Made by a program: the position numbers and the translations under genes. From the NCBI GenBank assembly GCA_001858525.1, contig LAPX01000009.1, positions 3,922-67,921 on the forward strand: a DNA stretch of 64,000 bases, given 5' to 3'. Origin of the DNA: Vampirovibrio chlorellavorus. GTDB lineage: Bacteria; Cyanobacteriota; Vampirovibrionia; Vampirovibrionales; Vampirovibrionaceae. The notes beneath the pieces are model-generated. The model saw only the letters and a list, made by a program, of their open reading frames with translations. It was not told where the DNA came from and did not search any database. Positions 1 to 64,000 of this stretch are shown here, piece by piece. Positions within the stretch are counted from its first letter, which is position 1. The number at the start of each line of letters is the position of its first letter.

Positions 1-873
1 TCGGGTTTTGAGTCTGGATTCCATTTGCTCTAAAGCCCAATGCAGGTGATCTTTGGATTGGTGAGAATAGCGAAACACCATTTGAATGCTCCGATGCCCT
101 GAAAAGCGCTGTACGGTGGGTAAATCCACCCCAGCCTGAACCAGGTGGGTGATGGCGGTATGGCGGAGGGTATGACGGCAGACCTGGTATCGATCCAGCC
201 CAGCGGCGGTGACGACTCGATAAAAGGGTTTCTCAATTTCTTCTCGATGTCCACTGATAGAGCGATTGGCCGGAAAAAGATAGGTCTGTCCCGGCTTGGT
301 TTGATACTGGAGATAGTGGGTGAGATAAGTGGTTAATCCGGCGGTCATGGGTTGCATGCGGGCGCCGCATTTGGCTTTGGGAATAAAGATTTCCTGTCGG
401 GCGCAATTAATATCTTCAATTTTGATAGAAAGAATCTCGGTTCGCCGCATGGCCGTTCCCAAGGCGATGCGGATGAAAGGTTCAATGACAGGGCACTCGT
501 CTTTTTGAGCGGCTTCAAGTAAAGCCTCGATTTCCCCGGCGTCCAGATAGCGGGTGCGGATGTTGTTTTCCCCGTATTTCACCACCCGGCAAGGCACTTT
601 CACCAGCCAATCCCATTCCACTGCCTTGTGGAAGAGTTGCGAGATCACGGCCAAGTATCTGTTAACGGTCGATTCCTTCAGCCCTTGGGCTAACAGATGA
701 CGCTTGAACCGTTCGATTTCAAACCGGTTGATTTCTGAAAGCGGCATATCCCCGAAATACGGGACAATCTGCTGCTCCAGCTTCTTTTTCTTGTCCGGGA
801 TGTTGCGTCCGTTCTCAAGCTCCAGGTTCTCCAAGTATTGTTCCGCTGCGTCCGTAAAGGTGGTGGGATGCAT
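1..873 (-). CDS. Tyrosine-type site-specific recombinase/integrase (phage integrase family), 3' end runs off the window
   Basis: Reverse-strand translation from ATG at 873 gives about 290 aa with C-terminal 'HTLRHT...VQRFSGH...RYSH' (R-H-R-Y catalytic signature). Adjacent to tRNA-Phe. Not in the ORF track because it is open at the window edge. Confidence 0.8.
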   Translation of the reverse strand, partial: MHPTTFTDAAEQYLENLELENGRNIPDKKKKLEQQIVPYFGDMPLSEINRFEIERFKRHLLAQGLKESTVNRYLAVISQLFHKAVEWDWLVKVPCRVVKYGENNIRTRYLDAGEIEALLEAAQKDECPVIEPFIRIALGTAMRRTEILSIKIEDINCARQEIFIPKAKCGARMQPMTAGLTTYLTHYLQYQTKPGQTYLFPANRSISGHREEIEKPFYRVVTAAGLDRYQVCRHTLRHTAITHLVQAGVDLPTVQRFSGHRSIQMVFRYSHQSKDHLHWALEQMESRLKTR

Positions 874-1063
874 TTTCGAGTTTCCTCCGCTTGCTGACAT
901 GAGGAATCGTGGCGGAGCGGAGGATTTTACGGAGCTGATCCCGAAGCAATCCTTACAAATCCTTGCGCACTACGGGGATAGCGGGGAAAGTCAGGCATTA
1001 AAAAACCCGCTACCTTGATAGCGGGTCCAAATTTTTGAGCGATATACAAAATATGTAAAAAAG

Positions 1064-1139
<76 letters not shown>

Positions 1140-1345
1140 TTGCAATCGAGAACAAGGCTATTAACTCCTAAAGACGGATACCTGTCAAGTCGACCTGCTC
1201 ATCTGAACGGCCAACTGATTTCTAACCGAGCCTTTCGCGTTAAAAAGCGCTAACAATAGCCCCATAGGGCGCTTTCATCTGCTAGTTGTCTGTGTGGTAT
1301 AGTAATAAAAACGGTTGTGATGGGTAAAAAAACTTGGGGGACATA

Positions 1346-1555
1346 ATGGAAGTGATGATTCTGCTGGCTTTGCCGTTGATTTTTTTATACATGCTGCCAA
1401 CCTGGGTGGCGCTGAGTTTCCGGCACCGGCATTTACCAGCATTAGCCACCTTGAATTTTCTGGCAGGCTGGAGTGTGGCCGGTTGGTTAGTTGCGTTGAT
1501 CTGGGCGCTGTGCCCGATGGCGCATGACAAGTACCAGCTATCACTCCATAGTTAA
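1346..1555 (+). CDS. Small membrane protein, superinfection-immunity (Imm_superinfect)-like
   Basis: Motif 'LPTWVALSFRHRH...LNFLAGWSVAGWLVALIWAL' matches the conserved core of the superinfection immunity family. ATG at 1346 is preceded by GGGGGA; the track ORF begins at an upstream TTG. Confidence 0.55.
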   Translation: MEVMILLALPLIFLYMLPTWVALSFRHRHLPALATLNFLAGWSVAGWLVALIWALCPMAHDKYQLSLHS

Positions 1556-1568
1556 CTCGGTAATGCTT

Positions 1569-2609
1569 CTATGCCTCAGAAGATGACCCTGCGTCTTCCG
1601 GGTCTTCGTTGCTTGGCAAGGGGAAAAGCTTTCGTACCAGCGTGATTAGCAAAAAAGCCAGCAGGAACATAACTGCCAGCGAAGCGATATAAATGGGCAG
1701 GTAGTTCACATACCACACGGAAATCAGCCCACCGACCACGCACAAACTGTAAAGGTAGGTCACTGTGCGAATCTGTCCCATGCCTGCCTTTAAAAACTGA
1801 TGATGGATGTGATCGGCATCCGCCAAAAAGGGATTTTTACCCCGAAGCAGCCGCCGGAACACCGAATAGGTAATGTCCAGAATGGGGACACTCAACACGA
1901 AAATGGGCAGTAACATTACCGCTACTTTGGTTTTTAAAACCCCGGTAACGGCTATACAAGCCAGTAAAAATCCGCAAAACAAGGCCCCACTGTCACCCAT
2001 AAAAATACGGGCCGGATGAAAATTGTAAACCAGAAAGCCCAGGCTTGATCCAGCCAACAATGCTGCCAACAAAGCGGAGGAGGGCTGGTTGGTGAATAAA
2101 GCCACCACCGTCAGCGTTAAGGCTGATAACGTGGTGACTCCAGCGGCAAGCCCGTCGATACCATCAATAAAATTCATGGCGTTCATCAGGCCCACCAGCC
2201 AAATCACGGTCACCGGCAAACTGAGAGCATTGAGGACCAACAGTTGCGCGCCCGGTAAATCCAGATTGTTGATTTGAATCCCCAAAAAGAATGCGGTCAG
2301 AGCGGCAATGAACTGAATGGCCAGCTTCAGGTAAGGCGATAGATTGAAAAGATCATCCAGCAGCCCCAATAAAAAAACGATGGTACCCCCCGCCAGAATA
2401 CCGAGCAATGCGTTGTGCAGCTCCGGTCTCCAGCCCAGCATAACAATGGCCCCCAGAGACAACATAAAAGCTAGCCAGATGGCAATGCCGCCCAGTCGCG
2501 GGATTGGGTACTTGTGAATCTTTCTGGCCCCGGGCGCATCGTAGTAACCGGCCGAAATGGCCTGCTTCCGCACAATCGGAACCAGAATGAAGCTGACCAT
2601 TAAGGCCAC
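1569..2609 (-). CDS. Undecaprenyl-phosphate sugar-1-phosphate transferase, MraY/WecA (GT4 polyprenyl-P transferase) family
   Basis: Multi-TM protein with 'DD..N' and 'NAMNFIDGIDGLA' motifs typical of WecA/TagO/MraY. Confidence 0.8.
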   Translation of the reverse strand: MALMVSFILVPIVRKQAISAGYYDAPGARKIHKYPIPRLGGIAIWLAFMLSLGAIVMLGWRPELHNALLGILAGGTIVFLLGLLDDLFNLSPYLKLAIQFIAALTAFFLGIQINNLDLPGAQLLVLNALSLPVTVIWLVGLMNAMNFIDGIDGLAAGVTTLSALTLTVVALFTNQPSSALLAALLAGSSLGFLVYNFHPARIFMGDSGALFCGFLLACIAVTGVLKTKVAVMLLPIFVLSVPILDITYSVFRRLLRGKNPFLADADHIHHQFLKAGMGQIRTVTYLYSLCVVGGLISVWYVNYLPIYIASLAVMFLLAFLLITLVRKLFPLPSNEDPEDAGSSSEA

Positions 2610-2658
2610 GATAAAACCAATCGCATCGATTAAGAAGGGCGAGTTGGTATCTTCCAGC

Positions 2659-3939
2659 TTAATGATGGCTGAGCGCCTCCCGTTTCAGGTTTGTTCCCAG
2701 TTCCGGATACAGGGGAAACTGTTGACTCAAAGCCTGTACTTCCTTAACCAGAGTCTCTATATTTTCACCCTTTTTCAGCGCTTCGGCAATAATTTGTCCC
2801 AATTTGCGCATGGCTGCCTCATCAAAGCCCCGGCTGGTCAGGGCAGGCGTGCCCAAACGAATACCACTGGTGATGAAAGGCGACTGGGGATCGTTGGGAA
2901 TGGTGTTTTTATTGGCCGTGATATGAATCTCTTCCAGCAAGTTTTGTGCCGCTTTGCCCGTCAGGTTGACGTTGCGCAAATCCAGCATCATCAAGTGATT
3001 GTCGGTACCGCCGCTCACAATATTAATGCCGTTCCCCATCAGAGATTCGGCCAGAGCCTTGGCATTGGCGATGACTTGCTTGGAGTAGACCTTAAATTCA
3101 GGAGACAGTGCCTCTTTAAAGGCCACCGCCTTGGCCGCAATGACGTGCATCAGCGGACCACCTTGAATGCCGGGGAATACGGCCTTGTCCACGGCCTTGG
3201 CAAAGTCGGCCTGACACAAGATGAGGCCGCCACGAGGGCCACGCAGCGTCTTATGAGTGGTGGTGGTGACAAACTGGCAGTGCGGAATCGGGCTGGGATG
3301 CAAGCCACTGACCACCAAACCGGCGATGTGGGCAATATCGGCCAGCAACAGAGCGCCCACTTCATCGGCAATGGACCGGAATTTGGCAAAATCAATGACG
3401 CGGGAGTAAGCGCTGGCCCCGCAGATGATCAGTTTGGGTTTTTCCCGTAAGGCAATTTCCCGAACATTGTCGTAGTCAATCATCCCGGTATCAGGATTAA
3501 CGCCGTAAGCTACCACCCGGAAAAACAGCCCGGAGAAGTTGACGGGCGAACCGTGGGTCAAGTGCCCGCCGTGAGACAGGTCCATACCCATGATGGTGTC
3601 GCCAGATTTTAATCCTGCGGCCAGAAACACGGCCATGTTGGCTTGAGCGCCACTGTGCGGTTGCACATTGGCGTGATCGGCCCCAAACAATTCCTTGGCC
3701 CGGGCAATGGCGATTTCCTCAGCGGTATCCACATGCTCACAGCCGCCATAGTAGCGTTTGCCGGGCAAGCCTTCAGCGTATTTGTTGGTCAGCACACTGC
3801 CCATGGCCTGCATGACCGCCAGACTGGTAAAGTTTTCGCTGGCAATCATTTCCAGGGTATTTTGCTCCCGGTGCAGCTCGTCCACAACGGTTTGATAAAT
3901 CTCGGGGTCGGTCTGCTGCAGCAAGTCGAGGTTCAGCAT
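2659..3939 (-). CDS. glyA: Serine hydroxymethyltransferase
   Basis: Full-length match to the GlyA pattern (IASENFTS...[17 protein letters not shown]...[13 protein letters not shown]). Confidence 0.95.
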
Positions 3940-4460
3940 GATGGCATCTCCTTTGGAACGCTGTTAGAAGCGTTCATTCTCGTATTATCAAACTTTTTAA
4001 TATCAATCTGGGGGTCACTCATCATATCCACCCGTTTTTGATGACGGCCACCGTCAAAAGGCGTTTCCAGCCATTCATCGATGAGTGTAAAAGCCAATTC
4101 AGCGGCCAGAACCCGTGCGCCCAGGCAAAGCACGTTGCTATCATTGTGGCGACGGCTCAGAATAGCCGTATTATGGTCGTGGGCCTCAGTCGCCCGAATC
4201 CAGGGGTAACGGTTGGCGGCAATGCAGACCCCAATACCACTGCCACAGCACAAAATGCCGTAATGGGTCTGCTCAGGAGCCTCTTGCTGGATGCATTGCA
4301 CGGCCTGGGCCAGCTGGGCGGAAATGCTCGGGTAATCAACCGAGTCCCCATTGTGACAACCGATGTCAATAATCTCAAACCCTTTGCCGCGTAAATGTTC
4401 AGCGATTTTTTCCTTCAGGGGAAAGCCGGCATGATCGGAACCCAGAACCAGTTTTTTCAT
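3933..4460 (-). CDS. rpiB: Ribose-5-phosphate isomerase B (RpiB/LacAB family)
   Basis: N-terminus '[14 protein letters not shown]' and CGSGIG active-site region. The 3' end overlaps the glyA start by 7 nt. Confidence 0.85.
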
Positions 4461-4521
4461 GTAAATCTAGCGACCTTTATGTGCAACCGATGGCAATAGG
4501 TGGGGGAAACCTGAAACGCCG

Positions 4522-5100
4522 TTAGTCTAACACAATAGCCCCACTTCTTAAAAGTTGTATCTCATCATTGGGCTTAACCCAAACCACGGTAGGGGCCACA
4601 CTTTCCAGAATCTCCACGTCCCCATGCACCACAAAATCGACATCATCCCCAAAAGTGTTGTAAACCGCAGTGGCCTCTCTGGCCGGAGGGTCTGTGCCAC
4701 GAGCGGCTCCCAAAGTTAACAGCAATCCGGTGGGGTTGAGTGACAACAAGTCCAGTAGCATGGCATTGTCCGGTTGCATGATTTTGAGGGAGCACAACGG
4801 GCTGAATTCTTCCGGCAATTGTTTACATTTTTCCAGCAAAATAATCAGCGGTCCCGGCCAGTGCTGCCGGATGAGCCGCTCGGCCTCAGTGGGCAATGGC
4901 GCAATAAAGGGATCGAACGCTGGTAAATCCCATCCCATAAGTAATAAAGGTTCTGAGTGTCCCTTGAGGCGGTAAAGGCGTTCCAGGGCGGCCGGGCGAT
5001 CCGGCCTGACTGCCAGAATATAGCCCTCCGGGCCGGGCAGCGCAATCAGTCCGTCCGGCTTTTCCAAATAAGACAAGGCATTCAGCAAAGTCAAATCCAT
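4522..5100 (-). CDS. tsaC: L-threonylcarbamoyladenylate synthase (YrdC/Sua5/TsaC family)
   Basis: YrdC-domain-like sequence of about 190 aa; assignment by family resemblance. Confidence 0.65.
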   Translation of the reverse strand: MDLTLLNALSYLEKPDGLIALPGPEGYILAVRPDRPAALERLYRLKGHSEPLLLMGWDLPAFDPFIAPLPTEAERLIRQHWPGPLIILLEKCKQLPEEFSPLCSLKIMQPDNAMLLDLLSLNPTGLLLTLGAARGTDPPAREATAVYNTFGDDVDFVVHGDVEILESVAPTVVWVKPNDEIQLLRSGAIVLD

Positions 5101-5335
5101 ACTCTTATTTTACCCTTGTTGGGCAAAGCCAAACGGGTGAAGGGGCATGACATTTAATAGGAAATGAGTAGGTCGCACTAAATACGTGCTTTTCGGCGTT
5201 AAATGGGTTGGTGGCGGGTTGTTCCACACCCATTCTACGAACGGCCCTTAAAGGGCGGGGCTTAACAAAATCCCGATTTTTCCGTAGCATAGAGCTATTG
5301 ATTGTGATTATTACGCGTTGCGCAGAGAGTTCCCA

Positions 5336-6349
5336 ATGTCCGAGAAAACCAGGTTATTGATTACCGGCGGCTGTGGCTTTATTGGCAGCTGGTTGATTCG
5401 TCACTTGCTTCAACAGCATGCCGATATCCAGATTACCAACCTGGATTTACTGACCTATGCGGGCAATCCGGACAACCTGAAATCAGTGGCGTCCGATGAG
5501 CGGTACCGATTTGTGCAGGGTGATATTTGCGATGAAGCGTTGGTGTCTCGCCTGATGGCAGAGACCGATGTTTGCGTGAACGTGGCGGCCCAAACCCATG
5601 TGGACCGCAGTATTAGCGGGCCCAGCGAGTTTATTCGCACCAATGTGTGGGGCACACAAGTCCTCCTGGAAGCGGCCAGACTGCGGGCCGTCCAGAAGTT
5701 CGTGCAGGTTTCCACCGATGAGGTGTATGGCAGCATCGAAGGCACGGCCAAGTTTACCGAAGCCTCGCCGCTAGAGCCCAGCAGCCCTTACTCCTCCAGC
5801 AAGGCAGCCGCCGATCTCATCGCCCTTAGCTATTGGAAAACCTACCAGATGCCGGTTTGCGTGACCCGTTGTACCAACAACTACGGCCCCAACCAGTACC
5901 CGGAGAAGTTGATTCCCCTGTTTATCCTGAACGCCTCGGAGAACAAGCAGGTGCCCGTTTACGGGGATGGCTTGAACGTGCGGGACTGGATTCACGTCAA
6001 GGATCACAGCGCCGGGGTGGCCCGGGTGATTTGGGACGGTCGTCCCGGGGAAGTGTACAACCTTGGTTCGGGCAATGAACTGAACAACCTGCAAATCACG
6101 GGCCTCATTCTCAAGGCATTGGGCAAAGATGAGAGCCTGATTCGTTTTGTCACTGACCGACCGGGGCACGATCGGCGCTATGCGCTGGATTCTGGAAAAA
6201 TCGAGCGAGTGTTGGGCTGGAAAGCACAAATTCCTTTTGAGCAAGGTATGGCGGAAACAGTGCAATGGTACCTGGATAATCCCCAATGGGTGGCCAATGT
6301 GCGCCAGCGGGAACCGCAAAGTCCCTTTGCCAGCGCTGCTGCTCAGTAG
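5336..6349 (+). CDS. rfbB: dTDP-glucose 4,6-dehydratase
   Basis: Rossmann 'TGGCGFIGS', a YSSSK catalytic region and the typical RmlB C-terminus. ATG at 5336; the track ORF starts at an upstream TTG. Confidence 0.9.
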   Translation: MSEKTRLLITGGCGFIGSWLIRHLLQQHADIQITNLDLLTYAGNPDNLKSVASDERYRFVQGDICDEALVSRLMAETDVCVNVAAQTHVDRSISGPSEFIRTNVWGTQVLLEAARLRAVQKFVQVSTDEVYGSIEGTAKFTEASPLEPSSPYSSSKAAADLIALSYWKTYQMPVCVTRCTNNYGPNQYPEKLIPLFILNASENKQVPVYGDGLNVRDWIHVKDHSAGVARVIWDGRPGEVYNLGSGNELNNLQITGLILKALGKDESLIRFVTDRPGHDRRYALDSGKIERVLGWKAQIPFEQGMAETVQWYLDNPQWVANVRQREPQSPFASAAAQ

Positions 6350-6382
6350 CCGATGACCATTCTGTGAAGGAACTGATGCGTT

Positions 6383-7240
6383 ATGGGTTTTAAGAACATT
6401 GTGGTGGTTGGTGCTGCCGGGATGCTGGGCCAGGAATTGGTCACTCACCTGCGTGGGAAAGGCTATCAAGTGTTTCCCACCACCAGCGAGACCCTAAATT
6501 TGTTGGTCACCGAAGAGGAGATGAAGGAAAAGCTGGAGCCTTTCCAGCCGGAAGTGGTCATTCAATGTGCCGCCTTCACCAATGTGGACGCATGCGAAAG
6601 AGATCCAGACATGGCGATGGCTATCAATAAGGACGGAACAAACAAACTGGGCTTGGCCAGTCAGCATTTGGGCGCCATTTTCGCCTACATTAGCACCGAT
6701 TACGTGTTTGACGGCCTGAAGTCCGAGCCTTATTTACCGGGTGATCGACCCAACCCCATTAACACTTACGGCTTGTCCAAGTACTATGGCGAGTTACTGA
6801 CCTCTGAGCAACTGGAAGCGTATTACGTCATCCGCACCAGTTGGCTGTTTGGCATCCATCGCAACAACTTTGTGCAATGGGTGATGGATCAGGCACGTCA
6901 GGGGAAAGAAGTGAAGGCCGCCGAGGACTGGGTGGGCACTCCCACCTGGACTGGAAATCTGGCCGTGGCCATTGAAACCATCATCAATTCCGGGCAATAT
7001 GGCGTGCACCATGCCGCCGATGCCGGGGCCATTTCCCGGTACGAGCAAGCTTTGCACATTTGCCGGATGGCGGGCCTGCCCACCGATAGCATTCGTCGGG
7101 TCCATAGCAGTGAGCTTGGATTGCCTGCTAATCGTCCTCAGTACACCCCGCTGGCCTGTCCGGACTTGGCTGTTCCGTCCTGGGAAACCGGGTTTCAGGC
7201 TTATTTATCCCAGTATCAGCAACAAACAAGGGTATTGTGA
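6383..7240 (+). CDS. rfbD: dTDP-4-dehydrorhamnose reductase
   Basis: The RmlD pattern (VVGAAGMLG...YISTDYVFDG...YGLSK) is present. Confidence 0.85.
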   Translation: MGFKNIVVVGAAGMLGQELVTHLRGKGYQVFPTTSETLNLLVTEEEMKEKLEPFQPEVVIQCAAFTNVDACERDPDMAMAINKDGTNKLGLASQHLGAIFAYISTDYVFDGLKSEPYLPGDRPNPINTYGLSKYYGELLTSEQLEAYYVIRTSWLFGIHRNNFVQWVMDQARQGKEVKAAEDWVGTPTWTGNLAVAIETIINSGQYGVHHAADAGAISRYEQALHICRMAGLPTDSIRRVHSSELGLPANRPQYTPLACPDLAVPSWETGFQAYLSQYQQQTRVL

Positions 7241-7248
7241 ACCCCGCC

Positions 7249-8541
7249 ATGAAAAAACGCGCCTCCGCTTCTTCTAAATCCACCAGCAAATCCGCCAGTG
7301 CCTCGTCCAAAAAGAAAAAAAGTGCGGGTAAACCGGCGAAGGCGGTGTCGTCTAAAGCGTCTACCAAAGGAAAATCCGGGAAGGCCCCCAAGAAACCCTC
7401 GGATTTGACCCCCAGAGTCCTGATTTCTGGGTATTACGGCTTTGATAACCTGGGCGATGAGCTGATTTTAAAAGTGCTGGTGGATGAGTTAAAGGAACGA
7501 GGCGTTAAAATTACCGTTCTGTCCCAGAACCCCAAGAAAACCGCCGCCCAATACGGGGTGGATGCCATCAAGCGCACCAGTTTTATCGATATTGTGGATG
7601 CCCTGGCCTCGGCCAACCTGTTCATCAGCGGTGGCGGGGGATTGTTCCAGGATGCCACCGGACCCATGAGCACGCTTTATTATGGTGGCCTGATTCATCT
7701 GGCTCGTTTTTTCGATGTGCCGGTGGTGTTTTGGGCCCAAGGCGTTGGCCCCCTGCGAAAGTCGCTTTCCAGAAAGATGACCGCTTCCGCTTTGCGTAAA
7801 TGCGAAAAAATTGCGGTGCGCGATGAAAAGAGTGCCCTGCTGGTGGCGGAACTCACCGGAGAAAAACCGGAGATTACCGCTGATCCGGTGTGGTTGCTCA
7901 GAAACGCTTTTACCAAGAGCCTCCCTAGCTTGCCTCCAACGGGCAAGTCTAAAAAATCATCCGAAACCCAGAATGCTGCCAGCTCCTGCGACGCCACGTC
8001 CTCCAAGGTGTGGACGGTGGGTATTTCTCTGCGGCCTTGGCACGAGCTGACCGCTGAACGCTTGAGTGCTTTGGCCGACTGCTTAAATGCCTTGGCCCAG
8101 CAACATGAAGATTCGGTTTGCTTCAAGCTGCTGCCCTTCCAGAAAAAAGAAGATACCGAGTTATTGGAAAACTTTGCCAAACAGCTGAAAGCAACCAGCC
8201 GGGTTTCGGTGACCATAGTTTCCCCAGAGGAGGTTCTGGAAAGCCTGGCCGGCTGCGATGTGGTATTGGGCATGCGATTCCATAGCCTGATTTTGGGCCT
8301 GCTGTTTAATGTTCCCGTCTATGGGCTGGTCTACGATCCCAAAGTGGCCTCTCTGCTGAGCATGTTTAACCTAAAGGGAACCACCATTGCCGGGCTTAAA
8401 GCCATTAGCCCCGATGCGGTCAAAGCGGCCTTTGATGATTATCCAAAGATAGACTTGAAACCCTTTCAGCAGCAATCCAGAAAAAACCTGACCCTTCTGG
8501 AGCGCTTACTGGATATTCCAGCGGCCAAGCTGGCCCTCTAG
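7249..8541 (+). CDS. csaB: Polysaccharide pyruvyl transferase CsaB-like, with a roughly 55-aa Lys/Ser-rich N-terminal extension
   Basis: PS_pyruv_trans hallmarks are present ('ISGYYGFDNLGDELIL', 'FISGGGGLFQD', 'LGMRFHSLI'). The stop/start overlaps rfbD; ATG at 7249 (track ORF from GTG 7237). Confidence 0.7.
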   Translation: MKKRASASSKSTSKSASASSKKKKSAGKPAKAVSSKASTKGKSGKAPKKPSDLTPRVLISGYYGFDNLGDELILKVLVDELKERGVKITVLSQNPKKTAAQYGVDAIKRTSFIDIVDALASANLFISGGGGLFQDATGPMSTLYYGGLIHLARFFDVPVVFWAQGVGPLRKSLSRKMTASALRKCEKIAVRDEKSALLVAELTGEKPEITADPVWLLRNAFTKSLPSLPPTGKSKKSSETQNAASSCDATSSKVWTVGISLRPWHELTAERLSALADCLNALAQQHEDSVCFKLLPFQKKEDTELLENFAKQLKATSRVSVTIVSPEEVLESLAGCDVVLGMRFHSLILGLLFNVPVYGLVYDPKVASLLSMFNLKGTTIAGLKAISPDAVKAAFDDYPKIDLKPFQQQSRKNLTLLERLLDIPAAKLAL

Positions 8542-8736
8542 GTAGAAGCGTCGCTTAATCCGACCTGGATGGCTGGTTCAGGCGGCTTTGTTTTGCTCGC
8601 ATCAACCCGCATCAAAGGGATTTGCGCCTAAAATAATTGCACATTCTGTGATTTTGAATTAATTTGGTAATGTTTGGTTCGTCACTTTCGATTTTTGGTT
8701 TGATGGGTCCTAAATTTTAAACGGGAATTTTTTGAG

Positions 8737-9225
8737 ATGATGGATTTTACGGGAGTTTCACTCTACCCGGTTGCGGATACTGCCGAGAAAAGAAAATCAG
8801 AGACGGTTAAGTCAGAGATGATGAAGGCCGATGCGTCCTCCCCTTTTATGAATCGCCCTGCGGTGAGTGCCCCGCAGACGACTGCCGTCAATCCATTTCA
8901 ATTCTATCAACCCCTTCAGCAGGATGCTTCCACCTTTCGTTTCAAGGAACCCCTGGCTCCCCCGAATCCCAATTTGCCGCAATCGGCCCAGACCCAAGTG
9001 ACGCCCTTGGGTTTGCTGCCTGCCAATTTGTCTCAACTGGTCAATGCCAATATGGAAAAGCTGGCCGGACAGATTATGAGCTTCTTTAACGGCAATCGTA
9101 AGCAGAAACCCAGTGAGGAAGAGCAGTTGAACCGACAGCTCAACGACGCCTTTGGCCTGGGTTTGTTTGGAGAAGTGGTTAAAGTGGAAGAAACCAGCAA
9201 AGGTCAAATGCAGGAAGGCGAATAG
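8737..9225 (+). CDS. Hypothetical protein (Pro/Gln-rich, no recognised domain)
   Basis: Plain ORF with ordinary composition; no family recognised. Confidence 0.4.
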   Translation: MMDFTGVSLYPVADTAEKRKSETVKSEMMKADASSPFMNRPAVSAPQTTAVNPFQFYQPLQQDASTFRFKEPLAPPNPNLPQSAQTQVTPLGLLPANLSQLVNANMEKLAGQIMSFFNGNRKQKPSEEEQLNRQLNDAFGLGLFGEVVKVEETSKGQMQEGE

Positions 9226-9263
9226 CCCCCAGACGGCCCACTCCAGCGCGCATGGCTGATGAA

Positions 9264-9647
9264 CTAAAGCTTGGAGACCACAAAGAAGCTGGTCACGTAA
9301 TTTAAAAGGCGGCAGGCCAGAAATAACAGGCCCGCGTTCTTGTGGAAAACCCGGCTCACTTCCCGCCCTTTGGCCAAGCGTATGCCGGTGCCGATTTGAA
9401 CAAAGTACAAAACCAGCATGAAGGCGGACACCATAACGTGAAAGTAAAGCAGGCCTTCATCTGCGCCAGTGCTAATATTTTTTTGCAAGGTGGCAATGGC
9501 CTGTCGGCTTAATTCGATGTAGAGCAACAGCCCAAAATCAATGAGAAAGGCCAAACTCATCAGCGGGATATGAACGGCCCGCTGCTTCTTGAACTTCCAG
9601 CCAACCAAAATTAGCAGTACTGCCAGTGTGGAAATCGCTATCAACAT
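9264..9647 (-). CDS. DUF420 family membrane protein (YozB-like)
   Basis: Four predicted TM segments; the 'LIAIS..AVL...GWK.KK.R..H' N-terminal pattern matches Bacillus YozB/DUF420. Confidence 0.6.
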   Translation of the reverse strand: MLIAISTLAVLLILVGWKFKKQRAVHIPLMSLAFLIDFGLLLYIELSRQAIATLQKNISTGADEGLLYFHVMVSAFMLVLYFVQIGTGIRLAKGREVSRVFHKNAGLLFLACRLLNYVTSFFVVSKL

Positions 9648-9709
9648 AGTGGCATTCTAGGGGAAGCGTTGTATATCCGCAAGTCAGTCCGGGATTTTGC
9701 TTTTCAGGA

Positions 9710-10570
9710 TTACTTGGGCGCTCTTTTCAAGCAAAAAAACAGGCCCAGTAAGGCAAAGTGGGGGAGCATAAAGACTTTGCGCAAGGCACTGGGGCAGCTG
9801 ATTCTTTTCAAGAAGTTGTGGACTTTGGTGAATGGCCAGGCCAGATGACGCACCCAGCTTTTTTCCAGGGCGTTCTTGGCATCAACCAGCCGTTGCAATA
9901 GCTTATAGCCTCTGCTGTTCTTGGCCTTATCGCTGACCTGGAACCTGTTGTGCAATTTCAGGTTATTTTCATAATCATGAGCCCCTTCTTTCAAGGGAAA
10001 CAGGGAGCCGACAAAAGTGTTCCAACGGGAGGCTAGTTCATCGACCGAAACGGTTTTCTTGTTCCAGTGGTTGGCGATTTCTTCAGCCCGCACGGCAGGA
10101 TGTTGTTTGAGGCTGGCATCCTTGGTGTAGTTTTCCAGAGCCTTATCGCCTTTTTTGCTTAAATAGCCAGCCACCGGTATACCCAAAATGCCCAAGGCCC
10201 AGCCCACCACCGGAATGGTAAACAGGGCGGGGAAAATAACACCCGTGCCATATTTGTTGACGAAAGCCTTGGCCACCTGGGGGTTGTTTTCGTTGCTAAA
10301 GTGGCTGCGCAAGGTTTGCCAGGCCGTTTTAAAGGAGATGCCACTGGCGTTCCCTCCGCCAAACTGAACGGGTACTGGTCTGGCCGCTCCAGTCCGGACG
10401 GCTATGCCAGTCAGGTTGCGCGGCTGATACAGCGGTAGTGGAGGAATGCGAGTGGGTGTGGCTTTCACGAGGACCCTTCTGACCTGACAACGGACTTGAT
10501 GACATTCATACGATTGCATCGACTGTGGGTATAAAACCGGAAAATACACTTTGTTGACGTTAATTATCAC
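9710..10570 (-). CDS. Hypothetical protein with a central hydrophobic segment
   Basis: ORF only; the true start is probably internal. Confidence 0.4.
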   Translation of the reverse strand: MIINVNKVYFPVLYPQSMQSYECHQVRCQVRRVLVKATPTRIPPLPLYQPRNLTGIAVRTGAARPVPVQFGGGNASGISFKTAWQTLRSHFSNENNPQVAKAFVNKYGTGVIFPALFTIPVVGWALGILGIPVAGYLSKKGDKALENYTKDASLKQHPAVRAEEIANHWNKKTVSVDELASRWNTFVGSLFPLKEGAHDYENNLKLHNRFQVSDKAKNSRGYKLLQRLVDAKNALEKSWVRHLAWPFTKVHNFLKRISCPSALRKVFMLPHFALLGLFFCLKRAPK

Positions 10571-10728
10571 AAAATATTACAAAAGTTTTCGATTATTACG
10601 AATACCCTCAAGTTTTTGATCACTTTTTCGATAAGGAATTAATACCAATGGTGTATTCGATATATTTAGCATTTAAGTGAATTAGGAGTTTGTTTTCGTA
10701 GGAAGCGAGATACAACGAGGAACGAGAT

Positions 10729-11217
10729 ATGGTTGGATCAGTGATTAATTGTAAGCGTTGCAACAAAATTTTTCAGAAAGTCACTTCCAATGAACATTGT
10801 CCGGCCTGCATTCGGCTGGAGGAAGAGGAAGTCACCATACTATACCGTCGCTTGCAAAAAAGTTCGGCGGATGGGGGTATGACCATTGATGACTTATCGA
10901 CGGAATTGGAGATACCGGTGGAAACCATCGAGCGCTACTATCTGGAAGGCAAACTGACCACGGGTGTGATGTTTCTGAAGACCACTTGTCAGGGCTGTGG
11001 CGCTACCATTCGCGAAATTCAGAGAAAAGGTCGGTTTTGCGTGACCTGCAGCGAAGAAACCGCAAACAAGGCTGGTGTCGAAGTCAAACATATGCAGACC
11101 ATTCAGAAGGAAGAAGAGGCGGAGCGGAGGCGGCAGGAGCAACTACAGTTGCTGAAGAAGAATCAGCCCACCAAAACCCAGCCCCGTAAATTTGGATTCA
11201 GTCGCTCCGGGTCATAG
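10729..11217 (+). CDS. Zinc-ribbon protein resembling flagellar-operon protein YvyF (TIGR03826-like)
   Basis: Two CxxC pairs at the N-terminus ('CKRCNKIF...HCPACI..EEEE') and again centrally ('CQGCGATIRE..GRFCVTC'), the same architecture as B. subtilis YvyF. Confidence 0.5.
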   Translation: MVGSVINCKRCNKIFQKVTSNEHCPACIRLEEEEVTILYRRLQKSSADGGMTIDDLSTELEIPVETIERYYLEGKLTTGVMFLKTTCQGCGATIREIQRKGRFCVTCSEETANKAGVEVKHMQTIQKEEEAERRRQEQLQLLKKNQPTKTQPRKFGFSRSGS

Positions 11218-11368
11218 CGTTTTAGCCCTATGTGGGTATTGACTCAAAACAAGGTGAGAATCCGATCACCTTAAATAATGTTGAACTTCCAATGGTCAAC
11301 TCCGCAAAAAAGCGGGATAATAAGCTTGGGGAATTCGTGATGTTGATTCGGGAGGGGCCCAAGCGTTT

Positions 11369-12895
11369 ATGACCAATCCGGTAACGCCTGAAACAGAGGG
11401 CAATCAATCGCTTCAGGAGCCTGTGGCGACGGCTCAAAAAATTCAGGATGAAAAGCCCAAAACGCCCAAGGCGGTGAACGAGGAAACCGTGCACCGTCGC
11501 ACCAGCGTGGCCGATCCCATCCACGGGTTGATTCAGTTTGACCGTAACGATCCCTCTCAAAATCTGCTGCTCAGTGTTATGAACAGCAAGGCCTTCCAGC
11601 GCCTGCGGCGTGTGAAGCAAATGGGGCTGGCTGAATTTGTCTTTCCCGGGGCTACCCACTCCCGCTTTGTGCACAGTATCGGCTCGGCCTCCCTGATGAT
11701 GCAGGCCCTGGATCAGTTGAACCGCCATCCCAAAACCAGAGCACTGCTGGAAAGCCATTACCCAAATACCAATATCCCGCTCAGTCGGCTGTTGTTGCTG
11801 GGTATTTTGGTGCACGACATTGGGCACACCCCACTCTCCCATACCCTGGAAGACATTCTGGGGCTGGAAGAGCAAGGTTTGCTGCACGATAAGCACTGGA
11901 ACCGAAAAATTCTGACCGAAGACCCCGAACTGCAAAAAATCTGGAAGCGCTTTGGTCCGGACTTGCCCCAGGCCATGCTCAATTTTATGGGTGATGGGGC
12001 GCCCAAGCACTTTCTGGCCCAACTGATTTCCAGTCAGCTGGATATGGATCGCCTGGATTATTTGCAGCGAGATAGCCACTTTTTAGGCGTTCAGTATGGA
12101 CGCATTGAGGCGGCCCGCATCATCGCCAACCTGGAACTGGCCAAGCTGCCCAATGGCAAAGACGTGGTGGCGGTGCGAGAAGAGGCCGTTCCGGCCATTG
12201 AGCATTACCTGTTCGGGCGGCATCAGGCTTACAAAATGGCCTTGCACTCATTGGATAAAGCCTCTGAGGCCTTGTTGAAAAAGGTACTCATGCGCTTTCA
12301 GTGGGCCCGCCAGCAGGGTATTTCAACGGGGGCTCCGGCCGATGAACTGTATCAACTGATGACCGATGGCAAGACTCTGACTACTGAGCAGTATCTGCGC
12401 ATGGATGATTGCTACCTGTGGGAGAAGATTAACCAGTGGGCCAGCCACAGCGAGGATCAATTGCTCAGCGATTTGGCCAATCGCATGCTGCGTCATAACC
12501 TGCTCAAGTTTGTGGATTTGGCCAAGTACGGTTTCGGTGGGGCCAGTGTGCAGGAATTGGAACCGGTGTACGCCGCTTTAAAAGCCTATTATGAGAAGCG
12601 GGGCTTGCCCATGGAATTTTGCTTTGAGGAAACCGTAGTACATTCCAAGCCCATGTACCAGCCGCCCGATTGCCGGGAACCCATCTGGATTCGCACCACC
12701 CGGGGCAATGTGGTGGACCTGCGGGAGATTTCTTCTTTCTCCTTGTCCGTAAAGCCGGATACCAACCTCAAGCACCTGCTGTTCGTTTGGGATCGGGACG
12801 CCATGAAAGTGTTGATTCAAGCTTTGGAGCAACATTTACCCATTCCGGCCTTGCCCAAAGGGGAAGAGCATCTGGAAAACGAGGGCTGGTTGTAA
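11369..12895 (+). CDS. HD-domain phosphohydrolase, dGTPase/dNTP triphosphohydrolase-like
   Basis: Motifs 'HSRFVHSIG', 'HDIGHTPLSH' and 'DMDRLDYLQRD' are typical of the Dgt/SAMHD1-like HD family. Confidence 0.75.
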   Translation: MTNPVTPETEGNQSLQEPVATAQKIQDEKPKTPKAVNEETVHRRTSVADPIHGLIQFDRNDPSQNLLLSVMNSKAFQRLRRVKQMGLAEFVFPGATHSRFVHSIGSASLMMQALDQLNRHPKTRALLESHYPNTNIPLSRLLLLGILVHDIGHTPLSHTLEDILGLEEQGLLHDKHWNRKILTEDPELQKIWKRFGPDLPQAMLNFMGDGAPKHFLAQLISSQLDMDRLDYLQRDSHFLGVQYGRIEAARIIANLELAKLPNGKDVVAVREEAVPAIEHYLFGRHQAYKMALHSLDKASEALLKKVLMRFQWARQQGISTGAPADELYQLMTDGKTLTTEQYLRMDDCYLWEKINQWASHSEDQLLSDLANRMLRHNLLKFVDLAKYGFGGASVQELEPVYAALKAYYEKRGLPMEFCFEETVVHSKPMYQPPDCREPIWIRTTRGNVVDLREISSFSLSVKPDTNLKHLLFVWDRDAMKVLIQALEQHLPIPALPKGEEHLENEGWL

Positions 12896-13049
12896 TGCGT
12901 TCAGTTCTATGGGCAATCATTAAATCATCCTAAATATTCGGCGATTTGGTTGAGTGCAGGGTGATAATGGCAACAGTAAGGGTGCTTTCAAGGCCTATTT
13001 CATAAACCCGTCAGCGGCTTTGAGGCAATTTAAATAAGGGAAAGAACCC

Positions 13050-15749
13050 ATGATTGATATGGATAAGCTGACCACTCAGGCCCAGGATGCTTTTGTTGAT
13101 GCCCAAACCATTTTAAAGCGCTTTGAGCAAAACCAGCTGGATGCCGAGCACTTGCTGTTGGCTATGCTTGAAAATGATAAAGGGCTGGTGGCCCGTATTT
13201 TTCAACAACTGAACGTAGAAAAGCGTGATTTGAAGCTGGATTTGGAAGCGGCCTTGGCCAAACGCCCCAGAGCCACCATTCACTCTCTGGAATCCGGGCA
13301 GGTGTTCATCACTCCCCGGCTTAAAAAATTGCTGGATGAGGCCAATGGCGAAGCTGAGCGGTTGAAAGATTCTTATGTGAGTACCGAGCATATTTTGCTG
13401 GCTATGGTGGAAACCGGCGGGGAAGTCAGCGATCTGTTGCGCAAGCTGAATATCACCAAAAACAATATTTACGCCGTCCTCAAGCAAATTCGGGGTGGTC
13501 GCAAGGCGGATTCTCAAAACGCGGAAGGCAACTATCAGGCCTTGGAAAAATACGGAAAAGATCTGACTGAGGTGGCCCGCACCGGCAAGCTGGACCCGGT
13601 CATTGGCAGACAAGAAGAGATTCGGCGGGTGATTCAGGTCCTCAGCCGTCGCACCAAGAACAACCCGGTGCTGATTGGGGAACCCGGCGTGGGTAAAACC
13701 GCCATTGTGGAAGGCTTGGCCCTGCGCATCATCAACGGGGATGTGCCAGAGAGCCTGAAAAACCGTAAACTGATTTCTCTGGATATGGGTGCTTTAATTG
13801 CCGGGGCCAAATTTCGGGGCGAGTTTGAGGAGCGCTTGAAATCCGTCTTGAAAGAGGTTCAATCGGCGGAAGGCGATATCATCCTGTTCATCGATGAATT
13901 GCACACCGTAGTGGGCGCTGGGGCCACCGATGGGGCCATGGATGCCAGTAACCTGTTAAAGCCCATGCTGGCCCGTGGGGAACTGCATTGCATTGGCGCC
14001 ACCACCATCAACGAGTACCGCAAGTACATTGAGAAAGATGCTGCTCTGGAACGTCGTTTTCAGCCGGTCATGGTGGATGAACCCACCGTGGAAGACACCA
14101 TCAGCATTTTGCGAGGGCTGAAGGAGCGTTATGAGGTGCATCACGGGGTGCGTATCAAGGATTCCGCCATTATCGCCGCGGCCACCTTATCCCACCGCTA
14201 CATCAGCGATCGATTCCTGCCGGACAAGGCCATTGATTTGATCGATGAGGCTTCTTCTAAAATTCGCATGGAAATTGACAGCCTGCCTCAGGAGCTGGAC
14301 GAGATTTCCCGGAATCTCATGCAACTGGAAATTGAGGCCGAAGCACTGAAGAAGGAGCAGGACAGTGCATCTCAGGACCGTTTGAAACGGCTGGAGCAGG
14401 AAATCGCCACGCTACGGCAACAAAAGGAAAGCTTTGAAGCGGCCTGGAAAGCGGAAAAAAATGACATTCAGGCAGTTCAGCGCATTAAAGAGGCCATGGA
14501 GCAGACCCGGGTAGAAATCGATCGGGCTGAGCGGGAAACCGATTTGGCCAAGGCCGCTGAACTGAAATATGGCCGCCTGCGGGAACTGCAAACCCAGCTG
14601 GAAGCCGAAGAACGCAAACTGAATGCTGGGGTAAAAGCCGATGGCAAACCCCTGCTGAAAGAAGAAATCGACGAAGAGGACATTGCCGAGGTCATCAGCC
14701 GCTGGACGGGCATTCCGGTATCCAAGCTGATGGAAGGCGAAGTGGAAAAGCTGCTGAAAATGGAAGACTTTTTGCACAAGCGCATTGTGGGCCAAAATCT
14801 GGCGGTGCAGGTGGTCTCCGAAGCGGTGCGACGAGCTCGGGCGGGCTTGAAGGATGAAAACCGTCCCATTGGGGCCTTTCTGTTCCTGGGACCTACCGGG
14901 GTGGGCAAAACGGAGCTGACCAAGGCGCTGGCCGAGTATCTGTTCAACGATGACAACGCCGTGGTGCGCATTGATATGAGCGAGTACATGGAAAAGCACG
15001 CCGTGGCCCGGCTGATTGGGGCCCCTCCCGGTTATGTGGGCTACGATGAAGGCGGCCAGCTGACTGAAGCGGTGCGCCGCAAGCCCTATTCCGTGGTGCT
15101 GTTTGATGAAGTGGAAAAAGCCCACCCGGATGTCTTTAACGTGCTACTGCAAGTGATGGACGATGGCCGCCTGACTGACAGCAAGGGCCGCACCGTGGAT
15201 TTCCGCAACACGGTCATTATTCTGACCAGTAACATTGGCAGCCCCATTATTCTGGAAGCCCGCCTGAAGGGTACCATGGGTCAGGCTGGGGGGCAGGCTG
15301 GCAGTGATGAGGCCATGCGCGAGCGGGTCATGGAGGAAGTGCGGGCCAGTTTCCGCCCGGAATTCATCAATCGCCTGGATGACATTGTGTTCTTTGAAGC
15401 GTTGAAGCCCGAAGACCTGCGGCGCATTGTGGATATTCAGCTGAGTCGTTTGCACAAGCTGCTGGCGGGCCGTAATATCGCCATTGATCTGAGTGAAGAG
15501 GCTAAAGATTATCTGGGCCAGCTAGGCTACGACCCCATTTACGGGGCTCGCCCGTTGAAGCGGGTCATTCGCAAGTACCTGGAAAACCCCTTGGCCAATC
15601 AGTTGCTGGAAGGGCGTTTCAAGGACGGGGACTTTGTCTTTGCCGAGGTGGATCCGGTGAATGACAAGTTGTTATTCAGCCTGAAACCGGCCCCAGTGCA
15701 AGCCAGTCATAAAACCACAGAAACCGTAGCGGGGAGCCAGCGCCCATGA
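13050..15749 (+). CDS. clpB: ATP-dependent chaperone ClpB
   Basis: Clp_N repeats, two AAA+ modules ([16 protein letters not shown]) and a long middle coiled coil; 899 aa. Confidence 0.95.
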
Positions 15750-15964
15750 TTGAAGTGTCTCGATTAAACGGCAGTATTTATTTTCTGAATCCGGATTTGA
15801 TTTTGACCCTGGAAGCCACCCCGGATACGGTGATTACCCTGACCACTGGGGAGAAACTGATGGTGCGGGAATCTCCGCAGGCGCTGATTGATCGCTTTGT
15901 GGCCTTTAAGCGCCGCATTGTCTCAGAACTGCCAGAGGTCAAATCTCAGCAACCGGTCACTTGA
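15746..15964 (+). CDS. flbD: Flagellar FlbD-family protein (orphan copy)
   Basis: '[13 protein letters not shown]...[16 protein letters not shown]' matches FlbD. Its ATG overlaps the clpB TGA (ATGA). Confidence 0.7.
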
Positions 15965-15978
15965 GTCTTTCTGCCGGA

Positions 15979-16884
15979 TTACTGTATGACTCGGGAAAAT
16001 CCAGCCTGAATGGCCGACTCACTAAAGCCGTGCTGCTTCAGAATGATGGATAATTCCAGGGGGTGACCGCCCTGTTTTAAATTTTCATTCAGCCATACCT
16101 GCCAATGGTGCGGTAAGTCTTGGACATCCATGGGCATGTCTCTATCCAGCAAGTGCTTTGCCAGCACCGCATCCATTTGCCCCTGATCGATCAGATGCTG
16201 CACCACGGCGTGCCCGGATCGGGGGACCGGATATAAGGTGCAATTGGGCAAAGCGCCGTATCGATGAGCGTGCAACACATCCAGATTGACCGACTCTGGG
16301 GCGTTGCCATCCGGCTGGGTGCCGAAAATCACCCGCAAGTCACAAGTGGACTGGCGCTCTCGAGATAATTGGGGTAGATCCGCATACAGCGACGGCGGCG
16401 GATGGTCGTGCAAATCCAGCATAACCCGCAACCAGCGCCGATCGTGATACGTCAAGGCATGTTCCACATCCAGAAAGGACAACGGGCCAAAGGCTACAAT
16501 GCGCTTCACGTTCAGTAAAATTCCAAACAGAATGGCCGCATAAGCCCCCATGGACTGCCCGATGGTAATCACCGAGCTGGGCTGAATCCGAGTGATCAGT
16601 TGTTGAAGGGAATCGGCCACTTCATCCACATGGCTGCCCAAACCGGGAATTTCCCGGTGATACCAGCTATTGGTGCAATCTCGTACCAGAATGCGGTTAA
16701 AAACACTTTGCGTGGTGGCTTCCAGCTTTTTGACCCGACCGTAAAAGTCGAAAGCAGGCCGTTGCTCCCAATTCACAAACCCAAAGCTGATAATTAACGG
16801 CTGCCCCGAATGGATGGTATCCACCAATACGGAAGCCTCCGTGTTTTCAACCTGCGCATTGGTCAGTGGTGTTACGGGGATCAC
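15979..16884 (-). CDS. Alpha/beta-hydrolase-like protein (GQSMG nucleophile elbow)
   Basis: A GxSxG motif sits in an alpha/beta-type context; the C-terminal roughly 100 aa are of unknown function. Confidence 0.45.
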   Translation of the reverse strand: MIPVTPLTNAQVENTEASVLVDTIHSGQPLIISFGFVNWEQRPAFDFYGRVKKLEATTQSVFNRILVRDCTNSWYHREIPGLGSHVDEVADSLQQLITRIQPSSVITIGQSMGAYAAILFGILLNVKRIVAFGPLSFLDVEHALTYHDRRWLRVMLDLHDHPPPSLYADLPQLSRERQSTCDLRVIFGTQPDGNAPESVNLDVLHAHRYGALPNCTLYPVPRSGHAVVQHLIDQGQMDAVLAKHLLDRDMPMDVQDLPHHWQVWLNENLKQGGHPLELSIILKQHGFSESAIQAGFSRVIQ

Positions 16885-16891
16885 TGTTTAC

Positions 16892-17569
16892 TCACTTTAA
16901 TAAATCAGGACGCAGTCGCTGGGTCCGCTCCAAGGCTTGGGCCTTCCGCCATTGCTCAATGGCGGCGTGATTCCCACTCAGCAGCACGTCCGGCACTTTC
17001 AAGCCCTTGTATTCGGCGGGACGGGTGTAGTGGGGATAATCTAACAACCCGTCATAAAAAGAATCTGCCTGCACGGAGGTGAACTTTTGCACCGCACCGG
17101 GAATCAACCGGGTGATGGCGTCCATCATGCTGAGCGCTGGCAATTCGCCGCCGGTCAGCACGTAATCCCCAATGGAAACTTCCTCCATTTCAGGAATCAA
17201 CTGCTTGATCCGCTCATCAAAGCCCTCATAATGCCCACAGAAAATAACAATCTCCTGGGCTTGGGTCAGTTCCAGGGCGAAATGGTGATCAAATCGCCGC
17301 CCCGTGGGAGTGGTCATAAACACCCGGGCCGGTTGCTTGAGCGGCAACAGGCTTTCATAAGCACTTTCCAGCGGTTGACAGGTCAAGACCATCCCACTGC
17401 CTCCACCAAAGGGAGAATCATCCACCTTGCGGTGAGCATCCGTGCTGAAATCCCGGATATTGACCGCCTGCACTTCGATAACGCCCTTTTGGCGAGCCCT
17501 GCCCATAATGCTGGCCGAGGCATAGGTTTCAATGATTTCCGGGAACAGGGTCAGGATGCTGAATTTCAT
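16892..17569 (-). CDS. trmD: tRNA (guanine37-N1)-methyltransferase
   Basis: Full-length TrmD pattern (MKF.ILTLFPE...GGG.GMV). Confidence 0.95.
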   Translation of the reverse strand: MKFSILTLFPEIIETYASASIMGRARQKGVIEVQAVNIRDFSTDAHRKVDDSPFGGGSGMVLTCQPLESAYESLLPLKQPARVFMTTPTGRRFDHHFALELTQAQEIVIFCGHYEGFDERIKQLIPEMEEVSIGDYVLTGGELPALSMMDAITRLIPGAVQKFTSVQADSFYDGLLDYPHYTRPAEYKGLKVPDVLLSGNHAAIEQWRKAQALERTQRLRPDLLK

Positions 17570-17581
17570 GGGCTTGAGCGC

Positions 17582-18145
17582 TTACTGCTCCAGTCGGTCT
17601 GCGGTCACCGGGTCGGTGGACATGGCCAGAAAATCGCTGAGCAAATCAATGGCCACAGTCTGTTTTTCCAGGTTCACTTCCGGAAAAAAACGGTGAATGA
17701 AAGGAACCACCACTGTTTCCTCGCTATCCTCAATCTGGATTTCCAGAAAATCAGACCCACTGGAGGAAAGCAGATCTTTGACTTTCCCACGCGGACGGCC
17801 ATTTTGAGCATCCACCACGGTCAAGCCAATCAAATCATCCGCCCAAAACTCATCCGCATTGGGTTTTGGCAAGGCATCCCGATCCGCGAACACCATGCTG
17901 CCGACTAAGGGTTCGACCGTATTTCGATTATCGATCCCATCCAGGCTAATTACCAGTAAAGGACCTTGTTCTCGGACCGATTGAATGGAGTAATGCAGAT
18001 GCTCGCCGGTTTTGTGGTGTTTCAGGGTCAGTTGTTGCCGAGGCTTGGCCCACACCGGGTCGTCCGAGGCGGGGCGCACTTTTATATCGCCACGCACCCC
18101 GTGGCAGCCGATGATTTTACCAACACGAACCAGGCGATCGCTCAT
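17582..18145 (-). CDS. rimM: Ribosome maturation factor RimM
   Basis: 'VGKI.G.HGV.G..KV' N-terminus plus a PRC barrel. Confidence 0.9.
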   Translation of the reverse strand: MSDRLVRVGKIIGCHGVRGDIKVRPASDDPVWAKPRQQLTLKHHKTGEHLHYSIQSVREQGPLLVISLDGIDNRNTVEPLVGSMVFADRDALPKPNADEFWADDLIGLTVVDAQNGRPRGKVKDLLSSSGSDFLEIQIEDSEETVVVPFIHRFFPEVNLEKQTVAIDLLSDFLAMSTDPVTADRLEQ

Positions 18146-18640
18146 TTAACCGTTGATGGCTGTAATCAGGCCATCTTCCACTAAAATTTCAGCGTTTTGC
18201 AGATGATCGTACAAGTTATCGCCAACCCGCAGTTCCACGGTGTTTTCCAGCATGCCGGTCACAATGAACTGTCCGTTCTCAATATTGTCCAGATTGCCCA
18301 ATTCGGAGGAAATCTGCATTTTAACCGAAGCCATCTGGCTGCGTTTTTGCTGGGCTTCCTGATTCAGCTGTTGCAATTGGGCTTGCACGTTTTGGCCTTG
18401 CTGGGCCACTTTTTCCAGCTGTTGCAAGGAGTACTGGTACTGCGCTTCCAGTTGCTGCATTTGGGTGTCAATCAACTTGAGTTCGTTGTCCAGTTCGCTT
18501 TTGGCGCGGGTACGGAAGTTGTCGGTGACCTTGGTTTTTACGGTCACTTGGCGTTTGAGTTGAATGCTGGCTTGGGAAGTCATAGGGGCCTCTGTTGCTT
18601 TTTCCATAATGGACTGCATGGGGATAGAACCTTTCGACAT
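18146..18640 (-). CDS. YlqD-family protein; the track ORF extends upstream to 18868 but the coding part is probably only the C-terminal 130-165 aa
   Basis: A coiled-coil region then 'GQFIVTGMLENTVELRVGDNLYDH' matches the YlqD family. It lies immediately upstream of rimM as in Firmicutes. Confidence 0.5.
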   Translation of the reverse strand: MSKGSIPMQSIMEKATEAPMTSQASIQLKRQVTVKTKVTDNFRTRAKSELDNELKLIDTQMQQLEAQYQYSLQQLEKVAQQGQNVQAQLQQLNQEAQQKRSQMASVKMQISSELGNLDNIENGQFIVTGMLENTVELRVGDNLYDHLQNAEILVEDGLITAING

Positions 18641-18824
18641 TAATTGAGTCCATTCTAACAGAACCGGCTTTGAAAGTGGGATTCCTCGCACTGGAAATAA
18701 ACATGCGGGGCAGCGGTTGATGATGGCCGACCACTGTGCCAGAATAAACGCATTCCTCTCAAGTGCAAGATCCGATTCCAATCCCCTTCCACCCGTCGCC
18801 CTGACGCAATAAAGGTCCTCTGCC

Positions 18825-19202
18825 ATGACCCAGATTACCGTTCTGTATTCCAAAATCCACCGAGCCACCGTGACTGATGCCCAGCTGCACTACGAAGGCA
18901 GCCTGACCATTGATCATCATCTGATGCAACAGGCAGGATTGGTGGAGTATCAACAGATTGATGTGTACAATATTACCAATGGCGAGCGATTTACCACCTA
19001 CGCCATTGTAGGAGAACCGCATACCGGCATTATTCAGGTCAATGGCGCCGCGGCCCACAAGGCCCGCACCGGGGATCTTATTATCATTGCCTCCTACGCC
19101 AACATTCCTCAGGAGGAAGGCCCCTTGTGGAAACCCAAGTTGGTCTTTGTGGACCGGCAAAACAAGCCCTCCGCTGATAAACCGGCCATGTTACCGGTTT
19201 AA
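18825..19202 (+). CDS. panD: Aspartate 1-decarboxylase
   Basis: 'SKIHRATVTDA.LHYEGS.TID' with the pyruvoyl Ser25 context. Confidence 0.9.
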   Translation: MTQITVLYSKIHRATVTDAQLHYEGSLTIDHHLMQQAGLVEYQQIDVYNITNGERFTTYAIVGEPHTGIIQVNGAAAHKARTGDLIIIASYANIPQEEGPLWKPKLVFVDRQNKPSADKPAMLPV

Positions 19203-19215
19203 AAATTTACAAGAA

Positions 19216-19370
19216 GGTGTTACCCCAAACCAGCCCTCTGGCTGCTTTTTGTGGCTCGATTTCCCTCATAGAAATAGAGGAATGCTCAGTCCAAGGCTTC
19301 CCTCGCTTTTTCTATAATAAGCAAACTATTTAAACAAAAAACCGCCAGAGGGCTGGTTTGGGGTAACACC
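19216..19370. repeat. Perfect 27-bp inverted repeat (19216-19242 and 19344-19370) flanking a roughly 100-bp core; a MITE-like element or giant bidirectional terminator hairpin
   Basis: GGTGTTACCCCAAACCAGCCCTCTGGC and its exact reverse complement were read directly from the sequence, between the convergent panD and oxidoreductase genes. Confidence 0.6.
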
Positions 19371-19378
19371 GGCTCACA

Positions 19379-20926
19379 TTAGCAAGGAGCGGGGCTGCTG
19401 CTTTGACGAAGCGCTTCCACAATGGCCTCATCGGCTTTGAGTAGCGAACTGGTTTCAATTTGCGCTGCGCTCCACGTGGCTTTCCCTTCAATGCGCAATG
19501 CGCCGCCTTGGCGTTGGGCCAGGCAAGCTTGCACCTCAGCAATCCGCTGGGTGGCAACATCCAGTAGTGATTGACCAGATTGGCTGGCCAGTGCTGCGGC
19601 CACCCCCACGCCTTCGCCCAGCAGGGCATTGTGTTGCACGATGCGCCCTGCACCTTGCTCAATGGGAGAATATCCGGCTGAACGGCTGACAAAAGCAAAA
19701 TTCTGGAGGGCCTGAGTGGCCGGTAGAGCCACCCCTAAACCTACATTGAAGATAGGCTTTGGCAAATGCTCACCGGGGTATAGCTTCCACAACTGGGTAC
19801 CCCGCAGATCCAGCCAGTAAGAGAATGTGCCGATGGCCTTTTCGGGTGGGACGCCCCCTTCAATGGCTTGCCGGGCGGTCAGAGTCTCTAAGGAAAGCAG
19901 GTTGACGGTCTGGCGCACATAAAGCTCGGAGGGGGGGATGACAGAGACATGCGGAAACGGGCCTTTCTCTTTGAGGTAGCGTTCAAAGTGGCGCATTTCC
20001 TGTTGTAGCAATGCCGGGGTGGGGCCGCCTTGTGATAGGGCGATCAAGGCTCTCAATTCCAGATTCAGCGCATTAACCTGGGCCACCAGCCCATTAAAAC
20101 CCAGGCTGCCATCCCTGAGGCGAGAAACATTCCCCCCATCAATGAATATATCGGCGTTGGCGTAACTGGCCGCGGATCCGTGACGCCATAGGTGGTAATC
20201 AATCCCGATGACCGGGTTCAAAATATCCAAATAATCCTGATCCGGCGGGGCAAAGGTGGGTCGGGTGATGTATTCAGCCCGAAGCTCTGGGGGATGATAA
20301 GGTAAGGCCTCTTCTAAAATGCGGGGCAACTCTGGGTTTTGACGCAACCGGGCCTCAAAGGCCTGAAATTCGTCCACCGACAAGCCGGTGAGCCGAAATA
20401 CCGGAGAAACGCCTAAAAAGTTCTGGTCGGCTCCCAAAATCCCGCCCAAGCCTTCAATAAAGGGTAATTCCAGCGAACGGGCCACATCCGCATCGGGGGT
20501 GGCGTCAATCACCACCAAGGGATGTAATACTTCAGGATTCAGGGCGTCACAGGTGCCATTTGGGTGTGTGAGCACAGCTTGCTCTGGAAAGCCCTCCGGG
20601 TTCAGGATCAGTTGAACTTCCACCCCGCTGATCACCTTGATATGGGCCTCAGCCAGCATGGCTTCAAGCACGGCATCAGCCTTGTCCGGGTTTAAAGCCA
20701 CCCGAATAAAACCACAGCGGTTTAAAAACTCTTGAAACAGCCCGCAGAGGAGATCCGGGGTGATGTCCATGTATGATAAGCCCCCTCGAACGGAGAGCCC
20801 ACCCAAGGGGCCGGTGCTGCGTCTTGCCAAAATAGTTCTTGCTCCAGCCCGGCTGGCCGAAACGGCGGTCAAGATGCTTTCAACCTCATCTCCAACCACC
20901 AGCACCTGGCATTGTGTAGTGCTCAT
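19379..20926 (-). CDS. FAD-dependent oxidoreductase-like protein (PF12831-like) with a degenerate dinucleotide-binding motif
   Basis: The N-terminus 'VLVVGDEVESILTAVSASRAGARTILA' resembles a GxGxxG Rossmann start but the glycines are replaced. Confidence 0.45.
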   Translation of the reverse strand: MSTTQCQVLVVGDEVESILTAVSASRAGARTILARRSTGPLGGLSVRGGLSYMDITPDLLCGLFQEFLNRCGFIRVALNPDKADAVLEAMLAEAHIKVISGVEVQLILNPEGFPEQAVLTHPNGTCDALNPEVLHPLVVIDATPDADVARSLELPFIEGLGGILGADQNFLGVSPVFRLTGLSVDEFQAFEARLRQNPELPRILEEALPYHPPELRAEYITRPTFAPPDQDYLDILNPVIGIDYHLWRHGSAASYANADIFIDGGNVSRLRDGSLGFNGLVAQVNALNLELRALIALSQGGPTPALLQQEMRHFERYLKEKGPFPHVSVIPPSELYVRQTVNLLSLETLTARQAIEGGVPPEKAIGTFSYWLDLRGTQLWKLYPGEHLPKPIFNVGLGVALPATQALQNFAFVSRSAGYSPIEQGAGRIVQHNALLGEGVGVAAALASQSGQSLLDVATQRIAEVQACLAQRQGGALRIEGKATWSAAQIETSSLLKADEAIVEALRQSSSPAPC

Positions 20927-20937
20927 GACGGCCCTGC

Positions 20938-21462
20938 CTATTGCCCAGGGCTAGTCTGATTTTGCGGTTGTCGGGGCTGGTTCTTCAATTCGTCAATTTC
21001 TAGTAAAGGGGGGCCGCTGTTCACTTCCAGTTCCCCCCAGTATCCGGCCAAAAAGTAGGTGTCCCCTTGCTTGTAGAAGTAGTCAATGGCCCCGTAATCC
21101 ACGGTGCCTGAGGCTGGGTCGATATAGGGTTGAATACGACTCTGCCATTTGACTTGTTCCATATTGGGAAAGAAAATGCGGCCTCTACGGTAGCTGAACT
21201 TGGGGCTTTCTTCTTCCCCTTCCTTGCTCATGTCAAAGCCTTCTGGAATTTCACCTTCCTCATCATCCTGATCGTGTGATTCCAGCTTCACAGGGGCTTC
21301 CGGTGGGGTGTACAGCGGGTACTTCTCATTGATGGCCAACTCCAGCTGGAAATCGACAAAGCTCATGGTGGTTTTCAGGTTCAGCACAAAGCTCTCTTCC
21401 AGAACCACCGTATCAAAACCGCCCCCAAAGTCTGTGTAGTTGACCCGTTCCATCATCCGCAC
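20938..21462 (-). CDS. Hypothetical acidic protein
   Basis: ORF; a 12-nt gap to the downstream gene suggests an operon. Confidence 0.4.
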   Translation of the reverse strand: MRMMERVNYTDFGGGFDTVVLEESFVLNLKTTMSFVDFQLELAINEKYPLYTPPEAPVKLESHDQDDEEGEIPEGFDMSKEGEEESPKFSYRRGRIFFPNMEQVKWQSRIQPYIDPASGTVDYGAIDYFYKQGDTYFLAGYWGELEVNSGPPLLEIDELKNQPRQPQNQTSPGQ

Positions 21463-21555
21463 CTATATTCCGCAAAACAGTACCAATTATTATTATACGC
21501 ATTGCAGTCGGGTTATGGGGGATTCTGGAGACAAGCCGCTATGGGACTTGTGTTG

Positions 21556-22038
21556 TTAACCGTAGTACTTCAGGGTGAACTGTTTGTAGGCAATCATCCC
21601 GAAAATACCAACGGCCGGAAGGGCGTAGATGTAACTGTCCACATCGGTGGTCAGGAAGCGAGGCATAAAGCGGGAATACAATCCGCCAATGGTGTGAATG
21701 TCCTGGTATGACAACCATCCAAACAGCAGCAGGGAGATTAGACCCAGGGTAAACAATCCCAGTCCCCCGCTTTCATCTTCCATCTTTTGCCGTATTAATA
21801 CACCGGAAATAAACGTACTCAGTAACAGCAGGGTGGGAGCCATCCAGCTATCCGTGTAAAGGTTGTTTTGGGTGAAAAAGTAGACCGCCCAGTTCACCAC
21901 AATCAGGGTTAACATTGGCAGAATGGAAAAATAGATTAAGAGGAATAGTCCCTGGAAAAATGAGGCCAAAAAGCCTTTGGAAGTGTCTCTATCCGTCTGG
22001 TTGACTGCTGATTGTGACGTCCTAAACAAGCAAAGCAC
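21556..22038 (-). CDS. Hypothetical membrane protein (4 TM)
   Basis: ORF with hydrophobic segments. Confidence 0.4.
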   Translation of the reverse strand: MLCLFRTSQSAVNQTDRDTSKGFLASFFQGLFLLIYFSILPMLTLIVVNWAVYFFTQNNLYTDSWMAPTLLLLSTFISGVLIRQKMEDESGGLGLFTLGLISLLLFGWLSYQDIHTIGGLYSRFMPRFLTTDVDSYIYALPAVGIFGMIAYKQFTLKYYG

Positions 22039-22178
22039 TCCTTCGGAATAGCGGTTCTGTTGCAGGTATAATAATGGGCAAAGTGATCATAGCTGTTTTC
22101 TAAGTTCCTTTTTCGGCACTTTTTTAATCGACTTTAATTCATTTTTTCAGTTCCCTCTCTCAAGTCAGGAATCCGCTT

Positions 22179-23087
22179 ATGTTTCGTTCCGGTTTTGCCG
22201 CTCTGCTGGGTCGGCCCAATGTGGGAAAATCCACGCTGCTCAACCGTTTGGTGGGCCAAAAAATAGCCATCACCAGCCCGGTGGCCCAAACCACCCGTCA
22301 CCGCATCAAAGGCGTTGTGACTACTGAAAAAGGACAGGTCGTGTTTCTGGATACGCCGGGTTTTTCCAAGCCGCTGGATAAGCTGGGCACCTATTTGACC
22401 GATGAGAGTCTGGCCGCTTTATCGGAAGCGGATGTGTTCTTGATGGTGGTGGATGTCTCCCAGCCGCCTGGCAAAGGGGATGAGTGGGTGGCCACCCAGA
22501 TTCGGGAAACCGGCAAGTTCGTTCTCTTGGTACTGAACAAAAGCGATGTGCTGAAAAACAAGCCGGTGAAGCTGTTGGCGCATCGCAAGGCTTATAACGA
22601 GCTGTTTACCGGCTATCCCAAGATTAAAGCCTTGAGCGTTTCGGCCAAAACCGGCAAGAATATGAGCGAACTGATCGAAACCATCATCCGCAAACTGCCG
22701 GAAGGTCCTGCCTATTATCCGGAAGACGCGGTGACCGATCAGCGACTGCGGGAAATTACCGCTGAAATTATTCGGGAAAAAGTGCTGCTGAACACCCGGG
22801 AGGAGATCCCTCACAGTGTGGCGGTTGGGATTGAGAGCTTTAACGAGAGTGATCCCACCATTACCCACATTGAAGCCACGTTATACGTGGATCAAAAGTC
22901 CCAAAAAGGGATTTTGATTGGACATGCGGGCAGCATGATCAAGGAAATCGGAATCCAGGCCCGTGTGGAGATTGAAACGCTGCTGGAACAGAAAGTGCAT
23001 TTGGCCCTGAACGTGAAACTGAAGGAAAACTGGCGTAAGGATAAAATCTTCCTGAAATCCCTGGGACTGGCCCCACCAGAGCATTAG
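22179..23087 (+). CDS. era: GTPase Era
   Basis: G1 'GRPNVGKST', G3 'DTPG' and a C-terminal KH domain. Confidence 0.95.
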   Translation: MFRSGFAALLGRPNVGKSTLLNRLVGQKIAITSPVAQTTRHRIKGVVTTEKGQVVFLDTPGFSKPLDKLGTYLTDESLAALSEADVFLMVVDVSQPPGKGDEWVATQIRETGKFVLLVLNKSDVLKNKPVKLLAHRKAYNELFTGYPKIKALSVSAKTGKNMSELIETIIRKLPEGPAYYPEDAVTDQRLREITAEIIREKVLLNTREEIPHSVAVGIESFNESDPTITHIEATLYVDQKSQKGILIGHAGSMIKEIGIQARVEIETLLEQKVHLALNVKLKENWRKDKIFLKSLGLAPPEH

Positions 23088-23233
23088 GGCAGGTTTTCCC
23101 AACCGTGTTTTGATTGGCCCGCTCGTCTTTCAGTTAAAATAAACAAGTCTCGTACCGTACTTAGTGCTCTTACCGACAAACCCCAGGCATTAAATACTTT
23201 TCAGCCCCCAGGAACAGCAAAGGAACCAGCTTT

Positions 23234-24124
23234 ATGACCATTTTCCCCTCTCGATATTCTAAACGTTTTGTGGTACAGGCCTTATTGCTGGCGGGTTTGC
23301 TTGCAGGAATCGCTACGCCTTGGGCTTTGGCACAAAACTTACCGGGACAACCCACCGTGGCCCCGGCCATCAAAGCCGGTGGCATCATGGCTCTGGATTT
23401 ACCAGACAGTAGCGCTCAATCGGTTTCTCTGGACATTGTTAAAGGCCGCTTTTCGGATTATTCGGTGGGGCGCATTGTCCTGACCGGTTCCGGCATTGAC
23501 TTTCGCAACGGGACCTTACAGGGGCTAAAAGCCAACATTCTGGAAGGGGATTTTGATAACCTCTTGGTCGACAAACTATCGCTGGTCACACCGGCCTTTT
23601 CCTTTGACACCATGCAGTTGTTGAACAATCGGGCCTTTGTCTTGTCCCAGCCCGTTACCGCCCAAGTCAGTCTGGCCATTACAGAAGCCGGGATCAACCG
23701 CTTTTTGGCCAACCCCAAGACCTTGGGGAAAATTGAAAAATCCCTGCAAAAGCAAACCGGCGGCCTCAAGCTGATTACCTTCTCCAACCCCAGTTTCAGT
23801 TTGCTGGGTGGTAATAAGGTCAAACTGAACTTAACCGGCATAGTGGCCCAAGGGTTGGCTGTGCCGCTGGAAATGACCGGCAAGCTGGCCCTGCAAGACG
23901 GGCAACTCAGCTTGCAAAACTTGCAAATGGCCTCGGGGGGGAATGACTTGAACCTGCCCATGGATGTCTCTAAAACCTTTCAGGACAAAATCAACGAACT
24001 GATTGACCTGAAGCGTCTGGGAAAAAACAGCATGGTCATTTACGCCGATAGCATGAAGGTCAGTGGCAAAACCCTGAATATTGAAGGCCACGCCACCCTG
24101 ACCAAGCTGCAATTTGGGGCTTAA
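23234..24124 (+). CDS. Secreted protein, DUF2993/LmeA-like (tentative)
   Basis: N-terminal signal peptide and a beta-rich repetitive pattern; weak family resemblance only. Confidence 0.35.
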   Translation: MTIFPSRYSKRFVVQALLLAGLLAGIATPWALAQNLPGQPTVAPAIKAGGIMALDLPDSSAQSVSLDIVKGRFSDYSVGRIVLTGSGIDFRNGTLQGLKANILEGDFDNLLVDKLSLVTPAFSFDTMQLLNNRAFVLSQPVTAQVSLAITEAGINRFLANPKTLGKIEKSLQKQTGGLKLITFSNPSFSLLGGNKVKLNLTGIVAQGLAVPLEMTGKLALQDGQLSLQNLQMASGGNDLNLPMDVSKTFQDKINELIDLKRLGKNSMVIYADSMKVSGKTLNIEGHATLTKLQFGA

Positions 24125-24217
24125 TGAATACAATTCAAGGTGAGGTTACCATTACAAACGCCTTGTACCGGTAGTCTCACCCTAATTCTATAACTATTAC
24201 CAGTCCTCTAAAAAGTA

Positions 24218-24254
24218 CCCCCGCCAACCGAAGTTGACGGGGGCTTTTTTATGG
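24218..24254. terminator. Bidirectional rho-independent terminator
   Basis: Hairpin CCCCCGCCAACCGAAGTTGACGGGGG followed by CTTTTTTAT, with AAAAAG on the other side. It lies between convergent genes. Confidence 0.6.
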
Positions 24255-24267
24255 GCTGATGCGCTGG

Positions 24268-24390
24268 CTATTTGCAGCAGTCAGCGCCGGAACCACAGCA
24301 GGGTCCTGGGCAGCAGCCACTGTTTGCCAAGGCAGCCGCTCCGCCAAAGACGGTGGCCAGCACAATGAGGGTTGCGAATAATTTTTTCAT
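24268..24390 (-). CDS. 40-aa secreted cysteine-rich peptide (signal peptide plus an 18-aa core NSGCCPGPCCGSGADCCK), absent from the ORF track
   Basis: Reverse translation reads MKKLFATLIVLATVFGGAAALANSGCCPGPCCGSGADCCK-stop. AGGAG sits 7 nt upstream of the ATG and the terminator is immediately downstream. Confidence 0.55.
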   Translation of the reverse strand: MKKLFATLIVLATVFGGAAALANSGCCPGPCCGSGADCCK

Positions 24391-24505
24391 AATCGATACT
24401 CCTGAATAGTAATACTGTACTTTTAACGGGTGATCGTTGACAGTCTGCTAAGACTGAAAACGGACACCGGGCTCATTTTCTCCACCGTAAAAAGAGCCCC
24501 GCTTG

Positions 24506-24847
24506 TTAGTTCAGGAGTACACGCAGTTCCAGGTGTCGATTGGACTGATCTGGAATGAACGCCAGATCAGTTCGAGATTGCCCCAAAACGGGCTGCAGGC
24601 CAAGCAGTGCTTGATAATCAAAAGCTACACCCGAAAGGGCCAAATCCGGCAGGGGGCCACTAAAACCCGTCTGATCCAGTTGCGCTTGGGTGGCGGGTTG
24701 CACCACGCAACAAGCCGGCAACTCCTTTTGGACCGCATGCCCCCGACCTTGTTGACAACAGGCGTGAGAGGGTCCGGTAAACAGGCAAAGCGAGGTCAGC
24801 CAAGCGGCTAACGCGACGAAAATGACCAAAAACCGGTTTGATTTCAT
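24506..24847 (-). CDS. Secreted hypothetical protein with two CC doublets (start probably 'MKSNRF...')
   Basis: Signal peptide 'MKSNRFLVIFVALAAWLTSLCLF', then 'ACCQQG' and 'ACCVVQ'. Confidence 0.45.
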   Translation of the reverse strand: MKSNRFLVIFVALAAWLTSLCLFTGPSHACCQQGRGHAVQKELPACCVVQPATQAQLDQTGFSGPLPDLALSGVAFDYQALLGLQPVLGQSRTDLAFIPDQSNRHLELRVLLN

Positions 24848-24939
24848 GTACGATCTCAAGCTGCTAATTTCAGGTTAGCACTTTTCATCAAGACTTGCCA
24901 CAGACTGAAAAGTTTCCTGGGCACGCTGGCAAGAAAGGG

Positions 24940-25875
24940 CTACTTCAGCGATGGGCTCTTGATATCCACCAGGCTGCACCAGTGGCTGTACTTGGGCACT
25001 TTGTTGCGCACCACATCATAGTACAGATCCTGAAGGCGCTGGGTAATGGTGCCAATCTTGCCATCTCCCACCGGGCGATGCTCGATCATGGTCACTGGGG
25101 CAACTTGAGCAGCTGTACCCGTGAAGAAGATCTCCTCGGCCCGGTATAACTCAGTGCGATCCACCACCCGTTCTTCCACCACCAAGCCCAGTTCCTCCCG
25201 GGCCAAGGTCATGATGCTGTCACGGGTGACCCCTTCCAGAATGTTCTCGGTGGAAGGGGGGGTCACCAGCTTGCCTTTGCGCACCAGAAAGACGTTCATG
25301 GCGCTGCCTTCAGAGACATGCCCTTCATTGGTCAGGGAAATAACCTCATCAAAGCCCTTGCGCTTGGCATCGGTAATCATGATGGCGGTGTTCATGTAAG
25401 CCCCGCTGGCCTTGGCCGCAGGTGGAATGGCGTTGTCATCCACCCGGCGCCAGGCCGATACGCAGACGTGCAAGCCATCCCGGGTGTTAACATAGTCGCC
25501 CAGTGGCTGGGTCCAGGCACAGTAGTCGGTTTTCACTTTGTCCAGGAAAGGGCCAATGCTGGAGCCGGACTTATAGATGGTAAAGCGAATGTAGAAATCC
25601 TGTTGATGGGCATTTTTACGGGCCAATTCCTCCGTCATGGCCATCAGCTGCTCCAGGGAAGCTTCCGGGGTCATGTAGAAAATGCGGCTATTGGCCAAAA
25701 TGCGCTCGTAATGCTCTTTCATGCGAAAAATAGAGACTTGGCCGGTTTCCGGCAGCCAGTAGCCGCGGATGCCTTCAAATAGAGCCGTGCCATACAGGAA
25801 GGAATGGTTTTTAATGCCCAGATTGGCTTGCTCGGTGGGGATAAACTGCCCTTCAAAAAAAGAAATGTCACTCAT
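24940..25875 (-). CDS. ilvE: Branched-chain amino acid aminotransferase (class IV)
   Basis: IlvE pattern throughout (GTALFEG.RGY, 'E.GLVVEER'). Confidence 0.9.
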   Translation of the reverse strand: MSDISFFEGQFIPTEQANLGIKNHSFLYGTALFEGIRGYWLPETGQVSIFRMKEHYERILANSRIFYMTPEASLEQLMAMTEELARKNAHQQDFYIRFTIYKSGSSIGPFLDKVKTDYCAWTQPLGDYVNTRDGLHVCVSAWRRVDDNAIPPAAKASGAYMNTAIMITDAKRKGFDEVISLTNEGHVSEGSAMNVFLVRKGKLVTPPSTENILEGVTRDSIMTLAREELGLVVEERVVDRTELYRAEEIFFTGTAAQVAPVTMIEHRPVGDGKIGTITQRLQDLYYDVVRNKVPKYSHWCSLVDIKSPSLK

Positions 25876-26044
25876 GTTTACTGCTTTCCATGCTTGCGGT
25901 TTGAGTCAGACTCACTGGTTATGAACATACCACAAAGGCACAGGGATTGACCGCTCAGCGCCAGTCCTCAGGCCGGTGCAGAATCGACACAGAGTAAGTC
26001 CACTACCCACCTGCCCAATCGCTATTGACTCAAAATATCAAACG

Positions 26045-26455
26045 TTACTGAAGCAGCAGTTTCCCATTCTCCTGAGGGTAGGCCTTCACCGAAATCAGGC
26101 AGATTTCATTCAACAGGCTTCGGTAGGCCATCCGTTGAAGATTGCCGCAGGAATCCCGGGTGCTGGGCGGCGTTTCTTTCAAATGGATTTCCAGTATCGT
26201 ACCGGGGTCTAAATCCAGCATGCCAAAGGAACGTACTTCAATGCCGTCCAATATTTCGCCAATGGAACGGGTGTTCAGCTTTAGCCGATCTCGTTCTGCC
26301 CAGGCGCCCAGCAGATTATCACTAAAATCATCTTCATAAATCAGCAGAATGGTTTCATAGTCCCGGGCCGCTTCTACCAATCGACGAGTCGAATATCCCA
26401 AGGTATCCGACACAATAATCTCTGGTTTGGTGCTGGCTTCCAGTAAGCGCTCCAT
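26045..26455 (-). CDS. Hypothetical protein downstream of the ERF recombinase
   Basis: ORF; no domain recognised. Confidence 0.4.
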   Translation of the reverse strand: MERLLEASTKPEIIVSDTLGYSTRRLVEAARDYETILLIYEDDFSDNLLGAWAERDRLKLNTRSIGEILDGIEVRSFGMLDLDPGTILEIHLKETPPSTRDSCGNLQRMAYRSLLNEICLISVKAYPQENGKLLLQ

Positions 26456-26683
26456 AAAATAGTCTCGCTATATGACTTGATGGCATAAGCTCGGAACTGG
26501 ATAGTTCTGTTATCAATGAGGCGGATACAGTCGCTGAGGTCTATAAAACCACATCATTGCAATGCGTCACAAAAAATCTTTTAAAAGCCAGTTCCGTCAT
26601 ATTGAAGCTATTAGATGTCCTAGGGAGTGAAATGTTCCGGAATGGACTGTATTTTCTAAATCATTTTAAGCATTAGTTAGGGC

Positions 26684-27448
26684 TTAAGACTTAGGAAGGG
26701 CTTTTAAATGAAATTTCAGTTTTTGATAGGCGCTCTCCAAATCCTCTAGGCGTCCTGCTTCCGCCAGCGCTTTTATAGAAGGGATTTCTGCCCACTGCAA
26801 CACTTCTTCGTTACTTAACTGGTGTTCCCGTTGCAAAGCCAGAATTTGGTTGGCTTTGCTCAGCGCTTGGCCCCGGAGATCGGCATCATCACCCATGTTC
26901 TCGCTGACGGGTTCTCTGGCCTTGGTGGCCGCTGTCACTTGGCGTTCGTCTGCCGGTCGCCCTTTGCCTTCGGGAAGTGCCCTTTGCGCGGATGGCTGGG
27001 CTTTGCTTCCAGTGACAACCGGGTGACTGTCCTCTCGTTCCGGATCGTCTTCGGTGGCAATGCCAAAAAACTTCAGGTAGAAGTATTTGTTGGCCCCCGT
27101 GGTGGCCTTGTAAATAGCTTTATCAAAAGCGTCTTCGGCATAGCCGGTAAATTGGGAATCAATGACCTCGCCGGTTTCGGCATCCACCACCCGAAAGAGC
27201 AGGGTGACCGAGGCCCAGTTTTTCCCATCGGCTTTGGTGCCTATCGATTGTTCCAGGGTGGTTGGCAATACCATCAGGCCGTGGTCGTTAAGAATTTGCT
27301 TGACCGTTAAAATATCGGCTTCTGTGGCGTAGTGGTATTTGTGAAAAGCATTAAATCCCCGCTTGGGAACTGATTCGATGGCTTTTTGCACCGTTAGAAT
27401 CTTGGCGTATAGGCCGTGAGGTTTTGATTTTGTAGTGCTGGCGCTCAT
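26684..27448 (-). CDS. erf: ERF-family single-strand annealing recombinase (phage Erf-like)
   Basis: 'KAIESVPKRGFNAFHKYHYATEADIL..VKQIL...GL' and 'GYAEDAFDKAIYKATTGANKYFYLKFFGIATEDD' parallel the phage P22 Erf core. Confidence 0.8.
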   Translation of the reverse strand: MSASTTKSKPHGLYAKILTVQKAIESVPKRGFNAFHKYHYATEADILTVKQILNDHGLMVLPTTLEQSIGTKADGKNWASVTLLFRVVDAETGEVIDSQFTGYAEDAFDKAIYKATTGANKYFYLKFFGIATEDDPEREDSHPVVTGSKAQPSAQRALPEGKGRPADERQVTAATKAREPVSENMGDDADLRGQALSKANQILALQREHQLSNEEVLQWAEIPSIKALAEAGRLEDLESAYQKLKFHLKALPKS

Positions 27449-28170
27449 AATGGAAGGATCCCCCGATTTTTACAAGACAAACCTGGCGCCCAGCATAAGC
27501 TGAAGGCTGAAAGCACAGCATCCGCCTTGTATGGATTGGAGGTTCAATGTCGTGTGAGCGGAATAAATGTTCCAACTGGTAACTCAGCGGGATATAAAGA
27601 ACGCTGATGCCAGACCCCTCAAGTGTTGATTTCCAGAGAACTCGGGAAATACAAGCCTTTAAAGTTTAGAGGAAAAACAGGTAGAAGAAATCAGAAACAG
27701 CACCGCGAATCCGGGTGATTTCTCGCTGGAAACGAAAAACAGAGCGGGTTTTGGTGATCTGTTTGACCTGTTGGAGCAAGTTTGTCTGTGCCACTGTGCC
27801 ATCCTGTCGTGTGCTTATATACTCTAACTACCGTCAATTTAAAAAAGTGCTTAACTTAAACCATTAAGCAAAAACCAAAGTGGCTTTGAATTTAACCAAT
27901 CCCAATATCTAGAGCGGCGAAATTCGATCTGATTAGCGAGCAGTAACAAAAAAGTTAAAAATTGATTTTAGGCCGTCTTGTACTTTAATGTGCTCAAGTC
28001 GCTCAAACAATTGCCTTACTGGTTCATTATATATAACCTATCGGCAAAAATAAACGTTCCTGAAGGGTTTGAGGTTAAAGAATTTGTAAAGATCCTCCTT
28101 TTGATTGACGCTTTCGGGCTATCTTTTGGATTCCAGATCCTGGATGATCGGTGTTCGTTGTTGATACTTA

Positions 28171-29415
28171 TTGGGAATACAGGCTTTGTCTTACCGGGTA
28201 TTGTTCATTTGTCATGATGGCGATTTATACGGCTCTCAACGCAGTCTGAATCTAATGGTGGCTAATCTTCCGCCGTCGGAGTACCAGTGCCTGGTGTCTT
28301 TGGCCAGAACCGGCCCGTTGGCCCAGTTGTTGATGCAGTACCCCCATGTTCGGGTGCTGACTCACAAACGCCTGCAATGGGTCAAGCACGACCCCCGTAA
28401 CCTGTGGCAACGAATGGGGGACTGCCTGTCTTTGGCGGTTGCTGTCATTCCCAGAACCTGGTATTTGATCAATACCATCCGCCAGGAAAAAATAAACCTG
28501 GTGCATACTAATGTTACAGTTTCTTTGGAAGGGGCCTTGGCAGCTGCCGTAACCCGGCTTCCCCACGTTTGGCACATTCGGGAACTGTTCATGGAAAAAA
28601 GCCCCAAATTCCACATGGTGCTGGGGCGTCGTTTCAGTCGGTGGATCATTGACCGTTTCTCCGATCAGGTCATTTGTATCTCACAAGCAGTCCGGGCGCA
28701 GTTTGGCCCTTACCTGGCCCAGGACCCGGACAAATACCCCTTAATCTACAACGCCCTGCCCCTCAATCATTTGCCACCACTCTTGCTGTGGAACGATCCC
28801 CAGCGGATTATCCTGAAGGCCCTGGCTTTGGCTTCATTATCCTTGCCGGAAGGTCCCTGCTTTCGGGTGGGTTACATTGGGCGACTGTCGGAAGGAAAAG
28901 GGTTTCATGAGCTGCTGGAGGCCTTTATTGTGCTGAAGGCCCGCAATATGCCGGTGGAATTGCTGGTGGCCGGTAGTTTTGTGGATGCTGCCTATCAGCA
29001 GCGAATTCTTGATCGGGTGGCCGAGTGCGGCTGGCAGGGTTCGATTCATTTTTTGGGACAGCAAGCGGACTTGACCCCTTTGTATGAGGCTATTGACCTC
29101 TTGGTGATCCCGTCCGCCAATGAGCCTTTTGGCCGGGTGGTCATTGAAGCTATGGCCCAGGGCATTCCCTGCATTGGGTCCAACGCCGGGGGGATTCCGG
29201 AAATCATCACCGCCGATGAAACGGGCTGGTTATATCCGCCGGGCCAGGTGGAAGCGCTGGCCGAATTGATGGCGGACTTGAGCAGAAGCTTGTGGAAACT
29301 GGAAACAATTCGTCAAAACGCTAGACGGATGGTTTATGAACGGTTTAACATTGAAACTCAAATCAGGATGTTGCGAGCATGTTATCAGTCGGCGATGATG
29401 CGTCATCAGTTTTAA
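28171..29415 (+). CDS. Glycosyltransferase family 1 (GT4)
   Basis: C-terminal 'EGKGF..L..A' and 'PS..EPFGRVVIEAMA.G.P' EX7E region. Position 28171 is TTG; the true start is uncertain. Confidence 0.8.
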   Translation: MGIQALSYRVLFICHDGDLYGSQRSLNLMVANLPPSEYQCLVSLARTGPLAQLLMQYPHVRVLTHKRLQWVKHDPRNLWQRMGDCLSLAVAVIPRTWYLINTIRQEKINLVHTNVTVSLEGALAAAVTRLPHVWHIRELFMEKSPKFHMVLGRRFSRWIIDRFSDQVICISQAVRAQFGPYLAQDPDKYPLIYNALPLNHLPPLLLWNDPQRIILKALALASLSLPEGPCFRVGYIGRLSEGKGFHELLEAFIVLKARNMPVELLVAGSFVDAAYQQRILDRVAECGWQGSIHFLGQQADLTPLYEAIDLLVIPSANEPFGRVVIEAMAQGIPCIGSNAGGIPEIITADETGWLYPPGQVEALAELMADLSRSLWKLETIRQNARRMVYERFNIETQIRMLRACYQSAMMRHQF

Positions 29416-30722
29416 CCCCCTCTGCCCGTCAAAAAATACGGGTGGGTATGGTGCTGGATCAACCCTTCCCCCCGGATGCCCGAGTGGAGCGGGAAGCCAT
29501 GGCCTTGGTGGCTGCTGGGTTTGAAGTGCATTTGTTGTGCGCGGTCCATCCAGACGACTTGAATACGACGGGGCGCTTGCGGGATGAAGCCTATGAGGGG
29601 TTTTATATCCACCGGGTCAACCCCAAGGAAGTGAGCATTGAGATTCCGCTGGTGAAAAAGCCTTCCCGCTTTTTGTACAAGGGCGCTTTGAAAAATTACT
29701 TCCACCACTTTAAAAACATCGATACCGCCTGGCACACCCTTATTCACCGCTTTTGCAAGAACTACAATATCCAGATCCTGCACATTCACGATTTACGTCT
29801 GGTGGATACCGGGCTGAGCGTGTCCGCTCGCTATGGTCTGCCTCTGGTGGCCGATTTACACGAAAATTATCCGGCCCTGATGCAGATGATGAAGGGTCGC
29901 CACAATGCGGAGCATGGCCTGAAGCAGCGACAACGCTGGGAGGAAATTGAACTCAATTCCATTCAACGGGCCACCCACGTCATTACCGTGACTCAGGAGG
30001 CCAAAGATCGTTTGCTGGCCAAAGGCTTGCCGGATTCCAAGGTGCTGGTCGTAGAAAATACGGTGGATACTGAGAAATTTTTGGCCGCTTCGGTCAATCA
30101 GGATGTTATTCGCCACTTTAAACCCAATTTTGTGCTCACTTATGTTGGGCATTTAAACGACACTCACCGGGGGATTCAAACGGTCATTGAGGCCATGGGT
30201 CTGCTGAAAGAAGAAATCCCCGAGTTGCGATTTATTGGGGCCGGGGCCATGCGGGAACCCTATTACCAAAAGCTGGAACCGCTGATTCAGCAGTATGGCC
30301 TGCAGGATCGGGTGCATTTTACCGGCTGGCTGGATGAAACCGACTTTGTGACTTACATTGAGGCCAGTGATATCTGCCTGTGTCCGCACTTGGTGAACGA
30401 TCACACCAATGCCACTTTTCCGAATAAAGTGTATTTGTATCATTTATTCAAAAAGCCCATTATTACGAGCAATGCCGTTCCTTTACAGCGTTATATAGAG
30501 AGTACCGGTGGCGGACTGGTCTTTCAGTCAGGCGATGCCCAGATGCTGGCCGAGCTGATTCGTCTGCTGTACAGCCGTTCGGATGTACGTCGGGAAATGG
30601 CCTTGCGAGGATTCCAGGCGGTCATGGAGCACTACAACTGGCAACAATCGGCCCGCCAATTCACGGAACTTTACCAGCAACTATCCAATGGCCTGCGACC
30701 CGCCATAGCCTCCCACGGATAG
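29379..30722 (+). CDS. Glycosyltransferase family 1 (GT4-like), long form
   Basis: GT-B fold pattern; overlaps the upstream glycosyltransferase end, so the start is uncertain. Confidence 0.65.
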   Translation: MLSVGDDASSVLTPSARQKIRVGMVLDQPFPPDARVEREAMALVAAGFEVHLLCAVHPDDLNTTGRLRDEAYEGFYIHRVNPKEVSIEIPLVKKPSRFLYKGALKNYFHHFKNIDTAWHTLIHRFCKNYNIQILHIHDLRLVDTGLSVSARYGLPLVADLHENYPALMQMMKGRHNAEHGLKQRQRWEEIELNSIQRATHVITVTQEAKDRLLAKGLPDSKVLVVENTVDTEKFLAASVNQDVIRHFKPNFVLTYVGHLNDTHRGIQTVIEAMGLLKEEIPELRFIGAGAMREPYYQKLEPLIQQYGLQDRVHFTGWLDETDFVTYIEASDICLCPHLVNDHTNATFPNKVYLYHLFKKPIITSNAVPLQRYIESTGGGLVFQSGDAQMLAELIRLLYSRSDVRREMALRGFQAVMEHYNWQQSARQFTELYQQLSNGLRPAIASHG

Positions 30723-30770
30723 GCAATTTCCGCAGCCCCAATGCCCTTTTGAGATGGAAAACAACGCATC

Positions 30771-32057
30771 ATGAACCCCTCCCTGGATCTCTCTACAAAG
30801 GCCGCCATGCCGCTCAATGCGCCCATTCGGGAAGACCTGGAAGCGTTGGCCCTCTCCTACCGAAATATTTGCGTGGTGGGTTTGGGATACGTGGGTTTGC
30901 CCACCGCCCTGCTGTTTGCCTTGCACGATTTTTCGGTACAGGGCGTGGATGTGAGCGAGCGGGTGCTGTCGAATCTTCGGGATTCCAAAGTGGGACTGGT
31001 GTATCCAGAGCTGGCCGACTGGTGGGAGGAAGTACAAGCCGAAGGCAACTTCAGGGCCTCTTCCGCTCCTGAGCCCGCCGATGTGTTTTTGATTACCGTG
31101 CCCACCCCGGTGCACGAGGCCGATAAGACCTGTGATCTGTCCATGGTGCGGGCGGCTACTGAATCGATTCTGCCAGTGTTGCGGCCAGGCAATCTGGTGA
31201 TTCTGGAATCCACCGTGCCGCCGGGCACCACCCGACAGCTTTTGAAACCACTGATTGAAGAGAAAACCGGCTTACGCGTGGGACAGGATATCTACCTGTG
31301 CTTCTCTCCGGAGCGGGTCTTGCCCGGCAATACCACGTATGAGCTGATTCACAACCACCGGGTCATCGGAGGCACCACCCCGGAAGCGGCCATCATTGGG
31401 CGAACGTTGCTGGGGCAGGTCATGCAGGGCGAGTTGTTCATTACCACCGATGTGTCTGCTGAGTTCTGCAAGCTGGCCGAGAATACCTACCGGGATGTAA
31501 ACATTGCTCTAGCCAATGAGCTGTCCATTTTGGCCGATGAATACGGTGTGGATATGAACGAGGCTCGCCAACTGATTAACATGCACCCTCGGGTGAACTT
31601 GCTAAAACCGGGCATTGGGGTGGGCGGTCACTGTATTGCTGTGGACCCCTGGTTCTTTGTTGAGGCTTCTCCCATCAATACCCGCCTGATTGCCACTTCT
31701 CGACTGGTAAACGACCGCATGCCGGACTATACCGTGCAGAAAATCCTGCAAGCGGTGGCCGATATCGAGCGGCCTCGCATTGTGCTGGTGGGTTTGTCCT
31801 ACAAGCCGGATGTGGCTGACACCCGGGAAAGCCCGGCCATGCGGGTGGTGGAGCTGTTGCAAGCTCAAGCCACTGTGGATGTGGTCACGTACGATCCGCT
31901 ACTGGAAGAATATGCTGGATTGACCTTGCAAGCCGTAACCCAAGGGGCGGACTATGTGGCCGTGTTGGTTGGTCACACGGCTGTCTTGGAAGCGCTGGCA
32001 TTGCACGGCGAGCCGATTCGCCAGGCCATGCGTACCCCCCGCATTCAGGTGTTTTAA
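30771..32057 (+). CDS. Nucleotide-sugar dehydrogenase (UDP-ManNAc/UDP-glucose dehydrogenase family)
   Basis: 'ICVVGLGYVGLPTA' NAD-binding N-terminus, central catalytic Cys region and a UDPG_MGDP_dh C-terminal domain. Confidence 0.85.
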   Translation: MNPSLDLSTKAAMPLNAPIREDLEALALSYRNICVVGLGYVGLPTALLFALHDFSVQGVDVSERVLSNLRDSKVGLVYPELADWWEEVQAEGNFRASSAPEPADVFLITVPTPVHEADKTCDLSMVRAATESILPVLRPGNLVILESTVPPGTTRQLLKPLIEEKTGLRVGQDIYLCFSPERVLPGNTTYELIHNHRVIGGTTPEAAIIGRTLLGQVMQGELFITTDVSAEFCKLAENTYRDVNIALANELSILADEYGVDMNEARQLINMHPRVNLLKPGIGVGGHCIAVDPWFFVEASPINTRLIATSRLVNDRMPDYTVQKILQAVADIERPRIVLVGLSYKPDVADTRESPAMRVVELLQAQATVDVVTYDPLLEEYAGLTLQAVTQGADYVAVLVGHTAVLEALALHGEPIRQAMRTPRIQVF

Positions 32058-32113
32058 AGCTGCGCCTAACAGGAAAAACTACAGGGCAGGTACAGGCAGG
32101 AACGTTGGCGGGC

Positions 32114-32890
32114 TTAGCTCAGAGAGGTGACGCCCATCAACTCTTTAAGGGCCTTCGATTTGTCGGCATTGGGCGCATCATCGGTCATGGCCTTGGCAAA
32201 ATCCACCATCGCTTTATGGTGTAAGTTCGGGCCAAATCCCGCTGTTTCAAAAGCGTTGGCCAGTTTGGGGTTTCCTGCTTTGGCCGCCTGCGAGGTCAGG
32301 TTCCAGCCTTTGTCATTTTGGGTGGGCAAGTCCAAAACTTTGACCAACCGGCGCACGGTTTCCGGGTAATTGGCAGCCTTTTCAAACAGTAAATGCGGGT
32401 CTTTCTTGAAAACCGCATTTAACTTGTTTTTTAAATCGTTAAAAACCTCCGGTTTGTCCGCTGATTTTTCCAAGTCAGCCAGCATGCCTTTTGCAAAGTC
32501 ATTGATAAGGGTGAAATCATCATCTGGAGTGTTTTCAATTACTTTTTTAAATCTTGCTGTGAATACCGATTTGAGTTCTGTAAAATTGCTTGGTATAGCA
32601 ACGCCCGAGTCAATGGCGGTGTATATATCGGTTAATGTTTTTTCTAATAATGAATTTTTTGAAATGGTGTCTCCATTGGTTGAAATGCTTTGGAATTTAT
32701 CCAGTTTCTCCAACAGGCTCCAACAATTTTCAATACTCTCTGGCTGGGTTGAAAAATAGCCTTGCGTGTTAATTAGTTTTTCTTGAGTTTTAATGGGTGT
32801 TGCTGGAGTGTTAGCGGGTGTTGCTGGAGTGTTTCTAATGGTGCTTCTAATGGGGCGTTTAAAAAAGTCGTTTGGTAACTCAAACAACAT
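32114..32890 (-). CDS. Hypothetical protein in a low-GC island with TPATPAN repeats near the N-terminus
   Basis: ORF of about 38% GC over its 5' half versus roughly 53% for the window. It contains a tandem 21-bp repeat at 32796-32834. Confidence 0.45.
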   Translation of the reverse strand: MLFELPNDFFKRPIRSTIRNTPATPANTPATPIKTQEKLINTQGYFSTQPESIENCWSLLEKLDKFQSISTNGDTISKNSLLEKTLTDIYTAIDSGVAIPSNFTELKSVFTARFKKVIENTPDDDFTLINDFAKGMLADLEKSADKPEVFNDLKNKLNAVFKKDPHLLFEKAANYPETVRRLVKVLDLPTQNDKGWNLTSQAAKAGNPKLANAFETAGFGPNLHHKAMVDFAKAMTDDAPNADKSKALKELMGVTSLS

Positions 32891-32995
32891 AGTCAGTCAT
32901 CCTCAGTTTGGTATCCAGTGCAGTTGTTTATTTGGGCATATGAAAATTGGACACATCAAAATGATGCGCTTCTCAATTTTTTTCAAAATCATGCC

Positions 32996-33150
32996 CTGAC
33001 AGGCGGCTTATCATTCCCGCGCAGGCGAGAATCCCGGGAGTCCATCCTGGCACAAGACGTTGGGAGTAGAACCCAATAATCGTCGGTTTCAATTAAATAA
33101 AAGTAGTTCGCAAACTGGATTCCCACCTTCGTGGGGATGACAACCACCAG
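32996..33150. repeat. Pair of dRS3-like palindromes (ATTCCC-N8-GRGAAT type) bracketing about 85 bp; a REP/NIME-like intergenic element
   Basis: ATTCCCGCGCAGGCGAGAAT at 33013-33032 and ATTCCCACCTTCGTGGGGAT at 33118-33137. Confidence 0.35.
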
Positions 33151-33154
33151 TGGA

Positions 33155-34159
33155 TTAGACGTTATAGATGCCCGTTTTATAAAGCCCCAAGCTGGCTTCA
33201 ATGGCTTCAATGGTCTGGCTTAGCCCTTGGCGGAAATTTGTTTGGGACTGCCAGTTCAGCAATTCCTGGGCTTTGCGGTTGTCGGCCAATAAAAGTCCCA
33301 CTTCGCTTTTCTCAGGCCGAATCCGCTGGGCTTCCGTGATTACCGGAATATTCGGTTGCCCCAGAATATCCAGAATCAGGTTCAGCGTATCCCCGATGGT
33401 TTGGGTCTGCCCGCTGCCCACGTTGATCACCTGTCCCACGCTTTGATCACATTCAGCCACCCGAATAAAGCCCTGGGCGGTATCTTTCACAAAGGTGAAA
33501 TCCCGCTGGGGATCCAGAGAGCCGACCTTGATGGGTTGTCGGGTTTTGTCATAGGCCAGCGCTTGGCTAATGATAGTGGGAATGATGGCGCGGGCCGATT
33601 GACGGGGGCCGAAGGTGTTGAAGGGCCGAATGGTGGCCACCGGCAAATCGAAGGAGAGAAAGTAGCTTTCCGCCATTTTATCGGCGGCGATTTTGCTGGC
33701 AGAATAAGGGGATTGCCCTTGCAGCGGATGGGCCTCATCAATGGGCGTGTATAAGGCCGTCCCATATGTTTCGCTGGTGGAAGTGTGCACCAGTTTTTGC
33801 ACGCCCTCACTGCGGCAGGCTTCCAGCACGTTCAGGGTGCCCTGCACGTTTACGTTCACATAGTGTTGGGGGGCTACGTAAGAGTATGGAATCCCGATTA
33901 AAGCGGCCAAGTGAAACACAGCGGCACAGCCTTTGACCGCCTGACGCACCAGAAAGGGATCGGTGATATCGCCGCTGATAATGTCCAGTTGCGCTTGTAA
34001 CTCAGGGGGCAGTTGCTCTAAATTGCCCCAATCGTTGCGGGAGTTGTATTTGACCAGCGCTCGCACCCGACAGCCTTTGGCCAGCAGGGCTTCTACCAAA
34101 TGACTGCCAATAAAACCACCCGCCCCGGTGACCAAAACTGTTTGATTGCTTAAATCCAT
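33155..34159 (-). CDS. NAD-dependent epimerase/dehydratase (UDP-glucuronate decarboxylase / NDP-sugar 4,6-dehydratase-like SDR)
   Basis: 'VLVTGAGGFIGSHL', a YSASK catalytic motif and an extended-SDR fold. Confidence 0.8.
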   Translation of the reverse strand: MDLSNQTVLVTGAGGFIGSHLVEALLAKGCRVRALVKYNSRNDWGNLEQLPPELQAQLDIISGDITDPFLVRQAVKGCAAVFHLAALIGIPYSYVAPQHYVNVNVQGTLNVLEACRSEGVQKLVHTSTSETYGTALYTPIDEAHPLQGQSPYSASKIAADKMAESYFLSFDLPVATIRPFNTFGPRQSARAIIPTIISQALAYDKTRQPIKVGSLDPQRDFTFVKDTAQGFIRVAECDQSVGQVINVGSGQTQTIGDTLNLILDILGQPNIPVITEAQRIRPEKSEVGLLLADNRKAQELLNWQSQTNFRQGLSQTIEAIEASLGLYKTGIYNV

Positions 34160-34206
34160 GAGAACAAACCCCTAATACTCAATATATACAAATAAATCTC
34201 AATAAA

Positions 34207-35178
34207 TTATTGTGTGTGCGATTTTACCGAAGGCACTGATTCTCCGATGTGTTCCCGCCAGTATTCAAGCTCCTGTTTCAATCCAGTGTTCAAATCCACT
34301 TGTGGATGCCAACCGGTCTGTTCCTGAATTTTGTTAATATTTGCCCAGCTTCGGTCTTCCTGCTGTACGCCATGAAATTTTAATTGCACCTTCTCGCGCT
34401 GATCAGGGGTCAGCTTGGCATTAAACAATAACAGTTCCAAAATGTCTTTCAGGGCAGTGGACTGCCCGGAGGCGATGTTATACACCTGCCCGCTCAGTTC
34501 ATTTTGGGTGCGACTGTTGCTGAGAGCAGTCAGCGCCTTGACCACGTCATCAATGTGAATAAAATCGCGGTAACTTCTCAGGTTGAATACATGGACTTCG
34601 GCGGGGGACGGGGCGAGCGCTTCGGCTTGGGCAATTTGGGCAGCCAATGCGGCAATGGCCAAGTGCCTTGCGGTATGGCCATAAGCGTTAAACACCCGTG
34701 CGATGATCACCGGTAAATTGTAGCGCCGGGCAAAGCTTTGGGCAATTAGAGTCTGGGCCAGCTTGGCAATGCCGTACTCCCCTTCGGGCTGACAGGGGGT
34801 ATTTTCCTCCACAGGCTCATCCCGCAAGCCGTATTCCGCAGCGGAACCCACCACGATTACTTTGGGGTGCAGGCCCGTATCCACCACTGTTTGCAACAAG
34901 CGCCGGGTGCCTTCGGCATTGACCCGCAATTGATGCTCAAAGGGAGACTTCGGGCTGGTGCCAATACAGTGATAAATCACATCGGGTTTGACTTGCCCCA
35001 GCCAATGCAAAAGATCGGCCTCCAGCAGGTTTCCTTCCAGGCTGTTATTGGGGACCAGCTTGCTATCGTAGGTTTGGTTAAACCCAAACACCTCGGTATC
35101 GGGTAGCGAGAGCAAGTGCCGGGCCAGGTGTCCGCCAATATACCCGTTGCTGCCGGTAACCAGAATCCGCTGCGCCAT
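34207..35178 (-). CDS. NAD-dependent epimerase/reductase (GDP-6-deoxy-mannose reductase Rmd-like SDR)
   Basis: 'ILVTGSNGYIGGHL' and 'YGIAK' (YxxxK). Confidence 0.65.
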   Translation of the reverse strand: MAQRILVTGSNGYIGGHLARHLLSLPDTEVFGFNQTYDSKLVPNNSLEGNLLEADLLHWLGQVKPDVIYHCIGTSPKSPFEHQLRVNAEGTRRLLQTVVDTGLHPKVIVVGSAAEYGLRDEPVEENTPCQPEGEYGIAKLAQTLIAQSFARRYNLPVIIARVFNAYGHTARHLAIAALAAQIAQAEALAPSPAEVHVFNLRSYRDFIHIDDVVKALTALSNSRTQNELSGQVYNIASGQSTALKDILELLLFNAKLTPDQREKVQLKFHGVQQEDRSWANINKIQEQTGWHPQVDLNTGLKQELEYWREHIGESVPSVKSHTQ

Positions 35179-35181
35179 AGA

Positions 35182-35988
35182 CTAACTGGTGACCTCTGGT
35201 CGTTCTGTGGGGAGTAGCAGTTCCCGCTTGGTTTTGAAGTCATTGACGGCGGTTTCGTAATCATCCACCCGGCCAATGTCCAGCCAATAGCTATTAAACG
35301 GGTAGGCCTGAATGGCTTGCTGCTGTTGAATCAGTGTTTTCATCAGTTGATCGAAGCCAAAAAAGGTATTTTCAGGAATAAATTCCCGCACGGCCCGGTT
35401 GAACACGTAAATGCCCATGCTCACGGAATGTTCCAGCATGGGTTTTTCAATAAAGTTGTGAATGCGGTGGCTGAGGCTGTCGAACTCCAGCACCCCGAAA
35501 TCAATTTTGGAGGTGCGTCGGTACACGGCAATGGTGGCCAAATTGGGTGCTTGATCCGGGCGGGTTTGGCAGTGGAAATCAAACAAGGCCCGGAAGTTGA
35601 TATCGGAGACGATGTCGGCGTTCATCACCAGAAAGTTTTCCGGCAAGTCGTCCAGGGCCCGCAGGGGACCCGCGGTGCCTAGGGGCTGATCTTCCCGGGC
35701 GTAGGTTATGGAAATGCCCAGTTTGCGGCCATCTCCAAAGAAGGCTTCAATCAATTCGCTAAGGTGCCCAACGGCCAGCGTGATGTCAGTGAAGCCATGT
35801 GCTTTCAGCTGCCGTAACACCAGTTCCAGCACCGGCATTTCTTCCAGCGGCACCAAGGCTTTGGGAAAGAGGGTGGTATATGGCTTCAGGCGGGTTCCCT
35901 GACCACCGGCCAAAATAATGGCCCGACCGGGTTGCGGGTTCGCGCTAGATGAATTGGCGCTAGATGAGCTAGATGAAAAAGCCGACAT
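35182..35988 (-). CDS. Sugar-phosphate nucleotidyltransferase (NTP_transferase) with a Ser-rich N-terminus
   Basis: 'AIILAGGQGTRLKP.T...PK' nucleotide-binding motif. The N-terminus 'MSAFSSSSSSANSSSAN' is encoded by a tandem 15-bp repeat. Confidence 0.8.
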   Translation of the reverse strand: MSAFSSSSSSANSSSANPQPGRAIILAGGQGTRLKPYTTLFPKALVPLEEMPVLELVLRQLKAHGFTDITLAVGHLSELIEAFFGDGRKLGISITYAREDQPLGTAGPLRALDDLPENFLVMNADIVSDINFRALFDFHCQTRPDQAPNLATIAVYRRTSKIDFGVLEFDSLSHRIHNFIEKPMLEHSVSMGIYVFNRAVREFIPENTFFGFDQLMKTLIQQQQAIQAYPFNSYWLDIGRVDDYETAVNDFKTKRELLLPTERPEVTS

Positions 35989-36113
35989 GCCGAAATCCTT
36001 GGTTTGAGCGCACTTTGTGGCAGTGAAAGTGTGCCCAATATACCATAAACCAGCGCCCGTTCGGGGAGTCTCGAATGGCTATAGCCTGTCTTTGTTTACG
36101 TTATAGTAATGCA

Positions 36114-36608
36114 ATGACTACACTCCATCCCTCTGAGCGCCCCCAACCACCGTCCACCTTGGGCTGGCGACTGGCTCATGTTGGCGATCAGGCCCACCTG
36201 TGCCGCCTGATTACCGCCATGGCGCTGGAAAGTGAAAACCGCCAACTGCATGCGGAAACACTTTCCGCGGGGGTGGCGGCCGTATTTGAACAGCCCAGCC
36301 GGGGGACCTACTGGGTATTGTGCGCCGGGGAAGCGCCGGTGGGGTGCACCCTGATTACTCCGGAATGGAGTGACTGGAACAACGCCACTTACTGGTGGAT
36401 TCAGAGTTTGTACATCGAACCGGCCCATCGTGGGCTGGGGGGCTTTGAGTTGCTGTTGGTTGAACTCGAAAAGTCAGCCCCAGCGGGCCATGTCCCGGAA
36501 TTGCGGTTATACGTGGAACAGCACAACCAGCGAGCCCTGCGAGTCTATTTACGCAACGGGTTTGAAGGCCAGCATTATCACTGCATGACGAAAACTCTTT
36601 CTCACTAG
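36114..36608 (+). CDS. GNAT family N-acetyltransferase
   Basis: 'LYVEQHNQRALRVYLRNGFE' is a GNAT motif A/B region. Confidence 0.65.
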   Translation: MTTLHPSERPQPPSTLGWRLAHVGDQAHLCRLITAMALESENRQLHAETLSAGVAAVFEQPSRGTYWVLCAGEAPVGCTLITPEWSDWNNATYWWIQSLYIEPAHRGLGGFELLLVELEKSAPAGHVPELRLYVEQHNQRALRVYLRNGFEGQHYHCMTKTLSH

Positions 36609-36636
36609 CTTCTGGCTTGTAAGAGGAACGCTAACT

Positions 36637-38154
36637 TTAACAAGAAACGCCCTTACTGAGAACCCGGTCTACGCATTGCTGCCAGCCCGCTAATAAGCGT
36701 TCCCGCTCCTGAGCGGACATGCGGGGTTCAAAGCGTTGTACGGGTTCCGGCAAGGTTTTAATGGCCTCCGGGTTAGGCCAAAAGCCAACGGCCAAGCCCG
36801 CCAAGTACCCGGCTCCTTTGGCGGTCAACTCCGGATCATCGGTCCGCTCCACCGGTACGTTTAAAATATCGGCCAAAAACTGCATTAAAAAGTCGGATCG
36901 GGTCACCCCGCCATCGACGCGCAAGCGCTCCAGTGTCAGCCCTGCCTCCGATTGCATGGCGGCCAGAACTGCCTGGGTCTGATAGGCCATGGATTCCAGG
37001 GCGGCCCGCACAAAGTGGGCTTTTCCGGTGTCCTGGGTAATGCCAAACACGGCCCCCCGGGCGTTACTATCCCAGTAGGGGGCGCCCAAGCCGGCAAAGG
37101 CGGGTACCAGATACACCCCCTCATTGCTGGCAAGCCTGTGGGCCAGCACGTCGATTTCCCGCACATGGGCAAAGGCGTCCAGCTTTTTATTCAGCCATTC
37201 CAAAGTAGCCCCGGCGAAGAAGATGGCCCCCTCCAATGCGTAGGCGGGCTTACCGTGGGCCTCGGTGGCCAAGGTGGTCAGCAACCCTTGGGTGGAATGA
37301 ACCGGGGTTTGCCCGGTGTTCATGACCAAAAAGGCTCCGGTGCCGTAAGTGCTTTTGGCAGTGCCGGGCAGCCAGCATTTCTGGCCATGCAAGGCGGCCT
37401 GTTGATCGCCCACGATGCCCGCCAAGGGCACGGCCACGCCCTCGGTCAAGCGTGTGTCAATCATCCCGATGGGCTCAGAAGAGCCCACCACCTTGGGCAA
37501 AATAGCCGCCGGAATTTCAAACAGATCCAGCAGATCGGCGTCCCAGGCCCGTTGGTGAATGTTAAACACCATGGTGCGGGAGGCGTTGGTTAAATCAGTC
37601 ACATGGCACTCTCCGCCACTGAGTTTCCATAAAATGTAAGTGTCCACTGTGCCAAACCGCAACCGATGGTCGGCTAGCAACTGCTGGGCTTTTGGCACGT
37701 TTTGCAGCATCCAGCGGATTTTAGAGGCCGAAAAATAGGCGTCGATGACCAGCCCTGTTTTATCCTGAATCATGGGGCCGTGGCCCAGACGCTTGAGTTC
37801 CTCACAAAACTCTGCGGTGCGACGGCATTGCCACACAATGGCGTTGTAGATCGGTTGACCCGTTTGAGAATCCCACAAAATGACCGTTTCCCGCTGGTTG
37901 GTCAATCCGGCCACTGCCAGATTTTCCCAGCTTAGCCCAGCTTCCTGTAATGCGGCCCGGGCCACTTGCAGGGTAATGTCCCACAGTTCAGTGGGGTTGT
38001 GTTCTACCCAGCCGGGTTGAGGATAAATCTGCTCAAAGTTCTGCTGGTTGCGGGCAATAATGGTGCCATTGGCATCCATAATGCAGGCCCGAATGCTGGT
38101 GGTGCCGTGATCAAAAACCAAAACGTGAGAGCGGTTCACCGAATTAGACCTCAA
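36637..38154 (-). CDS. glpK: Glycerol kinase
   Basis: 'FDHGTTS.RA' N-terminus and an FGGY kinase over its full length. Confidence 0.9.
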   Translation of the reverse strand: MRSNSVNRSHVLVFDHGTTSIRACIMDANGTIIARNQQNFEQIYPQPGWVEHNPTELWDITLQVARAALQEAGLSWENLAVAGLTNQRETVILWDSQTGQPIYNAIVWQCRRTAEFCEELKRLGHGPMIQDKTGLVIDAYFSASKIRWMLQNVPKAQQLLADHRLRFGTVDTYILWKLSGGECHVTDLTNASRTMVFNIHQRAWDADLLDLFEIPAAILPKVVGSSEPIGMIDTRLTEGVAVPLAGIVGDQQAALHGQKCWLPGTAKSTYGTGAFLVMNTGQTPVHSTQGLLTTLATEAHGKPAYALEGAIFFAGATLEWLNKKLDAFAHVREIDVLAHRLASNEGVYLVPAFAGLGAPYWDSNARGAVFGITQDTGKAHFVRAALESMAYQTQAVLAAMQSEAGLTLERLRVDGGVTRSDFLMQFLADILNVPVERTDDPELTAKGAGYLAGLAVGFWPNPEAIKTLPEPVQRFEPRMSAQERERLLAGWQQCVDRVLSKGVSC

Positions 38155-38407
38155 AAGGACGGGTCACACTTTCCCCGTCTTCCTGCAAGGTTTTGACCAA
38201 CTCTTCCACCTTGCCCCGGGCTTCGTTCAGCTTGGTTTGGCAAACTTTAATGTGGCCCACCCCGTCTTCAAACAAGGTCAGGGCCTCTTCCAGAGGCAAC
38301 GATTCAGAGCGAAAGCGCTCCACGATTTCTTCCAGTGCCTGGGAGGATTCCGAGAATGTGGGTGTCTTGGCAGCCATGTGGGTTTGTCCTTGTTCGTAGT
38401 TGTTCAA
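38144..38407 (-). CDS. xseB: Exodeoxyribonuclease VII small subunit
   Basis: 'F.E.L.ELE.IV..LE...L.LEE.L..FE.G' pattern; about 80 aa. Confidence 0.85.
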   Translation of the reverse strand: MNNYEQGQTHMAAKTPTFSESSQALEEIVERFRSESLPLEEALTLFEDGVGHIKVCQTKLNEARGKVEELVKTLQEDGESVTRPFEV

Positions 38408-38415
38408 ATTAAAAT

Positions 38416-39732
38416 TTACGGAAGCTTCGGGGAGGGCAGTGTTTCCAGGGCTTGTACCTGTTTTACCAGTGCGGATACTGTGCCGTCCGCCAAACGCAGC
38501 TCGAAATTTTCACCGGCTTTCAGTTGCTGCACGGAGCGAACCACCTGACCTTGGGCCGTGCTGGCCACCCCATAGCCCCGGGCCAAGGTGGTCAGTGGGT
38601 TGTAGGCATTCAACACCGAGACCGACTCGGCCAAGCCCTGTTCTTTCTTTTGAAACAGCAAATCAAAGCGAGACAGCAAACGCTCTTTCTTTTGAACCAG
38701 CTGGTGGCCGCAACTTACCAGATAACTTTGGTGCAATTCCACCATGCGGGTGGCATTTAAATCCAGGGTTTGCTCGTGATAGAGAATGACCTCTGCCATG
38801 GATTCCATCAGTTCCCGGGCCATGTTGCTCTGATTCTCGATGATGGCCTGCAAGTCGGGCACGGCCCAATCAGCGGCCGCAGTCGGTGTGGAGGCGGAAT
38901 AATCGGCGGCGGCATCGGCCAGGGCGTAATCCGGCTCATGCCCAATGCCAGTGACGACTGGAATCTGGCTTTCAAAAATGGCTCGCACCACGGGCTCTTC
39001 GCTAAAGCAGAACAGGTCTTCAAAGGAGCCGCCCCCACGTCCCACAATTAATGTATCCAGCTGGTAATGGGGATGGTTCAATTCCCGGATGGCTGCGGCG
39101 ATTTCCTGAGCGGCCCCTTCCCCTTGGACTTTGACCGGATGCAGCAAGACATCCACCATGGGGTTTTTGCGGCGAATGACCCGTAGCATGTCGTGAATGA
39201 CCGCCCCGGTGGAAGAAGTGACAATGCCAATGCGCTGGGGAAATTCCGGAATTTCCTGCTTGTACTCTTCCATAAACAGCCCTTCGGCTTCCAGTCGGGC
39301 TTTAATTTGCTGGAAGGCCAGTTGCAATGCGCCCACGCCCACCGGTTCCATTTTGCTGCCCACAATGGAGTAGCTGCCACTGGGGCGATAAATTTCCAGA
39401 CGCCCGGTGAGGTAAACCTCCAGACCGTCTTGCAGGTCAAAGGTCAGCCGATTGGCCGTGCTGGCCCATAAAATGCCGTTGATAGAGGCCCCTTCGTCTT
39501 TGAGGGTGTAGTAGACGTGCCCCCGCGAAGAGCGTTTGACGTTGGAAATTTCCCCTTGAATGACCACGGCATGGCCAAGCACCGGATGCTCGCCAATGGC
39601 CTCTTCCAACAAAGTGGTAATTTCAGAGACTGAGTAACTGCTTTTTTCATTGGCAGGGTGACCGCCCAGCAGGGCTGAAAAATCAAGTTGCTGCTGGCTT
39701 ACACTGCCTATTTTGGCTTTTCGGGGTGACAT
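38416..39732 (-). CDS. xseA: Exodeoxyribonuclease VII large subunit
   Basis: OB-fold N-terminus 'YSVSEIT..L...IG....VVIQGEISN......GH.YYTLKD' and a catalytic domain. The track ORF extends to 39816; the start is probably the internal M at 39732. Confidence 0.85.
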   Translation of the reverse strand: MSPRKAKIGSVSQQQLDFSALLGGHPANEKSSYSVSEITTLLEEAIGEHPVLGHAVVIQGEISNVKRSSRGHVYYTLKDEGASINGILWASTANRLTFDLQDGLEVYLTGRLEIYRPSGSYSIVGSKMEPVGVGALQLAFQQIKARLEAEGLFMEEYKQEIPEFPQRIGIVTSSTGAVIHDMLRVIRRKNPMVDVLLHPVKVQGEGAAQEIAAAIRELNHPHYQLDTLIVGRGGGSFEDLFCFSEEPVVRAIFESQIPVVTGIGHEPDYALADAAADYSASTPTAAADWAVPDLQAIIENQSNMARELMESMAEVILYHEQTLDLNATRMVELHQSYLVSCGHQLVQKKERLLSRFDLLFQKKEQGLAESVSVLNAYNPLTTLARGYGVASTAQGQVVRSVQQLKAGENFELRLADGTVSALVKQVQALETLPSPKLP

Positions 39733-39882
39733 TACAGTTTCTCGTACTTCTTGAGCAACTTTATGAATAGACTGGCTCCACGCAATGGATGGATTAGGAG
39801 GGATTAAACCATCCAATATGAACAGAATACTATAAAGCAGAGCCGGGTTGCTCTTTCTATGTTCAGATAATCAAGCTGACTC

Positions 39883-40515
39883 TTAGTTGTTCCATGAGAA
39901 CCAGCTCGGAAGCTGAGCCGGGTCGGCACCATAGCACCAAGGGCCGCCCCCTGCCCATTTCTGACAAGCGTTAAGGCCTGCATCACCTCGGGATGCAATG
40001 CGACCGTTATAAAACAACCAAAATTCCAGTCCTTTACCTGGGCCGTTTGTAGTGCCATCGGTGATTCTTCCATCCGGGTCAATATGGAAGTAAACCGCCC
40101 CCGTATTTGTGAGGCTCCCAAATGTGGACGGCAGGCCATAATCGACCAGGGCACCATTATGCAAACGCATGCACACCCACACATTCCCATCACAGGTCAA
40201 AGTTCCCTGCCCGTGGACACTATCAAACGTCGTGCCGGTTTCAATACGAGAGTAATTCAAATAAGGCGTCAGATCTTTGATACCGAAGGTGTCTGTGACG
40301 GTATTGCTGGCTTTGTAATTCTGATAGGCCGCGGCAACGCTGCCTACAAACTCTTTGGCAATGGCGTTGTATCGTTGATTTTGCTGGGATGAAATCAGTT
40401 TTGGGATGGTAAAAGTGGCAATTTCACCCAATATCAACAAACTGATCAGGAGTTCGGCCAAACTAAAAGCCGAGAGCTTCTGCCCCCAAACTGGGGCATT
40501 GCTGGGCAGGTTCAT
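39883..40515 (-). CDS. Type IV prepilin-like protein (class III signal; pilin or pseudopilin paralog 1)
   Basis: 'AFSLAELLISLLILGEIATFTIPK' N-methylation/cleavage-type motif with Glu at +5, Cys pairs in the C-terminal half, and an ending 'PSWFSWNN'. Confidence 0.65.
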   Translation of the reverse strand: MNLPSNAPVWGQKLSAFSLAELLISLLILGEIATFTIPKLISSQQNQRYNAIAKEFVGSVAAAYQNYKASNTVTDTFGIKDLTPYLNYSRIETGTTFDSVHGQGTLTCDGNVWVCMRLHNGALVDYGLPSTFGSLTNTGAVYFHIDPDGRITDGTTNGPGKGLEFWLFYNGRIASRGDAGLNACQKWAGGGPWCYGADPAQLPSWFSWNN

Positions 40516-40632
40516 GAACTAAAAACTCCATGAATTTATTTCACCTTCTCATGGAAGTATCGTCAAAGAGTATAAAAACTTTAATATAAAGGGAAAGATC
40601 AGGTTCAATCGGCATATACGGGATGTAAAAAC

Positions 40633-41151
40633 TTACTGATCTGACTCGATTTCCCCTTCAAATTTGAAGTCAGATGCTTTTAAATTGGATAAGAAATTTT
40701 TAAATGCTTCTGCCTCGGCCTCATCCCGTTCCTGATCGGTGGAAATGGTGCCTTCGGCCATGACGTTGGCGGTGGCAAAAATCTGCACTTTCGCTTTCAA
40801 GGCCAAGGCAATGGCATCCGATGGCCGAGCGTCAATAATGTGCTGCGTCCCATCAGGATGGTTCAGGTAGATACTGGCAAAATAAGTGTCAGAGTTGATG
40901 TCGTTGATTTCAATTTTGGTAATGCTGTAGCCCAGGGTTTCTACAATATTCCCCAGCAAGTCATGGGTCATGGGCCTAGCCGATTTGATATCTTCCAACT
41001 GCCGAATGATGGCACTGGCTTCCGCTGTACCAATCCAGATGGGCAAGGCGCGACGGTTTTCCTGATCATTTAACACCACAATGGGTGTCCCCGTGCGAGT
41101 ATCCAATGCAATACCCATCACATACAATTCTACTAGTGGTAAACTCTCCAA
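40633..41151 (-). CDS. Bifunctional nuclease family protein (BFN/DUF151)
   Basis: 'VVL.D...R.LPIWIG..EA.AI.......RP.THDL' matches the BFN family; acidic C-terminal tail. Confidence 0.7.
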   Translation of the reverse strand: MESLPLVELYVMGIALDTRTGTPIVVLNDQENRRALPIWIGTAEASAIIRQLEDIKSARPMTHDLLGNIVETLGYSITKIEINDINSDTYFASIYLNHPDGTQHIIDARPSDAIALALKAKVQIFATANVMAEGTISTDQERDEAEAEAFKNFLSNLKASDFKFEGEIESDQ

Positions 41152-41248
41152 ATCCTAGTCCTCAACAGAAACGATAAAGCCCCTTTAGTCTATAGGCTTT
41201 ATTATACTGTATATTTACTAAAATTCGGAAGTGTTACGCACGAAACTG

Positions 41249-42373
41249 CTATTTGCCCACCTGGTAGGGGGCTGGTGGCAATGAACCTACTCGATTCAGC
41301 GGCCAAATCCGGAAAACAGCCCGGCCAATGACCCGTTCATCCCGTGCAAATCCCCAATAGCGACTATCCAGACTCTGATTTCGATTATCCCCCATCATGT
41401 AGTACTGACCTGCGGGGATTTTAATGGGACCACAATAAGGCTCCGGTTTAACCAGTGTACAGGTGGCTCCAATTTCATTGACATAGGGCTCATCCAGCTT
41501 TTTGCCGTTCACCCAGACACCTTCTCCAGGGATCACTTCCACCGTATCGCCGGGCAGTCCAACCAGGCGCTTGATGTAAGCCACATCAATGTAGTCATCT
41601 TTTTTGTAAAGCAGGCCCGAAAAACCAGTCCATCGCAGAAACAGGCTGACCGGATCTTTCTTCAGTTGACTCATGGGGGGATAAAAAACCAGAATATCGC
41701 CTCGCTGGTATGGACGCTTCCATCGGGTGACCCGCTCAATCACCAGGCGGTCATTGACTTGTAAGCCAGGCAACATGGATTCGGATGGAATGAGTCGAAG
41801 TTCGCCAATAAAACTTTTAATCACAATCAGGAAAAACAGGACAAAAGCCACCACTTCCATAAGCTCTTTGGCCAGAAACAATGCGGTGTTGCGACCCTGT
41901 TTCTGCCGAACCCGGATCAGGCTGTTGTCGATTTTCTCTGGGGAAATTTGAAATTTTTGGGTGGCCTGCACGAGGACTGGATCGCTGGAAAGGCAAAATG
42001 CTTTCAGCAAATGCTCTACATCCACCAGCACGTTTTTGGTGCCGGTAATCGCGGCATAACTTTTTGCCAGAGACTCGGCAGAGGCCAGCAGACTTTCGTT
42101 TTGGGCAGGAGAAGAGCCTGCAGCGGATTGCTTCAATACTTTGCCAAGTCCGCCGGGTGAAGCGTGCAATTCTTTCAGTAAGCTGTCCAGCCGATTGAAC
42201 GGACGATGGGTCATTAACAGGGCCTGAAAATAAAGGCGCTCGGTGGGCTTGGACAGTCCTGCTTTTTTGGCCAACTTGCTTGCCAGATGGATGGCGTCTT
42301 TCACGTCTTCGGAATAACGAACGGTTTCCAAGTAAAAATCCTCGTGAGGCCCAAAAAACAAGCTGCCACTCAA
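41249..42373 (-). CDS. lepB: Signal peptidase I (S26) fused in-frame to an N-terminal double Clp_N (Clp R) domain
   Basis: C-terminal half: TM segment, 'SESMLP' (SxSMxP) and 'GDNRNQSLDSRYWG'. N-terminal 180 aa: two Clp_N-like repeats ('VDVEHLLKAF...') alignable to the ClpB N-domain in this window. There is no stop codon between them. Confidence 0.65.
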   Translation of the reverse strand: MSGSLFFGPHEDFYLETVRYSEDVKDAIHLASKLAKKAGLSKPTERLYFQALLMTHRPFNRLDSLLKELHASPGGLGKVLKQSAAGSSPAQNESLLASAESLAKSYAAITGTKNVLVDVEHLLKAFCLSSDPVLVQATQKFQISPEKIDNSLIRVRQKQGRNTALFLAKELMEVVAFVLFFLIVIKSFIGELRLIPSESMLPGLQVNDRLVIERVTRWKRPYQRGDILVFYPPMSQLKKDPVSLFLRWTGFSGLLYKKDDYIDVAYIKRLVGLPGDTVEVIPGEGVWVNGKKLDEPYVNEIGATCTLVKPEPYCGPIKIPAGQYYMMGDNRNQSLDSRYWGFARDERVIGRAVFRIWPLNRVGSLPPAPYQVGK

Positions 42374-42400
42374 GTTGGTAGCAGCGTTCTCATTCTAATA

Positions 42401-43924
42401 TCAGTCTGTTGAAATCTCAATGCAATTTCCATCCCGACGACGCGCGGCACTCAGGGCATTTTCCGTAGCCCGAATGAGGGAGGACACCGAGGTATGTCTT
42501 TCGCTTAAAGGCACAACCCCGGCACAGACAGTCAGACTCAAGGTAGTGTCTTGCCACACCATGGATGATTTTTCCACGCGATCCCGAAACCGTTCCAATG
42601 CTACAAACGCTTGCTCTCTGGCGGTTTGTGGCAATAAAACAGCCAGACTTTTACTGCTGTAACGGGCCAGGAAATCAATGCCCCGGAAACTTTCTTCCAG
42701 AATGTGGGAGATATGTTGCAAGGCCTGATCGCCACAAGCATGGCCCCATTCTTCATTCAATTCCCGGAATCGATCCAGACCGTTCATGGCCAAGGCCAAA
42801 TTCTGCTCGTAGCGTTTGGCCGATTTAAACTCTCGTTGCAAGACAGTCATAAAGTGCTTGTGGTTGAACAAGCCGGTCAAACTGTCGGTAATGGCCCACA
42901 TTTGTGCCTGAGAGTACAAATGGCGCAGCTTCATCAACAGGCGTATCTCGTCTTCCACCAGGTGCACGGGGAAAATTTTAGCGTAATCCACCTTTTGCTT
43001 GGCGAAAAAGGCCACTGACCCAATCAGGCCCGCATCCAGATGAAAATCTTTGACATAAACCGTTTCATAATCGGTGGGGGGGGCTTCCTCGTCCAGTTGT
43101 CCGATCACCTGCGATTCCTGCAGTTCCAACTGGGCATCGGTCAAGCCGCGTGCTTTAAAGCGTTCAAAAAAACTTTCCATCAGTTGCTCTATATGAGTAC
43201 TCGGTTGCTTTTCCCCTTCCGGCAAGTGAAATGTCAGAATGCGTGGCCCTTTGTCGGTATCGTTGTAGAAAATGGCCGCCGCATCGTATTCCAAAATACT
43301 TTCCAGCAAGCTGAAAAACATGTAGTTCATCAAATCGGTGTCATGTACCAAATCAGACAAACTACGGAATTCCACCATCAACATGGATTCCACCAAGGAG
43401 GTGTCCAGTATCTGATTCAGGCGGGTGCGGATATTGAATGGATTCTGAGCGTTGTTGGCCTTCAGCAGCAACTTTTCCTGGATATTCATGCGGTCATAAA
43501 TTTCCAGTACCATCTGGGTTTTTTGCAGCAGTTTGGCTTCGACTTCGTCTTTGCCTAAAAAGTCATCGGCTCCGGCCTTCATTCCCCAGAAACGATCCAT
43601 CTTCAGTGCCTGCTCGGCAATTAGCAGGGTGGGGATCTTGCGCATGACCGGATCATTTTTGACCAGTCGGCAAATCTGATAACCATTTAATTCCGGGGTG
43701 GCGCTCCCGGCCAAAATCATGTCCGGAATGAGTCGATAGACTTTCTGGATGCCTTCAGTGCCATCCAGGGCGTAATCGATATCATAACCGTGCTTTTCCA
43801 GCGCCAGACGACAGGCATTGACCACCAATTCGTCCTGATGAATCACCAGAACCAGCGCTTTACCTTGTTGCGCGGGCTGATTTAACTGCTCTGGATTAGT
43901 ATTACTCTCTGAAAACACGTTCAC
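42401..43924 (-). CDS. Response-regulator receiver (REC) domain protein with a degenerate, probably inactive GGDEF domain
   Basis: REC 'LVLVIHQDE...' N-terminus. The GGDEF-domain core 'DSLTGLFNHKHF...' is present, but the signature reads 'RYSSKSLAVLLP' instead of RxGGEEF. Confidence 0.7.
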   Translation of the reverse strand: MNVFSESNTNPEQLNQPAQQGKALVLVIHQDELVVNACRLALEKHGYDIDYALDGTEGIQKVYRLIPDMILAGSATPELNGYQICRLVKNDPVMRKIPTLLIAEQALKMDRFWGMKAGADDFLGKDEVEAKLLQKTQMVLEIYDRMNIQEKLLLKANNAQNPFNIRTRLNQILDTSLVESMLMVEFRSLSDLVHDTDLMNYMFFSLLESILEYDAAAIFYNDTDKGPRILTFHLPEGEKQPSTHIEQLMESFFERFKARGLTDAQLELQESQVIGQLDEEAPPTDYETVYVKDFHLDAGLIGSVAFFAKQKVDYAKIFPVHLVEDEIRLLMKLRHLYSQAQMWAITDSLTGLFNHKHFMTVLQREFKSAKRYEQNLALAMNGLDRFRELNEEWGHACGDQALQHISHILEESFRGIDFLARYSSKSLAVLLPQTAREQAFVALERFRDRVEKSSMVWQDTTLSLTVCAGVVPLSERHTSVSSLIRATENALSAARRRDGNCIEISTD

Positions 43925-44226
43925 GCCGTTTGAAAACTCTAAATCGTATTAGCTATCGTATCCCAATATATCGTTTTTGCGGCTTTATTTGTCGAAATAT
44001 CAAGCAACACTTGAAAACGATTATGGGGAGACGTCAGTTGATAACCCAATATCCCATCTAAATCCCAAACTCCTCTAGCTGATGGAAGCCAAGAAGCCCT
44101 TTATTTTTTTATGATGCCATAAAAGGCACACGCTGCGTACGCAAATTTCAGTTAAACCAAATTCAGGGTTTCAAACCGATTTGGTGGTTTTCCAGGGCAA
44201 AGCGATAGGACGGACCCCAACAGTCA

Positions 44227-46896
44227 ATGGACAGCTTGGACACCCAGCCATTTGAAGAGTACCCGGTGTATGATTCCATACAAGGGCTAGTTTCCGTGGG
44301 GGAGCCTGAGGACGGGTTGAGTCCATTTGCCTCAGGAGCGCCGTCGGCACGACAGGCACCCGTTTCTAAAGCCCGTAATCTGTATGATCAAGGGGTGCTG
44401 TCTAATTTCAAAAAGAATACTGATGAGGCTTTGTCCTGTCTGGAACAAGCCTATGGTCTCTTTTTACAGGAACATCATTACCTGGGGGCCATTGAGTGTC
44501 TGGTGGAGCTGGCTTGGCTGAAGTATAACAGTGGTTCCTCGGATGCTGTGCATAAATCGGCCCGGCTCTTCTCGGAAGCCCTTAAGATGATCAACGTGCA
44601 CATGCACGAGGTCGGCATAAACGAGGTTCGGGCCCGCTTGCTTCACTATCAGGGGTTGGTCAAGTATCGGGAAAAGCGTTTTGGCGAGGCGGTCAAGCAT
44701 TTTATGTACGCCCGCACCTTCTGTCACCCGGATGGCATGGAGTCTGCCCGCATTCTGGATAGTCTAGCCGTTCATTATGAGCATACCAACGATTACTACC
44801 GGGCCATTCAGTGCCTGCAAAAGGCTTTGGAAATAAAGCAACAAGCGGGTTGCGAGTCTGAGCAGGCTGTCAGTTGCCAAATCATTGGTCGGATTTACAT
44901 CCTGCGGGAAGAGTATCCGCAGGCGGAACGATTTTTGAATCAGGCCCTGCAAATTTCAGTGACGCTTCAGGATGCTTATCGTTGCGCTCGGATTAAAAAC
45001 GATTTGGTCAGACTGAGCATTTATCAGGGGCATTTTGAACAAGCGCAAGGCTTGATTGCCCAGCTGGAAGCTGAATGTACGGACAAGCACATGCGAATTC
45101 CCTTTGGGAAGAGCCAGTTTTACAAGGCCTACATTTATTACAGCCAGCTTCGCTTTGGAGAGTCTCAACAATTACTGGAAACCGAGGTGCTGCCCATTTT
45201 TAAACGGCAGCGCTACCGCAAGGGCTTTGCTATGGCCAGCCGGTTATTGGCTTGTTTGCACTATCAGGGTGGGCAAGGGGCTCGTGCCATCGAAGAAATG
45301 AGTGAAGTGATCGCCATCTTTAAAGAAGAGGGTAGTATCACGGAACTGGCCAAGACTTACTTCGAGCTGGGCAAGATTTATTTGTCTTTAAATGAGCCCA
45401 AGCTGGCCTTGGCCAGTATGCTGGAGTCTCTGCGCATTGCCGAAAGCAACGGGCTCAGCTTTATTATCAGCCACATTGAAGATGAAATTTTCCGGCTGGA
45501 TGAGCGGAAATGGCAGGAAATTGTCGAGAAGCGGGCCAATCACGACCGGGTTTTTGAAAAAGATCTCAACCTGATGGATGCCCTGGAGGCTTTGTCAGAG
45601 CAACCGGAACAACCGGCGCAAAACCAGAGCCAAAATCCCAACCAACGGCTGGTTTCGCTGTTGCGGGTTGGGCAGGCCATGTCCGCCGAACGGGATTTGG
45701 AAAAGCTGCTGACCTTGATTAAAAGTGAAACCGAGCAGGCCCTGGATGCGGAGCGCTGTACGGTATTTTTGTACGATCGGGATAATAATGAGCTTTGGTC
45801 TAAAGTGGCTACCGGCCTGGAAACCAGCGAGGAAATCCGTTTTCCGGCCCATTTGGGATTGGCAGGCTATGTGGTCAAAACCGGAGAAGTCCTGAACATC
45901 AAGGATGCCTATGACGATCCCCGGTTTAACCAGGATATCGATAAAAAAACCGGGTATCGCACCCGAAATATTTTGTGTTTGCCCATGCGCAACCGCAAGA
46001 TGGAGATCATTGGGGTTTTTCAGGTTCTGAATAAAAGGGTTTCCCACTTTGATAAGGTGGATGAAGACCTGCTAACGGCTATTTCGACCAATGCCGGGGT
46101 GGCCCTGGAAAACGCCACACTAGCCAAAGAGATGAAAATCTCCTTTGACAGTTTTGTTAAAACGCTCTCCAGCACCATTGACGCCCGAGATCCCATCACG
46201 GCGGGTCATTCCGAGCGGGTGGCCGAGTACTCTGTACTGCTGGGCGAAGAAATGGAAATGCAGCAAGATGAGTTAGAGGCACTCAAGTACGCTTCGCTGC
46301 TGCATGACATCGGCAAAATTGGCATTCAGGAGGATATTCTGAAAAAAGACGGGCGCTTGACCGAGAAAGAGTACCGTCACATCCAGAAGCATGTGTACTA
46401 TACCCACGAGATCCTGAAAAACGTTCACTTTGAGCGCCATTTGCAACTGGTGCCAGAGATCGCCGCCTCTCATCATGAGAAAATGGATGGCAGTGGCTAT
46501 CACCGGGGCCTGCAGGGGCAGGAAATTTTATTGTCCGGGCGGATTTTGGCCATTTCCGATGTCTTTGACGCCATTACTTCCCGCCGGCATTACCGGAACC
46601 GGATGGCCTTCGACAAGGTGCTGACCATTATGAAACGGGATGCCGGAACCCACTTTGATCCAGAGTGTGTGGATGCCTTTTTTAATATCCCCTTGTCCCG
46701 ATTGGGTGTGGTCTTGCTCATGGATCGGGGGAACGGGGTGGATGAGGAGGGCATGATTCTGGTGGATCAGCTGGACTCTGTTATCACCGTCGGAGAGTAT
46801 TACAAATGCCTGAACAAAGAGGCCATGAGTAAAGGGGAAGCGGATGTGCATCGGGTTTTTAGCAACTTGTACCACTTCACCGGAAAAATAGACTAA
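44227..46896 (+). CDS. TPR-repeat, GAF and HD-GYP domain protein (c-di-GMP phosphodiesterase-like; GYP motif reads GYH)
   Basis: TPR-like helical N-terminal half, a central GAF domain, and a C-terminal 'HDIGKIGI...HHEKMDGSGYHRGL' HD-GYP domain. Confidence 0.8.
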   Translation: MDSLDTQPFEEYPVYDSIQGLVSVGEPEDGLSPFASGAPSARQAPVSKARNLYDQGVLSNFKKNTDEALSCLEQAYGLFLQEHHYLGAIECLVELAWLKYNSGSSDAVHKSARLFSEALKMINVHMHEVGINEVRARLLHYQGLVKYREKRFGEAVKHFMYARTFCHPDGMESARILDSLAVHYEHTNDYYRAIQCLQKALEIKQQAGCESEQAVSCQIIGRIYILREEYPQAERFLNQALQISVTLQDAYRCARIKNDLVRLSIYQGHFEQAQGLIAQLEAECTDKHMRIPFGKSQFYKAYIYYSQLRFGESQQLLETEVLPIFKRQRYRKGFAMASRLLACLHYQGGQGARAIEEMSEVIAIFKEEGSITELAKTYFELGKIYLSLNEPKLALASMLESLRIAESNGLSFIISHIEDEIFRLDERKWQEIVEKRANHDRVFEKDLNLMDALEALSEQPEQPAQNQSQNPNQRLVSLLRVGQAMSAERDLEKLLTLIKSETEQALDAERCTVFLYDRDNNELWSKVATGLETSEEIRFPAHLGLAGYVVKTGEVLNIKDAYDDPRFNQDIDKKTGYRTRNILCLPMRNRKMEIIGVFQVLNKRVSHFDKVDEDLLTAISTNAGVALENATLAKEMKISFDSFVKTLSSTIDARDPITAGHSERVAEYSVLLGEEMEMQQDELEALKYASLLHDIGKIGIQEDILKKDGRLTEKEYRHIQKHVYYTHEILKNVHFERHLQLVPEIAASHHEKMDGSGYHRGLQGQEILLSGRILAISDVFDAITSRRHYRNRMAFDKVLTIMKRDAGTHFDPECVDAFFNIPLSRLGVVLLMDRGNGVDEEGMILVDQLDSVITVGEYYKCLNKEAMSKGEADVHRVFSNLYHFTGKID

Positions 46897-47034
46897 AAAT
46901 CATGGCTCCTTCTAACCATCTCCCGGGAAGGCTTCATTTTGAGCGTTTTCAAGGCAAAAATCCGCTGACAGGCTCCCTGGCCTTTGGGCGCAGGTAAATC
47001 AGCGGACTTTTACGCGAAGCGTGTGAATATTGAC

Positions 47035-47286
47035 TTAGGTTGACTTGAACCGTCGGGACTTGTCGTTGGCTGGCGGGGTGTCAAGCGTGTCGGGCTTGTC
47101 TACCACTTGCAAATGCCGTTTGAATTCAACGTAAAAGCCACAGTTCTTGACCTGAACATCACCGTCCAAATGAGCGACCCCTACGGCCAGGGCTTCCAGC
47201 AGCGGACACATGACGCCTTTGAGAAAGTACTCGCAGGAGTAACACTGGTCTTCTTCTTCAATATGGACGTGACCATCGTAGTACAT
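47035..47286 (-). CDS. Hypothetical small Cys-containing protein
   Basis: ORF only; 'CYSCEY...C...C'. Confidence 0.3.
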   Translation of the reverse strand: MYYDGHVHIEEEDQCYSCEYFLKGVMCPLLEALAVGVAHLDGDVQVKNCGFYVEFKRHLQVVDKPDTLDTPPANDKSRRFKST

Positions 47287-47677
47287 GAGTCGTATGACTT
47301 CCTTTAAGTGGGAGTTTGGGTGAATTCCGATCCGGCAAGTGGCCTGCCGAGGGCATCGGGAGGGGTTTTGAAATATGCCTGTATACCTTGCCTTGCCACT
47401 TTAGTTCAAAATGTATACCGACCTTTTTATTATAGCCCCCCACCCTTTATAATTAAAGTGGCAAAGCTGAGCAATTAGACAACAAACACATGAGCTCTGG
47501 GGAAGCCGTGACCCTCAAAAGGATTTCCGTTTTCTTGAAAAAAAATCAGACTTTACATTGCGTTACAATTTGTCTGGGAGTCATCTTTTTGTTACAAACA
47601 GGTTAAGATAAAAAAAGCTGTGTTGGGCGATCGAGGGAATATTTGGCTTTTTTTGACAATCAGAACTTTTTATTTCG

Positions 47678-49354
47678 TTGTCAACACTGCTTTTTGGATA
47701 TAAACACAGGTTTAAGTTGAGGCAATCGAGGGTAGTCCCTGTCATGGATGTAATCAGTTCAGCCGTAAATACCGCATCGGTCTTGTTTCAGGAAAATGGG
47801 GAGGCCATGCAAGAGCAGGTGGAACTGCTTCGCCAGCGGATTCAAACGGCTCGGCTGGGAGGGGGGCAAGCCCTGATTGATAAACACACCCAGCGGGGCA
47901 AGTGGTTTGTGCGAGATCGCATTGAAGCCCTGCTGGATCCGGATACCCCGTTTCTGGAGTTTAGCGCCTTGGCCGCTTATGAGCTGTACGATAATGCCGC
48001 GCCGGGCGCCGGTTTGGTTACCGGCATTGGGCGAGTCCATGGCGTGGAATGCCTGATTGTGGCCAATGACGCCACCGTCAAAGGGGGCACTTATTTCCCC
48101 ATGACCGTAAAAAAGCACCTGCGGGCTCAGGAAATCGCCCAGGAGAATGGGCTGCCTTGTATTTATTTAGTGGATTCCGGCGGGGCCTTTTTGCCCATGC
48201 AGGATGAGGTCTTTCCGGATAAAGACCACTTCGGGCGTATTTTCTACAATCAGGCCCAAATGTCGGCGCAAGGGCTTCCCCAGATTGCCGTGGTCATGGG
48301 TTCTTGCACGGCCGGTGGGGCTTATATCCCCGCCATGTGCGATGAAAGTATCATCGTCAAGGGCCAAGGCACCATATTTCTGGGCGGACCACCCTTGGTG
48401 AAGGCGGCTACCGGAGAGGAAGTTTCTGCCGAGGATTTGGGCGGGGCGGATGTGCATTGCCGCACGTCGGGCGTGACCGATCACTACGCCCTGAATGATG
48501 AGGACGCTATTGGCATCACCCGCAACATTGTGCAGAATTTAAACCGGCGGCCCCAAGCCCGCTTGAATCAGGACCCGCCCGAAGCGCCCTTGTACGATCC
48601 GGCGGAAATTTACGGCATCATTAATAAAGATATTCGCAAACCGTATGATGTACGCGAAATCATTGCCCGGTTGGTGGATGGCAGCCGCTTCCACGAGTTC
48701 AAGGCCTTGTACGGGACTACTCTGGTGTGTGGCTTTGCCCGCATTCTGGGTTATCCGGTGGGCATTATCGCCAACAATGGGGTGCTATTTTCGGAAAGCG
48801 CCCTGAAGGCCGCTCACTTTGTGGAATTGTGCAATCAGCGGGGCATTCCCCTGGTCTTTTTGCAGAACATCACCGGCTTTATGGTGGGCCGTCAGTATGA
48901 GGCAGGCGGTATCGCCCGGGATGGGGCCAAAATGGTGATGGCCGTTTCCAACGCCTCGGTACCCAAGTTCACCGTGATCATCGGTGGCTCTTACGGGGCG
49001 GGCAATTACGGCATGTGTGGCCGGGCCTTTGGGGCCAGACAAGTGTGGATGTGGCCCAACGCCCGTATTTCGGTTATGGGCGGAGAGCAAGCGGCCAATG
49101 TGCTGCTCACGGTCAAGAAAGATCAGTTGGCCACCCAGGGCAAACCGGCCATGAGCTCTGATGACGAGGAAGCCTTCAAGGCCCCTACGCTGGAAAAGTA
49201 CGCCCGGGAAAGCAGCGCCTACTACAGTACGGCCCGGCTGTGGGATGACGGCATTATTGACCCGGTGGATACCCGTATGGTCTTGGGTCTGGGCATTGCC
49301 GCTGCTTTAAACGCGCCTTTCCCGGAACGCCAGCAAGGCGTATTCCGCTTTTAG
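47678..49354 (+). CDS. mccB: Methylcrotonyl-CoA carboxylase carboxyltransferase (beta) subunit
   Basis: Carboxyl-transferase domains resembling PCCB/MccB; placed in a leucine-catabolism cluster. Confidence 0.85.
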
Positions 49355-49377
49355 GCGGTTTTAGACAGTGTACAGGT

Positions 49378-50277
49378 TTGGGTCTTGCTGGTACGCTAGT
49401 GCATGCCAGCCAATTTACAGGCACACAACATCAATTGGCAGAGGAGAGGGACACAGGCGTGGGAGATTTCGTCCAGATTGCGGTAGAAGAGAAACCAACC
49501 GGGGCCATTGCCACCGTTACTCTGGGGCGGCCGGAACTGCACAACGCCTTTAACGCCCAGATGATCGCCGAGCTGCGAGAGGCCTTTGTGGGTTTCGGCA
49601 AAAATTCTCCGGTGCGGGCCATTGTGCTGCAGGGCGAGGGCAAGTCATTCTGTGCCGGGGCCGATCTCAACTGGATGCGGCAGATGGTGGACTTCAGTTT
49701 TACCCAAAATGTGGAGGATGCCCATGCCCTGGCCAGTATGTTCCGGGCCATTCAGCATTGCCCCAAGCCGGTGATTGCCCGGGTACATGGGGCGGCCTTT
49801 GGCGGCGGGGTGGGTTTGGTAGCCGCTTGTGATATGGCCTTTGCCACCGAATCCGCCAGCTTTTGCCTAAGTGAGGTGAAGCTGGGCTTGCTGCCTGCCG
49901 TGATTTCCCCGTTTGTGTTGAAGAAGATTGGGGAAGCGGAAGCTCGTCGTTACTTTTTAACCGCCGAGAAATTTACAGCCGCCGAGGCCCATCGCATTGG
50001 CCTGATTTCCGAGGTTTTGCCCGATGAAGCGACCTTGGATGGTCGCATTGAGGATATTGCAAAGGCCTTGTGCGCCAACGGGCCGGAGGCCATTGCCCAA
50101 AGTAAGGTGTTGATTGAACAGGTCTGCCACTTTGATTGGGAACGGGCCGTGGACATTACCACCAAGCTGATTGCAGAGCGTCGCATTTCCGCCGAAGGGC
50201 AAGAGGGCATGCAGGCCTTTCTGGAAAAACGCAGTCCGGCCTGGATGCAGAGAGAACAGCCAGAACATACAAAGTAA
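49378..50277 (+). CDS. liuC: Enoyl-CoA hydratase family (methylglutaconyl-CoA hydratase LiuC-like)
   Basis: Crotonase fold ('GRPELHNAF...ALQGEGKSFCAGADL'); sits between the mcc subunits. Confidence 0.75.
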   Translation: MGLAGTLVHASQFTGTQHQLAEERDTGVGDFVQIAVEEKPTGAIATVTLGRPELHNAFNAQMIAELREAFVGFGKNSPVRAIVLQGEGKSFCAGADLNWMRQMVDFSFTQNVEDAHALASMFRAIQHCPKPVIARVHGAAFGGGVGLVAACDMAFATESASFCLSEVKLGLLPAVISPFVLKKIGEAEARRYFLTAEKFTAAEAHRIGLISEVLPDEATLDGRIEDIAKALCANGPEAIAQSKVLIEQVCHFDWERAVDITTKLIAERRISAEGQEGMQAFLEKRSPAWMQREQPEHTK

Positions 50278-50327
50278 ACCGAACAATTTTAGTCATTTTT
50301 TCAGTCAAATAGTAGAGCGAGGGCACG

Positions 50328-51854
50328 GTGCAGCAGCGCTTATTTAACAAAATACTGGTGGCCAACCGGGGAGAAATCGCCGTTCGGGTCATGAAAACCA
50401 TTCAGGAAATGGGCATTCAGGCCGTGGCCTTAGCCTCCGATGCAGACTTGCAGGCGGAGCATGTGCGCCAGGCTGATGCGGTGATCCACCTGCCCGGCGA
50501 TAAGCCCGCCGACACGTACTTGCAGGGCGAAAAAATCGTTCAACTGGCCAAGGCAATTGGCGTGGATGCGGTGCATCCGGGGTATGGATTTTTATCGGAA
50601 AACGCCACGTTTGCGGAAGCGTGCCAAGCCGCTGGCATCACCTTTATTGGTCCCAGTCCCCAGGTCATTCGGGATATGGGCGATAAGATCATCGCCAAAG
50701 CGCTGATGCAACAAGCCGGTGTGCCCGTGGTGCCCGGTTGGGCCGGGGACTTGGAAACCGATTTTGCCCAGATTCTAAAAGAGGCCAATGCCATTGGCTA
50801 TCCCCTGTTGGTGAAGGCGGCTGCTGGGGGCGGGGGAAAGGGGATGCGTCTGGTGCATTCCGCGCAGGAATTAGAAAGCGCTTTTGGAGCAGCCGCTCGG
50901 GAAGCGCAAAGTGCCTTTGGCGATGCCCGGGTTTTTCTGGAGAAGTACATTACCAAGCCCCGCCATGTGGAGTTCCAGATTTTTGGCGATAGCCACGGCA
51001 ACGTGGTGCATTTGTTCGAGCGGGAATGCTCTATTCAACGCCGCCACCAAAAAATTATTGAAGAAAGCCCCTCTCCTGCATTGGACGCTGAATTGCGGGC
51101 CAAAATGGGCACTGCGGCGGTGAAAGCGGCTCAGGCCATGAGTTATACCAATGCGGGTACCGTGGAATTTATCGTCTCTGAACGCGGGGAATTTTACTTT
51201 TTGGAAGTGAATACCCGCTTACAAGTGGAACATCCGGTCACCGAGATGATTACCCAACTGGATTTGGTGCGCCTGCAAATTCAGGTGGCCGCAGGCTTGC
51301 CGTTGCCCTTTCAGCAGGCCGATTTGCGCCAAACCGGCCATGCGCTGGAATGTCGCATTTACGCCGAAGATCCGGCCCGGAATTTTATGCCCGGCATCGG
51401 CAAGCTGGCTTTTTATCGTCCTCCCAGTGGGCCGTTTATCCGGCTGGATAGCGGGGTGCGGGAAGGCTCTGAAGTGACCGTGCATTACGATCCCATGCTG
51501 GCCAAGTTGATCGTGTGGGGACCGGATCGGCAGGCGGCCCTGCAAAAAATGAGCTGGGCCCTGTCCCGCTTTGTGGTGCTGGGGGTGCCCAACAACGTGG
51601 AATATTTAAAGGCCATCGTGGATCACCCGGCATTTGTAGCCGGTCAGTTGCACACCCATTTTCTGGAGGAGCACGGGATTACCGCGCCCACCCCAGAACC
51701 ATCGGATGCGGTTTGGACCTTGGGGGCGCTCAGCGCCAGCCTGTTACAGGGTGGGTCTCAAACTAACGCGACGCAAACCGATCAGACCGGTCAGACAACT
51801 TTTTCCCCGTGGCAGCAAGGGGGCGCATGGAGGGCTTTGTCATGCCAAAAGTAA
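50328..51854 (+). CDS. mccA: Methylcrotonyl-CoA carboxylase alpha subunit, biotin carboxylase part (terminates prematurely after the SPW...AWR linker)
   Basis: Biotin carboxylase N-, ATP-grasp and C-domains; ends 'FSPWQQGGAWRALSCQK*'. Confidence 0.85.
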   Translation: MQQRLFNKILVANRGEIAVRVMKTIQEMGIQAVALASDADLQAEHVRQADAVIHLPGDKPADTYLQGEKIVQLAKAIGVDAVHPGYGFLSENATFAEACQAAGITFIGPSPQVIRDMGDKIIAKALMQQAGVPVVPGWAGDLETDFAQILKEANAIGYPLLVKAAAGGGGKGMRLVHSAQELESAFGAAAREAQSAFGDARVFLEKYITKPRHVEFQIFGDSHGNVVHLFERECSIQRRHQKIIEESPSPALDAELRAKMGTAAVKAAQAMSYTNAGTVEFIVSERGEFYFLEVNTRLQVEHPVTEMITQLDLVRLQIQVAAGLPLPFQQADLRQTGHALECRIYAEDPARNFMPGIGKLAFYRPPSGPFIRLDSGVREGSEVTVHYDPMLAKLIVWGPDRQAALQKMSWALSRFVVLGVPNNVEYLKAIVDHPAFVAGQLHTHFLEEHGITAPTPEPSDAVWTLGALSASLLQGGSQTNATQTDQTGQTTFSPWQQGGAWRALSCQK

Positions 51855-52375
51855 AACTGTCCGCACTGGGCAAAGCGCCGGAGTTGTTTGAATATCAGCT
51901 ACAGGGCAGCATTTTTTCCATTCAACGGGACGGCCAAACCCAAACCGGAACTGTAGTGCTGAGCGGGCCGGGGGAAGGCTGGCTGACACTGGACGGAGAG
52001 ATTCTGCCCTTTTTTATGACCCAGCAAGCAGACGGTCCGGTGGATCGTTTGAGCATTTGGCTGCAAGGGCAGGTGTACCATCTAGAGCGGCACAGTGCCA
52101 ATGTCCGGGCCGCCGGGGCCAAACCCTCTATGTTGTCGGATGGGGACATTAAGGCCCCCATGCCGGGCACTGTTTTAAAAATACTGGCGCAACCGGGAGA
52201 CAGCGTGGCAGCCAACCAGCCGCTGATCATTATGGAATCCATGAAAATGGAAATGACCCTGTCCGTGCCACAAGCGGGCACGGTGCAGGCAGTGCGTTGC
52301 GAGGAGGGTCAGTTGGTGGACATGGGCGCCATACTGATGCAATTGACCATCCCCCCGCCGGAGGGCAATGCTTAA
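51809..52375 (+). CDS. mccA: Methylcrotonyl-CoA carboxylase alpha subunit, C-terminal biotinyl (BCCP) fragment, -1 frame relative to the upstream part (frameshift or pseudogene)
   Basis: Biotinyl domain 'IMESMKMEM'. Its frame is shifted by one nucleotide relative to 50328-51854, with a 46-nt overlap. Confidence 0.65.
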   Translation: MAARGRMEGFVMPKVKLSALGKAPELFEYQLQGSIFSIQRDGQTQTGTVVLSGPGEGWLTLDGEILPFFMTQQADGPVDRLSIWLQGQVYHLERHSANVRAAGAKPSMLSDGDIKAPMPGTVLKILAQPGDSVAANQPLIIMESMKMEMTLSVPQAGTVQAVRCEEGQLVDMGAILMQLTIPPPEGNA

Positions 52376-52475
52376 CCCTGATTGCCATGCTTTAAGCAAG
52401 GTTTTGCCGGAAGGCTTGTTTTGACGGCCGAACGTTTTACAATTGAGGGCTAGCAGGCAAGGGAGGACAGGCGCT

Positions 52476-53447
52476 ATGGATACCCCGGTCAATGCAGTTG
52501 AGCCAGTCAAAGCGGTCAAACCCAAAACAGTTAAAATCGTGGAAGTGGGGCCTCGGGATGGGTTGCAGAACGAAAAGGCCCTGATCGATACGGCCACCAA
52601 GTGCCAATTTATCGAAAAACTGTCCGATGCCGGATTGAAATTCATTGAGGTCACTTCCTTTGTCAGTCCCAAGGCCGTGCCCCAATTGTCGGACGCCTTA
52701 GACGTGGTAAAGAGTTTGCCCGTGCGCCCGGGGGTGCATTATTCGGCCTTGGTGCCCAATATCAAAGGGCTGGAACGCGCTCTGGAATCTGGTATTCGGG
52801 AGATTGCCGTGTTCACGGCGGCTTCTAATAGCTTCACCCAAAATAATATCAACATGACCATTGAAGAATCGCTGGCCGCCTTTACCCCGGTGGTGGAGCG
52901 GGCCCGCCGGGAAGGCCTGTTTGTGCGGGGCTATATTTCCACCGCCTTTTATTGCCCCTTTGAAGGCAAAATTGAAAAAGAGCCGGTGTTGGCTATTTCC
53001 CAGCGCCTGCTGGATTTGGGGGTTCAGGAAATTTCCATTGGGGACACCATTGGGCAAGCCGTGCCGAAAGACGTGCACACCACCATGACCCATCTGCTGC
53101 AATATTTACCGTTGGCCCAAGTGGCCATGCACTTTCATGATACCAACGGCATGGCCATTGAGAATGTCAAAACTTCCTTGGATTTGGGCATTTCCATCTT
53201 CGATTCATCGGCCGGGGGGCTGGGGGGCTGCCCTTATGCCCCGGGGGCTTCCGGCAATTTATCCACCGATGCGCTGGTTCATTTCCTACACCAGCAAGGC
53301 ATTCAAACCGGGGTTGATGAAGCCAGATTGGCCGAAGCCTCCGCTCTGATTCGCCAGGTCATTCAGCAGACCGATGGCCTGGTAGAGGACATTGGCAATT
53401 TAGAGTATCTGGGGCAAGTGACTTACCCGCCCTCCAGTCCTTTGTAA
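52476..53447 (+). CDS. hmgL: Hydroxymethylglutaryl-CoA lyase
   Basis: 'VKIVEVGPRDGLQNE' and a TIM-barrel HMGL-like fold. The track ORF starts at 52443; the internal ATG is more likely. Confidence 0.9.
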   Translation: MDTPVNAVEPVKAVKPKTVKIVEVGPRDGLQNEKALIDTATKCQFIEKLSDAGLKFIEVTSFVSPKAVPQLSDALDVVKSLPVRPGVHYSALVPNIKGLERALESGIREIAVFTAASNSFTQNNINMTIEESLAAFTPVVERARREGLFVRGYISTAFYCPFEGKIEKEPVLAISQRLLDLGVQEISIGDTIGQAVPKDVHTTMTHLLQYLPLAQVAMHFHDTNGMAIENVKTSLDLGISIFDSSAGGLGGCPYAPGASGNLSTDALVHFLHQQGIQTGVDEARLAEASALIRQVIQQTDGLVEDIGNLEYLGQVTYPPSSPL

Positions 53448-53472
53448 TGCCATCGTAAGTAATGTCACCCTA

Positions 53473-54177
53473 ATGCTGCCGCAAAATTATTTTCAATATT
53501 TAGAAGCCCCTGAACTGGATTCCACCAATGAGGAGGCCAAGCGCTTGTTGCAGGCTGAGGCGTTTACAGGCCCTGCCATCATTCGGGCCCATCATCAAAC
53601 TGCCGGGCGGGGCACTCAGGGCCGACCGTGGATCTCTCCGGCCGGGGCGGGGCTGTATTTTTCGGTGGTGCATCCTTTTTCCTTTTGGGTGGATGTACCG
53701 CCCGCATTGGTGCCCATTACGCCGCTTTTTACCATTGCCGCCGGGGTGGCCTGCGCCGAAAGCATTCGGGAGTTGACCGGGCTGGATATTCAACTGAAAC
53801 CCATCAACGATTTGTACGTTCAACAGCAAAAGTTGGGCGGCATTCTGGTGGAAAGCCTGATTAGCCAGAACCAATGCCAAGCTCTGATTACCGGCATAGG
53901 CATTAACGTGTATGCGCATACCGCGACGGTAGATGCCTGTCTGCAAGAAGGGCGGGGGAATCGGCCCATTAGTCTGGAAGCCTGTATTCCGCCGCATCGT
54001 TTTGAACAGTTCCGTCGCTTGGATGGCGGGCAGGGGCAAGCCCTGATGCGGGAACTATGCGACGCCATTGCCGGCAATCTGGATGGCTTGTATCGGTCAT
54101 TGATTTTGGGAGAGAAACAAAGCATTCTATCCCGCTACAGTAATTTACAACTGCCCGGGACTGAATTGGAGTTATAA
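53473..54177 (+). CDS. birA: Biotin--[acetyl-CoA-carboxylase] ligase (BPL/BirA catalytic domain, no N-terminal HTH)
   Basis: 'Q.AGRGR.GR.W.SP.G.GLY.S' biotin-binding motif. Confidence 0.75.
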   Translation: MLPQNYFQYLEAPELDSTNEEAKRLLQAEAFTGPAIIRAHHQTAGRGTQGRPWISPAGAGLYFSVVHPFSFWVDVPPALVPITPLFTIAAGVACAESIRELTGLDIQLKPINDLYVQQQKLGGILVESLISQNQCQALITGIGINVYAHTATVDACLQEGRGNRPISLEACIPPHRFEQFRRLDGGQGQALMRELCDAIAGNLDGLYRSLILGEKQSILSRYSNLQLPGTELEL

Positions 54178-54286
54178 ACAACTTCTTTTGAGATAATAGT
54201 ATTAAGTTTTTTTAAGCAAATCGTTTTTTATCTAAAGTCTTTGTCTGGTTGGTCGATACTCAATTCGTAAGAACATTTTATCCACT

Positions 54287-54928
54287 TTGTTTGAGAGGAT
54301 TAGCATGAGAATTCGGAAAGCAAAAAACTTTTGGACGGGTTTTACCTTATCCGAATTATTGGTTTCTTTGCTGATTTTGGGAGAAATCGCCACCTTCACC
54401 ATTCCTAAAATCCTGAGTGCCCAGCAAAATGGTCAAAACAATGCCAGGGCCAAAGCGGTGGCCGCTATGCTTTCCGAGGCGTTTAATATTCACAAGCTGA
54501 ATGGCTTGGTGACCGCCAGCACCCGGACAACCGATTTAACCCCTTACATGAACTATCTCTCGTATGATACGACTTCCGGCAGGGCGGTAGACTATATTCC
54601 TCGGTATTCTTATTATTTCACATGTAGTAGTGCTTACCCCTGTCTGGATCTGCCGGGCGGAGGGGTTTTAATGTTGTTGAATAATTGCTTCTTGGGGGGG
54701 ACCAGTAGCCTGAATTATCTGGATTTTCTCTATGACCCAGATGGTACCTTCAACGGAGATTACACGGTCAATACTTTTAATGGCCAAGGTAAGTCCATCT
54801 ATTTTGCACTGTACGCTAATGGCTTTTTGACTACCCGGAACAATATGAAAAGTGGCAGTGTGCAAGGTGGTTGTGCCGGGACTACCGGACCTGGGACAGG
54901 CTTCGATCCGGGTTGGTTTGAGTGGTAA
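54287..54928 (+). CDS. Type IV prepilin-like protein (paralog 2)
   Basis: 'TGFTLSELLVSLLILGEIATFTIPK' with a canonical G-F-T-L-x-E. Ends 'GFDPGWFEW', similar to the paralog at 39883-40515. Confidence 0.65.
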   Translation: MFERISMRIRKAKNFWTGFTLSELLVSLLILGEIATFTIPKILSAQQNGQNNARAKAVAAMLSEAFNIHKLNGLVTASTRTTDLTPYMNYLSYDTTSGRAVDYIPRYSYYFTCSSAYPCLDLPGGGVLMLLNNCFLGGTSSLNYLDFLYDPDGTFNGDYTVNTFNGQGKSIYFALYANGFLTTRNNMKSGSVQGGCAGTTGPGTGFDPGWFEW

Positions 54929-55004
54929 ACGAAAAACGGACTCTCTTTCGGGGGGCTGTGCCCAGTCGGAGAGTCCGCAAAATTTTCGATTTCGATCGGT
55001 GGAT

Positions 55005-55907
55005 TTAAGTCACCACCCCGTTCAGGCGATCCGCTTCCAATCCGTTCCAGAAGGCGGCCAAGCCTTCCAGCATTTCTTTACCGCCTGCCAAAAACTTGGC
55101 CCGATCAAAGCGGGGATCATCAAAGATCTCTTTTAGCTCTTCCTGGGTGTGGGCAGCGTGTTGGGCTTCCAGCCGGTTATGCCAGGCAAAAAAGGCCAAC
55201 GATAAATCCGGGACCTGGGTTTTGCGAATTTTCAGCAGGCCATCTTCCAGTTCTTGCCAAAAACCAGCGGCGGCCCAATTCTCAATGGCAAAACTGGCCC
55301 CGGCGGCAATGCTGGCGTCTTCACTGCCATACAAGCGGGATAGTTCATCACAGAAAAACAGGGTGGAGGCGGTGCCGTGGCGGCGCTTGCCCAAATCATC
55401 GAAGCCCAGGTTTAGGGGCTTGCCGAATTTGAGCAACCATTCAAAGTGAGCGGCCCCAAAGCGGAAGGTGCCCCCTTCAATGGTGCCTTCGGTACTCACG
55501 AACTCCGGGTCGCCTTCCTGATCAGTGTTATTTCCGGACTGGGCTGGAGTGGCTTTCCCTTTGTGGTTGAAAATAACCCCTAACTCGTTGGCCAAAATCT
55601 CTTTGGCCTGATGCATGGATTCCAAAGAGTCGGCGTTCAGCATTTTTTTGAGCTGGGCGATTAAAAACAGGTTGGAAAAAACGGAAAACTGAATGGCAAA
55701 GTGCCGCAATTGGGGGATGGTCACATCGCCGTGGGCGAACCATTGGGTGAAGCGGTTATTAACCACAATGGGGTGCTGTAAAAATTCCTGCTCCACCAGC
55801 TTGGTAAAGCTCTGGTAGTCCATTTGATTCAAGTCCTGAATTGAATGCGCCATGGTTTTGCCCTCAATCCCAGTTGCTAATACAGTCATGTGCTTTCCCT
55901 CCTTCAC
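55005..55907 (-). CDS. Hypothetical protein, possibly heme-oxygenase-like fold (PqqC/TenA/CADD-like); very tentative
   Basis: All-helical composition with scattered His/Glu; no secure motif. Confidence 0.3.
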   Translation of the reverse strand: MKEGKHMTVLATGIEGKTMAHSIQDLNQMDYQSFTKLVEQEFLQHPIVVNNRFTQWFAHGDVTIPQLRHFAIQFSVFSNLFLIAQLKKMLNADSLESMHQAKEILANELGVIFNHKGKATPAQSGNNTDQEGDPEFVSTEGTIEGGTFRFGAAHFEWLLKFGKPLNLGFDDLGKRRHGTASTLFFCDELSRLYGSEDASIAAGASFAIENWAAAGFWQELEDGLLKIRKTQVPDLSLAFFAWHNRLEAQHAAHTQEELKEIFDDPRFDRAKFLAGGKEMLEGLAAFWNGLEADRLNGVVT

Positions 55908-55940
55908 TTTATACGATGTTGGCTAAAAACGGAATCCCGC

Positions 55941-56411
55941 CTATGTGGGGCTGTTGATAGCGGGCAGCGGCGGATGCCCCCGCTTCAGCATGTTCAAAAC
56001 GGTCATGGATTCCATCCGATCGATGCAACCCAGGGGCAATAGTTTCTGGTTGATGAACTGAGAGAGGGCCTGAATATCGGCAACCGCAATGTGGGCGATA
56101 AAATCAGCCTGACCCAGGGTTTGCGCACAGGTCAGCACTTCATCCATTTCCCGCACAATGGCCTCAAACCGCTCAATCTCCGCAGGATTTTGATTTTTAA
56201 GGGTGAATGTCATAAACAATTCCAGAGTCCGACCCACTTGGCTAGGTTCCACCTGAGCGCGGTACCCATGGATGATCCCCGACTCCTCCAGTCGCCGCAC
56301 CCGCTCCAGTGTGGCGGATTCTGACAGGCCAATATGCTTGGCCAGTTTGCTGTTGGTCAAACGGCCATCCAGCATTAAATGCCTCAAAATCGATTGATCG
56401 ATTGCGTTCAT
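55941..56411 (-). CDS. lrp: Lrp/AsnC family transcriptional regulator
   Basis: HTH 'LDGRLTNSKLAKHIGLSESATLERVRRLE' plus a RAM domain. Confidence 0.85.
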   Translation of the reverse strand: MNAIDQSILRHLMLDGRLTNSKLAKHIGLSESATLERVRRLEESGIIHGYRAQVEPSQVGRTLELFMTFTLKNQNPAEIERFEAIVREMDEVLTCAQTLGQADFIAHIAVADIQALSQFINQKLLPLGCIDRMESMTVLNMLKRGHPPLPAINSPT

Positions 56412-56491
56412 AAAATATTATTTAGAACAAAGGTGTTTTTTTAGCAATCTATTTTGAGAGCAGTGCTTGTTTCGAAATTTTCTGCGGTCTG

Positions 56492-57250
56492 TTAGGGGGC
56501 CGGTGGTTTAAGCACTAACAGGATGGCGATGAGCAACAACAATAATCCAAATCCTTGCTTTAAACGCCGCTGCCCTATTTTCAGGCTCAGGGCAAATCCC
56601 AGCAGACTGCCAATCACTGTGCTGAACATCAGGCCATAAAAAATAGGCTTATACCATGGCAGGGTAGACCAATAGCCCACTGTTCCGGATGCTGCGTTGA
56701 GGCAGATAATGAGCAATGAGGTGGCAATGGCCCGCCGTGGTTCCAGATCTTGAAATAGAATCAGGGCCGGAACAATGAGAAAGCCACCGCCCACCCCCAC
56801 CAGGCCCGTTAAAATACCGATGGCCAAACCCACGATTATTAATCGTAGGCTTTTAAGCCAGGCTGGCATGGGTGTTTTTACATGTTCGGTCACAGGGGCC
56901 GGTCGATACAAGCGCCAGACCGAAAGCAGAATTAAGCCGATGAGTAATTTCATCAAAAAGGCTTGGGGAATGAAGGCCGCAAACCGGCTCCCCAGAAGTG
57001 CTCCCAAACTGCCACTCAAGCCCATCCACAGTGCTGCAGGCAAGTCCACTTCTTGTTTGCGCCAATATAAAAGCAGACTCGGGAGCGCTCCCAGAGTCAC
57101 CAACAAAAGGCTGGCCCCAACGGCCTCCCGGAATGGAAAGTGGAACGCGTAGAGCAGAATAGGAATACTGACCAAGGCACCGCCGCCGCCCAACAGACCG
57201 AGAATCAGGCCAATGAATAGGCCCCAGACAATGGTGAGCATCCAGATCAT
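56492..57250 (-). CDS. Sulfite exporter TauE/SafE family membrane protein
   Basis: A polytopic protein with two internal repeats carrying Gly-rich 'GGGG' motifs. Confidence 0.8.
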   Translation of the reverse strand: MIWMLTIVWGLFIGLILGLLGGGGALVSIPILLYAFHFPFREAVGASLLLVTLGALPSLLLYWRKQEVDLPAALWMGLSGSLGALLGSRFAAFIPQAFLMKLLIGLILLSVWRLYRPAPVTEHVKTPMPAWLKSLRLIIVGLAIGILTGLVGVGGGFLIVPALILFQDLEPRRAIATSLLIICLNAASGTVGYWSTLPWYKPIFYGLMFSTVIGSLLGFALSLKIGQRRLKQGFGLLLLLIAILLVLKPPAP

Positions 57251-58035
57251 TGGGCGTTAAAGGCCACGTAGTACTCGAGATTATCCGGTTTTTCTTCTTG
57301 TGCGTAATGGGCAGTCATGAATGCCACAAACGCCTCTTGGGAAGAAATTTGTAATCGGTGGTTGTGCTGGCTGACTGCTGAAAGGGGACTGCTTATATGG
57401 TTGTTGTAATCGTGGCCGGGGTGAATGGTGTAATCATCCGGGAATTGGGCCAATTGATGGATGGAGCGGTACTGCTGCCCCGCATCGCCTCCGGGTAAAT
57501 CGGCCCGTCCGCAACTTTTGATAAACAGGCTATCCCCGGTGAATAAACGCTTGCCCAGGCGAATACTGGTCATATCCACGGTGTGACCGGGGGTGTGCAA
57601 AAACTGGAACGTCATACCGCCCAGGGTGCGCTCGTCACCGTCTTTGATCCGCTCAGTGACAAAGCGGGAGGGTGCCTGCTGGTGCATAATGTAGGGCACC
57701 TGCAAGAGTTGACTCAAAGTCGGGGCGGCAGTGGCGTGTTCGGCATGGGTGTGGGTATCTATAACTGCAACCAGACGCAGCTTGTTTTGATCCAACGTTA
57801 GCAGGTAAGCGCCCAGAATTTCCAGATCCGGATCGATCAAGACCACTTCTTTGGTTTGCGGGTTGAGGATGAAGTAGGACAAGTTGCCTTCCCCGCTCCA
57901 CAGGGGGTAAATTTCCGCCTGTTCCTCGAAAAAAATGTCAACCGCAAAATGCTGATAGTGCATGGGAATATAAGGGTGAATACTCGGTTGCTGTGTGGTT
58001 TTTGTGGAGGACATGGTGAGGTCTCCTTGTTTCAA
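57247..58035 (-). CDS. MBL-fold metallo-hydrolase (persulfide dioxygenase / Blh-like)
   Basis: 'IDTHTHAEH' (HxHxDH), 'HTPGHT' and a later 'HPGHDY'. Overlaps tauE by 4 nt. Confidence 0.7.
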   Translation of the reverse strand: MKQGDLTMSSTKTTQQPSIHPYIPMHYQHFAVDIFFEEQAEIYPLWSGEGNLSYFILNPQTKEVVLIDPDLEILGAYLLTLDQNKLRLVAVIDTHTHAEHATAAPTLSQLLQVPYIMHQQAPSRFVTERIKDGDERTLGGMTFQFLHTPGHTVDMTSIRLGKRLFTGDSLFIKSCGRADLPGGDAGQQYRSIHQLAQFPDDYTIHPGHDYNNHISSPLSAVSQHNHRLQISSQEAFVAFMTAHYAQEEKPDNLEYYVAFNAQ

Positions 58036-58089
58036 TCATTTATTTAATTTCAGACATTTACTCAAGATGAATACTGCATTAAAATCTAG

Positions 58090-58623
58090 TTAGCCAAGGC
58101 TACAATTTGTGGGTGGTTTTTGCTGATTTGGCAAACGATTCCAGGGCATTTTTCCTAAAATCACAGCCATCATGCAGGTGTTGGTCAGTCCGGCCACCAG
58201 CATGCCCGCACCGGCAATCAGGGCCAAAAACCACAAAGGTTTAAAAAGGACCCCGGTGAGTACCATCACTCCCACAATGATTTGGACTTGCTGCATAATG
58301 CTGTAGCCTTTTTTGAAGACGCGTGTTTCTCGCTGGGCAGCTTTCCAGCCTTGCAATCCGCCGTCTAAAAGCTGCAAGTTTTGAAAACCCAAAGCTTGCA
58401 ATTGTTGGCAAGCTTGACTGGCCCGGTTTCCGCTTCGGCAACTCACAATGATTTCGGGCAGGGCTTTCAACTGTTCAGCGGACGCTGATAGTGCCTGCAA
58501 GGGGATGTTCACGGAGCCGGGGATGTGCTCCTGGGCGAATTCATCCGGGCTGCGCACATCCACAATCAGTCCGGTTTTTTCGGCTGGAATTTGATCCGCT
58601 TTAAGGTGTTGAATCACGTTCAT
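58090..58623 (-). CDS. Rhodanese-domain protein fused to a DUF2892 (YgaP-like) membrane domain
   Basis: Active-site 'CRSGNRAS', then two C-terminal TM helices. Confidence 0.75.
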   Translation of the reverse strand: MNVIQHLKADQIPAEKTGLIVDVRSPDEFAQEHIPGSVNIPLQALSASAEQLKALPEIIVSCRSGNRASQACQQLQALGFQNLQLLDGGLQGWKAAQRETRVFKKGYSIMQQVQIIVGVMVLTGVLFKPLWFLALIAGAGMLVAGLTNTCMMAVILGKMPWNRLPNQQKPPTNCSLG

Positions 58624-58671
58624 TTTTGATGTGTCCTTTGCTTTGCTTGGGGGATGTCGTTGCGGTTAAGG

Positions 58672-58965
58672 CTACAGTTCCAGTTCCGGGCAGTAAATGC
58701 GCTGCAGTAAGAAAAGCAGCTCTAGCAGACGTTCGTCTTTCACCCGGTAAAACACCTGGGTTCCTTCACGACGGGCTACCAGAATGTCTTTATCTTTCAT
58801 GGTGGCTAAATGGGTGGACATGTTGGATTGAGAAGTTCCCACGGCTGCTTCCAGGGCTTGCACACTTTGCTCTCCGTCTTTCAGCACGCACAAAATAGCC
58901 AAGCGGATGGGGTTGGATAATGCTTTCAGGCAGCGTGTGGCTTTTTCTATTTTTTCTAAGTCCAT
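58672..58965 (-). CDS. ArsR/SmtB family regulator (BigR/SqrR-like)
   Basis: Winged HTH 'LSNPIRLAIL..L..GE.SV..L' with Cys residues at both ends. Confidence 0.8.
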   Translation of the reverse strand: MDLEKIEKATRCLKALSNPIRLAILCVLKDGEQSVQALEAAVGTSQSNMSTHLATMKDKDILVARREGTQVFYRVKDERLLELLFLLQRIYCPELEL

Positions 58966-58994
58966 AAAATCAAAGTCCTTTATCTAAACATCAT

Positions 58995-59008
58995 AATATC
59001 ATGATATT
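58995..59008. promoter_or_regulatory. Perfect 14-bp palindrome AATATCATGATATT about 30 bp upstream of the ArsR/BigR start; candidate operator
   Basis: Read directly from the sequence. ArsR-family repressors bind AT-rich inverted repeats overlapping their own promoters. Confidence 0.45.
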
Positions 59009-59259
59009 TAAATCTTTCAAGGTCAGAATCCCAAAACAAGGCAAACTATCATTAATGCCTGAAGTTGGCCCAAATTACCCAACCGGGTAATGCCAGAAAT
59101 TAGCCTTTACGCAATGAGCAGAAGTGTTAAAATCCAACACAACAGTCACCGTTGGGCAAATTTTTATTTGCCGATTGACTGGGGTAATTGTCGCAGTGAT
59201 GTCGTTGTTAGGGATATGGAACATCGGATTTATAGACAGGAGTAGGAGGGGAGTCATCA

Positions 59260-60114
59260 ATGATACCAATGAATGGGACCGGGTGCTGGCAAGGTGCTCT
59301 GAGTAAAGTGACTTATTTGTTCTTGGGGACATGTGTGTGCCTGGGTGTGCCATTGAGTCCTGATGCCTTGGCCGCAACTCCACCCGTCAAGGCGCCGGTA
59401 AAGACCGCCGCCAAGGCTGGGGAAACGGTCAATACGGTCAAGAAAACGGTTGAAACCGAAACGCATAAGGTACAGCAGACCATTCAAAACCCTGCCAGTC
59501 CTTCTGCTGCAACTGCAACCCCTGCGTCCCCTGCCAAAAAAATGCCGACGCAGCAGGTTTCTCAATGGGCCAACGATGCGGTTGAGAAAATAGAATCCGC
59601 ACAAACTTCCATTGAACATAACCAGTTGCCGGAGGCCAAGCATCAACTGACTGAGGCTCAATCTTTACTGGATCACATTCAGCAAAGCGAGCCCACGGGC
59701 AAAGCCATTAATCAGGTGGAATTGACCCGGAAGCAGCTTGAAACGGGGCAGATTAGCACAGCGGCGGATTTGGCCCCGCTGGATCAGGAAATCGTGGCGT
59801 TTGAAATGGTGACCCCGGCTCCTCAGGCCAAGCAGCATTTAAAGCTGGCCAAACAAAGCCTGCAGGAAAAGAACAAGTCCAATGCCACTGAGCACCTGGT
59901 GGATGTTGAAAGCCAGTTAATTTATGCTGAGGCCAATTTGCCGGTTTCCCGAACCAAGCAGGATGTGCTGGGGGCGCAAACTTTGCTGGAGCAAGGTAAG
60001 CCCAAAGAGGCCCACAAGTTGCTGACGGACTCCCTGAAGCACATTCAGGTTATGGCCGTGGAAACCGAGAAAGACACGCAGATGAAACTCCCTCAAAGCG
60101 TGCCGACTCACTAG
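59260..60114 (+). CDS. Secreted helical protein, YfdX-like (tentative)
   Basis: Signal peptide plus a Pro/Ala-rich linker; the C-terminal helical repeats faintly resemble YfdX. Confidence 0.3.
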   Translation: MIPMNGTGCWQGALSKVTYLFLGTCVCLGVPLSPDALAATPPVKAPVKTAAKAGETVNTVKKTVETETHKVQQTIQNPASPSAATATPASPAKKMPTQQVSQWANDAVEKIESAQTSIEHNQLPEAKHQLTEAQSLLDHIQQSEPTGKAINQVELTRKQLETGQISTAADLAPLDQEIVAFEMVTPAPQAKQHLKLAKQSLQEKNKSNATEHLVDVESQLIYAEANLPVSRTKQDVLGAQTLLEQGKPKEAHKLLTDSLKHIQVMAVETEKDTQMKLPQSVPTH

Positions 60115-60184
60115 CCGAAAGACGCCGATGAAAAGCTCTCAAAGTCAATCGATCCCCTGATTGGGCATCGGTTGGCTTTGACGT

Positions 60185-61411
60185 TTAGGGGGTGGTGCTG
60201 TCCAGATCTTTTTCCTTCATAAATTTGAAGAACTGTTCGCCCACGACCTCAAAATCAGCGTCCTTCAGTTTATGCTTCACGCCGGGCATGGTGGTTACCT
60301 GATTGAATTGGGTATGTCCGGGCATTGCCTTACTCATTTTTCGCACCAGCGATACGGGCGCAGAGCCGTCCTTTTCACCTTGCAGGAACAAAGTGGGAAT
60401 ATTGTCTATTTGGGTCAGATAGTCTTCGCAGTTGAGTCGGGTTTGCACCCGTTCCAGGGATTTTGGCCCAATTAGCCACTTCAGGAAGTAAAACCGTTTG
60501 TCCAGATTGTGCTGAATAACTTTTTTCAGGGAGGGAAAGCTGTTCACCAAGACTATTGCCTTGGGGGCTTGTCCTTGCTGTTGGAGCCAATAGGCCACCT
60601 TGGAGGTCACCGGCGCCCCCAAGGAATACCCCATATGCACCTGCTGTTCCACCGGAACCTGAAGACTTTCCAGTTTCTTGGTGGCGGCCAGCCCGGCCTT
60701 ATACATGGCTTCCTCACTGGCCCGTCCGGCACTTTTGCCGTAGCCGGGGTAATCGTAGACAAAAACGCCGTAACCCTTCTCTTCCAGGGTTTTCATAATG
60801 GGCCCCAGATAACTGATGTTGCTGGCCCGTTGCTGATGAAACAGTACCGTGGGTTTCCCTGCCTTTGCCGGGATGTGCCAGGCCCGCAAGCGAATGTTAT
60901 CGGTGTTGGCATCGATCCGGAGATTGCTGGTTATATCGGTCAATTTACCGCGAACGGTTTCGTACAGGTTAAAGCTCTGGTCACTGATTTTCTGCTGTAA
61001 AGTGTCGGCGTGTTTGAACGGCAAGTCTTTAACCTTGACCGGCGGGAAAACGGCCAGGCGTTCTACCCACTGGCGGGTGGTGTTTTTAAGGGGGAAAAAG
61101 GCAAAAACACCCAGAAACAGAAAGGCGGCTGTCTTGATTTGGCTGCCCAGATAGTTGAAAAAGGCCCCGGTCCGCTTTAGACCGTAAACAACACCGTGGC
61201 CAAAATTTTGCAAAAGGGTCCGAATTTTTCCGGGACGGGCCGCACCGGCAAATTGCACGGAGGAGGAAATTTTGTTCGGCTTTCGTTCAAAGGCATCAGC
61301 ACTGTTTTGTGGCGTTGTGGGCGCGCCCACCAGAGGCCGTTGGGCCCTTAGATTGAGATCTGGTTGACCGAGATCTGACTGAAAATGGATACTGGCTTGC
61401 CGAACGTTCAT
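60185..61411 (-). CDS. Membrane-anchored alpha/beta hydrolase
   Basis: 'HMGYSLGA' (GxSxG) and a C-terminal 'GEKDG'/'H' triad context. Confidence 0.55.
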   Translation of the reverse strand: MNVRQASIHFQSDLGQPDLNLRAQRPLVGAPTTPQNSADAFERKPNKISSSVQFAGAARPGKIRTLLQNFGHGVVYGLKRTGAFFNYLGSQIKTAAFLFLGVFAFFPLKNTTRQWVERLAVFPPVKVKDLPFKHADTLQQKISDQSFNLYETVRGKLTDITSNLRIDANTDNIRLRAWHIPAKAGKPTVLFHQQRASNISYLGPIMKTLEEKGYGVFVYDYPGYGKSAGRASEEAMYKAGLAATKKLESLQVPVEQQVHMGYSLGAPVTSKVAYWLQQQGQAPKAIVLVNSFPSLKKVIQHNLDKRFYFLKWLIGPKSLERVQTRLNCEDYLTQIDNIPTLFLQGEKDGSAPVSLVRKMSKAMPGHTQFNQVTTMPGVKHKLKDADFEVVGEQFFKFMKEKDLDSTTP

Positions 61412-61671
61412 GAAAGACCTGTGTCTGGCTGACGGTAATTGTTGGTTGAAGGTTCTGTATTAACGCTGGGCCAGCAATTTTTGTGCGCCTGTTCCTATCC
61501 TTTGCGTCGGGTTCATATTGCTTTAGGCGATTCTGCCCAATGACCGGGGGAAGCGCTTGCGGAATAACGCGTTTTCCAATAAAGTGAAGGGTATATCCAA
61601 TCGGATGGGCGAGAAGCCGTTTTTTTAGAGGCTTCATTGAGCGTCGAGACTGAGTTAGGAAGAGGGTCGCC

Positions 61672-62460
61672 ATGAAAATCGTGGTTTTTATCAAACAGGT
61701 TCTGGACAATACCAAGTTAAAGTTCAGTGATGGCAAGCCGGTGCTGGATGGGGTTCCCATGATGATCAACCCCTTCGATGAATACGCCCTGGAAACCGCT
61801 TTGCGTCTGAAGGAACAGGCCGGGGCCGAGGCCACTGTCACGGTTTTGACCCTGGGCAGCGCCAACGCCAAGGAAATTATTAAAAAGGCCATTGCCGCCG
61901 GTGCGGATGCCGCTTTCTTGTTGTCCGATGAAGCCCTGAATGAGGGTGATAGTCTTTCCACAGCCCGGGCTTTGGCCCAAGGGGTGCAAGCCTTTGTGCC
62001 CGATGCCCGCTTGCTGGTGTTTGGTCAGATGGCCCTGGATGATGCCGCCGGACAGGTGGGTCCCATGGTGGCCGAGCTGTTGAATTTCCCCAGTGTGACC
62101 AGTGGCAAGGATGCCAAGCTGGAAGGCGCCAGTTTGACCGTGCTGCGGGAAACCGAACGGGGCACGGAGACCGTTTCCCTTCAGTTGCCCGCCGTGGCCT
62201 GCATGATGAAGTGCGATTACGAATTGCGCAGTTCCAACATTAAAGGGGTGATGAAGGCCAATAAAACCGACATCCCCATTAAAACATTGACGGATTTAGG
62301 GTTGGAACCGGCCTTGGCAGGGGCTTCGGGTGCCACCACTCAGGTCTTGAAAACCTGGCAACGTCCGGCCAAAGCAGGCGGAAAAGTGGTGGATGGCAGT
62401 GATCCGGCAGTGGCCGTCAATCAGTTGCTTGATTATCTGAAAGAAGCCAAGGTGCTGTAA
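61672..62460 (+). CDS. etfB: Electron transfer flavoprotein beta subunit
   Basis: 'MKIVV.IKQV.D' N-terminus; full-length EtfB. Confidence 0.9.
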   Translation: MKIVVFIKQVLDNTKLKFSDGKPVLDGVPMMINPFDEYALETALRLKEQAGAEATVTVLTLGSANAKEIIKKAIAAGADAAFLLSDEALNEGDSLSTARALAQGVQAFVPDARLLVFGQMALDDAAGQVGPMVAELLNFPSVTSGKDAKLEGASLTVLRETERGTETVSLQLPAVACMMKCDYELRSSNIKGVMKANKTDIPIKTLTDLGLEPALAGASGATTQVLKTWQRPAKAGGKVVDGSDPAVAVNQLLDYLKEAKVL

Positions 62461-62519
62461 GCCTCGGTTGTTTAACAACCGTTTGAGTCCTGCATTTCAA
62501 TGAGACAGAGGATTGTGAA

Positions 62520-63536
62520 ATGAGTGAATTTCAAGGCGTATGGGTGGTTGCCGAATTAACCGCCGATGGTCAATTGACCGAAACCAGTCAGGAGCTTTTG
62601 ACCCCGGCCCGCCGTCTGGGGGACAAGCTGGGTCAACCGGTGACCGGGATTTTGATTTGCGGCGGTCAGGTTTGCCAGGATGCTCAGCGCATCTTGGGCC
62701 AATTGGGGGCCAATCAGGTCATTTGCCTGAACCATGAGCGTTTGGCCGAGTACAATGTGGACGCTTATACGGCCGCTTTGTCTACGCTCATTCAAGAGCG
62801 AAAGCCCAATGTGGTGTTGGCCGGGGTGTCTTCCAACGCCGTGGATTACTTGCCGCGGGTGGCGGTGCGCTGCGGTGGCAGTCTGATTACCCAGGCCAGC
62901 GATTTGGATTTGAACGCACAGGGCAAAGTGGAAGTGACCCGGGCTTGCTACGCAGAAGGCTTGTTGTCCAGCGTGAGCGCCAAGGTGTTTCCGCAACTGA
63001 TTACGGTGAAGAAGAAAGCGTTCCCCAAACCGGTGCCCAATGAAAGCGCAACCCCCAACGTGGAGAGTGTCACCGCCGATTTGAGCGCTGTGCCGGATCG
63101 GGTGAAATTGGTCAGTGTGGAACCGTCGGAAGCCAAAGGGGCCAAAAAACTGGAAGAGGCCGAAATCATTGTGTCCGGTGGTCGTGGCCTGAAAGAATCG
63201 AGCAATTTTCAGGTGGTGGAAGCACTGGCTGAAGCTTTGGGAGCCGCGGTGGGCGCTTCTCGTGCCGTGGTGGATGCCGGTTGGCGTCCGCACTCCGAGC
63301 AGGTGGGACAAACCGGTAAAACGGTTAGTCCTAAAGTCTACTTTGCCTTGGGCATTTCCGGGGCCATTCAGCATTTGGTTGGCATGAACACCAGTCAGCT
63401 GATTATTGCCATTAACCGGGATGAAAACGCGCCCATTTTTAAAACGGCCGACTTTGGCATTGTGGGCGATGCCCTGACCATTGTGCCGGAACTCACCCGG
63501 GTGATTAAGCAGCAGAATCTGAGTCTGCACGTTTAA
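62520..63536 (+). CDS. etfA: Electron transfer flavoprotein alpha subunit
   Basis: FAD-binding C-terminal '[16 protein letters not shown]'. Confidence 0.9.
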
Positions 63537-63718
63537 TTTATATTGCCATACTTACGCTCAAGCCCTTTCTGCCCTTGCGGAAGAGGGCTTTGAGCTGGTT
63601 CAAGAATACTCAGCTGACACAAAATCTCTCTAACCCTTTACAATGGATACAGGTGAGTTGTTATTTCAAGTCAATTTGGTTTGGGGCAGTACGAGCATGA
63701 TGAAAGTGAACGTTTGTT

Positions 63719-64000
63719 ATGGCCATTAAACAGTTTGCCGCTGGCGAAATCATTATTGCGGAAGGGACCTATGGTGCCCAAACTTTTTTGATTCAGGAAG
63801 GCCAGGTGCTGATCTGCAAAGAGACCGGTGGGAGCAACCGAATTCCCATTACGGTCTTGAAGACCGGTGAAGTTTTTGGGGAAATGTATCTGTTTGACGA
63901 TACAGGGTTCCGCACGGCGTCCGTGGTGGCCCAGACCGAGGTTACGTTGGAAGTGATTGCCCGAGAGGATATGGAAGTTTTTCTGAAGCAAACGCCACCC
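63719..64000 (+). CDS. Cyclic-nucleotide-binding domain protein (Crp/Fnr-like N-terminus), 3' end off the window
   Basis: 'GE.I..EG..G...F.I.EG.V.I......G.......L..GE.FGEM.L' cNMP-binding beta-roll pattern. Confidence 0.55.
   Translation, partial: MAIKQFAAGEIIIAEGTYGAQTFLIQEGQVLICKETGGSNRIPITVLKTGEVFGEMYLFDDTGFRTASVVAQTEVTLEVIAREDMEVFLKQTPP

Follow-up and report, generated by a model that had tools for sequence, protein, structure and literature searches.

Order-wide pairing of clpB and flbD in Vampirovibrionales, and a distant YvyF homologue nearby, best read as dispersed motility genes

Background

Proteins of the SwrD/FlbD family are small ring-forming factors that raise the power of the flagellar motor in Bacillus. 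Described members, such as SwrD (YlzI) of Bacillus subtilis and FlbD of Borrelia burgdorferi, are about 70 amino acids long and have a topology of five strands and two helices, one short and the other C-terminal, with a disordered tail. Their genes sit in fla/che or flbD-motAB operons, with flbD at the head of the motor genes in the canonical operon of spirochaetes, Bacillota and many other phyla (flgE-flbD-motA-motB-fliL-fliM-fliN). YvyF of B. subtilis (TIGR03826, ‘flagellar region protein’) has two zinc ribbons around a helical domain and is encoded in a yvyF-flgM operon with a sigma-28/SigD-type promoter. The sigma-28 consensus has been quoted as TAAA-N15-GCCGAWAA (PMC2532724), and the subunit-interface and periphery residues of SwrD hexamers comprise Arg6, Asn15-xxx-Leu/Ile19, Glu23 and a Pro-Asp-Thr loop (PMC13232269).

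Vampirovibrio chlorellavorus swims by a polar flagellum and encodes two motAB pairs together with a complete flagellar gene set that is spread over many loci, and the published table of its flagellar genes does not include FlbD (PMC4451040). Here, we analysed a 64-kb stretch of DNA (the window) from a Vampirovibrio species (order Vampirovibrionales, Melainabacteria), which encodes an FlbD protein 94% identical to that of V. chlorellavorus, the nearest named organism. A sequence-only reading had described a YvyF-like gene and flbD as wrapped around an HD-domain hydrolase gene and clpB, and had considered that both might be repurposed as chaperone-linked or motor-accessory factors or be relics in a non-flagellated lineage.

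Results and discussion

Gene content of the locus and the FlbD protein

The four open reading frames of the earlier reading were reproduced exactly, all on one strand. Together with the promoter-like and Shine-Dalgarno-like elements, they are as follows:

10608..10634, + strand: sigma-28 (FliA/SigD)-type promoter-like element, TCAAGTTT-N11-TTCGATAA, which precedes the YvyF-like start codon by 94 nt
10729..11217, + strand: YvyF-like double zinc-ribbon protein, 162 aa (TIGR03826 match and four CxxC pairs)
11369..12895, + strand: HD-domain phosphohydrolase, homologue of SAMHD1/EF1143-type dNTP triphosphohydrolases, 508 aa (similarity to PDB 2q14/2o6i and motifs)
12918..12968, + strand: clpB promoter-like element, CATTAAATCATCCTAAA, 29 nt, (G)ATAAT, preceding the clpB ATG by about 80 nt
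13050..15749, + strand: clpB, ATP-dependent disaggregase, 899 aa (TIGR03346)
15732..15736, + strand: Shine-Dalgarno-like GGGAG within the clpB 3' end, 9 nt before the flbD ATG
15746..15964, + strand: flbD (SwrD/FlbD family), 72 aa (PF06289), its start overlapping the clpB stop (ATGA)

A Pfam scan of 45 open reading frames, covering 1.5-58 kb of the window, detected no flagellar, mot or che genes besides the YvyF-like gene and flbD, which bears out the earlier remark that flbD has no motAB or other flagellar genes nearby. ClpB scored 1370.6 bits against TIGR03346 (equivalog cut-off 1232.1) and has the two-AAA+ architecture with a middle domain (Clp_N, AAA, AAA_lid_9, AAA_2 and ClpB_D2-small).

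The family assignment of FlbD proved firm, with 87.1 bits against PF06289 (gathering score 24.7) over model positions 1-58 of 59, and by sequence the flbD product is a normal SwrD/FlbD-family protein. All SwrD signature residues are present (R6, N15-xxx-I19, E23 and P26-D27-T28); N15, I19, E23 and P26-D27-T28 are invariant in 31 FlbD homologues and R6 is kept in at least 90% of them, whereas position 20 is Leu instead of the Glu described for B. subtilis SwrD. The AF2 model (pLDDT 87) predicts the described family topology, with five strands, helices at 16-18 (short) and 44-60, and a flexible tail. A Foldseek search of this model against a PDB copy without SwrD structures gave no match below E 0.1, and RemA was not among its results.

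If flbD and the YvyF-like gene were decaying relics of a flagellar system that the lineage had lost, the lack of other flagellar genes in the scanned part of the window and the omission of FlbD from the V. chlorellavorus gene table would be expected. However, the congener is flagellated and motile with a full flagellar gene set, flbD is under strong purifying selection (dN/dS 0.008-0.22, at dS from 0.7 to saturation), its reading frame is unbroken in every lineage, and the YvyF-like protein has 37 invariant columns over 17 homologues and a conserved promoter-like element. Since the cultured relative V. chlorellavorus is flagellated, dN/dS is low and the SwrD residues are kept, flbD is not a relic, and decay is effectively refuted. 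The earlier reading had itself named the opposite case, an intact flagellar regulon elsewhere with these genes as ordinary dispersed members, and this is the case in the closest relative, because V. chlorellavorus swims with two motAB pairs and a full flagellar set; for the window organism, motAB and the other flagellar genes are taken from this congener and from the contested ‘phage’ record MW495066. The YvyF-like gene and flbD are best read as scattered parts of a motility regulon that is itself intact, and FlbD would still act on the motor.

Position of flbD in Vampirovibrionales and in other phyla

Among the best 80 of 534 matches in the flbD survey, flbD-motA-motB was found in 55 of the 69 loci of other phyla, a Sericytochromatia genome included, confirming mot/fla operons as the usual home of FlbD. 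The longer order fliK-flgD-flgE-flbD-motA-motB..fliM-fliN, read here as ancestral, occurs in L020, L090 and L092. In contrast to these operons, the window has flbD as the distal cistron of clpB, an arrangement that, beyond what the earlier reading had described, is order-wide: clpB lies immediately upstream of flbD in 11/11 sampled Vampirovibrionales/Melainabacteria species genomes and in five distinct metagenome contexts (L001/L002, L003/L004, L006, L007 and L008), and the pairing persists at identities down to 54% for FlbD and 67% for ClpB.

The Vampirovibrio-like record MW495066 retains motA-motB-(fliL)-fliM-(fliN), in agreement with the V. chlorellavorus gene order (Table S3), but, unlike in the canonical operon, flbD is absent upstream of motA, and it was found nowhere in the 274 kb of this record. 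In Vampirovibrio, motA may have a second, more divergent flbD beside it, as the survey comprised the best 80 of 534 matches. The best reading of the clpB-flbD bicistron is an order-specific, previously unreported rearrangement, neither a relic nor a new system, and probably an ordinary one. Its retention across the order, through complete turnover of the other neighbours in L008, L018, L023 and L024, somewhat exceeds what neutral hitch-hiking would predict.

The clpB-flbD junction and the question of a partnership

The ATGA overlap that the earlier reading had noticed is real, with the flbD ATG at 15746 overlapping the clpB TGA at 15747-15749. The junction is tight (overlapping by 4 or 1 nt, or separated by at most 4 nt) in 10 of the 13 distinct lineages in which it could be read: ATGA/GTGA in five, TGATG in two and a gap of 3-4 nt in two, the tenth (L006) being taken from gene coordinates; the junction in L010 is not readable. 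Looser gaps of 21, 66 and 147 nt separate the genes in L024, L016 and L008, respectively. In the window, L003, L005 and L007, the GGGAG motif precedes the flbD start by 7-10 nt, and what is conserved is the nucleotide sequence rather than the encoded amino acids, because in L007 the motif falls in another clpB reading frame (GCG-GGA-GCC versus GCG-GGG-AGC). With an overlap and a Shine-Dalgarno-like motif that are both kept in relatives, clpB-flbD has the sequence features of a translationally coupled pair. No sigma-70-like or sigma-28-like site was found within clpB upstream of flbD.

Such an arrangement could mean, along the lines of the chaperone-linked repurposing considered earlier, that FlbD is functionally partnered with ClpB in this order, through an acquired or an ancient link, and that coupling was selected for stoichiometry or co-regulation; a hexameric FlbD ring may, for example, dock on or be remodelled by ClpB, itself a hexamer, or ClpB-linked expression may boost the motor under heat or other stress. 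The survival of the adjacency where all other neighbours have changed, the predominance of tight junctions and the nucleotide-level conservation of the Shine-Dalgarno-like motif speak for a partnership. Against it, the pairing traces to one ancestral event, so that the 11 clpB-flbD genomes are not independent; clpB-flbD was seen in 0 of the 69 loci of other phyla among the best 80 of 534 matches; the junction has relaxed in three lineages; the conserved FlbD residues are identical to those of motor-linked SwrDs; and a promoterless small gene behind a well-expressed essential gene would stay there without any functional link. No literature link between FlbD and ClpB was found. We therefore consider a partnership unlikely, and the data neither exclude nor support a functional ClpB-FlbD link. 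A specific form of it, in which two hexameric rings interact physically or in regulation, is unlikely as well; here ClpB would load, remodel or be targeted by FlbD/SwrD (e.g., in MotAB stator assembly or recycling), or the induction of clpB under stress would serve to increase motor power when the cell escapes or searches for prey. If true, a ClpB-FlbD partnership would offer a first mechanistic lead on the SwrD/FlbD family, which still lacks an explanation.

The YvyF-like gene and its sigma-28-type element

The YvyF-like protein matched TIGR03826 colinearly over nearly its full length (model positions 3-132 of 137), with an E-value of 1.2e-13 but only 51.3 bits against a curated cut-off of 124.15. 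The homology that the earlier reading proposed is therefore real, but by sequence the protein is a distant homologue of YvyF and not an equivalog. It has exactly the four CxxC pairs described (cysteines 8/11, 24/27, 87/90 and 104/107), contains no other cysteines, and all eight are invariant in the 17 homologues found, which all belong to the Vampirovibrio clade and are all annotated as ‘hypothetical’. The AF2 model (pLDDT 75) predicts two ribbons that flank a helical domain, as in YvyF, with a C-terminal helix after the second ribbon. Unlike yvyF, the window gene is not beside flgM, flgK or another flagellar gene and lies instead among polysaccharide genes, unknown genes, the HD gene and clpB.

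The promoter-like element TCAAGTTT-N11-TTCGATAA is the only copy without mismatches in the 64 kb, against 0.09 expected with up to two mismatches. Although the flanks have diverged, L003/L011, L007/L014 and L015 carry the element at the same position and L005/L012 carry a variant. Both in the window and in MW495066, which encodes a group-3 SigF/FliA-family sigma factor, the same type of element also precedes type IV pilin-like (prepilin-like) genes. The motif is tied to these genes and not directly to flagellar genes, because a search upstream of motA in MW495066 gave no sigma-28-like site. Transcription of the YvyF-like gene by a sigma-28-type factor is nevertheless what the element suggests, and the sharing of this promoter type with pilin-like genes would place the YvyF-like gene in a motility/appendage regulon.

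Probable transcription units

The YvyF-like-HD-clpB-flbD order is kept in six distinct lineages (the window, L003, L005, L007, L013 and L015). This order, the common strand and the fact that the YvyF-like gene is followed by no more than a weak hairpin lacking a U-tract are consistent with a single module, in which a sigma-28-type promoter reads through HD and clpB to flbD and co-regulates all four genes with motility. However, the YvyF-like and HD genes are absent upstream of clpB in the deeper lineages L008, L016-L018, L023 and L024, most of which keep the clpB element and clpB-flbD; gaps of 151 nt (YvyF-like/HD) and 154 nt (HD/clpB) each contain a promoter-like element (11293-11321 and 12918-12968); and the HD protein comes from a nucleotide-metabolism family. 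A single four-gene module is thus unlikely, and the wrapped-around description makes the cluster look more of a unit than it is: only in one subclade are the YvyF-like and HD genes found upstream of clpB, and each unit has a promoter-like element of its own.

The clpB element, present once in the window, is invariant in six lineages and recurs with one or two mismatches and the same 28-29-nt spacing in L008, L017, L018 and L024, where the upstream genes are unrelated; its sole GC-normal match in the metagenomes is again upstream of clpB (L173). For the HD gene, the element at 11293-11321 comes with a generic promoter/terminator scan that performed at chance level. As far as promoters and operons can be read from sequence, the four genes probably form three transcription units.

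We regard the following account as likely. The Vampirovibrio species of the window (Vampirovibrionales, Melainabacteria) would belong to a flagellated, predatory lineage with flagellar genes scattered over the chromosome. In the ancestor of the order, flbD would have left its slot in flgE-flbD-motA-motB-fliL-fliM-fliN and become the second cistron of a clpB-flbD operon. Transcription of flbD would then start from clpB's own conserved promoter, and its translation would depend on ribosomes finishing clpB or starting beside its stop codon, via the ATGA overlap and GGGAG. The YvyF-like gene would be a separate unit under a sigma-28-type promoter, and the HD gene between them shows no evident link to motility.

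The HD-domain protein

The known enzymes closest to the HD protein are EF1143 of Enterococcus faecalis and the SAMHD1-type HD dNTP triphosphohydrolases. Its similarity to PDB 2q14 and 2o6i spans about 400 residues, and it shares the H..HD..D metal-binding motifs; unlike these enzymes, it is extended at the N terminus by about 40 residues. It matched PDB 2q14 with an E-value of 4.8e-43 (residues 43-455), 2o6i (EF1143) with 9.4e-40 and SAMHD1 with about 1e-15, and its metal motifs (H..H / HD / D..D) are intact, with HSRFVHS at 97, HDIGH at 149 and DMDRLDYLQRD at 225. A Dgt-type dGTPase was rejected, as TIGR01353 gave 22 bits against 152.35, in the N-terminal HD region alone. Of the earlier label ‘HD-dGTPase-like’, the HD hydrolase part holds and the Dgt-type part does not: by sequence, the protein is clearly a homologue of SAMHD1/EF1143-type HD phosphohydrolases and a putative dNTPase, encoded by a gene without evident link to motility.

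Gene content and family assignments

All four open reading frames proposed by the sequence-only reading were recovered at exactly the coordinates it had claimed:

10729-11217 (+), YvyF-like gene, 162 aa
11369-12895 (+), HD-domain phosphohydrolase gene, 508 aa
13050-15749 (+), clpB, 899 aa
15746-15964 (+), flbD, 72 aa

The FlbD family call (PF06289; SwrD in Bacillus) is firm, with 87.1 bits vs a gathering score of 24.7, and the 899-aa product is a bona fide ClpB (TIGR03346, 1370 vs 1232 bits). The other two calls stood in part. The 162-aa protein has four CxxC pairs, no cysteine outside them and a colinear, near-full-length match to TIGR03826 (E = 1.2e-13), but its 51 bits fall below the curated cut-off of 124, and these profile scores mark it as a distant YvyF relative rather than an equivalog. 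Its 17 detectable homologues all belong to the Vampirovibrio clade and are annotated as hypothetical. In the AF2 model (pLDDT 75), two zinc ribbons flank a helical domain and a long C-terminal helix follows, and resemblance to winged-helix regulators is weak and non-significant; PDB sequence searches with this protein and with FlbD gave no informative match. The supposed HD-dGTPase-like product is an HD phosphohydrolase homologue but not a Dgt-type dGTPase (22 bits vs 152); its homology to the HD dNTP triphosphohydrolases of the SAMHD1/EF1143 group is clear from its matches to PDB 2q14 (E = 5e-43) and 2o6i (E = 9e-40) and its intact H..HD..D motifs. As had been noted, no further flagellar, stator or chemotaxis genes lie nearby (Pfam scans of 45 ORFs, window 1.5-58 kb).

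The clpB-flbD pair across the Vampirovibrionales

The nearest FlbD homologues are those of Vampirovibrio chlorellavorus (94% identity) and Vampirovibrio sp., whose contigs reproduce the gene order of the window; the Vampirovibrionales are an order within the non-photosynthetic Melainabacteria. The FlbD alignment was searched against one genome per GTDB species, and the best 80 of 534 loci were classified by tblastn. Within these 80, clpB lies immediately upstream of flbD on the same strand at 11/11 loci labelled Vampirovibrio, Vampirovibrionales or Melainabacteria, a count that takes in L014, a locus of identical gene order labelled Coleofasciculaceae, and none of the 11 has motAB within 6 kb of flbD. 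At the 69 loci of other phyla among the same 80, clpB is never found beside flbD, and the expected association of FlbD with mot genes was confirmed, as 55 have flbD-motA-motB, including loci of Bdellovibrionota, Caldatribacterium, Bacillota, Spirochaetota, Acidobacteriota, Eremiobacterota and a genome (L070) of the Sericytochromatia, the sister class. The clpB-flbD arrangement also occurs in five distinct metagenome contexts (L001/L002, L003/L004, L006, L007 and L008) and holds down to 54% FlbD identity and 67% ClpB identity. The pair is an order-wide trait of the Vampirovibrionales, and our literature search found no published link between clpB and flbD.

Three loci whose FlbD is 71-73% identical to that of Vampirovibrio come from bins labelled Coleofasciculaceae (L014), Calditrichota (L019) and Cytophagia (L020), and mis-binning or mis-classification may account for these labels. 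In L014 the Vampirovibrio gene order is complete; L020, a possible closest outgroup, retains the canonical order flgE-flbD-motAB.

Probable translational coupling and transcription units

The flbD ATG overlaps the clpB TGA, giving the ATGA overlap described earlier. We read this junction in 13 distinct lineages, leaving out the locus L010, in which the clpB stop was not located.

Table. The clpB/flbD junction in 13 distinct lineages
Junction; number of lineages
ATGA/GTGA 4-nt overlap; 5
TGATG 1-nt overlap; 2
3-4 nt gap; 2
Tight junction inferred from gene coordinates; 1 (metagenome context L006)
Spacing of 21, 66 and 147 nt; 3

In the overlap lineages, GGGAG stands 7-10 nt before the flbD start, within the clpB 3' end. 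In L007 it occupies another clpB reading frame than in the window, and so is kept as nucleotides, as a Shine-Dalgarno sequence would be, and not as ClpB residues. No promoter-like site, sigma-28-like included, was found within clpB upstream of flbD, and flbD would be expressed from the clpB transcript as its distal, translationally coupled cistron. The main rival account holds that the association reflects a real partnership between ClpB and FlbD: the pair has outlived complete neighbourhood turnover, both SwrD and ClpB form hexameric rings, and the MotA partner predicted for SwrD was not validated in a 2026 structural study (PMC13232269). However, the evidence for such a partnership is one evolutionary event, three lineages have a relaxed junction, and a gene without its own promoter, placed behind an essential one, would be retained by default; we consider it unlikely.

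Upstream of clpB (window 12918-12968), an invariant block consists of CATTAAATCATC-N-TAAA, followed after 28-29 nt by (G/C)ATAAT, whose ATAAT occupies 12964-12968 in the window. Block and spacing persist in four comparison loci with unrelated upstream genes (L008, L017, L018 and L024), and the element thus belongs to clpB, not to the HD gene. We interpret the CATTAAATCATC element as a putative promoter of clpB-flbD preceded by an operator or UP-like element; no recognisable -35 box is present, and a CIRCE/HrcA operator upstream of clpB was absent on direct reading. A metagenome scan for the clpB motif plus -10 box gave 109 matches, all chance-like and in AT-rich contigs (GC 0.18-0.45) except L173, which again lies upstream of a clpB; no regulon emerged from the scan, only clpB being found to carry the element.

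The idea of one cluster wrapped around the HD gene and clpB overstates its unity. Only a subclade (the window and loci L003, L005, L007, L013 and L015) has the YvyF-like and HD genes ahead of clpB, and the 151- and 154-nt gaps each contain a promoter-like element, so that three transcription units are more probable than one island. Read-through of all four genes as a single operon is improbable, since deeper lineages without the YvyF-like and HD genes still carry the clpB promoter element. A generic promoter and terminator scan of window 10.4-17 kb stayed at chance level.

Flagellation and the probable departure of flbD from the motor operon

FlbD and the YvyF-like protein had been proposed as possible relics in a non-flagellated lineage. 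That reading fails because V. chlorellavorus, the nearest relative, swims by a single polar flagellum with a complete but dispersed gene set: all genes for a functional flagellum are stated to be present in its genome, spread over many separate loci (PMC4451040, Table S3). The sequence-only reading had named, as a finding that would refute it, an intact flagellar regulon elsewhere to which these genes belong as dispersed members; for the nearest relative this is therefore the case. In addition, flbD is under strong purifying selection (dN/dS 0.008-0.22, with dS from 0.7 to saturation) and retains R6, N15-xxx-I19, E23 and the Pro-Asp-Thr loop, the residues of the SwrD hexamer interface and periphery (PMC13232269). 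We regard the relic hypothesis as effectively refuted.

Fuller views of three comparison loci (L020, L090 and L092) have the ancestral order fliK-flgD-flgE-flbD-motA-motB-fliL-fliM-fliN. Another arrangement is seen in the annotated GenBank record MW495066 (L204-L209; MW495066.1, 'Microcystis phage MaAM05', 273,876 bp, GC 0.54), which was deposited as a jumbo cyanophage but is plainly cellular DNA, encoding ribosomal proteins, rpoD, TCA-cycle enzymes, many aminoacyl-tRNA synthetases, smc, ftsH, suf genes and motAB-fliLMN. This dominance of housekeeping genes agrees with a comment in the ISME J that assigns the record to Vampirovibrio-like DNA and not to an intact phage genome (PMC13623518). Its motor operon runs motA-motB-(fliL)-fliM-(fliN), with motA first after a 363-nt intergenic region, and flbD is found neither at motA nor anywhere in the 274 kb. 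Likewise, Table S3 gives two motAB pairs for V. chlorellavorus, one within a motA-motB-fliL-fliM-fliN block, and FlbD is absent from it (PMC4451040). Together, these two sources indicate that the ancestral operon was broken exactly at flbD, and that flbD moved to its place behind clpB a single time, in the order's ancestor. Attempts to reach Vampirovibrio motA with a Sericytochromatia MotA query returned only taxa with canonical flbD-motAB operons; the Vampirovibrio-type MotA is ~33% identical to that query.

The genes under study are probably ordinary, functional, dispersed motility-regulon members of a flagellated lineage, with flbD the translationally coupled distal cistron of clpB after a single ancestral relocation. 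As a flagellar accessory protein, SwrD/FlbD is widespread, and an order in which flbD is parted from motAB and joined to clpB amounts to a natural experiment: flbD is shown to need no co-transcription with stator genes, and the chaperone or the stress response becomes a possible alternative partner or regulatory input for FlbD.

Table S3 also contains duplicate fliPQR-flhBA and flgBC-fliEF sets and, as with flbD, no flagellin gene (PMC4451040). This gene list does not look complete, and it may conceal a second system of flagellar or type III secretion-like type.

A sigma-28-type element upstream of the YvyF-like and pilin-like genes

The element TCAAGTTT-N11-TTCGATAA upstream of the YvyF-like gene is conserved in five lineages whose flanks have diverged, and its perfect copy is single in the 64 kb (0.09 expected at up to 2 mismatches). 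Its similarity to the sigma-28 consensus given in PMC2532724 (TAAA-N15-GCCGAWAA / GCCGATAT) is close; with TCAA as its -35, the element escaped a strict sigma-28 regex (TAAA...), which matched nothing, and only the alignment revealed it. Allowing up to 2 mismatches, there are five sites in the window, of which four lie between genes in the correct orientation, 27-94 nt ahead of a start codon.

Table. Intergenic sigma-28-type sites in the window
10608-10634 (+), TCAAGTTT-N11-TTCGATAA, before the YvyF-like gene
54233-54259 (+), TAAAGTCT-N11-GTCGATAC, 27 nt upstream of ORF 54287-54928, prepilin N-terminus GFTLSELL
40557-40583 (-), TAAAGTTT-N11-GACGATAC, 41 nt upstream of ORF 39883-40515 (-), prepilin N-terminus AFSLAELL
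8668-8694 (+), TAATGTTT-N11-TTCGATTT, weaker, 42 nt upstream of ORF 8737-9225, 162 aa, no family match

The two prepilin ORFs are paralogous type IV pilin-like genes, and the 8668-8694 site may be due to chance because it was not recovered in L003. MW495066 has three matches at up to 1 mismatch vs 0.1 expected, two of which precede prepilin-like genes, and a fourth site with the full consensus TAAACTTT-N11-GCCGATAA before a gene of no assigned function; it also encodes, at 10978-11928, a group-3 SigF/FliA-family sigma factor. The YvyF-like gene is a probable member of a sigma-28-type motility/appendage regulon. No sigma-28-like site lies upstream of motA in MW495066, so the link is to motility generally, and one to flagella in particular is only putative. 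These sites suggest that a group-3 sigma factor drives Vampirovibrio pilin genes through a classical sigma-28-type promoter, in contrast to the Synechocystis SigF promoter (described in PMC2532724), which the element before the YvyF-like gene does not match, and point to a shared group-3-sigma motility regulon in non-photosynthetic Cyanobacteria.

Two MW495066 proteins were rejected as counterparts: 00155 is not a YvyF-like orthologue at another locus (BLASTP E = 0.08), and 00015 is unrelated to the 8737-9225 protein.

Other features of the window

A divergent c-di-GMP pair, comprising a response-regulator-GGDEF diguanylate cyclase (42401-43924, -) and a TPR-GAF-HD-GYP-type (HD_5) phosphodiesterase (44227-46896, +), plausibly represents components of a motility/attachment switch of this predator. 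An ERF-superfamily single-strand annealing recombinase (26684-27448, -; PF04404, E = 2.6e-16) lies in the lowest-GC stretch of the window (26-28 kb, 0.47 vs ~0.52), which may be a prophage remnant or small island. Finally, 47678-54177 holds a leucine/isovalerate catabolism-like cluster with a carboxyltransferase, enoyl-CoA hydratase, biotin carboxylase, biotin carrier, HMG-CoA lyase-like protein and biotin/lipoate ligase.

Follow-up and report, generated by a model that had tools for sequence, protein, structure and literature searches.

What is an inverted repeat of 155 nt with almost perfect arms doing between two genes that converge on it, and is it a small mobile element, a structured RNA, or a transcription terminator that has outgrown its usual dimensions? 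The question is raised by the spacer between panD and an FAD-dependent oxidoreductase gene in the 64-kb stretch of DNA analyzed here (the window), whose host is a Vampirovibrio relative. The Vampirovibrionia are a non-photosynthetic cyanobacterial sister group, poorly studied and represented mostly by metagenome-assembled genomes. The oxidoreductase is 85% identical to its Vampirovibrio chlorellavorus homolog, and its homologs are found in Vampirovibrio, Vampirovibrionales, and Melainabacteria assemblies. The profile matches of the two genes (Table 1) bear out the convergent pair named in a first-pass annotation of the locus; they are separated by a spacer of 176 nt, in which 13 nt separate the stop codon of panD from the element and a further 8 nt lie between the element and the stop codon of the oxidoreductase.

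The 27-mer GGTGTTACCCCAAACCAGCCCTCTGGC at 19216–19242 recurs as its exact reverse complement at 19344–19370, as had been described, and none of 100 dinucleotide-preserving shuffles of the window yielded a matching 27-mer repeat, even with up to three mismatches allowed. The additional pairing of about 10 bp that had been noticed is also present, such that each arm reaches 37 nt at 95% complementarity, with 81 nt between the arms. No other long near-perfect inverted repeat occurs in the 64-kb window, the runners-up being 71–84% complementary. The arms have a GC content of 54%, and each contains the small palindrome CCAG-CCCT-CTGG. A sequence scan detected neither a promoter-like site nor an ORF in the core, whose own predicted fold is a hairpin of low stability (z −0.5 and −0.8, not significant); across the whole element, the longest open stretch is about 43 codons and lacks a credible start, and no promoter-like site was detected in or beside it. 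The small plus-strand hairpin of the left arm is the sole terminator-like site inside the element that was flagged by the scan, whereas its mirror counterpart in the right arm is weaker and was left unflagged. A terminus or dif-like site was also considered for the palindrome and was ruled out by the absence of a GC-skew switch near 19 kb and by an architecture that is not dif-like.

Table 1. Features of the panD/oxidoreductase junction in the window; L005 is a sister lineage and L002 a conspecific strain
Feature	Positions	Strand	Description
panD (aspartate 1-decarboxylase)	18825–19202	+	left flank; TIGR00223 at 2e-41, PF02261
T-rich tail TTCTTGTAAATTT, running on into TTAA	19203–19215	-	comes after the foot of the large hairpin as read in the sense of the oxidoreductase gene
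Left arm	19216–19252		37 nt, first 27 perfect against the right arm
Outer stem, left half	19217–19229		GTGTTACCCCAAA; 12/13 identical to the L005 left stem
Inner lineage-specific segment	19230–19356		127 nt; start CCAGCCCTCTGGC, end GCCAGAGGGCTGG
Small hairpin CAGCC-CTCT-GGCTG, then CTTTTTGT	19231–19252	+	inward from panD
Core	19253–19333		81 nt, 40% GC (window 52%), AT-rich
Right arm	19334–19370		37 nt; holds both L002 substitutions
Mirror small hairpin CCAGCCCTCTGGCGG, then TTTTTTGT	19334–19356	-	inward from the oxidoreductase; read from the sequence
Outer stem, right half	19357–19369		TTTGGGGTAACAC; 11/13 identical to the L005 right stem, followed by flank CGGCTCACA
FAD-dependent oxidoreductase	19379–20926	-	right flank; PF12831
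Candidate element ends			GGTGTTACCCCAAACC or CCAGCCCTCTGGC

The element is also present in L002, an independently assembled ENA metagenome contig of the same species, which differs from the window at 79 of 2,681 nt (about 3%); its separate assembly there rules out an assembly artefact. Two substitutions distinguish the L002 copy, 19341 A>C and 19362 G>T, of which the latter disrupts a pair of the stem; no compensating change accompanies either of them. The whole spacer thus differs at 2 of 176 nt (1.1%), compared with 0.8–5.2% in the flanking genes. As judged from these aligned sequences, the element drifts between strains at about the local background, a roughly neutral rate, and the comparison gives no sign of selection on pairing. 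In the same alignment, the 3′ part of the oxidoreductase gene (window 19379–19905) is 4.7% divergent from L002, as against 0.8% in the adjacent panD, and at several sites L002 matches L005 and not the window, which suggests either rapid evolution of the C-terminal tail or a tract of recombination that ends near the element.

Transcribed from either strand, the element is predicted to fold into one long hairpin, at −78.8 kcal/mol (z −9.5) for the plus strand and −89.7 kcal/mol (z −10.1) for the minus strand, and the region folded as DNA has a z of −8.2. The folding that the first-pass annotation had recommended agrees with its view of the stem as far longer than that of a normal terminator, at about 37 bp compared with the 12 bp of a site at 24244–24217. 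The latter is the clearest conventional terminator at 10–30 kb of the window (24217–24244, minus strand), in which a GC-rich stem is capped by a TTCG tetraloop and followed by ACTTTTT.

The extreme predicted stability of the hairpin on both strands (z about −10) is the part of the earlier suggestion of a structured RNA that stood, and it would suit a functional RNA, kept by selection for pairing, in the 3′ region that both convergent mRNAs have in common. This could be a small RNA or a long hairpin whose cleavage by RNase III determines the 3′ ends or the stability of the mRNAs. Such an RNA would likewise suit arms that are perfect over 27 bp despite strong divergence of the flanks from L005, and a precedent exists in the transcript hairpins of the MITE-type Correia elements, which are RNase III substrates (PMC10969869, PMC2649163). 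Against such an RNA, a search of Rfam over 18500–20000 at E values up to 10 gave no family and only two chance matches, at 23.1 and 22.3 bits against gathering thresholds of 78 and 70 (E 0.17 and 0.16), both to implausible families, one of which is archaeal and the other from Plasmodium. Moreover, no covariation was found in the stem, and the lack of a promoter-like site, the lack of significant structure in the core itself, the restriction to one species, and the uncompensated pair-breaking change in L002 all weigh in the same direction, and we regard a selected RNA as unlikely.

The history of the junction is best read from its relatives, among which the gene order era, two hypothetical genes, oxidoreductase, panD, ylqD, rimM, and trmD is kept and the length of the panD/oxidoreductase spacer is highly variable. 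The stop codons overlap by 4 nt (a spacer of −4 nt) in V. chlorellavorus (L003 and L004) and in L029/L030; unrelated sequence fills spacers of 27–28 nt in L006/L034, L032, L036, and L037 and of 59 nt in L031; the spacer of L005 (GCA_027448865.1) measures 65 nt; and that of L007/L008 reaches 659 nt with an extra ORF. The junction is thus an indel hot spot among close relatives. The element is confined to one species and is absent in all other Vampirovibrio relatives compared, and no intermediates between its long hairpin and a short one were found, the other contigs with PanD P0122 having a 28-nt spacer. The overlaps of 4 nt lie at 5545–5548 in L003, 2397–2400 in L004, and 3375–3378 in L029, and leave no room for a terminator.

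The comparison with L005, whose oxidoreductase is 85% identical to that of the window, is the most informative. Its spacer can be written as AAAAACGACAACAA-GTGTTGCCCCAAA-AAGGCGCCAAATGCCC-TTTGGGGGAATAC-CGGCTCACA and contains a hairpin of 42 nt at the position of the element. Homology between the two loci covers the right flank CGGCTCACA (9/9), the outer 13 bp of each arm (12/13 and 11/13), and the 3′ terminus of the oxidoreductase gene, while the left flank is identical at 8 of 14 positions; where the window holds the inner 127 nt, L005 has a loop of 16 nt. On the oxidoreductase strand of L005, an 11-bp GC-rich stem followed by UUGUUGUCGUUUUUUU gives the predicted fold the shape of an intrinsic terminator, and the L005 tail TTGTTGTCGTTTTTTT stands at the place of the T-rich tail of the window. 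The short hairpin has the usual terminator dimensions and, taken alone, is not significantly stable (z −1.2). Since the outer 13-bp stem and the tail are common to L005, the outer part of what appears to be a terminal repeat would be an older terminator-like stem, and the new part would be the approximately 127 nt within it. The outer stem probably predates the inner segment at the locus, and its sequence looks like that of an intrinsic terminator. L005 is the only relative with alignable flanks and the only one with the short form; with that single relative, parsimony is indifferent as to which of the two forms is the older.

The reading that we place first, with a probability of roughly 0.45, takes the element for an older hairpin of terminator type, downstream of the FAD-oxidoreductase gene, that has been enlarged in this one species and is present once. 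The ancestor shared with L005 would have carried a short GC-rich hairpin with the stem GTGTTRCCCCAAA / TTTGGGGNAAYAC and, on the oxidoreductase strand, a T-rich sequence after it; in the lineage of the window, about 127 nt with inverted ends of their own would now lie inside this old hairpin, in such a manner that the pairing of the old stem continues unbroken into a stem of about 37 bp around the 81-nt AT-rich core. The rebuilding would have been recent, with one arm probably copied from the other by inverted duplication or by template switching at a quasi-palindrome; alternatively, the hairpin may have been replaced with palindromic DNA or converted from another copy. Arms that are perfect over 27 bp, yet diverge between strains at a roughly neutral rate, argue for a recent rebuild rather than a selected relic. 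Furthermore, the left flank matches L005 at only 8 of 14 positions, so arms inherited unchanged should show several mismatches, whereas the 27 bp are perfect.

In template switching at a quasi-palindrome, imperfect inverted repeats are perfected or extended during replication, usually over a few to tens of bases. The element resembles the products of this process in its perfect 27-bp arms, which continue an apparently older imperfect stem without a break, in the absence of a duplication, and in its single copy; it differs from them in its 81-nt core, which they do not account for. Template switching alone makes no new sequence, and the origin of the core, for which no donor sequence was found within the window, counts against the enlarged terminator. 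The loop of L005 showed no significant similarity to the inner segment; in the comparison of AAAAAGGCGCCA from the loop with AAAAAACCGCCA from the right arm, 81 of 500 shuffles did as well.

The enlarged hairpin probably still separates both transcription units. A transcript of the oxidoreductase gene would form the long hairpin followed by UUCUUGUAAAUUUUU and would stop before it enters panD in antisense, and a transcript of panD would meet the inward-facing small hairpin CAGCC-CUCU-GGCUG followed by CUUUUUGU (19231–19252) in the left arm. The perfect duplex of 27–37 bp would also be a candidate substrate for RNase III. In common with intrinsic terminators, the element lies just past the stop codons, with the base of a GC-rich stem-loop 8 nt past that of the oxidoreductase and 13 nt past that of panD. 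The sequence after the stem is T-rich in the sense of the oxidoreductase: the minus strand continues with UUCUUGU (5 of 7 U) and AAAUUUUU, and the plus strand with GGCUCACA, which contains no U-tract. Unlike intrinsic terminators, with their stems of 5–14 bp and loops of 3–8 nt, it has a stem of about 37 bp and an interior of 81 nt; the large hairpin is outside the usual dimensions, and only the small inner hairpin (19231–19244, then CUUUUUGU) passes the terminator scan. Further observations count against a terminator. Terminator-like sites are not enriched in this genome, with 29 found compared with 26.1 expected from shuffles, and the genes of V. chlorellavorus overlap by 4 nt with no spacer, which makes a terminator at this junction dispensable.

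The MITE-like look of the element, in its size, inverted ends, and AT-rich core, also counts against the enlarged terminator; the first-pass annotation had proposed a MITE or other small non-autonomous mobile element. MITEs are defined as short (<500 bp), non-coding elements with terminal inverted repeats of about 4–30 bp and flanking direct repeats that fade with age (PMC10969869). The element is non-coding at 155 nt, and its terminal inverted repeats are perfect over 27 nt and 95% complementary over 37 nt; flanking direct repeats amount to 0 nt. Together with the non-coding core of 40% GC and the very stable predicted fold, the size and the terminal repeats fit that description, and most relatives lack the element at the same junction, as an insertion would give. 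What would be at hand is a low-copy or orphan MITE, mobilized by a transposase that acts in trans from another place in the genome and comprising either the whole 155 nt, with L005 as an internally deleted, decayed copy, or only the inner 127 nt, which would have landed in the terminator hairpin. Bacterial families range down to one copy per genome (MITEAba12, 1–22 copies; PMC10969869), and an IS transposase gene lies near the locus in L005.

Several results stand against such an insertion. The target-site duplication for which the first-pass annotation had proposed to look was absent, with 0 nt at the boundaries 19216/19370, 19217/19369, 19230/19356, and 19227/19359, and hence at both the outer and the inner ends. 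The comparison with empty sites gave a mixed result, in which the inner 127 nt are absent in relatives while L005 retains the outer 13 bp of each arm; because these outer 13 bp and both flanks are already present in L005, that lineage offers no clean empty site. In addition, remnants of the 16-nt loop that interrupt the pairing would be expected after an insertion there, and none is seen; without leftover loop bases and without a target-site duplication, copying of an arm fits better than insertion into a loop.

The search for further copies covered, for the host genome, the 64-kb window, which is about 2% of a genome of some 3 Mb (a rough guess, based on a relative with a contig of 2.87 Mb). 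The window contains no further fragment of the element longer than 16 nt, and the 27-mer with up to three mismatches has no second copy there or in L003–L008. The outer and inner 13-mers with up to two mismatches likewise revealed no recurring family and nothing resembling the terminal repeats, whether in the rest of the window or across the loci of relatives (L003–L008, about 100 kb). With only 64 kb of about 3 Mb covered, a family of tens of copies could escape. Beyond the host, the 20-mer CCCCAAACCAGCCCTCTGGC, which spans the junction of outer and inner parts and would miss a stand-alone inner element, gave no true copy in 185,579 species genomes, a set that does not include the host assembly; its lone match, in an Omnitrophota MAG, concerned one arm inside a coding region and was set aside as chance. 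Metagenome contigs searched with the pattern CCAGCCCTCTGGCNNNTTTTTG gave 20 one-arm matches, all without the outer stem, the core, and the second arm. They come from unrelated organisms and consist of short GC hairpins with T-runs; no Rfam family was found at these sites, and a hairpin of terminator type, CCAGCCCTCTGG(C) with a T-run after it, recurs among them. In viral contigs, the inner pattern had no matches and the outer 17-mer one chance match in a coding region, and sensitive blastn matched nothing in plasmids or phages. Frame +0 across the element (one of six frames) was also compared as a peptide with 1.84 billion proteins, in order to catch spurious ORFs called over other copies of the element, and no copy came to light there either; the single match, P0213, was rejected as eukaryotic, with seven near-identical repeats that inflate the E-value and with DNA dissimilar to the element. 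In the literature, no paper was found that names both Vampirovibrio and MITEs.

Paralogous copies, which the first-pass annotation had expected a mobile element to show, are therefore missing from the window, the loci of relatives, and the genome, metagenome, viral, plasmid, and phage collections searched. Its mobile-element proposal is borne out in structure and in the absence of the element from most relatives, and runs counter to the lack of a second copy and of a duplication and to the outer stem in L005. The situation that it had named as speaking against its own reading, a single copy without paralogues that is a simple terminator in relatives, is nearly what was found, over 64 kb of the host and with one relative carrying a short hairpin. 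We consider a low-copy or orphan MITE possible and rank it second, after the enlarged terminator and ahead of the structured RNA. The transposase gene near the L005 locus (4923–5828, DDE_Tnp_1/DUF772) is located downstream of trmD; no arm motifs were found near it, and its positional counterpart in the window is a gene of 301 aa (15979–16884) to which the analysis assigned no function.

Each 37-nt arm, with its small palindrome, also resembles a REP unit, and two such units in inverted orientation between convergent genes have the architecture of a REP doublet of the REPIN or BIME type, spread by a RAYT transposase. The unrelated metagenome contig L025 contains an analogous inverted pair of units that have the same small hairpin at their center. 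REPs usually number more than 100 copies per genome (PMC2817692); at 100 copies in about 3 Mb, about two further units are expected in 64 kb, and none was found even with two mismatches in 13 nt, an outcome that has a chance of about 12%. The 81-nt linker is also long for a REPIN, and such a doublet, which comes last in our ranking after the structured RNA, seems very improbable.

The pair in L025 (about 8515–8600) consists of two facing copies of a unit some 40 nt long, ...GCGTCYTGGASTGCG(C/T)CCAGCCCTCTGGCGCTTTTTTG, which was found dispersed in the peat and soil metagenome contigs L009, L013, L014, L019, L020, L022, L024, L025, and L028. The unit has differing flanks and is found on two contigs of one sample, and Rfam gave no match at its sites. 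In appearance it is a repeat family, of either the REP/REPIN or the terminator type, that belongs to an unrelated bacterium from soil.

Among known systems, the element resembles the Correia elements (CREE) of Neisseria and ERIC in its size class of about 100–200 nt, its long terminal repeats, its non-coding core, its intergenic position near gene ends, and its hairpin transcripts. Correia elements make a TA duplication on insertion. Unlike them, with more than 120 copies per genome (PMC10969869), the element has one copy in the data searched, no duplication, and no homolog, and, unlike Correia and ERIC, part of its terminal repeat is already at the locus in a sister lineage. With SPRITE, a terminator-like small repeat (PMC10969869) compared here by description only, it has in common arms with a small hairpin and a T-run and a T-rich tail on one strand; it differs from that dispersed, multi-copy repeat of one genome in that no second copy was detected. 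The element is thus not filed with the Correia or ERIC MITEs or with SPRITE; it appears to be built on an intrinsic terminator, although its own dimensions are not those of a normal one, and the feature is ordinary in kind.

The enlarged terminator would have little importance beyond the panD/oxidoreductase locus, where it would be a natural example of a short terminator hairpin grown into a long perfect palindrome. A locus of this kind can mimic a MITE, which calls for caution with repeat finders that use terminal repeats alone. A bolder account, which appears quite improbable to us, would be a new palindromic mobile family in the Vampirovibrionia that targets the loops of terminator hairpins, makes no duplication, and seamlessly extends the stem of the host, so that the terminator would be rebuilt as a long RNase III-sensitive hairpin. 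If more copies exist in the full genome, the element would represent a new small mobile family in this group, with the loop of a hairpin as an unusual target.

At the panD/oxidoreductase junction, the 659-nt insert occupies 5543–6201 in L007 and 1996–2654 in L008, which belong to a 70%-identity relative (Vampirovibrio sp., GCA_041737375.1); in L007, it carries a called ORF of 187 aa (5667–6230) that has no Pfam match and overlaps the 3′ end of panD.

What the first reader, a model, noticed from the sequence alone, without database searches (positions are those of the whole stretch)
24268..24859. Tandem pair of secreted CC-doublet proteins, including an unlisted 40-aa peptide with a CC-x4-CC-x5-CC core
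An unlisted minus-strand gene at 24268-24390 encodes a classic signal peptide (MKKLFATLIVLATVFGGAAALA) followed by an 18-residue core NSGCCPGPCCGSGADCCK with three vicinal cysteine pairs. AGGAG sits 7 nt before its ATG and a strong terminator lies just after its stop. Immediately upstream on the same strand is a second secreted protein with two ACC(Q/V) doublets. Vicinal-Cys-rich secreted mini-proteins suggest a Cu(I)/thiophilic-metal binder, a conotoxin-like disulfide framework, or a RiPP-like precursor. No modifying enzymes are adjacent.
Basis: partly seen in the sequence, partly recalled or inferred. Interest (0 to 1): 0.7.

Follow-up and report, generated by a model that had tools for sequence, protein, structure and literature searches.

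The report
Coupled membrane protein and exported hexacysteine peptide
A predatory, cyanobacteria-related bacterium (Vampirovibrio) carries a conserved, unnamed two-gene unit: a membrane-anchored His/Cys protein and an exported 18-residue peptide with three adjacent-cysteine pairs, whose translation appears tied to its partner through an RNA fold, and which most likely binds copper-like metals outside the cytoplasm, although this is untested.

Summary
The 40-aa minus-strand ORF at 24268-24390 is a real gene under purifying selection. It lies downstream of the same about 113-aa partner gene in all 12 Vampirovibrio-type loci I could read.

- The core is CC-x3-CC-x5-CC, not x4.
- The Shine-Dalgarno (SD) spacer is 8 nt, not 7.
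- NCBI already lists the ORF as a hypothetical protein.
- The upstream protein looks membrane-anchored rather than freely secreted.

New findings:
- The upstream protein founds an unnamed family of 40 clusters (at 50% identity). It has a transmembrane (TM) helix with a conserved Cys, then H-A-C-C, a second CC, and the C-terminus PDQSxRYLELRVLLN.
- The last codons of that gene (CTC CTG AA) pair with the peptide gene's SD (TTCAGGAG) in all 12 loci. Restricted synonymous codon choice supports this pairing, which implies one mRNA and translational coupling.
- No modifying enzyme is conserved nearby.
- A weakly similar tri-CC peptide in high-GC contigs follows a CutF-like ORF, once next to a CopM-type DUF305 gene.

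Best reading (confidence about 0.4): an exported metallothionein-like thiolate peptide plus a membrane partner that buffers or relays Cu(I) or another soft metal. The rivals are a disulfide-knotted bioactive peptide, an envelope redox or cross-linking role, and a RiPP precursor modified by a distant enzyme. The function is untested.

The parts
24506..24847 (-). Gene 1, the 'HACC protein' (113 aa, ATG start). It has an N-terminal TM helix, then the H-A-C-C and L-P-x-C-C motifs in a low-confidence linker, then short C-terminal helices.
   Evidence: ORF. 12 homologues and 40 clusters at E<=1e-3. Alignments A1/A4. AF2 model: pLDDT 70.5, pTM 0.28, helix 3-23, residues 24-77 without regular structure, helices 78-82, 85-94 and 104-112. 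No Pfam, NCBIfam, PADLOC, PHROG or PDB match.
24779..24841 (-). Codons for the hydrophobic N-terminal helix (residues 3-23). Trp16 is conserved among close relatives and Cys21 in at least 90% of the whole family.
   Evidence: AF2 helix 3-23 with pLDDT 86-92. W16 and C21 are invariant in A2, and C21 is >=90% conserved in A4. Residue-specific conservation inside a hydrophobic segment argues for a retained anchor; this step is inference.
24755..24766 (-). Codons for His28-Ala29-Cys30-Cys31, the family's signature motif just outside the helix.
   Evidence: H28, C30 and C31 are >=90% conserved across the 41 sequences of A4 and invariant in the 12 loci.
24707..24712 (-). Codons for Cys46-Cys47, the second vicinal pair.
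   Evidence: C47 is invariant and C46 is >=90% conserved in A4.
24509..24553 (-). Codons for the conserved C-terminus PDQSNRHLELRVLLN, which ends the protein.
   Evidence: D100, Q101, S102, R104, L108, L112 and N113 are >=90% conserved in A4. Predicted helix 104-112.
24510..24519 (-). 5' arm of the long-range RNA helix (UACUCCUGAA). It is an anti-SD-like sequence formed by the last codons of gene 1.
   Evidence: RNAalifold pairs alignment columns 2-11 with 125-135. P(SD paired with the gene-1 tail) is >=0.98 in 12 of 12 loci. Codon choice is CTC/CTT and CTG only, against 3-5 codons at other conserved Leu columns. Only 12-26% of synonymous recodings keep the pairing.
24441..24500 (-). Two conserved intergenic hairpins. 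Hairpin 1 is about 24469-24500 and the core of hairpin 2 is 24441-24456. Both are enclosed by the long-range helix.
   Evidence: Alignment A5 and RNAalifold: 13 of 30 pairs show compensatory changes, for example GGGCUC/GAGCCC against GGGUCG/CGACCC. No Rfam family matches.
24397..24406 (-). 3' arm of the long-range helix (UUCAGGAGUA). It contains the SD AGGAG (24399-24403) of the peptide gene, 8 nt before the ATG.
   Evidence: TTC-AGGAG is invariant in the 10 aligned loci and is also present in L016. L017 has AAGGAGTA, which still pairs.
24268..24390 (-). Gene 2, the tri-CC peptide precursor (40 aa). The signal peptide is residues 1-22 (24325-24390) and the predicted mature 18-mer is NSGCCPGPCCGSGADCCK (24271-24324).
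   Evidence: Purifying selection. A-x-A precedes the core in every homologue (read). No conserved lipobox.
24217..24244 (-). Intrinsic terminator hairpin after gene 2. It is bidirectional and shared with the convergent LmeA-like gene (23234-24124, +).
   Evidence: An equivalent strong hairpin plus U-run follows the peptide gene in the eight other Vampirovibrio-type loci folded: L001, L003, L004, L006, L008, L010, L016 and L017.

Best explanation
Proposed mechanism, with each step marked as shown or inferred.

1. **One operon.** The locus is a self-contained two-gene operon of Vampirovibrio-like bacteria.
2. **Gene 1.** It makes a small inner-membrane-anchored protein. A Cys in the helix, an invariant His-Ala-Cys-Cys at the membrane surface and a second Cys-Cys face the periplasm.
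3. **Gene 2.** It makes a Sec-exported precursor. Signal peptidase I trims it to a 15-20-residue peptide with three vicinal cysteine pairs, separated by loops of Gly, Ala, Ser, Pro, Asn, Asp and Glu.
4. **RNA coupling.** On the shared mRNA, the last codons of gene 1 base-pair with the Shine-Dalgarno sequence of gene 2. The peptide is therefore translated mainly when ribosomes finish gene 1 and open the helix. This keeps the two products coupled.
5. **Function.** The peptide acts as an exported, unmodified, metallothionein-like thiolate ligand for a soft metal or metalloid, most likely Cu(I). It buffers the metal in the periplasm or passes it to or from the His/Cys site of the membrane partner.

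Shown: gene reality, conservation, pairing of the two genes, the motifs, the predicted RNA fold and its codon-level signature.
Inferred: topology, signal cleavage, translational coupling, metal binding and the identity of the metal.
For: **Gene pair**
- The peptide ORF follows the HACC gene in 12 of 12 loci, including distant ones whose HACC protein matches the profile only at E=2e-11 and 3e-6.
- Flanking genes vary: ilvE, a carboxyltransferase or a glycosyltransferase upstream; LmeA-like plus Era, or other genes, downstream.

**Coding**
- pN/pS is 0.04-0.55.

**RNA coupling**
- Searches support the fold.
- Observed SD sequestration is >=0.99 in all 12 loci, while only 12-26% of synonymous recodings reach 0.9.

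**Metal reading**
- The non-Cys residues of 12 mature peptides are A41, G31, P18, S14, N11, D8, Q8, E7, K5, T5, plus single V, L and H. There are no aromatics. This is the composition of metallothioneins (own knowledge, for example the 25-aa Neurospora Cu-MT).
- The loops are under purifying rather than diversifying selection: core pN is equal to or lower than signal-peptide pN.
- The partner has an invariant His next to CC. This is a ligand set rather than a disulfide feature.

**Precedents**
- Periplasmic CopG binds a Cu4 cluster through CxCC (PMC7558416).
- ArsD carries Cys112-113 and Cys119-120, that is CC-x5-CC, as metalloid-sensing pairs (PMC4562236).
- Bufferins show that Sec-exported Cys peptides buffer periplasmic copper (PMC11626156).

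**Look-alike peptides**
- ADCCKPGAECCKPDAPCCKK-type peptides match the profile at E 0.2-2.5.
- Each follows an uncalled ORF that partly fits the published CutF-like rule: signal peptide, fewer than 170 aa, C-terminal PP, and central Cys residues but no CxxxC.
- In one contig that ORF sits next to a Met-rich DUF305 (CopM-type) gene.
Against: - No metal-binding test of any kind was possible.
- No copper, mercury or arsenic gene lies near the pair in any Vampirovibrio-type locus. The neighbours are housekeeping genes.
- Six thiols exported by Sec into an oxidising compartment may simply form three disulfides.
- Homology of the copper-context look-alikes to the Vampirovibrio peptide is unproven (E 0.2-2.5). 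Their upstream ORFs are not homologous to the HACC family (hhalign probability 0.3%).
- The AF2 model of the partner is low-confidence around the Cys motifs.
- The RNA pairing partly follows automatically from Leu-Leu codons meeting an AGGAG SD.
- The 12 loci are phylogenetically related, so they are not 12 independent trials.
Confidence: 0.4

Rival explanations
1. The mature peptide is a compact three-disulfide bioactive molecule, a toxin, predation effector or signal, comparable to heat-stable enterotoxin STa or conotoxins. The membrane-anchored HACC protein is its immunity, oxidative-folding or export partner. Translational coupling ensures the protective partner is always made first.
For: - It has a Sec signal plus about 18 residues with six Cys, including vicinal pairs. 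From my own knowledge this resembles STa (CC-x2-CC-x3-C-x2-C, 18-19 aa, exported by Sec and oxidised in the periplasm).
- The organism is an obligate predator of Chlorella (identity).
- The protector-first gene order with SD sequestration resembles antitoxin-toxin logic.
Against: - The loops contain only small or acidic residues and have no hydrophobic, aromatic or basic pharmacophore.
- There is no diversifying selection in the core.
- The gene is single-copy in a housekeeping context.
- It has no pro-region and no Enterotoxin_ST or other toxin family hit.
- A diderm would need a further export step, and none is linked.
- The invariant His in the partner is not explained.
Confidence: 0.2
2. 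The pair is an envelope thiol/disulfide device. The peptide and the CC motifs of the anchor form intermolecular disulfides (cross-linking, as chlamydial OmcA/OmcB do) or act as a sacrificial periplasmic redox buffer against oxidants produced by the algal prey.
For: - Both products carry only vicinal Cys pairs, with a flexible, low-confidence context in the partner.
- Coupled expression fits partners that react with one another.
- From my own knowledge, chlamydial small Cys-rich OmcA, which has CC motifs, and OmcB are encoded in tandem and cross-link the envelope.
Against: - There is no lipobox or other anchoring signal on the peptide (read).
- There is no thioredoxin-fold or Dsb gene in the conserved neighbourhood.
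- An 18-mer is a poor structural cross-linker.
- The conserved His and the conserved C-terminal helix of the partner are unexplained.
Confidence: 0.13
3. The peptide is a RiPP precursor with a Sec signal, like bufferins, oxazolins and DAG-RiPPs. Its cysteines are modified by an enzyme encoded elsewhere in the genome, or the HACC protein is itself a new maturation factor.
For: - Sec-signal-bearing Cys-rich RiPP precursors are now known (PMC11626156; PMC13056109).
- The peptide is short, and its Cys positions are invariant.
Against: - No MNIO (DUF692), DUF2063, radical-SAM, YcaO or lanthipeptide enzyme lies within about 13 kb in the window.
- None is conserved next to the pair in any of the 12 loci.
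- There is no DUF2282 hit.
- The 15-20-residue core after the signal leaves no obvious recognition sequence, whereas bufferin cores are 61-68 residues.
- The HACC protein has no enzyme-like fold.
Confidence: 0.1
4. The conserved RNA fold is the main functional element, an mRNA stability or regulatory structure, and the small ORF is incidental.
For: The hairpins and the long-range helix are conserved with compensatory changes.
Against: - The ORF shows strong purifying selection at the protein level, 14 synonymous against 2 non-synonymous differences versus L002.
- Its Cys residues are invariant.
- A conserved SD, start codon, signal peptide and terminator are present in all loci.
Confidence: 0.02

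Closest known systems
Metallothioneins, small Cu(I)-thiolate peptides such as the 25-residue Neurospora crassa Cu-MT; bacterial SmtA/BmtA and MymT
   Same: - The peptide is very short with about 33% Cys.
- It has CC motifs, loops of Gly, Ser, Ala, Asn, Asp and Lys, and no aromatic residues.
- Six thiolates are enough for a Cu4S6-type cluster (own knowledge).
   Different: - Metallothioneins are cytosolic and lack signal peptides, whereas this peptide is exported.
- There is no Pfam or NCBIfam metallothionein hit.
- Only vicinal pairs are present, with no CxC or CxxC.
- It has a dedicated membrane partner.
- Metal binding is untested.
Bufferins (BufA/BufB/BufC), Sec-exported RiPP copper buffers (PMC11626156)
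   Same: - Both have a Sec signal peptide on a Cys-bearing peptide that ends up in the periplasm.
- Both have the proposed role of buffering copper.
   Different: - Bufferin cores are folded 61-68-residue proteins of DUF2282 or BUF_6/12Cys type.
- They need an adjacent MNIO plus DUF2063 to make thiooxazoles.
- Here the core is 15-20 residues, no DUF2282 hit was found, and no MNIO is nearby.
CutF-like / DUF2946 small periplasmic copper-trafficking proteins (PMC8456105)
   Same: - Like CutF, the HACC protein is under 170 aa with an N-terminal signal or anchor, a central conserved Cys motif and a conserved C-terminal motif.
- It also lies upstream of a structured intergenic region that affects the downstream gene.
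- The look-alike tri-CC peptides sit directly behind ORFs that share most CutF-like rule features.
   Different: - The HACC protein has CC...CC instead of CxxxC or CxxC.
- Its C-terminus is PDQSxRYLELRVLLN instead of the PP motif.
- There is no PF11162 hit, and no multicopper oxidase or other cuproprotein gene is adjacent.
MerT-MerP (and MerF) mercury uptake relay
   Same: - The gene order is the same: a small membrane protein of about 115 aa with a vicinal Cys pair at the periplasmic side of its first helix, followed by a small Sec-exported Cys-containing periplasmic partner (own knowledge).
- The relay logic matches the model proposed here.
   Different: - Only one TM helix is predicted, whereas MerT has three.
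- The peptide is not an HMA-fold protein.
- There is no MerT or HMA Pfam hit.
- No merR or merA is in the neighbourhood.
ArsD C-terminal vicinal cysteine pairs (Cys112-113 / Cys119-120)
   Same: Both have CC-x5-CC at the extreme C-terminus. Metalloid binding or sensing is documented for the ArsD pairs (PMC4562236).
   Different: - ArsD is a cytosolic 120-aa thioredoxin-fold chaperone.
- There is no homology and no ars context.
Heat-stable enterotoxin STa / guanylin-type and conotoxin-type disulfide-rich peptides
   Same: Both are made as Sec-signal precursors, and the mature peptide of about 18 residues has six Cys including vicinal pairs (own knowledge).
   Different: - The Cys pattern differs: CC-x2-CC-x3-C-x2-C in STa.
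- STa has a pro-region and a hydrophobic or aromatic pharmacophore.
- There is no Enterotoxin_ST hit.
- The core here evolves under purifying selection.

Membership tests
Bacterial metallothionein (SmtA/BmtA, Pfam PF02069) | Sequence match to the family model | tested here: not met
   No Pfam or NCBIfam family at E<=1, apart from a signal-peptide-only PhrK match (E=0.03, 14.6 bits against a cut-off of 35).
Metallothionein (generic definition) | Low mass, high Cys content, no aromatic residues, Cys in CC/CxC/CxxC motifs | tested here: met
   The mature 18-mer has 6 of 18 residues as Cys. The non-Cys composition of 12 homologues is A, G, P, S, N, D, Q, E, K and T, with single V, L and H.
Metallothionein (generic definition) | Binds metal ions in thiolate clusters | not testable with these tools
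   This needs metal titration and mass spectrometry of the peptide.
Bufferin / MNIO-modified RiPPs | Precursor of the DUF2282 or BUF_6/12Cys type, with a core of about 60-70 residues (PMC11626156) | tested here: not met
   No DUF2282 hit. The core is 15-20 residues.
Bufferin / MNIO-modified RiPPs | Adjacent MNIO (DUF692) and DUF2063 partner genes | tested here: not met
   None among ORFs from about 9.7 to 39.8 kb of the window, and none in the called genes of the syntenic loci.
Bufferin / MNIO-modified RiPPs | Sec signal peptide on a Cys-bearing precursor | tested here: met
   An MKK n-region, a hydrophobic core and a conserved A-x-A before the core are present in all homologues. This is the -3/-1 rule applied by eye, not a SignalP run.
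CutF-like / DUF2946 (for the upstream HACC protein) | Under 170 aa with an N-terminal signal sequence | tested here: met
   113 aa, with a hydrophobic helix at residues 3-23.
CutF-like / DUF2946 (for the upstream HACC protein) | Central CxxxC (CutF) or CxxC (DUF2946) motif | tested here: not met
   The conserved Cys residues are C21, C30-C31 and C46-C47. There is no CxxxC or CxxC.
CutF-like / DUF2946 (for the upstream HACC protein) | Conserved C-terminal PP motif and a match to PF11162 | tested here: not met
   The C-terminus is PDQSxRYLELRVLLN. There is no PF11162 hit at E<=1.
MerT / MerP | MerT family match with three TM helices; MerP HMA fold with GMTCxxC; mer operon context | tested here: not met
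   No Pfam hits. One helix is predicted. No merR or merA is among the neighbours.
Heat-stable enterotoxin STa (PF02048) | Family match, pre-pro organisation, and the CC-x2-CC-x3-C-x2-C pattern | tested here: not met
   No Pfam hit. There is no pro-region, because the core starts 3 residues after the A-x-A site. The pattern here is CC-x3-5-CC-x5-CC.
SCIFF (six Cys in forty-five) radical-SAM peptides | NCBIfam SCIFF model match and an adjacent radical-SAM maturase; no signal peptide | tested here: not met
   No NCBIfam hit. No radical-SAM gene is nearby. A signal peptide is present.
Bacterial lipoprotein | Lipobox [LVI][ASTVI][GAS]C at the end of the signal peptide | tested here: not met
   The residues before the first Cys are NSG, ASG, AGT, AGA, AVN, ANL and AAD. 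Position -1 is T, N, L or D in several homologues, so no lipobox is conserved.

The most novel reading that the evidence does not exclude
Vampirovibrio-like bacteria have a previously undescribed extracytoplasmic soft-metal system. It consists of a ribosomally made, unmodified, Sec-exported 'mini-metallothionein' (15-20 residues, three vicinal Cys pairs) and a single-pass membrane partner with an H-A-C-C site. Their synthesis is locked together by an anti-SD sequence embedded in the partner's last codons. A convergent or distantly related version pairs a similar tri-CC peptide with CutF-like proteins in other phyla. That would make tri-CC peptides a general, overlooked class of periplasmic copper ligands that gene callers frequently miss.
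Probability: 0.3. Interest if true: 0.72.

Novelty: new variant of a known kind. Interest (0 to 1): 0.55.

Why it matters
- **If the metal reading is right.** This would be the first exported, unmodified metallothionein-like peptide system in bacteria. It would be a simpler counterpart to bufferins and methanobactins, and it would add a component to periplasmic copper handling in the non-photosynthetic sister lineage of cyanobacteria.
- **Family definition.** The work defines two unnamed protein families that always occur together. It gives clear signatures for annotating them: H-A-C-C ... C-C ... PDQSxRYLELRVLLN for the partner, and signal peptide plus CC-x3-5-CC-x5-CC for the peptide.
- **Translational control.** It provides a clean natural example of translational coupling in which the anti-SD sequence is written into the C-terminal Leu-Leu-Asn codons of the upstream gene.
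- **Annotation gaps.** Gene callers miss these ORFs. They were absent from the gene calls of contigs L006 and L007. The CutF-like ORFs were absent from the calls of L012-L015.
- **If a rival is right.** The pair would instead be a candidate predation effector plus immunity protein in an alga-killing bacterium that matters for algal cultivation.

Tried and rejected
**Searches that found nothing**
- Pfam and NCBIfam found nothing for either protein. The only hit, PhrK, is signal-peptide similarity far below the cut-off.
- PADLOC and PHROGs found nothing.
- PDB profile searches gave only signal-peptide or TM noise.
- Foldseek of the AF2 model against the PDB found nothing.
- Rfam on the region gave only a chance NsiR1 match on the terminator (E=0.92).
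- A full-text literature search for the motifs CCPGPCC, CCGANAECC, CCGSGADCC and SHACCQ returned no papers.
- Searches for Vampirovibrio with 'cysteine-rich' or 'copper' returned nothing relevant.

**Attempts that failed or were unavailable**
- The afdb50 library was not available.
- The exact-sequence contig look-up of the window's own peptide found nothing.
- The search for related loci cannot take a 40-aa query.
- Cluster look-up of 10 distant HACC proteins returned no organism names, so their taxonomy is unknown. L016 is inferred to be a relative only from 74% identical IlvE in the same synteny.

**Ideas rejected**
- Homology between the HACC family and the CutF-like ORFs of L012-L015: hhalign probability is 0.3%.
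- Lipoprotein processing of the peptide: there is no conserved lipobox.
- A defence or phage origin: rejected for lack of hits, although an ERF gene lies 2 kb away.

**Not done**
- The second structure job was not used. A 40-aa peptide that is mostly signal peptide would not give an informative model.
Full report
**1. The observation**

Reading the minus strand and listing ORFs confirms a 40-codon ORF at 24268-24390. It encodes MKKLFATLIVLATVFGGAAALANSGCCPGPCCGSGADCCK.
- AGGAG (24399-24403) lies 8 nt before the ATG.
- A 12-bp GC-rich hairpin with a T-run (24244..24217) lies 23 nt after the stop.
- The hairpin has an A-run on its other side, so it can also terminate the convergent LmeA-like gene at 23234-24124 (Pfam LmeA, 3.9e-11).
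- The core is CC-PGP-CC-GSGAD-CC, that is CC-x3-CC-x5-CC, not x4.

The upstream same-strand ORF carries HACCQQ and PACCVV, as reported. Database proteins and all homologues start at the ATG at 24847 (MKSNRF..., 113 aa), not at the TTG at 24859.

**2. Organism and annotation status**

An identical 40-aa protein is in the NCBI part of the protein collection. Its 90% cluster includes WP_303674615.1, 'hypothetical protein [Vampirovibrio chlorellavorus]'. The best genomic relatives are V. chlorellavorus and Vampirovibrio sp. MAGs. The window therefore comes from a Vampirovibrio genome. The small gene is known to annotators only as a hypothetical protein.

**3. Is the small ORF a real gene?**

I retrieved loci through the upstream protein. 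A motif scan of every locus plus two translations found a 40-43-aa homologue directly downstream of the upstream gene in all 12 Vampirovibrio-type loci: the window, L001-L004, L006/L007, L008-L011, L016 and L017.

The two most distant partners still carry it.

| Locus | Partner protein (profile E-value) | Downstream peptide |
|---|---|---|
| L016 | P0036 (2e-11) | ...AQAANLCCHSGAACCTPGAACCK |
| L017 | P0052 (3e-6) | ...ANAADCCNSGSPCCATGNACCE |

- All six Cys are invariant in all 12 loci. One Pro and one Ala are also invariant among the close relatives.
- Nei-Gojobori counts give 14 synonymous against 2 non-synonymous differences for window versus L002 (pS 0.49, pN 0.02).
- pN/pS is 0.04-0.55 for all 45 pairs.
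- Each copy keeps an SD, an ATG, an MK(K/T/N) n-region, a hydrophobic core, an A-x-A site and a strong terminator.

The first Cys is not preceded by a conserved lipobox, since position -1 is G, T, A, N, L or D. Signal peptidase I cleavage after A-x-A is therefore the likely processing step. It would give mature peptides of 18-20 residues, or 15-20 if the ambiguous L017 cleavage site is counted. This is inference from the -3/-1 rule; no SignalP run was possible.

**4. The upstream protein**

It has no Pfam, NCBIfam, PADLOC, PHROG or PDB relative.
- A word-seeded search found 12 relatives.
- An exhaustive profile search found 40 clusters (at 50% identity) at E<=1e-3, all 85-160 aa long.

Their alignment defines the family:
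- a hydrophobic N-terminal helix with a Cys conserved in at least 90% of sequences (C21), and in most members a Trp (W16);
- then x-H-A-C-C (H28, C30 and C31 at >=90%);
- a second C-C about 15 residues later (C47 invariant);
- a variable Pro/Gln-rich stretch;
- an extreme C-terminus PDQSxRYLELRVLLN.

AF2 with this alignment gives a confident helix at residues 3-23. It gives no regular structure for residues 24-77 (pLDDT 51-62) and short helices at 78-82, 85-94 and 104-112 (mean pLDDT 70.5, pTM 0.28). Foldseek against the PDB finds nothing.

Residue-specific conservation inside the hydrophobic segment, together with the positive N-terminus, suggests a retained N-in/C-out membrane anchor. That would place a Cys/His/Cys-Cys cluster at the periplasmic membrane surface. 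This is inference; cleavage after S-H-A cannot be excluded.

**5. The pair is a self-contained module**

Upstream neighbours differ between loci: ilvE, an acetyl-CoA carboxylase carboxyltransferase, a glycosyltransferase, or unknown genes. Downstream neighbours are LmeA-like plus Era in most loci, but other genes in L016 and L017.

In the window, ORFs from about 9.7 to 39.8 kb encode ClpB, YlqD, an FAD oxidoreductase, Era, an LmeA-like protein, IlvE, an ERF recombinase, glycosyltransferases, sugar-nucleotide enzymes, a GNAT acetyltransferase, an FGGY kinase and XseA. There is no MNIO, radical-SAM, YcaO or lanthipeptide enzyme, and no metal gene.

**6. An RNA fold links the two genes**

The 115-nt spacer contains two hairpins conserved through compensatory changes, for example GGGCUC/GAGCCC against GGGUCG/CGACCC.

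The last codons of gene 1 (GUA CUC CUG AAC UAA; 24510-24519) pair with UUCAGGAGUA (24397-24406). That segment contains the SD of gene 2.
- ViennaRNA gives P(SD paired with the last 18 nt of gene 1) of at least 0.98 in all 12 loci. This includes L016 and L017, whose spacers are otherwise unrelated. The helix often extends through covarying flanks such as AACUAAACC/GGUUUAGUU.
- Codon usage supports selection at the RNA level. The two terminal Leu codons are CTC/CTT (9 and 2, in the 11 loci that have Leu there) and CTG (12 of 12). Five other conserved Leu columns use 3-5 different codons.
- Of all synonymous recodings of the last four codons, only 12-26% keep P>0.9. The observed sequences score >=0.99 in 12 of 12 loci.

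I infer a bicistronic mRNA in which the peptide is translated mainly when ribosomes terminating on gene 1 open the helix.

Caveats:
- The loci are related, so they are not independent trials.
- Part of the pairing is automatic for Leu-Leu codons meeting AGGAG.
- No Rfam family matches the region.

**7. What does it do?**

Nothing here tests function directly. The arguments are indirect.

*For a soft-metal thiolate ligand*
- The non-Cys residues of 12 mature peptides are almost only Ala, Gly, Pro, Ser, Asn, Asp, Gln, Glu, Lys and Thr, with no aromatics. This is the composition of small metallothioneins (own knowledge).
- The core evolves under purifying selection, no faster than the signal peptide. 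This is unlike arms-race toxins.
- The partner's invariant His beside CC is a ligand-like feature.
- Documented precedents exist:
  - periplasmic CopG binds a tetranuclear Cu cluster through CxCC (PMC7558416);
  - ArsD's Cys112-113/Cys119-120, a terminal CC-x5-CC, sense metalloids (PMC4562236);
  - bufferins show that Sec-exported Cys peptides buffer periplasmic copper (PMC11626156).

*Look-alike peptides in a copper context*
- A profile of the peptides weakly retrieves 42-43-aa look-alikes such as MSKLITML...AQAADCCKPGAECCKPDAPCCKK (E 0.2-2.5). They come from 65%-GC contigs.
- In each of L012/L013, L014 and L015 an uncalled ORF of about 145 aa precedes them. It has a signal sequence, several Cys residues and the C-terminus RSRHGPPxFSGRAPP.
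- That ORF fits most of the published rule for CutF-like/DUF2946 copper-trafficking proteins: signal peptide, fewer than 170 aa and C-terminal PP. It has central Cys residues but no CxxxC, a variation that paper also reports (PMC8456105).
- In L015 a Met-rich DUF305 gene of the CopM type lies immediately upstream (Pfam 3.9e-24; CopM binds copper, PMC4335983).
- The CutF precedent also includes a structured intergenic element that controls the downstream gene.
- These ORFs are not homologous to the HACC family. Homology of the peptides is unproven. This is therefore a parallel, not proof.

*Against the metal reading*
- No metal gene accompanies the Vampirovibrio pair.
- Sec-exported thiols may simply oxidise to three disulfides.

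**8. Rivals**

- A three-disulfide bioactive peptide with the anchor as an immunity or folding partner. This is STa-like in size and Cys density and would fit a predator. However, the loops lack any pharmacophore, selection is purifying, there is no pro-region, and no export system is linked.
- An envelope thiol/disulfide buffer or cross-linker, by analogy with chlamydial OmcA/OmcB.
- A RiPP precursor modified by a distant enzyme. This is disfavoured by the absence of any conserved maturase and by the very short core.
- An RNA-only element. This is excluded by the protein-level selection.

**9. Comparison with known families and novelty**

Each family I considered fails at least one defining feature that I could test; the membership table gives details. 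The families were bacterial metallothionein, bufferin/MNIO RiPPs, CutF/DUF2946, MerT/MerP, STa, SCIFF and lipoproteins.

The pair works most like an exported metallothionein combined with a MerT/MerP- or CutF-style relay. It is not a member of any of those families. I rate it a new variant of a known kind. It comprises two unnamed, always-linked families that so far appear only in Vampirovibrio-like genomes. L016 shares 74% identical IlvE in the same synteny. The taxonomy of the other distant members could not be obtained.

**10. Verdict**

- Its functional interpretation remains a ranked hypothesis.
- Interest is 0.55. It is a clean, conserved, uncharacterised small-protein system with an unusual built-in translational coupling and a testable metal hypothesis. 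It is lineage-restricted and has no functional data.

Noticed in passing
window 26684-27448 (-): An ERF-family single-strand annealing protein (Pfam ERF 2.6e-16; PHROG_155 2e-30) sits about 2 kb from the pair among housekeeping genes. It may be a prophage remnant.
   Followed up: partly
window 26045-26455 (-); L004 132-548 (+): A 136-aa ORF with no family match lies next to ilvE in the window. It has an obvious homologue in the same position in the soil-metagenome contig L004. This is another conserved unknown gene.
   Followed up: no
L012 5480-5935, L014 about 5500-5933, L015 about 420-854 (all +): ORFs of about 145 aa were not called by the source annotations. They have a signal sequence, several Cys residues and the C-terminus RSRHGPPxFSGRAPP (CutF/DUF2946-like by rule). 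Each is followed about 65 nt later by a 42-43-aa tri-CC peptide gene (ADCCKPGAECCKPDAPCCKK). In L015 a Met-rich DUF305 (CopM-type) gene is immediately upstream.
   Followed up: partly
L012 5918-6006, L014 5916-6006, L015 837-926: In the look-alike loci the SD GGAGG of the peptide gene is also predicted to pair partly (P 0.5-0.7) with GCUCC(G/A)CC at the end of the upstream CutF-like ORF. A hairpin lies between them. This echoes the Vampirovibrio arrangement.
   Followed up: partly
L006/L007 5462-5584 (+): The gene calls on these ENA contigs skip the 40-aa peptide ORF, although it is intact and conserved. Small-ORF under-calling hides this family in public annotations.
   Followed up: yes
window 24217-24244 (both strands): The terminator after the peptide gene is flanked by an A-run and a T-run. 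It probably serves both convergent genes. A weak Rfam NsiR1 match there (18.5 bits against a gathering score of 39, E=0.92) is chance.
   Followed up: yes
window 23234-24124 (+) and 22179-23087 (+): The LmeA-like secreted protein and the Era GTPase stay linked to the pair in most Vampirovibrio-type loci, convergent to it. They are absent in L016 and L017, so they are probably synteny rather than function.
   Followed up: partly
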